Assembly: GCA_950097015.1 (NCBI GenBank)
Contig: CATNEN010000007.1
Coordinates: 7,192,001 to 7,256,000, forward strand
DNA: 64,000 nt
Origin: Macrostomum hystrix
Lineage: Eukaryota; Animalia; Platyhelminthes
Direction: 5' to 3'
This document shows, piece after piece, positions 1 to 64,000 of the stretch. The notes beneath the pieces are model-generated. The model was not told where the DNA came from and searched no databases. It saw only the letters and a list, made by a program, of their open reading frames with translations. Position numbers and translations under genes: made by a program. Each line of letters opens with the position of its first letter. Position 1 is the first letter of the stretch.

Positions 1-625
1 CCATATCCAGTGTATAGACAGTGAGGGTCTCTCGCCAAGAGCAATCCATCTGGGATTTTCTGAAACCCGAGGCCATCAGAAAGGTCTCAAATCGACCGAT
101 TCTTCTGCCCAATGAGCCAGTATCCATGCGCAGCAGCCGTCGCTCACATAGAAACAGGGGAAAGAAATATAGAAGCTCCGATCCAGACGGCTGCAGGAGC
201 CTTGGTGCCTCAGTCGGCATCCCCTGTTCCACTGGCTACTGTCTTTCTTCCCACCGATAGCCGTGGGGCCCACTGTGGAGTCTCTGGCGTGACTCTTCCC
301 CTAATCAGGGAGACTGCTCAGGGGAGGGGGAAATTAAAATGCCAGTCAGCCGCGGGGGTGTGGCAGGGGGTGGGGAACTAATAAGAAATCGGGCTGAGGC
401 TGGCAACTCAATATCCCTACCCGGACAGCAGGCACGGCAGGTTCTGACTGCAGGGCTGACCAAATTGGCACTGAATGCCATGCCCAAATGAGGCAGGATT
501 CTCCGCAGTATTTGAAGGGCCAGTCTCCCGAGTTGCATTAATGTCGATTTATTATCAATTTACTTGGCTGTCCGTTTATTAGAAAATACAATCAAATAGT
601 AAAAACTGGCTGGCATTCACAGCAC

Positions 626-1720
626 CCTGTCACTGAGGTTAGGTATACATTCACACCCTCTTGTCACTGAGGTTCGGTATACATTCACACCCTCCTGTCA
701 CTGAGGTTCGGTATACATTCACACCCTCCTGTCACTGAGGTTCGGTATACATTCACACCCTCCTGTCACTGAGGTTCGGTATACATTCACACCCTCCTGT
801 CACTGAGGTTCGGTATACATTCACACCCTCTTGTCACTGAGGTTCGGTATACATTCACACCCTCCTGTCACTGAGGTTCGGTATACATTCACACCCTCCT
901 GTCACTGAGGTTCGGTATACATTCACACCCTCCTGTTACTGAGGTTCGGTATACATTCACACCCTCCTGTCACTGAGGTTCGGTATACATTCACACCCTC
1001 CTGTCACTGAGGTTCGGTATACATTCACACCCTCCTGTCACTGAGGTTCGGTATACATTCACACCCTCTTGTCACTGAGGTTCGGTATACATTCACACCC
1101 TCCTGTCACTGAGGTTCGGTATACATTCACACCCTCCTGTCACTGAGGTTCGGTATACATTCACACCCTCCTGTCACTGAGGTTCGGTATACATTCACAC
1201 CCTCCTGTCACTGAGGTTCGGTATACATTCACACCCTCCTGTCACTGAGGTTCGGTATACATTCACACCCTCTTGTCACTGAGGTTCGGTATACATTCAC
1301 ACCCTCTTGTCACTGAGGTTCAGTATACATTCACACCCTCCTGTCACTGAGGTTCGGTATACATTCACACCCTCCTGTCACTGAGGTTCGGTATACATTC
1401 ACACCCTCCTGTCACTGAGGTTCGGTATACATTCACACCCTCTTATCACTGAGGTTCGGTATACATTTACACCCTCTTGTCACTGAGGTTCGGTATACAT
1501 TCACACCCTCCTGTCACTGAGGTTCGGTATACATTCACACCCTCCTGTCACTGAGGTTCGGTATACATTCACACCCTCTTGTCACTGAGGTTCGGTATAC
1601 ATTCACACCCTCTTGTCACTGAGGTTCGGTATACATTCACACCCTCCTGTCACTGAGGTTCGGTATACATTCACACCCTCTTGTCACTGAGGTTCGGTAT
1701 ACATTCACACCCTCCTGTCA
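626..1720. repeat. 34-bp minisatellite (CCTGTCACTGAGGTTCGGTATACATTCACACCCT), ~32 copies
   Basis: Period of 34 read directly (tgtcactg at 662, 696, ...); near-identical units with no spacers. Confidence 0.97.
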
Positions 1721-2856
1721 ATTAGGTTCTGTGTCGCGGCATCAGGTTTACTGCAGAATAAGAGGCAGTCATTTTTACTGACTCGCACGCAGCCGAAGGC
1801 AGCCAGCTGTGTTGGGTTGCCATGTGGCTGCATTTACTAGTTAAGGGCAAGATATCAAGTTCACATTAGAAAGAAATAAAAAGTACTGTCATGAATGACG
1901 AACGGAAGACGCCCACGACTGCATGACCATGTAAGGTCTTTTAGAGGCCTATATAGTCACTTACTTCAAGGCGTGTGAGTCTGAATAATAGTACAAGATG
2001 TAAAAATGTAAAAATTGCGTGAAGCGTCAAAAAGTTCTGATGGTTCGTTGTCGTCTTAGAAAATTTAACTGGGTTCAATATAGGCTCGATTGTCATCCTC
2101 ATTGCGAATGGAGTAGAAATTTTAATTTTAATTTTCAAATAAATATTTGAACTCCACCATTACTGTCCCAAGACCTGAAAGTTCCCGAAGTTAAATTTTA
2201 GAACGTTGTTAGGTGAAGTATGTTTATGTGCATGTATAGTCAACTTACTGCTTCCAAAGTCTTGAAGTCCAAAGTGTTGAAATTGAGCCTCTAATTATAT
2301 TAATTTAGTTATAAATACGGATCAAGATCGACAATCCATAACAATTTAGAATCCATGCGTCGATTCATCAATGCAAGCTAAATGTGCAGAGCTGTTCGGA
2401 CTCCCTTTCAATTTGATATCGTTTTGCATTAATAGCTACTTTGTCAGTAGGTATTTATGCTAACAGTAAAAATTTGGTAAGGGCTAGGAGTCAATCATGC
2501 TAGAAATTTATTTGCGGAATTAACTTTTTGCATTTCAAAAAATATTTGGAACTGATTTTAATTTAACTATTGTACGTTTTTAGTCGTCGAAAATAAGACA
2601 TTAATTTCATTTTTGCGCAATTACATCTGTGCCACTTGTTATAACACGTGCAACGTTTGAGTCGTCTATATTAAAGAGCGCGATTTCAAAAGACATGAAA
2701 ATTCCTAATTTCTTCGGCACACAGTGGAAAGTAAGGAGCTAAACGAAACAAATAACGAAAGGTTTTTATTTTTTAGGAAGACGCGTTATTGAAAACTTCT
2801 CTCACACAATACACTCACAGAGCAAAATATAAAATTTTGCTAAGAAAACTTGTGAA

Positions 2857-15219
<12,363 letters not shown>

Positions 15220-16410
15220 GCCGGTCCCCACACTGCTGGCAATCTCAGTGTTTCGTTTTCTTTTTTCTCATCACATTTTCTTGACCGGAGTGTGCGGTGT
15301 CAGTGCGGAAGCAAGTGTTAAACTGCAATGTCGGATTTCTGTCTCTCATCCAAGGGCTGGCAGTTCAGCTGTTTGTCTCTGTTGTCTGTGCTTTGTCTTT
15401 GAAGAATACAATTGTCTAATTCTTAGCTTTTTTATTTAGTGATTTAGTGAAGGTTTCTGACTAAGCGAGGCTAATCTCAAGCACTCACAGTTCAATCATG
15501 ATTCTCTTGTTTGCTAACATAATTATAATACTCAAATAATGTTTGTTATAATTCAGAAAAGGTTCAAATCCTTGTCGACTCCAGAAGGGCCAGGACTTGC
15601 TTCTGAAGTTGTGCATGCGTTTTCTAACCTCAGCCCCCTCTACCGCACTTCACTGTTTTATCACCGCTATATATATATATTTGGTTAAGTGAAATTTAGA
15701 CTGCTATAGTATATTCACGTAAACACTTCTGTATACCGATTGTTATTTGTTATTATTGTTGCTTGCGTCAATGCGATGAGTAATGTGCGTAGCAGTTTGG
15801 CATTAGTTCTGGATTAACAGTTTAACATTGTTTCTTTGGTTTTCTCGTTTCGGACACTGCAGCCATTCTCAATCAAGCAAAATTTATATTTTCACTATGT
15901 GTGTCAACCATTTTTATCCTATTTATTTTTCATTTTTTTCTACCCAAATGTTCAATACATGCGCCTGATAGTAGGCACAGAGGGATCGGAGCCGTTTAAT
16001 TTATTTCATCAATTTTCTCTCCTGTGATTTCATAGCCGGCAGCCTGCCTAGTCAGCGACCGAGGGCTCATCTTTGGGTCATTGTGAATTTTCTGTCATTT
16101 ATACTTTCTTATTTTAGTATTACTTTTAATAACGAGACTTCGTTTTTGCGCTCTGCACTTTGTACTCTCCCTACAGACTGCACTCTTATGATGCAGCTTT
16201 TAGTTCTTAAGTATCTGTTTATTTCCTGAAGCTTGGTTGTTTGTTAAAATAACAGCTCTAATAGTTCACAATCAATCAATCATTCTTTTTATCTATATAC
16301 TATTTTAGAGATCAATAATATCGGTCGGAAATCAAAAAGGCCAGAAAAAAACTTAAAAATTAATTTTTTGTACAAAAAACGGTGTGTAGGCGATCTAAAA
16401 ACTAAATAAT

Positions 16411-17630
16411 AAATCGATAAGAAATCGATAAAATCGATAAGAAATCGATAAAATCGATAAGAAATCGATAAAATCGATAAGAAATCGATAAAATAGATAA
16501 GAAATCGAGAAAATCGAGAATAAATCGATAAGATCGATGAGAAATCGATAAGATCGATAAGAAATCGATAAGATCGATAAGAAATCGATAAGATCGATAA
16601 GAAATCGATAAGATCGATAAGAAATCGATAAGATCGATAAGAAATCGATAAGATCGATAAGAAATCGATAAGATCGATAAGAAATCGATAAGATCGATAA
16701 GAAATCGATAAGATCGATAAGAAATCGATAAAATCGAGAATAAATCGATAAGATCGATAAGAAATCGATAAGATGGATAAGAAATCGATAAGATGGATAA
16801 GAAATCGATAAGATGGATAAGAAATCGATAAAATCGAGAATAAATCGATAAGATCGATAAGAAATCGATAAGATGGATAAGAAATCGATAAGATGGATAA
16901 GAAATCGATAAGATGGATAAGAAATCGATAAGATGGATAAGAAATCGATAAGATCGATAAGAAATCGATAAGATCGATAAGAAATCGATAAGATCGATAA
17001 GAAATCGATAAGATCGATAAGAAATCGATAAGATCGATAAGAAATCGATAAGATCGATAAGAAATCGATAAGATCGATAAGAAATCGATAAGATCGATAA
17101 GAAATCGATAAGATCGATAAGAAATCGATAAAATCGAGAATAAATCGATAAGATCGATAAGAAATCGATAAGATGGATAAGAAATCGATAAGATGGATAA
17201 GAAATCGATAAGATGGATAAGAAATCGATAAGATGGATAAGAAATCGATAAGATCGATAAGAAATCGATAAGATCGATAAGAAATCGATAAGATCGATAA
17301 GAAATCGATAAGATCGATAAGAAATCGATAAGATCGATAAGAAATCGATAAGATCGATAAGAAATCGATAAGATCGATAAGAAATCGATAAAATCGAGAA
17401 TAAATCGATAAGATCGATAAGAAATCGATAAGATGGATAAGAAATCGATAAGATGGATAAGAAATCGATAAGATGGATAAGAAATCGATAAGATGGATAA
17501 GAAATCGATAAGATCGATAAGAAATCGATAAGATCGATAAGAAATCGATAAGATCGATAAGAAATCGATAAGATCGATAAGAAATCGATAAGATCGATAA
17601 GAAATCGATAAGATCGATAAGAAATCGATA
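16411..17630. repeat. 20-bp minisatellite (GAAATCGATAAGATCGATAA) built from 10-bp subunits
   Basis: Direct periodicity; explains the spurious 418-aa ORF. Confidence 0.97.
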
Positions 17631-18105
17631 TGGTCTATTAGAAGTCGACAAAAAGCTATAAGGTAATAGTTCTTTCGATAAGTTTATGATCTTATAGATA
17701 AAAAAGAAAATATTTAATTAAAACTATTTGATTTGCTATAATAACAAATATTGAATTTCTAATTGCAAATCCTAGTTCACTTTTTTCTAACAAAAAACTT
17801 ACTCGTACGTGCATTATTGTTTCACGGACTAATGAACACTCCAAAAATAGCTTGCTTTGTGGCTCCTTTTAGAAGTGCACTCAAGCAGTATGTCCAGCTA
17901 AAATCCTCCAATTGCTTTTTTCGGCTTATTTGTTGTTTAAATCAAGCTGTTTTGCGTTGCTAATTATTCAACGTTTATGAACGAATCTACTTGTTGTGAC
18001 GCGGTACCCCAGAATCTATGATTGACATGCTTAGTAGCTGTGAGTAGTAGAGAGATTACTGCTTGTGAACAGACATGAATTTCCGAACACAATAATTATC
18101 GGAGT

Positions 18106-19122
18106 CCGAATCCCAATCATCATCCCAACCCGAATCCCAATCATTATCCCAACCCGAATCCCAATCATCATCCCAACCCAAATCCTAATCATTATCCCAA
18201 CCCGAATCCCAATCATTATCCCAACCCGAATCCTAATCATTATCCAAACCCGAATCCCAATCATTATCCCAACCCAAATCCTAATCATTATCCCAACCCG
18301 AATCCTAATCATTATCCCAACCCGAATCCCAATCATTATCCCAATCCAAATCCTAATCATTATCCCAACCCGAATCCCAATCATTATCCCAACCCGAATC
18401 CCAATCATTATCCCAACCCGAATCCTAATCATTATCCCAACCCGAATCCAAATCATTATCCCAACCCAAATCCTAATCATTATCCCAACCCGAATCCCAA
18501 TCATTATCCCAATCCAAATCCTAATCATTATCCCAACCCGAATCCCAATCATTATCCCAACCCGAATCCCAATCATTATCCCAACCCGAATCCCAATCAT
18601 TATCCCAACCCGAATCCTAATCATTATCCCAACCCGAATCCCAATCATTATCCCAACCCGAATCCTAATCATTATCCCAACCCGAATCCCAATCATTATC
18701 CCAACCCGAATCCCAATCATTATCCCAACCCGAATCCCAATCATTATCCCAACCCAAATCATAATCATTATCCCAACCCAAATCCTAATCATTATCCCAA
18801 CCCGAATCCCAATCATTATCCCAACCCGAATCCCAATCATTATCCCAACCCGAATCCCAATCATTATCCCAACCCGAATCCTAATCATTATCCCAACCCG
18901 AATCCTAATCATTATCCCAACCCGAATCCCAATCATTATCCCAACCCGAATCCTAATCATTATCCCAACCCGAATCCTAATCATTATCCCAACCCGAATC
19001 CCAATCATAATCCCAACCCAAATCCTAATCATTATCCCAACCCGAATCCCAATCATTATCCCAACCCGAATCCCAATCATTATCCCAACCCGAATCCCAA
19101 TCATTATCCCAACCCAAATCCT
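18106..19122. repeat. 24-bp minisatellite (CCCGAATCCCAATCATTATCCCAA), ~42 copies
   Basis: Direct periodicity; stop-free on both strands, giving spurious ORFs. Confidence 0.97.
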
Positions 19123-19579
19123 TATCTGGATGTATCAAGAAGCCACCAACTAGCTGTAGCAGCAGATTGATTTCTGTCTGTATTTCCAATTCCAATTCGC
19201 ACCTGTCACTGTATTAACTGGCTCGCGATAAGTTCTGTTTTGCTTTTTGTGAATTTTTTGTTTCCAGAGTCACATAAACAGACCGCCCTGTTGTTTTTCT
19301 AGTTTCACTGTCTATATTTACTATGCTCACATTGACGATATTATACCTAAAACAGTTTAACTGCTTTTGAAAAAGCTTAAATTAAAACTAATATTGCAAA
19401 AAACTGTGTTTTATTCACAAAAGAAAAATATTATCTCTGCATTATTTTGTTCATCCTTTTCAAAATAAATTGTTTCTGGTATTGGGATCTTCATAGCGGT
19501 AATGCTTCTGGCACTGGCATCAGTGGTCCTTAGTTCACGTCAGCGACGTAATATAGTTCTCAATAAAACTCACCAAAGA

Positions 19580-19693
19580 AAACTACAAGCAACAGCAGGC
19601 AAACTACAAGCAACAGCAGGCAAACTACAAGCAACAGCAGGCAAACTAAAAGCAACAGCAGGCAAACTAAAAGCAACAGCAGGCAAACTACAA
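19580..19693. repeat. 21-bp tandem repeat (AAACTACAAGCAACAGCAGGC), ~5 copies, abutting a SINE head
   Basis: Direct periodicity. Confidence 0.9.
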
Positions 19694-19694
19694 A

Positions 19695-20044
19695 GGGAGT
19701 GAGTGGCAGAGCGGTTAACGCGTTTGCCTCTCGCGCCAAGGTCCCTGAGCTCGATTCCGCTGCGAGGCCACATTCATTCGGGGCGCAGCTGCGGAGAGAA
19801 GCCTTGGGGAAATTTACGTCCTTGAGGGCCAACCTCCAAGGCACAGTGAAATGTGCACTGCCTGACGATGAGAAAGCCAGAGCATATGTACACGTGAGCG
19901 TAACCTTGCGTACAGTATCTGTGTGGGTGTGTGCTCAGGAGTCAGCGAAATGGGCAGAATTGCCTCCTCGCTGGCTGCGGGTCTAGTGTCACCAATTGAT
20001 GTGCCATTGTAGGTTGCAGCCTGCATTAATTATTATTAATATTA
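19695..20044 (+). mobile_element. tRNA-derived SINE, family B
   Basis: A-box-like TGGCAGAGCGG, B-box-like GCTCGATTCC, ~330-bp body shared with 29568-29905, (ATT)-rich tail. Confidence 0.8.
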
Positions 20045-21106
20045 GGCACAGTAAAAGCGACAGCAAGCAAAGTTTACAAACCTGAAAAGCACCCATATTA
20101 TACAGTGGAACGTGGCCAATATGATGGTCGAAAGCCAAATTAAAACAAATAAACAAAAGGAAAGTGAAGATCACAAAATTAAATTATTCATCCTTTGTCA
20201 CCCCTGACTGCGGTGATTTTTTTCCCTCACGGCGTCACCGCAGTCTGTGGCTTGCATTGAATAATTTTCGGTTTAGACTGGATTCGGACTTCACTACTCC
20301 CGTGTACTTTTACCAGCCCGTCCGAAATGTTACAGCAATTAAAGCTAATAGGCCAACTCTGTTACTGTGGCACCTCGGGGCCTGGCGAGTTGCCAGGGCC
20401 TAATGACAGTGTTTCTAGTTGCCATGCTGGCCCGACCTTAGTCTAATCCTGTTTAGTTTTGAGTGATAAGGAAGTTGTGTAAAGTCAAGCAACATTTTTT
20501 GTTCGTATCAAGGGCAACATTAAATTCGCTAAATTTTATTTAATCAGACTTTTTTACTACTAAAATTTGAAATTGTTGAAATAAACATGAAAAAACTAGC
20601 GAGATAACAGACTTAGCTGTACGTATATAATTGAATGAAAATGTACAAGAGGAAAATGAAATAGCAAAGATGGAGTCATGCATGTGATTTTACATGCAAT
20701 GAAGTTATGTCAGGTGAATATTGATTAAAATGATTAAAAAATGTATTCAATTGTCAAAGAGATTTTAAAATTTTAGCCACTAGCTAGCTTGGCTGCAGAA
20801 AATTGTAAAATTGCATTCGAAACAAGGTTCGAATTGGTCAGGTATTTCCTGACTTCGAGAAAGTACAGCAACACGACAACAAACAATAATTAAGTAGCAT
20901 ATTAATCAGGGTCGTGCAAAAACTAGAACAACTTGTTGTTCCATTGTCAATTATAAAATGAACATAAGGAGTAGTTGATTGCCACGTAATGCCATTATTC
21001 AATTCACATTTACATATTCGGTTATATTGTTGTTTAATGAGGCACCATACTGGTGCCTAACTATCAACTATCAACTATTGTTTATAAAAAAGGCTAGAAA
21101 ATTCAT

Positions 21107-21704
21107 TTAGCGACGTCTGACCGGGTTCTGCATTGGCCTGCCGCTGCTGCCACCGCCGGCACCGAGGCCGCTGCTGCGTCTATCCCCGCTGCTGCTGCCG
21201 CCGCCGCCACTGCAGCAGCCGCTGCTCCAGACGGTGTTGCCAAAGTCAACTCGGGCACCTCGCCTCACTCCGTTGCCAACCGGGCAGTACTTGACCGTGT
21301 GCGCAGCGGTGCCCGTGGCAAAGCAGATGGGACACTTGTAGCTCTGCAGCACCGGGCAGACGACGTCGCCATTGCCGTCTTTGACAGTGTGACCGCGGTA
21401 GAAAGACTCCGGCTCGCCGTTGTTCTTACAGAAGACACACAGCACCGGTCGACTTGGCCGACGCTCGTGCTTCAGCAGGATGTCACGAAGCTGCTGCTCG
21501 CTTTTCATGACAGCTCCAGCTGAACAGTTCCCTGGCACCGAGACAATCGCAAGCTGCTGCCTGCGGGTTGGTGTTTGTATGTTCTTGAATTAGATTGAAG
21601 GCTGTTTCAGAGCCGACAATTTGTTTATTCGTATTAAATTTGTTGGAAAAACTGGCTCACCTATCCTGCAGGGCTTGGATGAAGCGCTGGATGTTCGTCT
21701 CCAT
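21107..21704 (-). CDS. nanos: Nanos-family RNA-binding zinc-finger protein, ~165 aa, two exons
   Basis: Double CCHC finger CVFCKNNGE...HTVKD...CPVLQSYKCPICFATGTAAHTVKYCP. Exon 1 21704-21661 (METNIQRFIQALQD), 100-nt GT-AG intron, exon 2 21560-21107 in frame. Confidence 0.92.
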
Positions 21705-21768
21705 CTCGAAATTGTGACTGGGCTGTTTGTTAGTAAATGCTCTACTTTAGTCCTGGTGGAGTGTCTCC

Positions 21769-21862
21769 TTTATAGCGAAAAATAGGCCTTTCCACCTCCT
21801 GCATAAGAGCTAAAGCCCTCGCCTCCATGGACCAATCAGAAGCGAGTCATTCAGCCATTGGT
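21769..21862 (-). promoter_or_regulatory. Putative nanos core promoter (TATAAA at 21774-21769; CCAAT boxes near 21832 and 21857)
   Basis: TATAAA ~65 bp upstream of the exon-1 ATG, with CCAAT motifs in both orientations further upstream. Confidence 0.5.
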
Positions 21863-23245
21863 TGGGCAGACACATTCAAACTGGGGCTTCTTGCTGAATT
21901 GCTATTTGCTACTTGTAGTAGCACTTCTTGAGCGCTGATTTCTACAATTTTTTAGTTTAAAAACATTCAATGTGAAGGTTGAAAAAGTGAAAATCATATA
22001 TCGTTACATTTTTACAAAAAAGTGGGCATTAGGCTAACCAAGCCATTGAGCAGGAGAAAACTCAATTCCTTCCGCGCAGCAAGGTAAAATGCCTTCACAG
22101 TGCCTTCACAGAATTATCAAAGCTTGTTTCTTTTGATACAACCGCCCTCGACCAATTTAAAAAAATGTACCCACGCTCGAAGATAAAAAAATGACACAAA
22201 AATGAGCAGATTCGCTGAGAGTACACCTCCCTCTCAGGTAAGGTGTCCGTAGCTCAATCTTCATTCACTCAGTGCTTTTAGAATTTGGTAATAAAAAATA
22301 AAAGCTTTTACAATTTCCATTTTAACTGTTATTTGTCTGTCACTTGCCCTTAGCGAGCATTTGCTAAAGACAGATTCAAAGACTTGTCAGAAACAAAACA
22401 AGTTAAGGATTCAATGCAAAATTCGCTACTTTTTAGCTTCTTACCCAATAAATATATCTTTGATTTTTGTAGTTTAAGACAGACAGACATCTTCGTATAG
22501 TATCAAAACATATTTTTAGACGAGAGTTTATCCACGCTCCTGTCTTTCTTACTTTATGAAGCATCATAAAGCATGTGACTTGCTTCATAAAGTATGTGAC
22601 TAAGAAATTTTTCTTAGATTTCTCCTGTCTTTCCTACCATGCCTTTCTTAGTATATTTTGTGCCCTCCGCTTTGTTCGTTAGGTGGGTTCTCGATCGATT
22701 ATTGTAAGATAAGACCCTCGAACCCCAAATTTCACACCCAACCCTCAAGGCCGCCATCTTCAGTTGGGCCCCACAAACCCTGCGCTGATCATGTGATATT
22801 TTACAAGTTAGATGTCGACTCCGCATTTAATATATCCTATGTACGCGCTCGTGAATACTAAATTATTTTTAAAGGCTCTATAATTCCCGGTTGTTTTCTT
22901 ATCTATGCGCATTAGGACAAGCTAGGAAAACGAGAAAAATTGTTTTATGAATTTAAATTTTTAACCTTGGCATTGTCTCTTATCAGTATACGATTATTAT
23001 CTCATTCTTTACTATTTAGTAATGAAGGCCTAGGCTAAACTGAAGTACTTTTAATATATAATTGCATACGTGAAAGTTCAACGTGAAATTCAGTCTCAGT
23101 GTTAAACTTAACTTTAAATTAAACTGTCAAGTTATTTAAACTGCCTCTTCTCCCGTGTCTTCCATGATAAGCTAACTGTTACCTATGAGAGATGAGAAAC
23201 GGTTAAGTTTAAGCTTCGAGTTTAGTTTAGCTTTAAGCAGTTTAA

Positions 23246-23645
23246 GCCGGCACTCTGGTGTTAAAAAAAGATTTAAGTTGTCTTCGATGTTGTCCGACGG
23301 ATTCAAGCCAGGGTTGATTCCCGGGGTGCCCAAAAACTCTCGCTGTTGGACATGAATCGCATCAGTATGTTCATTTACGATTTGCCATGGCGTTGCTTGA
23401 ACCTCTGGAGTCTGCTGTGTTTCGTCCATTCCTTCATCTCCAGTTCCTTCTTCAAATTCAGAATTGTCAGATTCCGTTTCGCCGTCTGAGCTGCTTTCTG
23501 AATCACTGTGCAAGCCTAGAGCGCGTCTGGCTTCTAAGGCCGCAACTCTTAAAGAGCGTCTGGGGGCTAAAGCCATTTTTTGGAGAGAAAAAGAGACTGA
23601 AAATAGGGAAGTTCTGGGCTTATTTTTGTTTACGAGTACCGGAGG
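23246..23645 (-). mobile_element. piggyBac-like transposon fragment (N-terminal part of transposase)
   Basis: ORF 23576-23172 has an acidic N-terminus followed by W...FLGTPG...LNLFLTPE, resembling the start of piggyBac/PGBD transposases, then truncates; TTAA at 23242-23245 and 23646-23649. Confidence 0.55.
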
Positions 23646-24024
23646 TTAAGAGAGTGAAGAAGCGAGCAAAAATAGTCTATGGCCAGTCCTGCTGGCCATC
23701 CGGCAGAACTGACTGTGTAGGCGTTAGAGCTTAGGTTTGAAGAGGTTAAACAAAGAGGTTTAAACAAAGTAATTAGTGTTTGATAACACATTTTGTGTCC
23801 ATTTAATAATCCGAAATACCAAGTAGATCAGTCGATTGAAAACTTTCGAGTGAGCTGTAGCAGATCTTCGGGCCTTTGGAGATTTGTATCTCACCTCCAT
23901 TCTCATACAATTAGGCTTTATAGAGCAGGGGCAGGGGGTTTATTATTTTTATGGTATCCAACAATCTTTATGTAGTCCGTCTCAGTTCACTGAGAGTAAG
24001 CGTAACTGGGTAGAAAAAAGACAG

Positions 24025-24170
24025 GAGAGATGAGACAGAAGAGATGATATAAGAGAAAGATGAGACAGGACAGAAAAGAGATGAGACAGAAAAGAGATGA
24101 GACAGGGGAGATGAGACAGAAAAGAGATGAGACAGGGGAGAGATGAGACAGGGGAGAGATGAGACAGCGA
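24025..24170. repeat. GA-rich degenerate repeat (GAGATGAGACAG)
   Basis: Repeated motif seen directly. Confidence 0.75.
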
Positions 24171-24777
24171 GAAAGGGCCAGTGTTTGAAGGGGGCCATGC
24201 AGAGTGCTAGGAAAGTAGAGTTAGGAAAATAGTGGGCTGGATCTGGCATGTGTCTCAGACTTTTCAGACCCTGCTTTATAGAGCGTCCGAATCCGACATG
24301 TTGGAAAATGTAACCAATATGAGCATTGGGTACCAATTTTTGTACATTTTTTCTTAACAAGGCTATTCAATATTTGTCAGTCATTGTGACTGTATCCGCC
24401 ACTGCTTGCTGGTATTATCAACGCATCTGTGGTATAATATCAACGCGCACAAGTTCCTACTTGTAGTAGCACTCTAGTTTCATATGCCACAGATCGTGTA
24501 TTTTGTTAACCTAACGGAATGACGACAAAGCAGAAGCAGAAGTTTACATTCGCGATGATTTCTAATGATTTGAAAACTGGGCATACGAAATACTGAAAAA
24601 ACCGAAGAGTAGAAATTGCGTGGATTCGCTTAAAAACCTCAAATTGGGTGGAAATTAATTATAATCAAAGAGGTAAATTAGTATTCAATCATATTTCTAG
24701 CATTTTTAGTGAATTTCCAAAAATTAACTCAACGTTTATAACTGCATCTATTACACTCATTCATACATTCACAGCTA

Positions 24778-25356
24778 CATTCAAACCCGCATTCACACCC
24801 GCATTCCCACCCGCATTCACACCCGGATTCACACCCGCATTCACCCTGCATTCACACCCGCATTCACACCCGCATTCACACCTGAATTCACACCCGCATT
24901 CACACTCGCATTCCCACCCGCATTCAAACCCAGATTCACACCCGCATTCACCCTGCATTCACACCCGCATTCACACCCGCATTCACACCTGAATCCACAC
25001 CCGCATTCACACTCGCATTCCCACCCGCATTCAAACCCGGATTCACACCCGCATTCACCCTGCATTCACACCTGCATCCACACCCGCATTCACACCTCCA
25101 TTCACCCTGCATTCACAACTGCATTCACAATCGCATTCACACCCGCATTCACACCTGCATTCACACCTGAATTCACACCCGCATTCACACTCGCATTCCC
25201 ACCCGCATTCACACCTCCATTCACCCTGCATTCACACCCGCATTCACACCCGCATTCACACCTGAATTCACACCCGCATTCACACTCGCATTCCCACCCG
25301 CATTCAAACCCGGATTCACACCTGCATTCACACCTGAATTCACACCTGCATTCACA
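24778..25356. repeat. 12-bp degenerate minisatellite (CATTCACACCCG)
   Basis: Direct periodicity; ends at the stop codon of the 420-aa ORF. Confidence 0.93.
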
Positions 25357-26614
25357 TCTGTTTGTCTACATCAAACGTGACACGGTTGCGCCCGCCGGCC
25401 ATCGGAAGCAGAGGCAGTGATGCCTTCTCTAAACCGGCCGCGGTACCCGCAGCCGACGACGCGGATGTGGAAGCCGTAATTTCCGTGCGGTGCAGTTGGG
25501 CCGGCGGTCGAGACTGCGAAGGCATCGGCTGCATCGCGTGGGACGGCGGCATCGAGTTGAGCAAATCGGTGCCGGCGTCCAAGTTGACGTGGATCTCCAG
25601 CCTCCGAATCTGGCCGTTGCCCTGAGGCCCAGCCGCGGCTCCGTGCGGCTCCTCCTTCTCGCCGACTCCCCGTCCGACGCAGATGCCGGCGCCGATTCCC
25701 AAATTCTTCTCCATCCGCTTCCGGCGAACGTCGTAGCCGCAGAGGGCCACCACCAGGACAAAGTGAAAGCCGGCAAAAGTGAACATCAGCGAGTAGGTGA
25801 CCACTTGGTGCAGCTGCTTGCGCGTCGCGATCGCCTCCTGCAGGTCGGCGATGCAGTTGTCCTTGTGGAAGGCCAGCGCGAGGCCAGGCGGCGGCGGTGA
25901 AGACTGCTGCTGCCCCCACTGTCGCCGCTGTGCGCGGCCGACTGCAGGCACCGTCGTCGTGTGGTTGCAAAGCCGCGGTAGGCGCCGGTCCAGCTTCCGG
26001 CAGCTCGCCAGGCTGTCTCGGAATGGCCGGAAGCAGTTCAAGCTGGTCAGCGACTTCTCCGGTGTTGGCCGGCGGGCGCAGGCGGCGTCCAGCGCGGCGC
26101 TTAGCTGCTGCCGCAGGTGATCGTCAACCCGCACAGTCTGGTCGAAGGCGACCATGTAGCCAGCCAGCACGGACTCGCCGCACAGGCCGACAAGGAGGAA
26201 CACGCCAAGAGCCTTCGGGCTCTGGCAGCAGCAGGAGCAGAAGATGCTCAGCCAGACCAGGGAGACAACGAAGAACGGGACCGCCGCCTTTATGCAGGGA
26301 TCCCGCTCCAGGAAGCTGACGCAGCCGCCAAGCTGTCTTGTGCAGACCAGGTAGCCAATGCCGCTGGCGCCGCTTTGGGCCGCGGTGAGGGCCAGCAGGC
26401 AGCAGAGGAGGCCGGCCAGGCAGTGCCAGCTGCGCCGGTAGCGGCTTACCTGCGGCCGGTTGGGTGAGGCCCTTGGTAACCGTAGGACGCTGTCCACCAG
26501 GCAGCAGCACATGGCGGCGGAGCGTCTGGAGTTTATAGGCGGTTGCAGTTGGAGATGTCGCTGCATGCGATTTGGGAAATCCTGAACTGTCTTGGGAGTC
26601 GCACCGAGTCTCAA
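25352..26614 (-). CDS. Uncharacterised membrane protein with tetraspanin-like 4-TM topology (start uncertain)
   Basis: Long GC-rich ORF; three clustered hydrophobic segments, a Cys-containing loop of ~115 aa, a fourth hydrophobic segment and a long low-complexity tail; no CCG motif. Confidence 0.55.
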   Translation of the reverse strand: MRLGATPKTVQDFPNRMQRHLQLQPPINSRRSAAMCCCLVDSVLRLPRASPNRPQVSRYRRSWHCLAGLLCCLLALTAAQSGASGIGYLVCTRQLGGCVSFLERDPCIKAAVPFFVVSLVWLSIFCSCCCQSPKALGVFLLVGLCGESVLAGYMVAFDQTVRVDDHLRQQLSAALDAACARRPTPEKSLTSLNCFRPFRDSLASCRKLDRRLPRLCNHTTTVPAVGRAQRRQWGQQQSSPPPPGLALAFHKDNCIADLQEAIATRKQLHQVVTYSLMFTFAGFHFVLVVALCGYDVRRKRMEKNLGIGAGICVGRGVGEKEEPHGAAAGPQGNGQIRRLEIHVNLDAGTDLLNSMPPSHAMQPMPSQSRPPAQLHRTEITASTSASSAAGTAAGLEKASLPLLPMAGGRNRVTFDVDKQM

Positions 26615-28020
26615 TTTGGCAGAGCAACTTTCATAATGCTGATTCCGCTAATCCCCACTGGTAGATTTTATCAGAGCTGATGGCACTCGAACCATTAAAT
26701 TATCGATTGACACACTCAGAAAAACCTAAATTGCCACCATGACGACTGTTAATTAGTAATTCGCTTCAGACAAAACCGGGTTTGCCACTCTCCACACCTA
26801 AAGAAACTCACTGACTTATAAATGCTTTGTAGCTGCGGCCTTGTGGGACCTCATGCTGCTGCTGCTGAGCGGGCAGGTGCAAGTTGGCAGCATCAGCAGC
26901 CTGACTGTTCTGCAGGAAGCCGGTGCCGTTGCCATGGTGATGAGAAGCCTGCAGCTGCTGCTGCTGCTCGGCGTGGTCGAGGGTGAACACCGCGGCAGCC
27001 TCGCTGGTCATCGGCGCCGACAGGACGGGGGAGAATCGGCCGCCTACCAGTTCCCGCCTGCTCTCCGGGTCCCCGGGTGGGAAGATTACCCCGATGGGCT
27101 GCCTCTAGAGGCAGGAGGGAAATGCTTGGCGCAAGAATGCCAGGGGCAGCGCTCACGGAGCAGAAGAGATCCGGCTTTGGCAGTTGGGATTTGACAGGAG
27201 AGGGGCAGCGGGATACTAGCAGCAGAGTTCTGTCATAAATAATCCACTAGACTGGGGAGGGTGGAAGAGGGGCAGCGGGAGCAGAAGGGGGAAATCGCCT
27301 CCTAAGCCAGCCTCGTCGGCCTCTGCTCCGCCTCTCTCGCCCAAAAACTGCTGCATGGGAGAGGCTTTTGTAGCGCCCGCCCCACCGCGACGCAGCGGCC
27401 ACGCGTGGGGCGGAGGCGGCCCTCACAGGAGGGCGCAGGCCCTTTTAGCTCCCCTCGCGCCCGCGCGTCCCAACTCCTCTTACTTTTCTCACAAGCTCTT
27501 GCTTGCCGCGCCGCCTTTGGCGGATGAGCCGGCAAGGTTAAGGGGAGAATCAGGCAGGAATGGGAATTATGAGGCAAATGGGGAGCGTAAGAAAGCAGAA
27601 ATCCGCTATTCCCTAGGCGCTGCATCCGACGCGGCGAGCTCAGGATCTTATAATTATGAAGGGAATTTGATTCCCACTTGTTACTATCTGTGCTGCGAAG
27701 CCCTGACCTCACGCCCCACCGGATTTCAGAAGGACCTCAATTTAGACATGAGCGCTGCCTACTGCAGGGGGTGCAGAGCGAAAGGGCAGGGAGAGCGGGA
27801 ACGCTGCGGCTCAAGGTTTTTGAGACAGAGAATAGAATGGGATTTTCCGTCCTTCCCGTCCGCAAAATATCGAGCAATGAGCGATTCGGTTGGGAAGGAA
27901 AACCGTGCAGTTTTAACTTTTGACAATTGTCAAAATCGCGTTTTTGCAGTCGGACAAAAAAATGATCCCACGTCTGACGACGCCTTACTTCACTCGCATT
28001 CTAAAATGCGAGTAGTTGAC

Positions 28021-28056
<36 letters not shown>
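28021..28056. repeat. (GCA)12 microsatellite
   Basis: Seen directly. Confidence 0.95.
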
Positions 28057-28579
28057 CTAAAAGAATGGAAATTGTAAAGCTTGCCTGCTAACTGGCTGCT
28101 GAAGTGGACAAGCAGACAGGCCTGGCAGATTGATTGATGGCACAGTTGGACTGGCGAGGCGAATGGGGACGGCTTTATGTGAGGATAATGGGAAAATGCG
28201 GAGAAAAGTCTGACCACAAGGGAGCCTCTGAATTGCTTTTGAGTGGCTTTCCGCCCATCGGCATTTGCTCTTTACCGCGTAGCTGGGGAATTAGATGTGC
28301 GTCACCGATTCTGCCATTCTTATAGTTTATCCCGATTCGCCGTAGCTTAACGTGCGAGTTCTGCCCATGCTTGCATTTCCCATTACTGGGTCCGTAAGCC
28401 TGCAGTTGACGGGGAAAATCCAACCCAGAGACTGACTAGAGAAACGCAGGCTTTAGAATCAGCAGGTTAATAATTATACATTGAATCCTCTGCTAGATAA
28501 ATCCCATCTCAAGTGAGCTCGAGTTCTAAGATCGTCTCAAATCAATGCGGGAATAGTAACGGAATAGAAATGAGACTCA

Positions 28580-28745
28580 GCCGTAGCTATTGCTCGGCGC
28601 TAACAAAGGCTGCGTACAGCTGTTCAGTCCACGCCACACCCCATCCAATTTCTACTGATAAAAGTGATATTTTTTAGTCATGCTCAAAGAAATGAATTGC
28701 TTTGTTTGGGCTGAGATTCGAACTCCCGACGGTCAGAGTTACTAA
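28580..28745 (-). mobile_element. Degenerate SINE family A fragment
   Basis: GCTGCGTACAGCTGTTCAGTCCA and a B-box-like ATTCGAACTCCC match the reverse of family A. Confidence 0.55.
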
Positions 28746-29567
28746 ACTCTGATCCATCTGCATCAAAACTCTATTTATAGAATCCCTCGTACGGGAAATA
28801 CCTGCTAAAGTTCTTCTCCTATCCATCTCAGAAATCCATTGCGTAAATCCAAAATCGAAAATCTACCCCAAATACTCGTACTTCGTAGCGCACTTGAGTC
28901 TTAAAAAATCCTAATTTGTGTCCCAAAACCTGTCAATGCAAGCTTTCAGTATAGTCTATGCTCAGACCCGATCCATCCAAGCTCACTGCTCAATCAGAGA
29001 ATTCCCTTCTCTTTAGTAGGGCATGAGTCCATGCTCACATGGCTAACCTTATCATCATCAAAGAGAGACGCCGATCGAGCCAAAAACGAAGCATTCGATG
29101 ATGAGTCCGGGAGGCTGCGAGCGACACCTCGGAAGTTGGAAGATTCGATTTCCCGATCCTCACCGACCCCTCTCGTTCCCGATCGGAGTCGGACCAGACA
29201 AGAACTTCAAGACACGATCGCTGTTTGAGCACACTTCGGTTCTCTGGAGAGGCCTGGATATAATAGAATCCAGCGGCATCTATAATCAAGTTTTTTGCGA
29301 TAATTCTCCCCGCATTCTAACTTAATAATGGGAATCTCTATGGAGCTGGGGACACTTCACTTACAAGGAAGTACGAGGCTGATATCGCTTTCCACTCAGA
29401 ACTTTAATTACCCGCAAGACCTTGAATCAAGGATCACCTTGATCCAACTGAACAATCCAGCTCAGAATAATTTATCTTTGCAGCGCCTTGACTAGTTCTC
29501 ATGTGAATACCTGGGCTGTCCAGGTAGAATAGAATAGAAATGATACCTAACTCAGCTGGGTTGGGAG

Positions 29568-29905
29568 GAGGGTGAGTGGCAGAGTGGTTAACGCGTTTGC
29601 CTCTCGCACCAAAGTGCCTGAGCTCGATTCCGCGGCGAGGCCGCATTCATTCGGGGCGCAGCCGCGGAGAGAAGTCTTGGGTGTTTGTCGTGCAATTTAC
29701 GCCCTTGAGGGCCAACCTCCATGGCATAGTGAAAGTGTACACTGCCTGACGATGAGAAAGTCAGGGCAGATCTTCGAGCTTTTGCCTGCATACGGTATCT
29801 GTGTGCGTGTGTGCTCAGGAGTCAGTGGAATGGGCAGAATTGCCTCCTCGCTAGCTCCGGGTCTAGTGTCACCAAATGATGTGCCATTGCCCGCAGCCCT
29901 CCTGC
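29568..29905 (+). mobile_element. tRNA-derived SINE, family B (second copy)
   Basis: Colinear with 19695-20044 (GTGAGTGGCAGAG.GGTTAACGCGTTTGCCTCTCGC...GGGTCTAGTGTCACCAA). Confidence 0.8.
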
Positions 29906-31801
29906 AAATATTCGCATATTGTATATTCCGCTGGGTTGGGCGCATTAAAAGGCTGTGTACAACTGTTCAGTCCATGGAGTGGGAAGCCGCCACCCCCGAC
30001 CTCCACCTCCACCTCTACCTCCACCTTCGAGCGCACTGCTGCTACACCTATTTACGACTGCGTGAGCACAAGCAAATGGGAATTGAATCGAATTTCGTAC
30101 TGCTCAACTGAGGTACGAACCATCGACCTCTCGTAAAAAGCTCCAAAGTTTGTACTACAAGCTGGACACAAAAAATTCTGCGGTGCATCACAATTTTGTG
30201 TACTGTCTGAACAGAAACATCAGCCTTCTTTAGTATCGAGTTAATCAAGAAATTTGTCAGCACGGAAATGCGATACACTGGATACTTGAGCACGCTGTCT
30301 GTGGGTCTCATCTGAATTATCCAAGCGGTTCAGGAGCTTCGTGTGAATGAAGGGACCGGCCAACAAGGCTGCATGAGGCCGGCACTCTCTGTATGGCGGC
30401 TATTTGGCAGGCTTGAGTGCCAATTATTATGCTAATTAAGGCTCTGCCGAGTTCATCCTTCATCCATCTGTAGCTGTAACTCCCGCTGGAATTAGCATAA
30501 CAGAATTCTTGCGAGTTGCTGTCCGTGTCCGACGGGGAGCCGTATTTCAGGCAATTGTCAATCTGAAATGCACTCCAACGTCAAATTCTGGTGTAGATTC
30601 TCAAGCCATGGACAAAAATATCATAAATTCATAAATTCAGGGAACTTAATTTGTTTTTTAGCTAAAATAGCTTTGAAATAGCAAAAAACTGCATTCGAAA
30701 TTTCCATTGAAGAAGACAATCTGCAGACTCTCTGATAGTTGCTGCGATAGGTCGATGAGGATTTGCTCGCCAATGCACCAGCTGTCAATCAATCCTGCCG
30801 CCGCTGCCGCGCACCTCATCATTCTGCCATTCCGCCGAGGACGCCGATCGATGAGGATCTCACTCATCCGGAGCAAGCCGAATATCGACTCCAAATCCCA
30901 TAAGTGCAATGCCATATTTTGTTCCTCTTCCTGCCGCCCACACACACAATGCCACGATAGTCTATAAGTCCCCATAACTGTGCACCTATGCGCAGGGATT
31001 GAAAGCAGTGCAGTGCCACCATTTTATTCCCGTTAATGCCCCAGTTAATGCCCGTATCTGACAGGCGTCTGGTTCTGGGGGCCGCCAGCAGCTCCTAGGC
31101 CCTCTTTTTCTGGGGCGGAAGAAAGAAGCTTTTTTGCCCCCCGCCCATCCGTTGGCTTACCGAATAGCAGCTGAGCAGACGGAGTTGAACTCAAGCCGGA
31201 GTCCGGCGGACAAATGCCTGCTTCTCAGCCAGGCCCTGAGCCGATCTGCTGCTTGAGCTGAGTCGGCTTGGGATTTTAGCCCCTTTGCAGCCTTCATGGG
31301 GCAGTGAATCAAATTCGACCGCCAGTCCCACCCTGTTAGGAGAAAGGGGAAAAATGGTCCCCGGGCCCGAGTCGCATCCAGTCGTGTTCCCGTCGTGTTT
31401 GGCCCTACCAATTCCCAGTCTCTGCGACTTCTCTCCCCAGAGAAGTGGCGGGCAGAGATTCGGAGCTTTCACAAAAAAGAGAGAGAAGAAATTTGGGAGC
31501 GAGATGTGTGTTACGAGTGGCGGACAACCCAGCGACCGGGGCTACGTCAAATTAGGGATTTTATCTTCGAGTTGCCGAGAGAGGGGTAGAGATGGGAGAA
31601 ACTAGAGGCCATAGAGGCGGTTAGGAACGTCCAATCTCTTAACATAGAACCTGGAGAGACAACTCGAGGCCGAGACCCCATTTTCCGGACCAGTGTATAG
31701 ACTAGATATATAGATATCCACAGGCCAGATGTAAAAAATATTTGTCTGTTCTTTTGGTTCCTATGGCAGAGAAAGTGCGCGTCCGAGGTCTTTGTGCCAT
31801 A

Positions 31802-32272
31802 ATTAATTGAATAATTGATTACACCTGCCCCAATCGGGCCAGGTGTGCAGCCGACAGCACAGCCGCAGCTATTGCGCGGCGCATCTGAAGGCTGCGTACA
31901 GCTGTTCAGTCCATGGACGGGGGGACGCCACACCCACCCTCAATTATCCCAGCTAATGCTGGTACCAATTTAACAGCTGGGTGAACTGAAGCAATGCAGA
32001 GTTATGTGTCCTGCTAAAGGACTCAAATTGTTTCAGTGGAGTCGAGAATCGAACCCCCGACCTTCAAGTCGTAAGTCCAACGCCCTAACCACTAGGCTAC
32101 AACCTCCTTGGCAACAACCCCCTTGGCTACAACCTCCTTGGCTACAACCGCCTTGGCTACAACCTCCTTGGCAACAACCCCCTTGGCTACAACCTCCTTG
32201 GCTACAACCTCCTTGGCTACAACCTCCTTGGCTACAACCTCCTTGGCTACAACCTCCTTGGCTACAACCTCC
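31802..32272 (-). mobile_element. tRNA-derived SINE family A with tandemly amplified 5' end
   Basis: Reverse complement of 51838-52140; 15-bp unit GGCTACAACCTCCTT repeated ~12 times at 32095-32272; TSD-like TCTTT(AT)GTGCCATA at 31789-31801 and 32273-32287. Confidence 0.9.
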
Positions 32273-32901
32273 TCTTTATGTGCCATAGACACCAAAAGAA
32301 CAGAAAAAGAACTGAACAGAAAAACGTGCTTAATCTACAGATATCGATAGCACATTTTTAGTCCGATCGTTTCAGGCCTGTGAACTGTTTGAATTGCGAT
32401 TTACCAGACAAACAGTGAGATAGGGTGCTCCTACTTTAAAAGTTTACTAGTTAATTTGATAGGTATTGAAGCTTAGAAGAGATTTAGAACAAAAGCGGAT
32501 TTAATTAGCAAGAGGAAAAAATACACAGAAACTCATTGCAGTGATTTTTTCTTTGAAGTGATCCTTGAACACAGAAAAGTTCTATCGATGCAGCAACTTT
32601 ATTTTATAAGATAGAAAATTATCATGACTAATTATGTAAACAAATACACAAAATATTATACTCGTTTCGATTTTGATTAGTACTTTGCTATAATTTGGAT
32701 TCATCTAGTTAAATAGCACTGTGTTAAAAATTGATCTAATTAAATAGAAGTATGCATCAAGAGCCATAATTCACTTATCGGATCGAATTTTGACTTTTAT
32801 TGTTGTAGCCTCTGTGTGTAACATCAAAATAGAGCAGAATATTCTTTGTACAAGATCTTACATCAACTACGGAAACACACTACTATACTATAAGTAGAAG
32901 G

Positions 32902-33348
32902 AGTAGTATGCAAGAGGGGGCTTCTAGGACAAAAATAATCGCAGCCTCCATTATCCACAAACCATTACTTTTATTATTCCCGAAGAGATCAGGAAAAAAA
33001 GGGTCCCCGCCTCTCTCTAAAAAACTCCGTCTCTATATTCTAAATTCTCTACTTTTAATATTCCACATCAGTTTGTGAGTTGAATATCTAGGACAAAAAT
33101 TATCGCAGCCTCCTTAATGCACAAACCATTACCTTTATTCTTCCCGAAGAACCCCCGCCAATAAAAAACCTGTCTCTACAGTTTGTGAGTTGCACATCTT
33201 GGACAAAAAAAATTATCGCAGCCACTCCCTAAGAGATCATGCACAAAATAGCGAAGCTGCAAAAAGCGTGCCAAGACAATCAAATTAGCACTAAAATCCC
33301 ATTCCCAAAACTCAAGACCCCAAACCTTGGGTGCTCATCCTCCGAAAA
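32902..33348 (+). repeat. Polinton left terminal inverted repeat (~447 bp)
   Basis: Reverse complement of 47900-48334 except for an internal divergent patch. Confidence 0.95.
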
Positions 33349-33504
33349 TGCTGATAACTTAAACTTGTAGTACTTCGACAGCAAGAAAGCGATCTACTCG
33401 CATTTTTTTTGGTTCAATGAAGTTCCCGATCGGAATTTCTGAGCAAGGCTGAGGTGGTTGGACAGATTTTTTAACTTCTTTTAGGAAGAGCACATGTAAT
33501 TCTT

Positions 33505-33631
33505 CCAATAGATTAAAAATATGCTTTGCGCAATTTATTATTGGCTGGTATTAAATTAAAAAATAGAGCTGATTATTGAGAGTGTGGGTTGTGTCCAATA
33601 AGGAAGTTCCCCCGATTAAGCTGCATATAAA
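33505..33631 (+). promoter_or_regulatory. Putative Pol II promoter of Polinton ORF1 (CCAAT boxes; TATAAA at 33626-33631)
   Basis: CCAAT/ATTGG near 33506, 33540 and 33595, and TATAAA ~60 bp upstream of ATG 33692. Confidence 0.5.
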
Positions 33632-33691
33632 TTGCTACCATCGAGTAGTTGTCATTCTATGCTTCGACAACAGTCTTCTTGAACGTAGAGA

Positions 33692-34456
33692 ATGGCATCC
33701 ACATCAAAAGCAAAGTCAGTGGCGCGAATCCAGGCATCTTTAGAGAAGGTGAAAAAAAAGAACCAAGCATCTCTTACGATGGCTCTTGCGGGCTTGGCCG
33801 AAATCGATCGAGAGCGTTTGCTACAAACGCTGCAACTTTTGGACAGCAGCACAGAAGAGAAGGAAAAAGACCCAACACCAAGGAAGAAGGAGGAAACAAG
33901 CGAATCCATCCGGTTTCTGACCAACCTCAAGGTGAAGTTGGAACAGTTCGAAGGCGAAAAAGTTGAAATCAAAACAAACTTTCGCAACTGTCGCGAGATT
34001 CTCACCCAACCCATTACTGAAAATACATCACCAACCGAGCTTCTTCGCCGCTTTCAAGAGCTAACGCAATTTATGGCGGATGTCGATGTACTTCGGACAA
34101 TGGCGATGTTCCGAAAAGCTGAAATCATCACTTGGATGTTGAGAAGCGAAAGTCGTGAATCCGTAATGGAAAAAACGAAGCTGACATCGGCCTACATAAG
34201 CAGACTTCGAATGTTCTACGAATTTGCGCTGCTGTACCCAGCGCTCGTCTACACCGGTTACTCGTTCGAGACGCTTCTGCATCACAAGAAGACAATCGAG
34301 CAGGAGGCGGACAACAATGAAAACTTCAGGTGTAAGATCATGATAAACCTGTCATCGGCCTTCGAGTATGAGAAGGATGACATGGAAGTCGAAGCAGATC
34401 CAGAGCTAGCGCTTACACCGCTGGCACAGGAAGTCCAGCAGAAGTTGAACTGCTAA
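33692..34456 (+). CDS. Polinton ORF1, unknown helical protein (possible HTH regulator), 254 aa
   Basis: Clean ATG-initiated ORF just inside the left TIR; a possible HTH-like segment RESVMEKTKLTSAYISRLRMF. Confidence 0.75.
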   Translation: MASTSKAKSVARIQASLEKVKKKNQASLTMALAGLAEIDRERLLQTLQLLDSSTEEKEKDPTPRKKEETSESIRFLTNLKVKLEQFEGEKVEIKTNFRNCREILTQPITENTSPTELLRRFQELTQFMADVDVLRTMAMFRKAEIITWMLRSESRESVMEKTKLTSAYISRLRMFYEFALLYPALVYTGYSFETLLHHKKTIEQEADNNENFRCKIMINLSSAFEYEKDDMEVEADPELALTPLAQEVQQKLNC

Positions 34457-34579
34457 TAAGAACTTTTGAAATGCCAGAATTTTTGAAGTGACAATTTTTG
34501 ATTTAAATTTTGGTAGAAGAATTTCCTCGAAAATTAAATGATGCGCTTCAAAACATACAAATAAAAAGTGTTCAAAACG

Positions 34580-35054
34580 ATTCAAATTTATTATTTGAAG
34601 ATTTGAATTTGTTCTTTGAAGATTCAAATTTATTATTTGACGATTTAGATTTCTTCCTTGAAGATTCAAAGATAATAAGCTACCTAATTATGCGTTTGAA
34701 GATTCAAAGATAATAAGCTACCTAATTATGCGTTTGAATATTCAAAGATAATAAGCTACCTAATTATGCGTTTGAATATTCAAAGATAATAAGCTACCTA
34801 ATTATGCGTTTGAAGATTCAAAGATAATGAGCTACCTAATTATGCGTTTGAAGATTCAAAGATAATAAGCTACCTAATTATGCGTTTGAAGATTCAAAGA
34901 TAATGAGCTACCTAATTATGCGTTTGAAGATTCAAAGATAATGAGCTACCTAATTATGCGTTTGAAGATTCAAAGATAATGAGCTACCTAATTATGCATT
35001 TGAAGATTCAAATTTGTTCTTTGAAGATTCAAATTTGTTCTTTGAAGATTCAAA
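34580..35054. repeat. Polinton internal array: 9 x 38-bp units flanked by 21-bp units, each with the palindrome TTTGAAnnTTCAAA
   Basis: GATAAT at 34671, 34709, ..., 34975 (period 38); lies between convergent ORFs. Confidence 0.93.
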
Positions 35055-35185
35055 TACGAGTATTCTTAAGCAACAAGAAAAATCGGATTCGAACCACAGG
35101 CTAAAAGTTTGCAACTGCATGCCAACCACACGCCATACCAAATATGCCAGCGAGCGATCTCTAGCCAGTTCGATGGAACTCCTAT

Positions 35186-35644
35186 TTAGCCTGCAAATGT
35201 GGGTTCTGCCTTCTCAACCCCCAGCTCTTTCAGCAGTCTTCCCAGTTCTTTATTTGGCGCATTCAATATAAAGCCAATTCCACCAAGCCCCAACCCCAAC
35301 TTTGTCTTACCAAAAATAACAGCTTTAACTAGTTTCCGAGCGATCGATTCCCTCCACCCGCTTGAAGCCCCCATATTGTCTAGCATTCTGAGCATTTCTT
35401 TGTCCCAGCGAGTCTTCTCCTCTGGAAAATCCCTATACTTAATATCATGCCACATGCAGACAGAGTCTAGCTCGTTCACAGGCTCATGCCCAGGATTTGG
35501 ATTATTGTTTTTATCTAGCTGTATTTCAAGCGGATTCAAAGGCCCGCAATATTTGTAGCCGGGAATTGTCCAGCCTTTGTTTGGATGAGGAAGCTTTTCT
35601 ACCAGTCCATGTGAGTCTAAGTTTCCACCAAAGCGTTGCATCAT
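35186..35644 (-). CDS. Parvovirus VP1u-type phospholipase A2, 152 aa
   Basis: PGYKYCGP Ca-binding loop, PVNELD, and catalytic HDIKY (HDxxY). Confidence 0.9.
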   Translation of the reverse strand: MMQRFGGNLDSHGLVEKLPHPNKGWTIPGYKYCGPLNPLEIQLDKNNNPNPGHEPVNELDSVCMWHDIKYRDFPEEKTRWDKEMLRMLDNMGASSGWRESIARKLVKAVIFGKTKLGLGLGGIGFILNAPNKELGRLLKELGVEKAEPTFAG

Positions 35645-35670
35645 TTTTATAAAAAATTAAATAAAAAATA

Positions 35671-36660
35671 ATGGCAGATCAGAAACTTCAAAAGCTCTAC
35701 TACAGTGACAAAGGATTCTTTGTAGGAAAAAATGCTGTCACCAAACTCGCAGAACTAAGTAATGAATCAAAACAAACAGTTGAAAGATGGCTCTCTAAGC
35801 AAGCAGTTTACCAAGTCTATTTCCCACCTGTTAAATTTACAAGACCTCACTTTAACATCTATAAACCTAATGAAGCGCACCAAGCAGATCTTCTGTTTCT
35901 CCCCAATGACTCAGGCTACAAGTATGCGCTCACTGTTATAGACATTGCCTCCAGATATAAAGAAGCCAGACCGCTTAAGACTAAGAAGTCAGAAGCAGTT
36001 GCAGCTGCCCTCCAAGACATTTACAAAAACTCACCGCTCACACACCCGCAAACCTTTATGACTGATCCCGGCAAAGAATTCATGGGGGCAGTCAAATCCC
36101 TTATGGAAAAGAACAATACGAAAATGCGCTACGGAAGAACTGAGCTCCATAGAGACCAGGCTTTTGTTGAAAGATTCAATCTAACTCTAGCAAAGAGACT
36201 TTTCACAAAGCAGACAGCTGAAGAGCTGAAACTAAAAAGTGGCCAATACTATACCAAGTGGACAGAAAGACTCCCCGCAGTAATAAGTCAGCTGAACAAT
36301 GAAGTATCTCGAATGACAAACCTGAAACCAAATACTGCCATCAAACAAGACACAGTTGAATCAAAACATCCAATCGCCCAATTCCCAATTCCAAAGCTCC
36401 CTGGCGTTTATTCTCCGGAAATTCTTACTAACTCTGAATTCGTTCGCTTCCTTTACTTACCAGGAGAGCTGGAGAAGGACACAAAGAGAAGAGCAACAGA
36501 CCCATACTTTAGTCTTGATGTACATAAGATAAACAGGCATTTCACATCAGCATCCGGTGATTACTATTTTCTATCCCAAGACTTTAATTCAAAAGCCCCC
36601 ACACGATCATTCACAAGGGCTGAGCTTCTAGTGATTCCACATGACACAGAAATAAATTAA
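35671..36660 (+). CDS. Retroviral-type (rve) DDE integrase, 329 aa
   Basis: HQADL, TDPGKEF and VERFNLT provide the D-D-E triad; fits the 6-bp TSD. Confidence 0.95.
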   Translation: MADQKLQKLYYSDKGFFVGKNAVTKLAELSNESKQTVERWLSKQAVYQVYFPPVKFTRPHFNIYKPNEAHQADLLFLPNDSGYKYALTVIDIASRYKEARPLKTKKSEAVAAALQDIYKNSPLTHPQTFMTDPGKEFMGAVKSLMEKNNTKMRYGRTELHRDQAFVERFNLTLAKRLFTKQTAEELKLKSGQYYTKWTERLPAVISQLNNEVSRMTNLKPNTAIKQDTVESKHPIAQFPIPKLPGVYSPEILTNSEFVRFLYLPGELEKDTKRRATDPYFSLDVHKINRHFTSASGDYYFLSQDFNSKAPTRSFTRAELLVIPHDTEIN

Positions 36661-36677
36661 ATTTTTTTTAAAATAAA

Positions 36678-37109
36678 ATGATTGAAACCAGAACCGTGAA
36701 TAAAATCAGCCGAATTATCGACTCTAAGAAGCCAGGAGTTGTATCAATTAAAGGTGTCAAAGTCAAAGTAGATCCAATCCAGCAAATGATCCATTGTAAC
36801 AATCAAACGCACAATATCACTGATGAGAAGACAGGCGGGATTCTTCCTTTGCTAACTCTTATCCCCATCATCGCAGGTGCTCTTGGTGCTGCAGGAGGTG
36901 TAGCCGGCGGAGTTGCATCAGCTGTGAAGGCTGGCAATGACAGAGCACACCAACAAGAGATGGAGAAAATCGCTAGAGAAAAAGGAGTCAGAATCGGAAT
37001 GGGTAGTTGTGAATCTGATGAATCAGCTGATGAATCAGTCAGCAAATCAGAAATCGTTAAAGCCATCATGACACTGCATAAAGCAGGATTTACAATACTC
37101 CGGATGTGA
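36678..37109 (+). CDS. Adenovirus pX-like virion/core protein, 143 aa
   Basis: TGG|ILPLLTLIPIIAGALGAAGGVAGGVASAV resembles the hydrophobic C-terminal segment of adenovirus pX (GGILPLLIPLIAAAIGA...). Confidence 0.7.
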   Translation: MIETRTVNKISRIIDSKKPGVVSIKGVKVKVDPIQQMIHCNNQTHNITDEKTGGILPLLTLIPIIAGALGAAGGVAGGVASAVKAGNDRAHQQEMEKIAREKGVRIGMGSCESDESADESVSKSEIVKAIMTLHKAGFTILRM

Positions 37110-37233
37110 AAACAGAACAGAACAGAATCTGCTCTCATAACTATATTTAGCACTGTTGGTAGTAGTTTGCCATACTTTACACTTCACTTGAGGGTGACCA
37201 CCCTAAATTTTTTTTATAAAATTTTCATTAAAA

Positions 37234-40200
37234 ATGCCTAAAGCAATTCCAGAAAAAAAATTTGTCGAATCTTTCTTTCAAAATTATTGTCCTCAAGCCT
37301 CATTCTTTTCAGCAGAAAAGTAAAGTTTTGCAAGAGCTTTGCAGGCAGAAATTCAATACAGATCCAGGCTACCTCGGGAGCTATGCAAAGATGCAAGAAA
37401 TTATTAATCAGCTTCTGCATTCAGAGCAGTACACACCCGTGATGAACCCTGCAGCTGAGCATCAACAAAAGAGCCGCAGCTTAGTCAATAAGTATGAGAC
37501 ACTCACAGGTCAAAATGTGTTGAAATACCCACAGAATAAGCAAGAGCAAGAAGATCTAGAACGTACAATCCACCAGGTTGAAGCAGAGCTACAAGTAGAG
37601 CTACAAACTGAAGACCTTAAATTTGCACAGAGAAAATTCACAGAGTATTATATTGAGTACACAATCCAGGAAGACACCACAAATTCCCAATCCGACATTT
37701 ACGACTTCAAAGACAGAATTCAATCAGTAATTGATCACACACTGAAGTCACGTAAGACCTTCAAGCTTCAGTTATCATTCAAGATTGAATTTTACATGCC
37801 TGCAAAACCCACTGAGCGTCTTGAATACTACATGACTACTAAAGCTCTACCCTTTACTCCCACTGACACACAGGATCCCTTTCTTCAAGAGATCAGTAAA
37901 AAGATTGACGCCTTTACTTCCAGAGGATCAGGTTGGGTTGTCAATGGCATTCAAAAAGCTACAGTAATGATCATTAAATATGACCCTCTCAAAGCTTCAT
38001 CATATATTGTGCTCCCGAAAAAGTTAGCGGATAAAAAAGCTTGCATCAATGTGCAAAATGATGACCAATGCTGCGCACTATGGGCCGTTCTGTCTGCAAT
38101 ATTGTATGACAAGGATCGAGCCCACCCAGAGAGAACTTCTCATTATAAAATGTATTTTGACGCAAAACTTTTAGAATGCCATGCTAAAGGAATTTCCTTC
38201 AATAGAGGTGGCTTGGCAATCGATCAAATCCCAAAGCTAGAGGAAGTATTTAACAATAAAATCAGAATCACAGTCTTTGAATGGAATGAGAAGAGCGAAA
38301 AAGTACAGTTAGTCAGAGCCAGTAAAAACACGCTAGATCCTGAAGGTAGGCGTCGCATAGATGTCGATCTTCTAATCATAGGTGATTTGCGAGAAAATGC
38401 CCACTACGTTTGGATTAAAGATCTTTCCAGGCTCCTCCACAAGCAAATGAACAATCATCATGAATCGGTAGCAATCTGCCGTCTTTGTCTGAAGCATTAT
38501 AGTGGACCCGATCGTGATGAAAAACTTAAAGAGCATGAACTGACCTGTGAAGATCATCCAACCAACTGCACACTTCCAACGGATAAGCATCTCAGATTTA
38601 AGAGTTATCACAAGATGGAGAAGCTCCCGTTTATAGTGTATGCCGACTTCGAATGTACTATAAACCCTGAAACCAATAAGCATGTCCCAAATTCTGTTGC
38701 ATATCTCTTTATTGGAAGAGACTCTTTTATTGACTCAAAGTATTTCTTAGGTGACCAGTGTGTTGAACAATTCATTTACTCGATGATGGAATTACAGAAA
38801 AATGTTGCTGCCATTCAGCCTGTTCGAATAATTATGTCCGATCAAGATGAAATCGACTTCGGATCTGCAACTCATTGTCACATTTGCCGAAAGCTATTAA
38901 CACCCTGCGACGTCAAAAACCACACAGTCAGAGACCACGATCACTTCACAGGAAAATTTAGAGGGGCAGCTCATAACACCTGTAATCTGAAACTTCAGAA
39001 AAACATCCGCGACCTTACCATTTTCTTCCATAACGGAAGGGGATATGATTATCACTTATTGGTTGAGAAGCTGGGTATGATACCAGGCATTAAACTAGAT
39101 TGCATCGCAGAGAACAAAGAAAAGTTCAAGTGCATTGATATTAAGCGAGATTCAGGCAAGATTAAGATCAAAGATTCATTCCAGTTTCTGGCCGCCAGTC
39201 TCGACGCTTTGAGTAAAAATCTCACCGATGACCAATGCACTTACACCAAGATGCTGGCAGATTCCCCAGATTCATTTAAGCTTCTTAGAAAGAAAGGCGT
39301 CTACCCTTATGAATGTAATCACGTCTTTGCAGAACCACTACCACCCAAGGACAAGTTCTTTTCAAAGCTAACAAACTCTGGGATTTCTGATGAAGATTAT
39401 GAGCATGCTCAGACTGTTTACAAACATTTTAACTGTCGAAACTTTCTTGATTATCACATGCTTTACCTTTGGACTGATGTCTTTCTTCTAGCTGATGTAT
39501 TTGAAACCTTTAGAAAGACCTGGTACTCTGCTTATGGTCTTGACCCTGCTCATTATGTGTCTTTGCCTGCTACCAGTTGGGAATCATTGCTTAAAATGAA
39601 ATGGGATCAAAATCCCAACTGGTACATCGAGCTGCTTACAGACATAGACATGTACAACTTTATAGATTCATCTAAGAGAGGGGGCATCTCAATTTGTGTC
39701 CATAGGCATGCAAAGGCGAACAATCCGTATCTAGAAGACTATGATAAAGAAAAGCCTTCAAACTACATCCTTTACCTGGATGCCAACAACCTCTATGGTT
39801 GGGCTATGAGCCAAGATTTACCTGTTAGAGATTTTAGGTGGCTAGATACTTATAAACTCGACTTTTCAATACCTGCGATCTATGAAGTTGATGTTGAAAT
39901 CCTAAGGGAACTTCACGACGATTTCTCTGACTTTGCCCCCTTCCCTGAGAACATTAACTGTCCAAAGATAATCCAGTACAATGATGGAAGCTGGCAGCTA
40001 TCTGAAAAAGAAAAAGAGCGTGTGAAAAAGTTAACACAAAATCTCATGAACAAGACACGCTACATCATTCATTACAAACTGTTGCAGTATTTTATCTCCC
40101 TAGGCTGTAGGGTCACGAATGTTCACAGGGCTCTCGCATTCACAGAAGAAGCGTGGATGAAGCCATACATAGAAAAAAACACCCAGTTTAGAACTAAAGC

Positions 40201-41026
40201 AACAAACAGCTTTGACAAGGACCTGTTCAAGCTTGCAAACAACTCTGTCTATGGCAAGACCCTAGAAAACGAACGCAACCGCACGAACCTGAAGCTCGTT
40301 ACCTGTTATGAGCCTGGTACTATTCAGACAAGTTTATCAAAGCCCACTTTCAAAGAGCTTCATATCTTTAATGATTACTTGGGTGCCATACTGTTCTATA
40401 AGACTAAAGTTACCCTATGCAAGCCGATATTCACAGGTGTGACTGTACTCGATGAGTCGAAGCGTCTGATGTATAAATTCTTCTATGACATGAAGCGGCA
40501 ATATGGTGAACAACTGAAACTTCTATATACTGACACAGACTCCCTAATTCTAAACATACAGACTGAGGATGTCTATCAGGACATGTTGAATCAAAAACAT
40601 CTGTATGACCTATCCGAATATCCAGAGTCCTTCAAGACTTTGAAAGGTGATCAAGTACGCGACACTAGAAATCAAAAAGTTGTAGGAAAAATGAAGGATG
40701 AAACGGCTGGCACCCTCATTACAGAGTTTATCGGTTTGAGGGCAAAGTCCTATTTTGTAAAAAGTTGCAAGTCTACCATTAAAAAATCAAAAGGAATCCC
40801 AAAACATGTTGTTAAAAACGATCTCCATGAAGCTTCATACAAGGACGCATTGATCAATAATAAAAGTACTACTCATGAATTTATGAAACTGCAGTCTAAG
40901 AACCACAACATTCACACAATTCAACAGAAGAAGATAGGCCTCTCAGGTGCCGATAACAAACGACATATCTTTGATGACAACATTAACAGCCTACCATTTG
41001 GACACTATAGATTAAATAATTTGTAA
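37234..41026 (+). CDS. Protein-primed family B DNA polymerase (pPolB); likely start ATG 37234 is out of frame across an A8 run; continuous ORF 37262-41026
   Basis: ExoI YADFE, ExoII FHNGRGYD, PolA LDANNLYGWAM, PolB KLANNSVYGK, PolC YTDTDS; inserted EndoVII-like CHIC...RDHDHFTGKFRGAAHNTCN. Confidence 0.95.
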
Positions 41027-41057
41027 CAAAATTTGTTACAAAAATTTGTAAAAAAAA

Positions 41058-41456
41058 ATGACAACTAATATTTATTTAGAAGAGCTAGCTCAGCAATTAA
41101 AAATCCCAAACTTCAGAGGCGTCTTTATGAAGGATACACTGCCAGAAACCCCACTAGAAAAAGAATGTGGAATCATGAACTTTGACCCTGCAGAAAAGCC
41201 AGGTTCTCATTGGGTTTGTTGGGTAATTGATCCGAACCGTAAACACAAGTACTATTACTTTGATAGCTATGGAACTGCTGTACCTGAACAACTGAGAAAT
41301 TATATGACTCATATGAGACATAAAATATACCGCTCAGATTTTATACTCCAGGGTATTAACAGTGATATTTGTGGTGAGCTATGTATGACTGTTTTGTATG
41401 CAATGACCCACACCCGAAAAAGTTACAAAGAAATCATTTTAGGGCTGAAAAAATAA
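41058..41456 (+). CDS. Adenain-like cysteine (maturation) protease, 132 aa
   Basis: GSHWVC, YFDSYG and QGINSDICG give the His-Asp-Gln-Cys arrangement of adenoviral/Polinton proteases. Confidence 0.92.
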   Translation: MTTNIYLEELAQQLKIPNFRGVFMKDTLPETPLEKECGIMNFDPAEKPGSHWVCWVIDPNRKHKYYYFDSYGTAVPEQLRNYMTHMRHKIYRSDFILQGINSDICGELCMTVLYAMTHTRKSYKEIILGLKK

Positions 41457-41481
41457 TTTTTTTAGGTCCCGTTAGGTCCTG

Positions 41482-42105
41482 TTAGGTCTTGTTCATTTTC
41501 GCTGCTTTCGCCACATGCTGTTTGAACACATTCTCCAGATCATTTCTTAGCTGGCTCATTTCATCAATGGTATTTAGATTAAGCCTAACTCGTTGCTCAT
41601 AGAGGTCTTGAATGTTTTTAAACTCATCCTCTGAAATGAACTTGTCTTCAATCGCCTTTGAGATGTACCCGATGATAGAGCTTTGTACTGATTTCTCATT
41701 TGTTTGCTTCGCATGTAGATGCTTTAGCTTTTGTCGTCTGTTCCGTGATAGTGCTCCTGTAACTGCTGAAATCAGACCACATGTGGCACCAGCAGCTCCG
41801 AGTGGAATGGCGATTGGCACAGTGATTACTGGAATTGTTGAAACAGCAGCTGCTGATCCCGATAGAACAGATGCAGATCCAAGAAACATATTAAGGTAAT
41901 CGATGACCTTGCACTCTCTATTATAGCGCTTCAGTTTCTTGGTATTATGATCAATTTGCCGTTTAATATCATCTCGCATCTTTTGAATCTCCACCAATCT
42001 GAATTGCTGCGAGTTACAAGTGAAAGTTGGGTAAAGGGGTTGTTGTGGGCTTGGGTTGTTTGGAGGCGCACTAGGTTCATATAGTGAGTTTATTTTTTCA
42101 GACAT
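41482..42105 (-). CDS. Polinton membrane-hairpin protein with N-terminal PSAP motif, 207 aa
   Basis: Coiled coil, then two adjacent hydrophobic helices, then a basic segment and DKFISEDEF. Confidence 0.8.
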   Translation of the reverse strand: MSEKINSLYEPSAPPNNPSPQQPLYPTFTCNSQQFRLVEIQKMRDDIKRQIDHNTKKLKRYNRECKVIDYLNMFLGSASVLSGSAAAVSTIPVITVPIAIPLGAAGATCGLISAVTGALSRNRRQKLKHLHAKQTNEKSVQSSIIGYISKAIEDKFISEDEFKNIQDLYEQRVRLNLNTIDEMSQLRNDLENVFKQHVAKAAKMNKT

Positions 42106-42136
42106 TTATTGAACGAAAAAAAATTATATAAATTTT

Positions 42137-42865
42137 TTATGACCTTTCTCGCAAATCTGTTGCACGCCTTGCCGCCTCCCTTGATGCCTCTTCTGATGGT
42201 CCATCAGATACTCTTGCTTCTTCAATGTCAATGTCTGGCAGATTGTGCAGTCTCTCTAGTCGGCCGAGTCTTCTTTTCGTTTTCCCCCAGTCGTTGTATA
42301 TCCTATTCAAATACTCAGTGTGTCTTGTTACGTTTAGCCCCATGGTTCTTAGTGTTTCCTTTGTTTCATTTGCTAGTCTCTGAAGAGTTGTTATATCTGA
42401 CTCTGCTGCTGTGAGTCGCGAACTCAATCTATCATGCACAGTGCTTGATCTTAGCATAAAGGCTTCTAAATTTCGAACTTTATTTGAATTTTCTGCTACT
42501 CTTTCTTCCACCAAGTTTGCTCGATTATTAATGGCAGTTCTCAGAGTGACGATGTCTGATCTCAGAGTGGCGATGTCTGATCTCAGAGTGGGTATCGCTG
42601 CAACAAGAGTATCCCGATCATGAACAAACTGTACATATAGTATGTCAATCTCTTCCTTCCGCTTTGCTACGCTCAACCGCAGGTCTTCCATGTTTATTTG
42701 TTGTTGGTGTGTTGCCCGCTCTAGGGCTTTCAAGCGATCTTTATTGAGTTTGATTTCTGGAATTTTTTCGTCAACATTTATATAACGCCTGTCAAGGTAA
42801 GAAACTTGAGCACTAGTGAGTGTGCTTCCGCGATCCAACGATTCACCTGCAAAATTAATAGACAT
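42137..42865 (-). CDS. Polinton coiled-coil protein (possible fibre), 242 aa
   Basis: Extended heptad pattern including the tandem TLRSDIA/TLRSDIV 21-bp duplication. Confidence 0.75.
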   Translation of the reverse strand: MSINFAGESLDRGSTLTSAQVSYLDRRYINVDEKIPEIKLNKDRLKALERATHQQQINMEDLRLSVAKRKEEIDILYVQFVHDRDTLVAAIPTLRSDIATLRSDIVTLRTAINNRANLVEERVAENSNKVRNLEAFMLRSSTVHDRLSSRLTAAESDITTLQRLANETKETLRTMGLNVTRHTEYLNRIYNDWGKTKRRLGRLERLHNLPDIDIEEARVSDGPSEEASREAARRATDLRERS

Positions 42866-42892
42866 TTTTTTAATAACAAAATTTAAATTAAT

Positions 42893-43693
42893 TTAAATTA
42901 CAGTTCTTTTTTCTTTGTTGATCATCACAAACTGGTAAGGTTGATTCCACTTTTCATAGCAAAGATTAACGAATTCCTCCTGTGAAATCTTTCTGTTGGA
43001 GTTTTTTGTTGGATTTACAAAATTGGCAGGCGCAATGACCTCATTGTATAATCTTTTTAGCCTGTCCTGTGGAATTGTTGGAAACAGGAGGATCAGATTG
43101 CAGTTCCCACGAATTGTTTTGTTCGGGAGCTCGAACCAGTTCTGGGCAATGTAAATCACGTTACAATTGTTGTGCCGTCCTCTTGTAAAATAGTTTTCTA
43201 TCTGCTTCTGTGGGCCTGTCATGCAATCATCAAAGACAATCAAATGTTTTCTCCCCTTTTCTAGCTCATCTGGTTGGGGTAGAAGTTTGGTCTTAGGATC
43301 AACCTGCGGATCTCCGTATGTGAACACTTTAATGTTCTGCCATTTTTCATTGTCTTTGATGTACTTTGCATATTCGGCAGCTACAATTTCTGGGTTACTG
43401 GGAAGGCTCTTTTGGTTATTAAAACATTGAATAATGTGCTCTTTGTGCAGTCTGTTTTGCAGTCCAGAGATCAACATTTTATACTCATCTTGATACAGGG
43501 TGGGAGAGTAGATGTGCAGAGTGTCATAGTCGATAAAGCCAGGTCTAAGAAGCATGTTAAAGACTCTGAATGTTTTGCCTGAACCTGATGAACCAACAAC
43601 AATGCATCTGAAGTGACCCGGGATTGACTCATGATGAGAAAACTTAATCTGATTACGTGTCCAGTGAGGATTGAAGTCGTTTGAAAAGTCCAT
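42893..43693 (-). CDS. A32/FtsK-like DNA packaging ATPase, ~266 aa
   Basis: Walker A GSSGSGKT, Walker B LIVFDD, TRGRH and YIAQ motifs; ATG 43693 in A-rich context. Confidence 0.93.
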   Translation of the reverse strand: MDFSNDFNPHWTRNQIKFSHHESIPGHFRCIVVGSSGSGKTFRVFNMLLRPGFIDYDTLHIYSPTLYQDEYKMLISGLQNRLHKEHIIQCFNNQKSLPSNPEIVAAEYAKYIKDNEKWQNIKVFTYGDPQVDPKTKLLPQPDELEKGRKHLIVFDDCMTGPQKQIENYFTRGRHNNCNVIYIAQNWFELPNKTIRGNCNLILLFPTIPQDRLKRLYNEVIAPANFVNPTKNSNRKISQEEFVNLCYEKWNQPYQFVMINKEKRTVI

Positions 43694-43736
43694 TTTTCTA
43701 TGATGAAAAAAAATTAAAAAAGAGTAAATCATTTAT

Positions 43737-43832
43737 AAGATGTGTCTAGGACTTAGATGTGTCTAGGACTTAGATGTGTCTATTTGGGACTTAGATGTGT
43801 CTTTTTGGGACTTAGATGTGTCTATTTGGGAC
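43737..43832. repeat. Short 17/21-bp tandem repeats (GGACTTAGATGTGTCTA...) upstream of the ATPase
   Basis: Seen directly. Confidence 0.8.
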
Positions 43833-43876
43833 TAGTCTTGTACCCTTACATGTCTTGTACCCTCGAAAAGCACCCT

Positions 43877-44287
43877 TTAGTCAAATTTGAAACCACTTCC
43901 TTTTTTAATGCTAGCTATGCTAGCTCTCATCTTCTCGTAGATTGCAGGGTCCACACTGTCTGGATTCGGGGCCAGCGGAGCCAGCGGAGCCAGCGGAGCC
44001 AGCGGAGCCAATGGTGGCTGAATATCTTGTGTTACAGTATCCTTTATCTTTTTAGCCGCAGTGACAACGCTTCCCACAGATTCAGCCACGTTCTTAATAT
44101 TATCTTTGTTCTCACTAATGACTTTAAAGACCCGAGCACCCTGTGCAATTATATCAGCAAGACCATTCCCGGAGCGTTCTTTCCTCGGATAGTGGCCTGC
44201 CGGGAAAAGTCCGGATCCACGCTTAATTAGATTAAGTTCCTCCTTGTCATAGTATTTGTCCACGTCTTTTTCGAAAATAATCGGCAT
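43877..44287 (-). CDS. Putative protease-processed virion protein, 136 aa
   Basis: GxG sites (RGSG|L, SGNG|L, KGSG|F), amphipathic helix, (PLA)5 repeat. Confidence 0.75.
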   Translation of the reverse strand: MPIIFEKDVDKYYDKEELNLIKRGSGLFPAGHYPRKERSGNGLADIIAQGARVFKVISENKDNIKNVAESVGSVVTAAKKIKDTVTQDIQPPLAPLAPLAPLAPLAPNPDSVDPAIYEKMRASIASIKKGSGFKFD

Positions 44288-44304
44288 TTTTATTAGGGAA
44301 GAAA

Positions 44305-45492
44305 TTATTTTTTGTTAAAACGTGAAAGCAGAAGCTCTCTTGCCCGTTTGTCGATATACTTCTTTTCCATCATTTTGTCCAGGATGTTGACAAATTCTTT
44401 TCTATTTTCGTCTTTCATGCCAGTCTTTGCAGCTCCAAGAAGAACAGCCACTCGCTTATAGATGTCAGAAATTCCTGTTCCTTGAAATGATTGGTCAGTG
44501 GAGGACTGGTCGGTGGAGGACTGGGGTGAACTCTCAACTGCTCTTTGTTGTGGTGTGAACACTCTTGCTTTGATTTTATTCATTTGAGCTGGGGAGAAAT
44601 TTTCTAGTTGTTGCCAGGCATCTGGGTGATCATTTTTATATTTAGCTACTTGAGTCGGCTCTGCATTTTCAAGGGCACTGAGTATGTCTTCGGGTGTTGA
44701 TTCAGATGTTTGTTGCTGCTGTGGCGGTTGCTGCTGTGGCGGTTGCTGCTGGGGCGGTTGCTGCTGTGGCGGTTGCTGTTCTAGATATTTTATGGCATCT
44801 TCTTGATCTGGCAAACCAAACCATTGTTTAAAATGCTTGTACTTTTTGAATCTGGTCAGGATGACACCGTTGTCATGCATCATTTTCAGAACTTGTGGGA
44901 GCTTTAGTATTTCTATATCTCTAGCAAGAGCAAAACTCACTAGATCTCTATAGTTCTTTAGCTGCTTGTCCGAAATTTTCTCTTGGTTCTTAGTCATAAA
45001 ATTCAGTAAGGTTTCTGTGTAAATTATTCTCTTAGTTTCTGGGCCTTTGACAACAGAAATATGGTTCTTGTTTATGTCGATATAATATTCCACTGGTTCA
45101 TTATAAATGTTTTTTCTCCACATACTTATTCCGAATACATATTTCCCATCATGTTCTACACGTTCTACTGGTCCAAAAATGTTATCTGTCACTTTTAGTT
45201 GTGACTGTTGTGGGACTTGGACTTGCGGATCTGCAGATTGATGTATCTGCGGTGCTTCTGGAATTTTGTCCAAAGCCTTTTGCACCTGGGTTTCCTGTAT
45301 GTCGTCAATAGTTTCTTTGACTTGATCAATATTTTTCTTAGCTTCTCCATACCCGGGTTTATGAAACTCTGTGGCTGCTTGGACAAACTCATTGTAGGAT
45401 TGTTGCTCCTTATTGATTAGCCCGGTAACTCTCTTTTCTGCTTGTGCTAGCTTCTCCAATTCAGATATTTGGTGCGCATTTTTTCGCTTCAT
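44305..45492 (-). CDS. Polinton putative core protein, 395 aa
   Basis: (QQQPP)n linker; C-terminal QGTG|ISDIYKRVAVLLGAAKTG...EFVNILDKM helical domain of the type seen in Polinton core proteins. Confidence 0.75.
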   Translation of the reverse strand: MKRKNAHQISELEKLAQAEKRVTGLINKEQQSYNEFVQAATEFHKPGYGEAKKNIDQVKETIDDIQETQVQKALDKIPEAPQIHQSADPQVQVPQQSQLKVTDNIFGPVERVEHDGKYVFGISMWRKNIYNEPVEYYIDINKNHISVVKGPETKRIIYTETLLNFMTKNQEKISDKQLKNYRDLVSFALARDIEILKLPQVLKMMHDNGVILTRFKKYKHFKQWFGLPDQEDAIKYLEQQPPQQQPPQQQPPQQQPPQQQQTSESTPEDILSALENAEPTQVAKYKNDHPDAWQQLENFSPAQMNKIKARVFTPQQRAVESSPQSSTDQSSTDQSFQGTGISDIYKRVAVLLGAAKTGMKDENRKEFVNILDKMMEKKYIDKRARELLLSRFNKK

Positions 45493-45522
45493 TTCTTATT
45501 TTATTTTTTTTTAGTTTAAAAA

Positions 45523-46809
45523 ATGAACGACCCACTGACACCAGTTTTCTACAAAATTAACAAGCCTATTTTGAGTGATGATAGCACAATCAAAGCGACT
45601 CAAGTAAGAGTTCCCAGTCAGGAAAATCAGAATGAAACTAATCTTGGTCCTGGTCAAACACTGACATTCACCTACAATGGATGTTCGTCTCTGGTTAGTG
45701 TGCACAGTCTTAAGAGCGGCTTCCATATGACATTTCAATTCAAGACAAAGGGAGGTGCGGATGCAGCTCATGCTAACGTTGACAAGCATGATGCAGATGT
45801 GGCTCTGATCAGTAACTTTTGGGCGTACATGTTCAAGGAGTTTAGTGTATCGAATGGGAGCACAGAGTTGGAGCGAATCGCCAACTTTGGAGTTGTCTAT
45901 GACGCTCATTGTTTGATCGAGAATCCAGATTTTATTCAGTTGGGGAGTGGTGCAGGTTTCGTTGCAGATGAAAAAGAAGGAGATATCAATGACAGTGGCT
46001 ATAAAAAGAGGAAGAAGAGATACAACTATGCATTGCAAGGTGCTGATGATGCTGCTAAGAACCCGCTGTATCGGTCTGTTGATGTATTCATACCACTGAG
46101 ATTCATGAGTGGATTCTGCAATACATTTAATCGACTGACTAGTAACTTCAGCTACACCTTTAAGATGACTAGAGATGATCGCAATAGAGTGTTGTGGACT
46201 GGGGCGGACCACACTAGGATGGAGGTGAAGCTAACCGGAATCGAGTTGTATTTGGAAGTCATTGAGCCAAAGACCGCACTAAAAGCAGATTATCTCAAGG
46301 CAATAGAGAAGGACATTGATGTCGCCTACACGGCCTACATGTGTCGAGATGAGCGAAACGAAACCAGAACAAACATCTGCATTAAAGAGGGATCATGCAG
46401 CAATCCTAGGTATATTATTATTAACATGAGAAACCCAAATAACATTATACGCTACATGCATGGAGATGTGCGGTCCATTCAGCATGAAATCAGTGATAAT
46501 CTTTACCCCGCACTGCCACAAAATGGAAATTTCAGTCAGAACAAGATTAGCAAATTTTACAGCGAGTTGGTCGACTTGGCTGTGAAAGAGAACAATGGAA
46601 TTGCTATCACTGCTCTTCAATATGGAACTCTTTATCCGATGTTTGGCGCTGATGTGTCTGCCAGACAAATGCCTACTGACAACAGCCCTGTGAATATCGT
46701 GACTAACATTGAGAGGACTGCCGCAACTGCTGTTGACCTGTACATTATCTATGCGTTCGAGAGGAAGGTGAAGCTTAACATGATCAACAATTCATCCAGT
46801 AAAGTTTAA
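45523..46809 (+). CDS. Major capsid protein (double jelly-roll), 428 aa
   Basis: Size, beta-rich composition, VFIPLRFMSGF motif and position next to a penton-sized ORF inside a Polinton; fold inferred. Confidence 0.8.
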   Translation: MNDPLTPVFYKINKPILSDDSTIKATQVRVPSQENQNETNLGPGQTLTFTYNGCSSLVSVHSLKSGFHMTFQFKTKGGADAAHANVDKHDADVALISNFWAYMFKEFSVSNGSTELERIANFGVVYDAHCLIENPDFIQLGSGAGFVADEKEGDINDSGYKKRKKRYNYALQGADDAAKNPLYRSVDVFIPLRFMSGFCNTFNRLTSNFSYTFKMTRDDRNRVLWTGADHTRMEVKLTGIELYLEVIEPKTALKADYLKAIEKDIDVAYTAYMCRDERNETRTNICIKEGSCSNPRYIIINMRNPNNIIRYMHGDVRSIQHEISDNLYPALPQNGNFSQNKISKFYSELVDLAVKENNGIAITALQYGTLYPMFGADVSARQMPTDNSPVNIVTNIERTAATAVDLYIIYAFERKVKLNMINNSSSKV

Positions 46810-46833
46810 ATATTTTTTTTCGGGGCTAAAAAA

Positions 46834-47646
46834 ATGGAAGCGATTGCTGAAAGACTAAATAATATTATTTCTCACTCTAAGGAGAGCATTCCTATTACAA
46901 TAGCTGGGCGAATTAATGACGCAAACGGGATATTTGTTGAAAAATTAGAGCAGGCGATTCGTCTGGATCCAGGTGCTAATTACCATGTATATCTTAACGA
47001 CTTCACTGGTTGGTCAAACGTTCCCAATGTGACAGCAGCAAATAATAAGTTTCATTACAAATGGAAAGGTGTAGCAGCAGCAGAAACTGTGGTATTCCCT
47101 GTGAGCACGCAAAGTGTGGATACCTACAATTACTTTCTAGAAAGTGTTTTTACTAAAAGAGGCCATTTTGAGACACCCAATGCGAGTAAGCCAGAGCAGA
47201 AACTGTTCCCTGTCAAACTATCCTATGATCTCACTGTAATGAGAGTGGTCATGCAAGTTCACAAAGATGCTGAGGTTGAATTTAAAGATGACACATGGTA
47301 TAGGGAATTGGGATTCGAGAAGAAAGTTTATAAGGGGACCCTGCTAAGCGGTCTGTTCTTAGCACCTAATATCGCAGACATTGTAAAGGGTTTGAATATT
47401 CTAATCAGAAGTAATCTCAGTCTTGATTGGGTATTTAAGGGAAAGCGAACGAATATTTTGTACAACATCTCAAACTCTGTTCCTGGAGGACAGATGCTGG
47501 TAGAGAAACCAAATCCAGTGAAAAGAGTTGTGCTAAGTAATAAGGAGATTCACGAGATTGTGCTGCAGTTTGAGACGGAAGATGGTGTTGGCGTTGATTT
47601 CAACGGTGAAGAGTTTGTATTGACGTTGATCATTGAGAGAATGTAA
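46834..47646 (+). CDS. Minor capsid protein (penton, single jelly-roll), 270 aa
   Basis: LEQAIRLD...WSNVPNVTAANNKFHY N-terminus and GVDFNGEEFVLTLII C-terminus typical of Polinton pentons. Confidence 0.82.
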   Translation: MEAIAERLNNIISHSKESIPITIAGRINDANGIFVEKLEQAIRLDPGANYHVYLNDFTGWSNVPNVTAANNKFHYKWKGVAAAETVVFPVSTQSVDTYNYFLESVFTKRGHFETPNASKPEQKLFPVKLSYDLTVMRVVMQVHKDAEVEFKDDTWYRELGFEKKVYKGTLLSGLFLAPNIADIVKGLNILIRSNLSLDWVFKGKRTNILYNISNSVPGGQMLVEKPNPVKRVVLSNKEIHEIVLQFETEDGVGVDFNGEEFVLTLIIERM

Positions 47647-47878
47647 GCTGCTTAATGATTTCTGCAAAGTTATAGTAGCTGTCATAGTCCTTTATAATTG
47701 CTCCATACTTATGAAACCAGTGACTCTTGACTGCTAGATTAATATTAGGGACATTGATATCGACGTTGGGACAATATTTCTTCATGTACTCGCTGCATTC
47801 TCGTTTGCATTGGTACTTACTCTTGTAATTAGGCTCATGCCTTTTGTAATAAGATCCTGGAGAGACGATTGGGAGCAT
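47630..47878 (-). CDS. Small unknown Polinton ORF, 82 aa
   Basis: ATG 47878 preceded by TATTAAAA like other element genes; begins ~20 bp inside the right TIR boundary. Confidence 0.55.
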   Translation of the reverse strand: MLPIVSPGSYYKRHEPNYKSKYQCKRECSEYMKKYCPNVDINVPNINLAVKSHWFHKYGAIIKDYDSYYNFAEIIKQLTFSQ

Positions 47879-47899
47879 TTTTAATAAGAATTTAATTTT

Positions 47900-48334
47900 T
47901 TTTCGGAGGATGAGCACCCAAGGTTTGGGGTCTTGAGTTTTGGGAATGGGATTTTAGTGCTAATTTGATTGTCTTGGCACGCTTTTTGCAGCTTCGCTAT
48001 TTTGAGCATGATCTCTTAGGGAGTGGCTGCGATAATTTGTTTTGTCCAAGTTCAGAAACTGGAAAGTATTTTTTTTTGGCGGGGGAACCTTGTTCCTTCA
48101 GGAAAGGTAATGGTTTGTGCATTAAGGAGGCTGCGATAATTTTTGTCCTAGATATTCAACTTACAAACTGATGTGGGATATTAAAAGTAGAGAATTTAGA
48201 ATATGGAGACGGAGTTTTTAGAGGGGCGAGGACCCTTTTTTTCCTGATCTCTTCGGGAATAATAAAAGTAATGGTTTGTGGATAATGGAGGCTGCGATTA
48301 TTTTTGTCCTAGAAGCCCCCTCTTGCATACTACT
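47900..48334 (-). repeat. Polinton right terminal inverted repeat (~435 bp)
   Basis: Reverse complement of 32902-33348. Confidence 0.95.
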
Positions 48335-49014
48335 AGAAGGTAACGTGCATTGCCACTATTTTTCACGCTTTCATATCATAAAATAAATATACAAGTAATA
48401 AGTTTTGGGGAAACTGAGAAAGCACGACAACCCACAGGCTTCTAGATATTAGGAATCAAATCTAGGATCTAGAATTCTATGGCACAACCATTCTATGGCG
48501 AATGTCCGCTGACTGCGGCTGCTAGCGTGCGGAATGTGTGAGGCTGGCACAGAAAAATACGGACTCTGGCTGAAGAAAGCCATGCGGCAGGTGTGGAATA
48601 AAAGGAGAGACAGGTGTGGGGTAGAGCATGCGCAGAGCTAGCTAACGACGACATATTTTCATTTGAAAAATCTGCAACAGAGTTACAAATTGATTAAGTG
48701 CAGGACGGAGCAAAGAAAAGCGGACATGTAAGTCGCAGAGCGTTTGAATATTTGAACTAGAAGAGAAAATACAGAAGCACAACAACAGACAGACTTATAG
48801 GCTTCTGTGAATGGGACAGCGGAGACAAATAGCATTTGCTTGAGTGAGGGAGCGACTTTAGCCTAATAAATTAGGACTTAAGCCTGTTTGCAAAAAGCAT
48901 CTTGTATCATACCCGATAGATGTGAAACACTGAGTTTTGGATTCCAAAGATATTAGTTGCTAGTTGTTACCATGCAAACAAGCACGACCAGCTGGAATCA
49001 GTGCAACTGAGGCT

Positions 49015-49560
49015 TCATTTCCTGGGCGGCAGTCGGCGCACCTCCTCGGCCAGCCAGTCGATCCCAGCCTGCAGTCCCTCGCCTGAGATGGCATTGCTGG
49101 GCACAATGTTCCATGACTTGTTGCTGAGGCACTCCTTCAGGCCCAGCATCTGTGTGCACTTCACAGGCGACAGGGCGTCCTTGTGGTCCATCTTGTTGGC
49201 ATAGAACAGGAAGGGGATGCCGCGCGTCCTGATGGCATCGTGGGCCAGCAGTTGCTCGAGCTCATCCTTGGCCACCACGAAGCGCAACTTGTCGGAGCTG
49301 TCAATCACAAAGATGATGGCGTCGCAGTCGCGGTAGTAGTGCTCCCACATGTTTCGATAGCGGCCTTGGCCAGACATGTCAAAGCAAGTCATGCGCAGAT
49401 TCTTCATCTCCAAGCGTTCAACGTTGAAGCCCACTGTTGGCACAATGTTCTGCATGGTGGCGTTCGCCGGCTTCAGCTTGTTTATGATGGTGGTCTTGCC
49501 GCTGTTGTCCAGTCCAACCACCAGTACGTTGGCCTCTCGCTTACCCAGTGCGCTGCCCAT
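49015..49560 (-). CDS. ARL6: ADP-ribosylation factor-like protein 6 (BBS3), 181 aa, intronless CDS
   Basis: [24 protein letters not shown]6-type [25 protein letters not shown]. Confidence 0.92.
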
Positions 49561-51837
49561 CTCAGCGTCGAGTTGGCTGGAAAATTACAAATTATTCTGG
49601 GTTTAGAGTCAGAGGTCATACAACATAAAAATACGAGCCATATATCTAAAAAGCATTGATTGCGAATTCTATGGAAAATATTTTTAAATACGCTTGTTCT
49701 GGTAGTAGTAAACAAGTGAGTACGAAATTATCTGAAGTTCTTATCACATGGTTAAATACTAATTACCAGCGAGTTATATTTTATAAACAAATCTTTAATC
49801 TTCTAAGCCATGGCTTTTTAAACAAATATATATTTCAGAGTAAGAGTTCAACAACTTTAATCTGTAAAATAACTGCTTCTAAGTAGCAAGCTGACAACTG
49901 GCACAGACACCAAACAAACATTTTGGTATGAAAAAGAGACATTTTTTAAGAAGACTGAATAATGCAATAAGAAAACTATTAAAGACGACAATACGAAGAT
50001 TAGAGTAAGTCTATAGTCGTAGTTATGTAGAAATTTTCAATTATTACAATGACCTTAATTTTAAGTTCGCATATGAAAATTTCATTGCCAGGCTGTGATT
50101 AAGTTGTACAGAATAAAAAATTGCACTAGTTCTAGGACTAGAATAATTTTAAATGAATAGACACATCAATATATATTGTGGATATTGTGAATCCATATTA
50201 ACATGAGAGGCGTTAAAATAGTGTCCAGCTTTACATATTACCAAGTAATATATTGTCAGAATTCTAATATATATATATGACTCGGCTATTTATATATGGT
50301 TATTAAATGACTCGGGACATAAAAAATGTAAAAGTTAATTGTTAAAAAGTAAAAACTGAAACTGCTCTGTAACTGGTTTGAAAAGATAGCGCCGCGTGAT
50401 AATGCAACATTAACCCTAGTGGTGTATAAATACCATGCGAAGATAATCGACAACACAGAGGTAATAGGGATTCGATAGCAGACAAAGTTTATTACGGTTT
50501 AACTCAACATTCACAGCTCGAACTGTAAATGTTGCTGAAAGGCGTAAGTTAAAAGACAGGAATGCAAATGAACTGACAGAATAAAAGTAATATATATATA
50601 TATTTATCAGTACATAAAAACAGTAAGCTTAGATTATAAAAGTAAAAAAACTATTCTAAACCGAAATGATTAAATTTGTGATTATCCTTTGTTTAAATAT
50701 GTTATAAGAATTACAGTTATCGCGGTTTTCTAAGAAACATCGATACTAAAGCCTTGTGGAAGTTGTGGTGTAGAGGGCAGTCCAGAGGGAACGAGCAATC
50801 TTTGCGTGCAGTCTTTTGGCTAGTAAAGATGTATTAAAAAAAGCGATGAAATCAGTACTTGGTGTGGTATAATGGCAGGAACTTACAGCGATTATATTAG
50901 ATTAGATTTTTTCTAATTTAGAAGTGTAAAATTATAAATGAATAATTAATGTTTACATATATGAATGTGATAATTGACTTAAGGATTCAATTTTTATGAT
51001 TAAAAGAATCGTGATTCGTTTATTAATTATATTTGATTGATACATGTGTCTAATATGTATTTATAAAGCTATATTAATACATGTACTTAATCAATAAAAT
51101 AGTTTTGTCCTCGATTAAGGAATTTTCACTTTTCAGTATAATATTATTATGTAACTAGCTATTCATGTTATTCGACATTGCTTAGTAGCTAGTCAGTCAG
51201 CTTTATGTACTTATAAATGTTAATAATTGATTCTGCATATCATTGTTTATGCTTTATTTTGTTTATAGTTTATTTTGAAGAACCTTTAAAATCTATTTGT
51301 TGTAACTTATGTTTCTGTTTCTATTTATAGCCAATGTTGCCTTTACTATTTTGAGGGCAAACAAATGAAACTTGCATTAAAAAGTATGACTAGGTCATTT
51401 TTGTCATAATAAACACTTCCATTCTTTAACATTTTCTAGACTTTTGTTCTAAAATTGTAAGTTTGCTTTACAAAGCTAAATAGTAGCATTGAATAGCTTT
51501 GAATAGCTTCTTAAAAATATCTAAAGTTTAATTTATAGAAGCACACCACCTGTTTTGAAATTAGTTTTTACTTCAAAAATGACCACATGTCAAAGTTGCC
51601 ACACATAAAAATGGCCACAAAAACTGCAGTCTAAGAATTTAACTGTTTAGGCAATGAATGACAAGACATAGTAGTATGAAAAAGAGCCTATTTTTTATAT
51701 CTAGAAATTACTAGATGTGTCAAAAATATGTTAATGCTTATACACAATTTTAAACCTCACACTTGCAACCAGGCTTATTACACTAATTTAATCCTTAGCA
51801 GCATAAAGTATTCTAGCCAATTTATTTTAAACAATTT

Positions 51838-52140
51838 AGAGGTTGTAGCCTAGTGGTTAGGGCGTCGGACTCACGACTTGAAGGTCGGGGGTTCGATTCC
51901 CGACTCCACTGGAACAATTTGCGTCCTTTAGCAAGACACTTAACTCTGCATTGCTTCAGTTCACCCAGCTGTTAAATGGGTACCAGCATCAGCTGGGATA
52001 ATTGAAGGTGGGTGTGGCGTCCCCCCAGTCCATGGACTGAACAGCTGTACGCAGCCTTCAGATGCGCCACGCATTAGCTGCGGCTGTGCTGTCGGCTGCA
52101 CACCTGACCCAATTGGGGCAGGTGTAATCAATTAAATAAA
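51838..52140 (+). mobile_element. tRNA-derived SINE family A, full length, CORE-SINE-like central domain
   Basis: A box TAGCCTAGTGG, B box GGTTCGATTCC, CORE-like CCTTTAGCAAGACACTTAAC...CAGTTCACCCAGCTGTTAAATGGGTACC; 12-bp TSD TTTAAACAATTT at 51826-51837 and 52141-52152. Confidence 0.92.
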
Positions 52141-52809
52141 TTTAAACAATTTGCAAGTTTTTGGAAAAATAGCCAACTCCATGGATTTCTTTTGTTATAA
52201 TTCAGAGTAATTGTATTTTGCATAGCAATTATATTTTACTTGTGTGTAGCAATTATATCATCTGCCAATGTTTCTTATGAAATTTTGTTGTGTAGCCATT
52301 TTGACATATGCCATTGTAATTTTACTTATTTATTCTCAACTTAACTGCCTCTGCTTGTGCCAGTGCACCCTGCAGCTACGCTCGTAAATAAGTCAAGTTA
52401 AGTCAATTTAACTGCATAATAATTCATATTGACTTCATCATACTATCTAAATATGTAAAATAATGAATCAGGCCCTAACCTAGCTATATTGGACTAACAT
52501 ATATCACAATAGCAAGTGGTATTAGTAGATTATCTATTGGCTATTGTTTGGTTAATATAAAGATAATGAAAGTTCTAGATATATGCTTAACTGTTTAGCC
52601 TATAAACTATTTAAGGTCTTTTCTGTATGTGAGACCTTTGATAATATTCTATGACTCAAAAAATTGAGCAACAACAACTGTAACACATGGCTTTTTACCT
52701 AAAAACTCAATTCTAAATTTAGTTTTAGTTTATTTACTAGCAAGTTTTGGCCCCCTTCGGGGAGCAGAAATAAAAAAATTTGTCTGTATTTTCAGCTTTT
52801 TTAAAGATA

Positions 52810-53542
52810 CAATGATCCCCCAGTTGACAATGATCCCCAGTTGACAATGATTCCCAGAATGATCCCCCAGTTGACAATGATCCCCAGTTGACAATGATCC
52901 CCAGTTGACAATGATTCCCAGAATGATCCCCCAGTTGACAATGATCCCCTAGTTGATGATGATCCCCCAGTTGACAATGATCCCCCTGTTGACAATGATC
53001 CCCCAGTTGACAATGATCCCCCAGTTGACAATGATCCCCCAGTTGACAATGATCCCCAGTTGACAATGATCCCCAGTTGACAATGATTCCCAGAATGATC
53101 CCCCAGTTGACAATGATCCCCAGTTGACAATGATCCCCAGTTGACAATGATTCCCAGAATGATCCCCCAGTTGACAATGATCCCCTAGTTGATGATGATC
53201 CCCCAGTTGACAATGATCCCCCTGTTGACAATGATCCCCCAGTTGACAATGATCCCCCAGTTGACAATGATCCCCCAGTTGACAATGATCCCCAGTTGAC
53301 AATGATCCCCCAGTTGACAATGATCCCCAGTTGACCATGATCCCCCAGTTGACAATGATCCCCCAGTTGACAATGATCCCCCAGTTGACAATGTACCCCT
53401 AGTTAACAAATGATCCCCCAGTTGACAATGATCCCCCAGTTGAAAATGATCCCCCAGTTGATAATGATCCCCCAGTTGATGATGATCCCCCAGTTGACAA
53501 TGATCCCCCAGTTGACAATGATCCCCCAGTTGACAATGATCA
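52810..53542. repeat. 17/18-bp minisatellite (GTTGACAATGATCCCCCA)
   Basis: Direct periodicity. Confidence 0.95.
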
Positions 53543-53657
53543 TGAAAGCATGAAAATAATTTTTACAGAATTCAGTTTTCTGCTGATATCAATACACACA
53601 TGTATTAATGTTTCAACCTTCAAGCCCATAGTCACATTCGCCAACTATAATAGAACA

Positions 53658-56600
53658 ATGTCGGCCATCAAAAAATGGTTCGAAGATAAAAAGCGCGACA
53701 AGAAGTTCTCTCGCCTGGGCTCCGGCCAGCGCCTCTGCGACAGTGTACAGCGCGATGCGGCTGCGGCTGCCGCGGCTTCCTCGTCCTCAACGCCGCGCCT
53801 CGCGCCGTCCGCCTCGGCAGCCCGCGCAGGCGCCGCCGCTCTGGCCCGCTTTGAGCGAGCCGAGGCCGATAAGAAAGCCCCGCGCCCAATCGGCGGCCTG
53901 CGCGGCCTCCGCACCGAGGCCGAGGTCCGCCAGGAGCTGCAGCAGGAGCAGCAGCTGGTGATGGAGAGGTTCTCCGAGCCGGTGGAGGTTAACGCTGACG
54001 CGGCCCCAGTGCTGGCTGTGAAGGGCGTGTACTTTAAGTGCCCGCTGGTTAGTAGTTCTGTTGCGTCACTTACTGTATTTTACAAGAGTGTGTGCAAATG
54101 GTGCGCCGGTTCTCATACGAAGCCCGCCCACTCACACCCGCCCAGGTGAGTCCCGAGTCCCTCTCCTGGGAGGAGTGGAAGCCCAAGATCCGGCAGTTCC
54201 TAATCGAGCAGATGGGCCAGGACTCGGCCCTGTGCGCCGCCGTGGCCATCCGCACCCTGAACCCGCCAGACAAGGCCGACGAGTGCTTCCAGACCATCGC
54301 CAAGTACGTCGGCAACGTGCTGGCCAATCCCGCCGAGGAGAAGTACAGGCGAATTCGCCTCGGCAACGCCGTGTTCCAGCAGCGGGTCCATCCGGCCTGC
54401 GAGTCCGCGTTGGACTTCCTCCTGGCCTGCGGCTTCCAGCGCCAGACGGAGGCGGAGGAGTTCCTCGCCCTGCCGATGTCCGCTGATCTGGAAGCTCTGT
54501 CGGCGGCGCTCGAGTGCCTGCAGACCGCCGAGGGCATCGAGCCGCAGCTGGACCGCTGCACCTGCCTGCTGGAGATCGCACCGGGGAGCGCCACGTGAGT
54601 TGCTAAGCCCGTCCAACCGAGGGTTCCCGGAAAGCCCAGGTTTACAGCTGTCCTGCGGTCGAAAGTTATAAGTGCCCTATATGAACGGGATACGGGATCA
54701 GGTCTCTTTATTTCCTCTATTCTCTCTCATCTCTGGTAGCTAGGAAGGTAGACATGTAGGTAGACAGGAAAGTAGATGGGTAGCTAGAAAGGTAGGTAGC
54801 TAGAAAGGTATATTGGTATGTAGAGAGTTAGATAAGTAAATAAATATTTAGATAGTTAAATTCAAGTAGGCAGGTAGATGAATAGATAAATGGCTTGTTA
54901 GATAGATAGGTAAGTGTTTTTTAAGTTCATTCTCTATTCTCTATCTCCGTTTATTATGTTTTGTTTAACTCTTAGTTTCATTTCCTAACATGATTACTTA
55001 GAAGTAGCACCTGAATTGTGCTTTATATTCGTAAATACGGATGTGCAAATCATATTTCTTGTCACTAGAGTGCATTGTGTCGCTTAGGTCTAACTTATAG
55101 TTGCCTTCATATCAGCGCGCATTGCAAAGAATATTGCGCACTTGCTCTGTTCTCGCCCATTACTGAGCGTCGAGTTGCAGGCGAACAACAGGCGGGGGGA
55201 GAGACGGGGCGGGAGGTTTCCCAGCTTGTCCGTCTGCCCTGTTCCCGGCTTGGAGCCTTCAACCTCCCCCCAAATTGGCCCGAGTTTTCTGGCGCCCCCC
55301 AAATGCCACTCGGGAGTGACGGGTCGGGGCGCGATGCAGGATTAGCGCTAGTTAATCCCTCGCTTCTCTTCCCTTGCCTTCATCAGGTTTTCTCATGTCT
55401 CCCCCGTCTAAGGTCAGTTAGGAAGCAAAAACGGAGAGCATCGTCAAGACGAGGCTCTGACATGTCGGCTTGCCTCAGACCTGTTTCTCGCCTGGATAAA
55501 AATATCCCAACTCGCCCCCCCGAGTCGGGAGTAGGAGAATCCCCATCGCGTTATTAATATCGCAGCTAGTATATTACGACTATTGTTACTGTTGATGACT
55601 GCCTATATTTTTAGCCTGCCTATTATTATGGAATGTGTGCTCAACTGCTCCGTGTCTGCGGGCCCTTCTAATTTCTGGGCATCTTTTGTGCCGGCTCCGC
55701 CCCCTCCCCTACACTGCCCCATTGCTTTCCGTTATTGATCAGTCCCATTGGTCCGTGCCGCATGAATGCCTGCTGGCCGTGGCCGCCGAACTCTGCGTCG
55801 CTGATGCGAGAATACCCGCTAAAAGTGCAATTCAGTCTTTCAACCTGGTCCCGGTTGCTATGCTCAGAGAAGATTCGATAGCGAAGTTCTCCGGCCCTAC
55901 CTATGCTGCCTCTCCCTCCTTGACTAGACAGGGGAAGCCCGTGACAGGTTTTTGAGTCTGATCAAAGGGCTATTAGGCGGAATAATCGGAACACGTCGTT
56001 AATAATTGTAAGCAAATCCGCTTTCAAAAGCGAAGCCGCATTTCAAACTCGAATAAAAGAAGCCTTGGATCGTTTTCATCCTGTTTTGACAAGTGGCACC
56101 AAATTCGAAATTTTCTGATCTATAAAATGAAGGCTAGCAATTTAGTAATGTGTTATTAGAATTGCTACTCCTAAATAGTATTAAATCATTATTGCATTTA
56201 ATCTACTTACCTGCACAATCTACTTACCCTTCTACTATTCTTCCTACCTACCTAACTTCTTATCTACCACCTATCACAAGTACTTTATTTATCTATCTAT
56301 CAGCTTATTTACCCACTTACCTACTTACCTATTGGTCTACCTAGCTACTTATCTACCTGCTTTTCTAGCTACCTAACCGTCTAGCTACCCGTCTACTTTC
56401 CCGTCTGCTTACATGTCCACCTTTTAGCAACCTACCTGTCTAGCTACCTGTTTACATAACTGTCTACCTTTTAGCGACCTACCTGTCTAGCTACCTATCT
56501 GTCTAGCTACTTACATTTCTAGCTACCTACCTGTCTAGCTACGTACCTGTCTACTTATCTGTATAACTACTTAACTGTCTGTCTACCTATCTACCGACCT

Positions 56601-57227
56601 CTCTACCAGGATTGAGTTGTTAAACTCTACTACTTTTCTATCCCATTTTTACTTTATCACCTGCTCAACTGCCTATCAGCCTGCATATCTCATATACTTA
56701 CCTTAAATATCAACCGCTCTTGCAGCTCAACCGCCAACCGAGTCGCCCTGCCTGACGACTTCTACTCGCTGACCACCGAGGATCTCGAACTGGAGCAGCT
56801 GCGCCTGCGCCAGACCGTCGAGTCCGAGGAGCTGCTGCGCACCAGGAAGATGCGCGAGCGCGAACGTCAACGCGAGAACCGGCGCTACCGCTATGGCCTC
56901 GTCCGCGTCCGACTGCCCGGCGGCCGCCACATCCTGCAGGCCACCTTCGCCGCCAGCGAGCGCCCAGCGGATATCTACAACTGGCTGCGCGACGACTGTC
57001 TGGACGATGCCTCGGCCGCGTTTCGACTCGTGTCGCCGGACAAGCGCCGCCTAGACGAAGGCGATGAGCGCAGCCTGGCGGAGCTGGGCCTCTGCCCTGC
57101 CGCCGTACTCGCACTGGCTGTTGGCGTCGAGGAACCCGCCGTGAATTCCGCTGCCGCCGCCGCCGCCGCCGCCTCCCAGTGCCGAGTGCGACCAGACCTG
57201 GCCTCTCTAGTGCAGCCCTTGATTTAA
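53658..57227 (+). CDS. UBXN6: UBX domain-containing protein 6 (PUB + UBX p97 cofactor), ~446 aa, three exons
   Basis: Exons 53658-54047, 54146-54594, 56726-57227 join in frame (1341 nt). MSAIKKWF...GSGQRL, AGAAALAR (VIM-like), VKGVYFKCPL, PUB KYVGNVLANPAEEKYRRIR, LPDDFY, LRTRKMRE, UBX VRVRLP. Confidence 0.92.
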
Positions 57228-57936
57228 ATAGAGTTTTTATTTAACATTAGAGAGTCCACGCTGTTTTTTTCACTGTGGAGAGACCAGATTTCAAATACCC
57301 GCTGCCTGCTTCACGACAGCTCCCAAACCGAATGACCGATTTTCGTGAAAGTCCGCCCTAGGGGTTTAAAATTTACGCCCTTTACGATGAACTAACTTTC
57401 AAAGCCGTTCAATGCGTTTTTCGCGCGGAGTTTTTGTTTTAATTCGGATCCTGTTGTTTTTGTTTGATTTTAATCCTGTGTCTACCTTGTTTCTTTCCAG
57501 CTTGTTCTATTTTTAAGATATTTTGGGTGTAAAAACTTTGCTTAACTAACCTTGATAATTATATATTGTTGCTTTTCTGTTTTCTCACCCTTATTCACCC
57601 TTATTGATTATATACGTTGTAACACGCATTTTGCCTACTAAAAGTAGCTTGTGTTATTTTTCCAGGCCCTAGACATTAAATTAAAGATGCGATAGTAGCC
57701 CAGCATTATACACTAACTGTGAACCACCCGCAGCATAAGTAGAAATTCCGCGTGCTGCGTTACTGTGATCACTGTTTCTGCATGTGCAAATATAATTTTT
57801 GGTGTACTTCTTAAACTTTGATTTCTATTTAGCTGGCAATCAGTATACTAATCAGACTTTGCGTCATCTAGTTGCAGAAATTCACCCTGGTTCAACAGGA
57901 CATTTCTTTCAACTTTTACAAGACATCTCCTCCCAC

Positions 57937-58405
57937 TTCTAGTAGACACTGCCCTGTCGTCTAGTAGACACTGCCCTGTCTTCTAGTAGACACTGCTCTG
58001 TCTTCTAGTAGACACTGTCCTGTCTTCTAGTAGACACTGTCCTGTCTTCTAGTAGACACTGTCCTGTCTTCTAGTAGACACTGTCCTGTCTTCTAGTAGA
58101 CACTGTCCTGTCTTCTAGTAGACACTGTCCTGTCTTCTAGTAGACACTGTCCTGTCTTCTAGTAGCATTTCCCTGTCGTCTGGTAGACACTGCTCTGTCT
58201 TCTAGTAGAAATTTCCCTGTCTTCTAGTAGAAATTTCCCTGTCGTCTAGTAGAAATTTCCCTGTCTTCTAGTAGAAATTTCCCTGTCGTCTAGTAGAAAT
58301 TTCCCTGTCGTCTAGTAGAAATTTCCCTGTCGTCTAGTAGAATTTCCCTGTCGTCTAGTAGAATTTCCCTGTCTTCTAGTAGAAATTTCCCTGTCGTCTA
58401 GTAGA
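57937..58405. repeat. 22-bp minisatellite (TCTTCTAGTAGACACTGTCCTG shifting to ...AGAAATTTCCCTG)
   Basis: Direct periodicity, with two variant blocks. Confidence 0.94.
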
Positions 58406-59056
58406 CTTGACCGTGCATTATACGATTACTTTGTAAGAGCTTCACATAAATATATTCACGTAAGCTTGCCTTGTGTATTTGGTTTGTTGCAACTAAAGTA
58501 GAACAAAATGTGACCGAATAATCTCATTGCTGTCATTTCCTGCTGGGCAGAGCCATATTTAAAATTAATAATTTGTTTTTATTTTTATTTTCCTGTATCG
58601 CGTGGTCCAGTTCCTCAGCGAAAAAGTATCTTCCTTTCTTTTGCACTCGCGCCAGAGACATGCTTGCTTATTCAGTTCGATAGCTCTAAGATCTAATTGA
58701 CAGGTGTATTCTATTCACAGTTGTCTCCATGCCAATGAGAAAGTATTTTCCCACGCCACCTGGCTATTTATTTGCCTGACACAATTGGGACAAAGGAGAG
58801 TTTCATCAATGCCTTCTTTGTTTCTATGATAATAGGCATTTTTTATCGCCAGCTAATCCAGGCGGTTTGTTCTGGCAGAGGACATAACTAAATAGGTCTG
58901 TTGAACAAGTATACATTACCGCTGCGGGCCGTTCACCCGGATCTGCCGACTATTATTTATTTGTCTGCTTTTTTATCTTTTTCAAATCATGTAGGTCATT
59001 TGGGCCTTTATTTGCTTCTAGAGCGCCTATCTATTAGAAACAATTTTAACACTGAA

Positions 59057-60752
59057 TTCAGAGTCTAGCCTACTCTTCCCACTGGGTATTCAGAGTCTAG
59101 CCTACTCTTCCCACTGGGTATTCAGAGTCTAGCCTACTCTTCCCACTGGGGATTCAGAGTCTAGCCTACTCTTCCCACTGGGTATTCAGAGTCTAGCCTA
59201 CTCTTCCCACTGGGGATTCAGAGTCTAGCCTACTCTTCCCACTGGGTATTCAGAGTCTAGCCTACTCTTCCCACTGGGTATTCAGAGTCTAGCCTACTCT
59301 TCCCACTGGGTATTCAGAGTCTAGCCTACTCTTCCCACTGGGTATTCAGAGTCTAGCCTGTTCTTCGCACTGGGTATTCAGAGTCTAGCCTATTATTCCC
59401 ACTGGGAATTCAGAGTCTAGCCTACTCTTCCCACTGGGTATTCAGAGTCTAGCCTATTATTCCCACTGGGTATTCAGAGTCTAGCCTACTCTTCCCACTG
59501 GGGATTCAGAGTCTAGCCTACTCTTCCCACTGGGTATTCAGAGTCTAGCCTACTCTTCCCACTGGGGATTCTCTAGCCTGTTCTTCCCACTGGGGATTCA
59601 GAGTCTAGCCTACTCTTCCCACTGGGGATTCAGAGTCTAGCCTACTCTTCCCACTGGGTATTCAGAGTCTAGCCTATTATTCCCACTGGGTATTCAGAGT
59701 CTAGCCTACTCTTCCCACTGGGGATTCAGAGTCTAGCCTACTCTTCCCACTGGGTATTCAGAGTCTAGCCTATTATTCCCACTGGGTATTCAGAGTCTAG
59801 CCTACTCTTCCCACTGGGGATTCTCTAGCCTGTTCTTCCCACTGGGGATTCAGAGTCTAGCCTACTCTTCCCACTGGGTATTCAGAGTCTAGCCTATTAT
59901 TCCCACTGGGGATTCAGAGTCTAGCCTACTCTTCCCACTGGGGATTCAGAGTCTAGCCTACTCTTCCCACTTGGGATTCAGAGTCTAGCCTACTCTTCCC
60001 ACTGGGTATTCAGAGTCTAGCCTACTCTTCCCACTGGGGATTCAGAGTCTAGCCTGTTCTTCCCACTGGGGATTCAGAGTCTAGCCTGTTCTTCCCACTG
60101 GGGATTCAGAGTCTAGCCTACTCTTCCCACTGGGTATTCAGAGTCTAGCCTACTCTTCCCACTGGGGATTCAGAGTCTAGCCTACTCTTCCCACTGGGTA
60201 TTCAGAGTCTAGCCTACTCTTCCCACTGGGTATTCAGAGTCTAGCCTGTTCTTCGCACTGGGTATTCAGAATCTAGCCTATTATTCCCACTGGGAATTCA
60301 GAGTCTAGCCTACTCTTCCCACTGGGTATTCAGAGTCTAGCCTATTATTCCCACTGGGTATTCAGAGTCTAGCCTACTCTTCCCACTGGGTATTCAGAGT
60401 CTAGCCTACTCTTCCCACTGGGGATTCAGAGTCTAGCCTGTTCTTCGCACTGGGTATTCAGAATCTAGCCTATTATTCCCACTGGGTATTCAGAGTCTAG
60501 CCTACTCTTCCCACTGGGGATTCAGAGTCTAGCCTACTCTTCCCACTGGGTATTCAGAGTCTAGCCTACTCTTCCCACTGGGTATTCAGAGTCTAGCCTA
60601 CTCTTCCCACTGGGTATTCAGAGTCTAGCCTACTCTTCCCACTGGGTATTCAGAGTCTAGCCTACTCTTCCCACTGGGTATTCAGAGTCTAGCCTGTTCT
60701 TCGCACTGGGTATTCAGAATCTAGCCTATTATTCCCACTGGGAATTCAGAGT
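59057..60752. repeat. 32-bp minisatellite (TTCAGAGTCTAGCCTACTCTTCCCACTGGGTA), ~53 copies
   Basis: Direct periodicity. Confidence 0.97.
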
Positions 60753-61077
60753 CAACCCAATTATTTTCAGTTATTTAACTCGGGACTTCTTAGAGCACTT
60801 GTCGTCGATGAAATAAAAGGTTGCTAAATTCGTTTATTTCCAGGTCTCCGAGGCCTGCAGCAAAAGATCAGGTCCGATTTTTTGGCACCGAAATTGTCAG
60901 ACGCTGAGCTATTATCTGGCGGCGGCATTAGCAACTAACAACTTAGACAGCTACTTGACGCAGTGAGTAAGCCAAATTGTCAGTTTTTTCATCTATTATA
61001 TTTGCTTTTGAGATCGGCCTAGCCTAGTTCAATTTATACACATATATGCAGTGTCTGTCTTGTTAAGTCACTCTTCC

Positions 61078-61482
61078 GCAGTGTGCACTCGCCTATTATG
61101 AAATGTGCATTCACCCTTTCCTTCAGCTGATAAGCGGTGTACGCTCGCCTATTCGGAAATGTACATTCACCATTTCCCTCAGCTGAGAAGCGGTGTACGC
61201 TCGCCTATTCGGAAATGTACATTCACCCTTTCCCTCAGCTGATAAGCGGTGTACGCTCGCCTATTCGGAAATGTACATTAACCCTTTCCCTCATCTGAGA
61301 AGCGGTGTACGCTCGCCTATTCGGAAATGTACATTCACCATTTCCCTCAGCTGAGAAGCGGTGTACGCTCGCCTATTCGGAAATGTACATTCACCATTTC
61401 CCTCATCTGAGAAGCGGTGTACGCTCGCCTATTCTGAAATGTGCATTCACCCTTTCCCTCAGCTGATAAGCGGTGTACACTC
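61078..61482. repeat. 56-bp minisatellite, ~7 copies
   Basis: GCGGTGTACGCTCGCC at 61134, 61190, ... Confidence 0.93.
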
Positions 61483-64000
61483 GTTCGTGTGGTATCAAAT
61501 TTCGTTACATTTTCTGGAAGGAAGTACGATAGTCAATTGTTCATAGCAAACAACAGCAACTGGTTTTTTCTGGCAAATGTTTATTTCGGGAGCCTTGCCA
61601 AAGTCTTGATGCCGTCTGACAGAATTACTCAAAACAATGAAGCAAAGCTCGCTGAGGCATGCAGCTTCGTCTTACTGAGCATCCTTGAGATTCGCTGCTC
61701 GTCACCACTTCACTGTGGCATTCTTCATCACTGCCAGTTCTCGCGGGTCGCATTTTTGGCATCTTGAAGTATTTTTCTCTTCTACTTCTCCCGGCTTCGT
61801 CAAGCCCCACCGGTTTTGTCTTGCCCGCTCCGCTCCACTGTTTTTGCAGACTTCAATAATAGCCTCATTTCTTATTGCCTGTTATTCGAGAGTGTTCACG
61901 GCAGCATGGCTTCACGCCACTCCAGGCCATCAAGCTATCTCAACTATGTCTGCCCTGTCATCGTGCTTCACCTCCGCTTTCCGACGCAGTGGCCGCCACT
62001 CAAAAAGTTGTGTGAGAAAGAGAGAGATATAAAAAGAGAGAGACGTAGGTAGATATTTTAGAGATACGACTGTGGAGAAGTGCAGAATTTCAGCGCATTT
62101 ACATGTCATGTCATGTCATGAGTTGCCCTAAGCTTTGAAGCAGATTGTAGTCTGCTCATGATCTGCTCAAAAATATTCCCCGGCTTGTCCTGGCGGCTCA
62201 ATTATCAATTCTTAGCCGAAAATCGTTAATCACGAGGGCTCGTGTAGGGCTTGGGCTGGCTGTGAGTGGAATCGAAGCTTTTAACGCGGCGGCCTTTGCT
62301 TTTGGGCTACATTTTCTGCAGCATCAAAGGCATTGTTGGCAAATCGGCGCCGAGCCACTTAATTTCCGAATCCGCATTCTCCTGCCCGCAGCCAGCGCCT
62401 GTCGCCAAATCTCATCTGCTCTTAGGAGCTTGGGGAGGCGCTGGGCGCGGGTTGAAAGTTGCGTGTCGACTCTCGCGTTTCCCCCGCCCCCTATCTATTC
62501 CGTTGATCGGGGCGTTGCTTCATCAAAGATTCTGCGCCCGGCTGGCTCTCCTCCCTCCTCTTCGCACCAGTGACACTCTCGCTTCATCAAAATTCTTTCC
62601 GCCGGAGGACTCTGTGTAGCGAAACTTTGGTCGACTCTCCGGCAAAGAGACGCACAGAGGGCGCTCTGCTCGGAGCTTCGCTACACAAGCGAACCGACCT
62701 CCACGCCACCTTCGCTGCTGCCGCTGATGCTGTTGTTAGCATCCTGTGAACTTCTTCCGCTTACCGCGGCGCTCAATGAGCGGCTGGCGCGAATTGCGGG
62801 CCCAGATTGCCGGGAGCAGGGCCTGGGGACAAGCGCTGTGGAGGATCGATGCCGAGCTGGCTTGCACCAATCTCATCAGCCTTGGAAGTTGGCTGGCCTG
62901 CGTGACTGCAAATGTTATTTTTCTGTGTGAGCCGATACCTCTGGAGTCGGTCTGCCGGGGATTGTCTCGGTCCAAGCAATGGCCTAGCACCAGCCTCCTT
63001 CAATCCTTCATCGTGAAACTCCATCCCAGGCTCTCAGCTGAGCTGGATGGGGCGGCGGTGCTACGGCGATGGCTGGAGGTGGAGAAGATTGAAGAATAGA
63101 AGGACAGGCTTTGAGGCGCTGCCAGAAGAATAGGAAAGGGCAGAAAAAAGTCTATTGAGGCGGCATCAGGGGCTGAGGGAAGGACTGCAGGCGGGGCCGA
63201 AGATGAGGGCACGAGTGGAGGGGAAAAGTTTCCCAGCTTCTATCATCTTTTTCTCTATTGCTCCGCGCTGCTTCTCCCATCTCCCTCTCTTTCTCATCAG
63301 GTTTTTTCCAGGAACTACAACAGACCGATCTAGACAGTGAGCGAGCCTCCTTGCAATTGGCCTTCCCAATGCTCTCACTGTCTCAGCGAGCGCATCTTGC
63401 TTAGCCTCCAATTGGCCCGACGGTTTGTAGGGCCTCGGATGGGGAGGACAGTGACGGCTGGCGTGTATTGAGGGATTGGGAAAGGAGGGCTGGAGATGGG
63501 ACGATGTGAGCATGAGCAGGCAGCGGCAGCAGCAGCAGCAGCGGATGCGAGGGAATGATGGAGAGAAGACCGTGGCAGGCGATGGGGGAGGAGACGCAGA
63601 GTTGGAGAAGGATCCCATCTATTCTAGCCGCCCCTTTCTCTCCACTCGCCCTCCCCTCTCCCCTTATAGATAGATCTGACCCGCTGAGAGGGAAAACTGC
63701 GCGAGAGGTTTAGTAGGCAGCGATCGAGCGATATCATAGTGCCCGCCTGTGGCTGCCGCCCCACCAGCTCTCCCCAGAGGCGAGTCTGCCAGTTATCCCT
63801 ACTTCTCCTCCTCATCCGCTTCTGTCCTCACTTCCCACTTTTATTCCCCCCTCTTTCCGGCGTAATCCCTCCCTCTTCGCGTTATCCTCAAAAGCGTCGT
63901 TCTCTGTTCCGTGACCGACCGTGTATATAAAAGATTTTCTGTCTGTGTTTGGCTGCTCAGATTTGAAGGCTTTGGTCGAGTTCCGCTTGGCCGCTGTGTT

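What the first reader, a model, noticed from the sequence alone, without database searches (positions are those of the whole stretch)
32902..48334. Apparently intact, recently integrated Polinton/adintovirus with a full virion module
Seen: perfect 6-bp TSD AGAAGG, AGTAGT termini, outer ~100 bp of the TIRs identical, and 13 densely packed intronless ORFs with no internal stops. Established: integrase + pPolB + A32 ATPase + adenain protease + double jelly-roll MCP + penton defines Polintons, and repeated AGT termini fit jump-back protein-primed initiation. Inference: this may be a replication- and virion-competent endogenous virus family, possibly undescribed in this host, carrying its own membrane-entry and egress genes.
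Basis: partly seen in the sequence, partly recalled or inferred. Interest (0 to 1): 0.85.

Follow-up and report, generated by a model that had tools for sequence, protein, structure and literature searches.

The report
Young inserted virus with damaged polymerase
A 15-kb virus-like mobile element of a known kind (a Polinton) with capsid genes sits in this animal genome and is absent from the same spot in another sample; its family is likely still active, this copy's DNA polymerase gene looks damaged, and one of its genes is predicted to help particles bud out of cells.

Summary
The anatomy is confirmed: a 15,433-bp element with a 6-bp target duplication, AGTAGT ends, 447/435-bp inverted repeats, integrase, protein-primed PolB, A32 ATPase, adenain protease, PLA2 and pX. 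A confident model shows a double jelly-roll capsid protein. The penton is likely but its fold is unproven, and a 14th gene was missed. It is a Polinton, most like Alpha adintoviruses (group 2). Public runs show an empty site, other insertion flanks and copies about 99.6% alike, so the family is young and mobile. 'Intact' is only partly right. PolB's likely start codon opens 29 codons out of register with the long frame, and the gene is 15 bases shorter than in most copies. The left arm (ORF1) is a rare variant in two of three runs of this family. The most interesting gene is 41482-42105, a SLATT-like two-helix membrane protein. Its relatives keep PSAP/PTAP (11 of 13) and YPxL-type (10 of 13) late-domain motifs, the layout of orbivirus NS3, which suggests ESCRT-driven budding. 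I found no paper proposing this. Virions, transcription and host identity were not shown. Verdict: new member of a known kind, moderate interest.

The parts
32896..32901 (.). Left target-site duplication AGAAGG
   Evidence: the empty site holds one copy (table 7, run X1)
32902..33348 (+). Left terminal inverted repeat, 447 bp; starts AGTAGT; three copies of an internal ~30-50-bp motif (32927, 33091, 33201)
33692..34456 (+). ORF1, 254 aa, accessory gene of unknown family; TATAAA at 33626; lacks the shared start context; GC3 0.56; lies in a left arm that is rare in runs X7 and X6
34579..35055 (.). Spacer with a 38-bp minisatellite (9.3 copies) and 21-bp repeats between convergent ORF1 and PLA2
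35186..35644 (-). Parvovirus-type phospholipase A2, 152 aa, stand-alone (not fused to pX); YxGP loop and HD motif present
   Evidence: PF08398 E 1.5e-14; motifs
35671..36660 (+). Retrovirus-like integrase, 329 aa, D73-D132-E167
   Evidence: PF00665 E 1.3e-9
36678..37109 (+). pX/mu-like core protein, 143 aa, with a hydrophobic segment
   Evidence: PF05829 E 1.3e-5, above cut-off
37234..37323 (+). Likely true 5' end of PolB: ATG in the element's standard context, 29 codons, out of register with the long frame
   Evidence: copies differ by small indels in this interval (table 4)
37391..41026 (+). [quoted passage not shown]
   Evidence: PF03175 E 4.2e-9 and PF02945 E 1.3e-5 on the middle piece; 39% identity to L001; motifs
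41058..41456 (+). Adenain-type cysteine protease, 132 aa, H51-D69-C105
   Evidence: PF00770 E 5.3e-5, above cut-off
41482..42105 (-). SLATT-like two-helix membrane protein, 207 aa, with PSAP (11-14) and LYPxF (24-28) motifs; candidate egress protein
42137..42865 (-). Coiled-coil protein, 242 aa; possibly a fibre (inferred)
   Evidence: only generic coiled-coil hits
42893..43732 (-). A32-type packaging ATPase (likely start 43693, 266 aa); Walker A, Walker B and RGRH motifs
   Evidence: PF04665 E 4e-6, above cut-off
43877..44287 (-). 136-aa protein with several GxG motifs; placed like 'pm' of vertebrate Mavericks (synteny only)
   Evidence: PMC8097293 section 7
44305..45492 (-). 395-aa protein; placed like 'pz' of vertebrate Mavericks (synteny only)
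   Evidence: no family hit
45523..46809 (+). Double jelly-roll major capsid protein, 428 aa
   Evidence: AF2 pLDDT 94.7; Foldseek Sputnik MCP E 8.8e-18, TM 0.66; 99 of 108 aligned sequences hit PF21738
46834..47646 (+). Likely minor capsid protein (penton), 270 aa
   Evidence: next to MCP; 13 homologues; viral look-alikes, TM 0.78-0.79; self-assembly model 0.41 vs control 0.00; no Pfam or PDB hit
47630..47878 (-).
   Evidence: start context rank 4 of 570; codon score 0.143 vs 0.079-0.152 for five genes and -0.13 to 0.04 for six shadow frames; no Pfam hit
47900..48334 (-). Right terminal inverted repeat, 435 bp, ends ACTACT
48335..48340 (.). Right target-site duplication AGAAGG

Best explanation
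This is one recent, polymorphic germline insertion of a young multi-copy Polinton family, most likely Alpha-adintovirus type, that carries a capsid gene set; this particular copy likely has a damaged polymerase gene and would rely on sister copies to replicate. Shown: boundaries, gene set, MCP fold, empty site, other flanks, near-identical copies, the two PolB anomalies. Inferred from established Polinton and adenovirus biology: a linear copy is excised or arrives in a particle. pPolB primes on its terminal protein at the AGT repeat and jumps back, then copies the genome. The integrase inserts it, leaving a 6-bp duplication. The A32 ATPase packs DNA into an MCP/penton shell, adenain matures the core proteins, and PLA2 (with pX) breaks the endosome on entry. 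More speculative: the SLATT-like protein sits in a membrane and recruits Tsg101/ALIX through PSAP and YPxL, so that particles leave by budding, as orbivirus NS3 does. The left arm with ORF1 was likely gained by recombination between subfamilies.
For: TSD, termini, TIRs. Pfam hits above cut-off for integrase, protease, ATPase, PLA2, pX and for PolB's middle piece; catalytic residues present. MCP model pLDDT 94.7, best matches virophage and NCLDV capsids. Penton candidate: model supports self-binding, score 0.41 vs best control 0.00, contacts agree 88% or more, pLDDT 79 or more; the mark was reached by 21 of 30 paired and 0 of 23 single-chain calibration proteins, and a pass may reflect likeness to solved pentons. 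Run X1 holds one contig running from 32901 straight into the right flank (matches 48341-48370), which is the empty site; junction contigs with loose flanks at 32902 number 2 in X1 and 5 in X6 (table 7). Eight listed X1 pieces differ at 32 of 7,845 bases (0.4%). In X7, core contigs have depth 1314 and 1379 against 69.6 for the junction contig (rough; depth is no copy number). 9 of 12 coding differences that I picked as majority-versus-window are synonymous. PolB anomalies. Late-domain motifs.
Against: The long PolB frame keeps every catalytic motif, and the window's 5' form is not unique: it makes up about 4 in 10 of the depth there in X7 and most of it in X6 (table 4), so it may be tolerated. 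X7 carries the same junction with 0 differences and may be the source material. The empty site rests on one contig in one run. The penton fold was not modelled or matched. Alpha placement rests on gene content, not on a tree. The SLATT match is below cut-off, and the published idea for SLATT in PLVs is entry, not exit (PMC12220804). The 13 motif-bearing relatives are kin, so their motifs are not 13 independent events.
Confidence: 0.75

Rival explanations
1. This copy is fully autonomous. The 29-codon reading is a regulatory upstream ORF (or is bypassed by leaky scanning or splicing), PolB starts at 37391, and the 15-base difference is a tolerated loop variant.
For: The 1211-aa frame holds all Exo and Pol motifs. 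The window-like 5' form is shared by other copies (table 4). The 15-base difference is in frame and in a region that is gapped against the distant relative L001 too.
Against: The PolB start at 37391 is the worst-ranked of all 13 annotated starts for the shared context, whereas 37234 ranks 7 of 570. By frame arithmetic, a common form in other copies would not be out of register (inferred). The longer form near 39263 holds all the depth in X1 and X6 and 94% in X7.
Confidence: 0.2
2. The family spreads only inside the nucleus, as a self-synthesising transposon. The capsid genes are recent baggage from a viral ancestor and no particles are made.
For: No particle or transcript evidence was obtained here. 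Vertebrate Maverick virions had not been observed (PMC8097293, abstract).
Against: MCP and the penton candidate stay open with homologues at 43-78% and 53-84% identity, which implies long selection on them. Spodoptera adintovirus DNA co-purified with nuclease-treated particles (unpublished result described in PMC8502044, discussion).
Confidence: 0.25
3. The SLATT-like protein is an entry pore or a lysis protein (viroporin), and the PSAP/YPxL motifs serve trafficking or turnover rather than budding.
For: SLATT_1 matches 12 of 13 family members weakly. Pore-based endosomal escape was proposed for PLV SLATT genes (PMC12220804, passage).
Against: That proposal leaned on the absence of lipases, but this element has a PLA2. 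Both motif types are kept with varying order and spacing in an N-terminus that is otherwise gappy, and 0 of 175 capsid-protein homologues have both.
Confidence: 0.4

Closest known systems
Alpha adintoviruses / group 2 Maverick-Polintons (PMC8502044; Spodoptera Sf Mavericks, PMC5803895)
   Same: INT, pPolB with an EndoVII hit, ATPase, adenain, MCP, PLA2, pX; SLATT is labelled on the Hydra and Stylophora Alpha-PolB maps (supplementary Fig. S2); phospholipase is common in group 2 (10.64898/2026.06.19.733378, passage).
   Different: PLA2 and pX are separate genes on opposite strands either side of the integrase, not a fused PLA2X. No chromodomain hit on the integrase. The closest MCP homologue found is 78% identical and unnamed.
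Vertebrate Mavericks (PMC8097293)
   Same: (AGT)2//(ACT)2 ends, 6-bp TSD, size within 12.7-24.6 kb, TIR near the 402-bp mean, intronless genes, atp-pm-pz order (by position only).
   Different: Different module layout: PolB and protease are on one strand, and MCP and penton are adjacent. It carries PLA2 and SLATT-like genes, which are not among the eight vertebrate core genes.
Orbivirus NS3 egress protein (PMC6949946)
   Same: N-terminal late-domain motifs, a helical stretch, basic clusters and two membrane helices in a protein of a non-enveloped virus.
   Different: No evidence of homology (Orbi_NS3 in 3 of 13 members, E 0.04-0.09, over the helices only). The second motif is YPxL-type rather than PPRY. 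No binding or budding data.
Coral polintoviruses (PMC11131425)
   Same: Multi-copy endogenous elements with the six core genes in an invertebrate genome.
   Different: There the hallmark genes were shown to be expressed; here expression was not shown.

Membership tests
Polinton/Maverick (Polintoviricetes) | Long TIRs with (AGT)2//(ACT)2 or (AG)3//(CT)3 ends | tested here: met
Polinton/Maverick (Polintoviricetes) | 6-bp target-site duplication | tested here: met
   (empty site with one copy)
Polinton/Maverick (Polintoviricetes) | Protein-primed family B polymerase | tested here: met
   PF03175 E 4.2e-9 on the middle piece; the whole protein gave no PF03175 hit; motifs
Polinton/Maverick (Polintoviricetes) | Retrovirus-like integrase with DDE triad | tested here: met
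Polinton/Maverick (Polintoviricetes) | A32 ATPase and adenain-type protease | tested here: met
Polinton/Maverick (Polintoviricetes) | Double jelly-roll major capsid protein | tested here: met
Polinton/Maverick (Polintoviricetes) | Single jelly-roll minor capsid protein (penton) | tested here: inconclusive
   no Pfam or PDB profile hit; unnamed viral look-alikes; self-assembly pass; fold not modelled
Alpha adintovirus / group 2 Maverick-Polinton | PLA2 gene in the virion module | tested here: met
Alpha adintovirus / group 2 Maverick-Polinton | PLA2 fused to a C-terminal pX domain (PLA2X) | tested here: not met
   two separate ORFs on opposite strands
Alpha adintovirus / group 2 Maverick-Polinton | Alpha-class PolB by phylogeny or strong bidnavirus hits | not testable with these tools
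   no named reference sequences available; the EndoVII insert is shared with the Alpha Sf Mavericks
Alpha adintovirus / group 2 Maverick-Polinton | N-terminal OTU domain in PolB | tested here: inconclusive
   Cys and His motifs at about 227 and 338 fit a recalled pattern; no profile hit
Alpha adintovirus / group 2 Maverick-Polinton | Animal host | tested here: met
   nanos zinc finger in the flank, PF05741 E 1.8e-25
Beta adintovirus virion module | GasderminX and cupiennin genes | tested here: inconclusive
   no gasdermin hit in 13 ORFs, but those genes were defined by HHpred, which I could not run
Replication- and virion-competent endogenous virus | Unbroken replication gene in this copy | tested here: not met
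   PolB 5' end out of register; 15 bases shorter than most copies
Replication- and virion-competent endogenous virus | Transcripts, linear episomes, particles | not testable with these tools
   only contigs were served
NS3-like ESCRT-recruiting egress protein | Late-domain motifs ahead of two membrane helices | tested here: met
   P[ST]AP in 11 of 13, hYPxh in 10 of 13; 51-52 uncharged residues in 12 of 13
NS3-like ESCRT-recruiting egress protein | Binding to Tsg101/ALIX and a role in budding | not testable with these tools
   bench test

The most novel reading that the evidence does not exclude
Animal Polintons leave cells without lysis. Their SLATT-like gene is an NS3-like bridge that recruits ESCRT through PSAP and YPxL late domains and wraps the capsid in host membrane, which would help explain why free Polinton virions are so rarely seen. 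This family is circulating now as an infectious virus, with damaged and recombinant copies like this one carried along by sister copies.
Probability: 0.25. Interest if true: 0.78.

Novelty: new member of a known kind. Interest (0 to 1): 0.38.

Why it matters
Polintons with full capsid gene sets are common and well described, so the element itself is not surprising. Two things have value. First, a polymorphic, roughly 99.6%-identical family shows current activity and gives a natural place to look for Polinton particles, a long-standing gap. Second, how a Polinton capsid would get out of a germline or somatic cell is unknown outside the fusogen-bearing nematode elements, and a conserved late-domain membrane protein is a concrete, cheap-to-test answer. 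The copy also warns that 'no internal stops' can hide a broken gene start.

Tried and rejected
Single-sequence AF2 of MCP failed (pLDDT 30.7); PDB sequence searches found nothing for MCP, PolB, the penton candidate or the SLATT-like family. No whole genome is held, so copies could not be counted in the assembly. Related loci: none for MCP, the SLATT-like gene, integrase or PolB in viral contigs, none for MCP in metagenomes, three short PolB contigs; gene order in relatives is therefore untested, and so is the assumption that the SLATT-like homologues lie in Polintons. No RNA holder was listed. Run X13 (organism C, RNA by guess only) holds 80-90% relatives over several genes; I do not count this as expression. 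Reads were laid only on 32300-43700, so MCP, penton and the right junction were not examined in runs. My first label 'Beta/pPolB2 polymerase' (from the missing PF03175 hit) was withdrawn. Weak Orbi_NS3, RTX, HBL and DUF677 hits are generic helix-hairpin matches. TIR divergence (about 4% plus gaps) was rejected as an age clock, because the left TIR's inner allele at 33034 is rare or absent in three runs (table 3). A -1 ribosomal frameshift at the A-run near the PolB start leads to the wrong frame. Host: a recalled resemblance to repeat-rich flatworm genomes is untested; two flanking host proteins are not in the collection. Polintons are on record in flatworms anyway (748 pPolB1 in 8 genomes, PMC10748475 supplement). 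Earlier findings of this scan: nothing.
Full report
Observation. The element runs from 32902 to 48334 (15,433 bp). AGAAGG lies directly outside both ends, and both ends read AGTAGT inward. The outer 105 bp of the inverted repeats are identical; the full repeats are 447 and 435 bp with 413 identities, 18 mismatches and 20 gap columns. The 13 ATG ORFs have no internal stop and cover 81% of the element. The host is an animal: a nanos zinc finger lies 11 kb away. No genome is held and the species was not identified.

Gene identities. Pfam gives, above cut-off, PLA2 (E 1.5e-14), integrase (1.3e-9), adenovirus pX (1.3e-5), adenain (5.3e-5) and A32 ATPase (4.8e-6). PolB as a whole hit only endonuclease VII, but its middle piece hits PF03175 at 4.2e-9 and it is 39% identical over 650 columns to L001. 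Catalytic motifs of integrase, protease, ATPase, PLA2, exonuclease and polymerase are present (motif names are recalled). For MCP, a profile search gave 481 relatives. I aligned 107 of the proteins held, mostly full-length, with the query; 99 of these 108 hit the double jelly-roll family PF21738. The model reached pLDDT 94.7, and its best matches are Sputnik, PBCV-1 and mavirus capsids (E 8.8e-18, TM 0.66).

Penton and a missed gene. The ORF after MCP has 13 homologues but no Pfam or PDB hit. A homologue's Atlas model matches unnamed viral clusters at TM 0.78-0.79. Three copies were modelled head to tail: score 0.41, best of 3 controls 0.00, contacts agreeing 88% or more, pLDDT 79 or more. The mark was reached by 21 of 30 paired and 0 of 23 single-chain calibration proteins, and the pass may come from likeness to solved pentons. 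Penton is likely, not shown. Ranking all 570 ATGs by A/T content upstream puts nine annotated starts in the top 16, and also 47878 (-), which opens an 82-aa ORF with gene-like codon use: a 14th gene.

A young, mobile family. Of 20 runs listed, 8 from 2 studies hold 72-90% of the sampled words. Four runs were laid on 32300-43700, all as contigs. X1 has one contig that follows the left flank to 32901 and continues with the right flank (matching 48341-48370): the empty site with a single AGAAGG. X7 has the filled junction with 0 differences and may be the source material. Contigs with loose flanks before 32902 number 2 in X1 and 5 in X6. The 8 X1 pieces listed (of 75 laid) differ from the window at 32 of 7,845 bases. 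In X7 the core contigs stand at depth 1314 and 1379 against 69.6 for the junction contig, about 19-fold; the tool warns that depth is no copy number. Of the 40 differences shown (815 were not), I took the 12 coding ones at which the majority of copies differs from the window; 9 are synonymous, where about a quarter would be under neutral decay (rule of thumb). This suggests they arose while the lineage was replicating.

This copy is not a clean exemplar. The ATG at 37234 has the shared start context (rank 7 of 570) and sits where PolB should begin, but it opens only 29 codons in another frame; the first in-frame ATG at 37391 ranks 544. Copies differ by small indels in this interval (table 4), and by frame arithmetic one common form would not be out of register (inference). 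Against this reading, the window-like form makes up about 4 in 10 of the depth in X7 and most in X6, so it is shared and may be tolerated or carried in trans. Near 39263 (codon 625, exonuclease domain) the window is 15 bases shorter than the form holding 13.9 of 13.9 depth in X1, 1314 of 1402 in X7 and 80.7 of 80.7 in X6. The left arm is also unusual. The ORF1 contig stands at 89.8 in X7 and 8.85 in X6, far below the core, though at 10.2 against 13-17 in X1. ORF1 lacks the shared start context and has the highest GC3. The left TIR's inner allele at 33034 is rare in the runs, so the TIR mismatch likely reflects recombination, not age.

The candidate egress gene. ORF 41482-42105 has 12 homologues at 30-58% identity. 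Twelve of 13 family members weakly match SLATT_1 (best E 3.7e-5, below cut-off), and 12 of 13 have a 51-52-residue uncharged stretch, enough for two membrane helices. In the gappy N-terminus, P[ST]AP occurs in 11 of 13 and a hydrophobic-YP-x-hydrophobic motif in 10 of 13, against 0.07 and 0.05 expected from shuffles. The YP pair is invariant in 13 of 13, and motif order flips in two members. None of 175 capsid-protein homologues has both motifs. Shuffles ignore kinship, so this shows conservation, not independent origin. In bluetongue virus NS3, PSAP binds TSG101 and is needed for budding, in a protein with two membrane helices (PMC6949946, passages); that YPxL binds ALIX is recalled. Homology to NS3 is not supported. 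A homologue's look-alikes are unnamed clusters from molluscs and viruses.

Comparison with what is known. Ends, TSD, size and TIR length match vertebrate Mavericks, of which 134 intact ones are described (PMC8097293, passages and section 7). PLA2 and pX characterise Alpha virion modules, where they are fused (PMC8502044, parts 1-4 of 6 read). SLATT is labelled on the Hydra and Stylophora maps of its supplementary Fig. S2; the sequence files of that archive were not readable, so I could not check whether that SLATT is this family or whether motifs were annotated there. EndoVII and PLA2 occur in Spodoptera Mavericks (PMC5803895, passages), and homing endonuclease inserts in pPolB are known (PMC11161782, passages; PMC10748475, sections 5 and 8). 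SLATT genes are widespread in PLVs, with endosomal escape proposed (PMC12220804, passages). Expressed multi-copy polintoviruses are described in corals (PMC11131425, abstract and section 8). I found no text linking Polintons to late domains or ESCRT. In one search the 20 listed of 38 papers had no occurrence of either term; one search gave 2 general reviews, seen as listings only; one search gave SLATT papers; term searches in three papers gave zero. Subscription journals and preprint supplements are outside the library.

Verdict. It is a genuine Polinton, a member of that class by every testable feature except the unproven penton fold, and it works like an Alpha adintovirus without meeting the fused-PLA2X feature. 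The family is young and polymorphic. This copy likely depends on sister copies for replication (confidence 0.75 for the whole reading). Novelty: new member of a known kind. Interest 0.38, carried by the evidence of current mobility and by the late-domain egress hypothesis (probability 0.25, interest 0.78 if true).

Noticed in passing
window 21107-21589 (-): Host nanos-type zinc-finger gene (PF05741 E 1.8e-25) about 11.3 kb left of the insertion; nanos is a germline gene (recalled), so the site may be open germline chromatin.
   Followed up: no
window 49015-49584 (-) and 56616-57227 (+): An apparently intronless Arf-family GTPase ORF 0.7 kb right of the element, and a UBX-domain ORF.
   Followed up: no
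window 35645-35670 and 45493-45522: Divergent gene pairs share only 26 and 30 bp of almost pure A/T, and nine annotated starts rank in the top 16 of 570 ATGs for an A/T-rich T-tract plus A-run context. How such genes are promoted is unexplained.
   Followed up: partly
window 33431-34044: Run X6, labelled as another organism (B) in the same study as X7, matches this rare left arm with 0 differences in 614 bases: close kin, a label difference or recent transfer.
   Followed up: no
window 41063-43700: In X6 the long contigs right of PolB have depth 22-30 against 54-90 over PLA2 to PolB, hinting at copies with a deleted or exchanged virion-side module.
   Followed up: no
window 32927, 33091, 33201 and mirror sites in the right TIR: Three copies of a GGACAAAA...TATCGCAGCC motif per TIR; candidate origin-binding sites. 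Copies in runs skip or repeat units here (table 5).
   Followed up: partly
whole window outside the element: Very dense minisatellites with periods of 12-34 bp, many about 1 kb long.
   Followed up: no
L001: A GC-rich metagenome contig with a PolB 39% identical to this one.
   Followed up: partly
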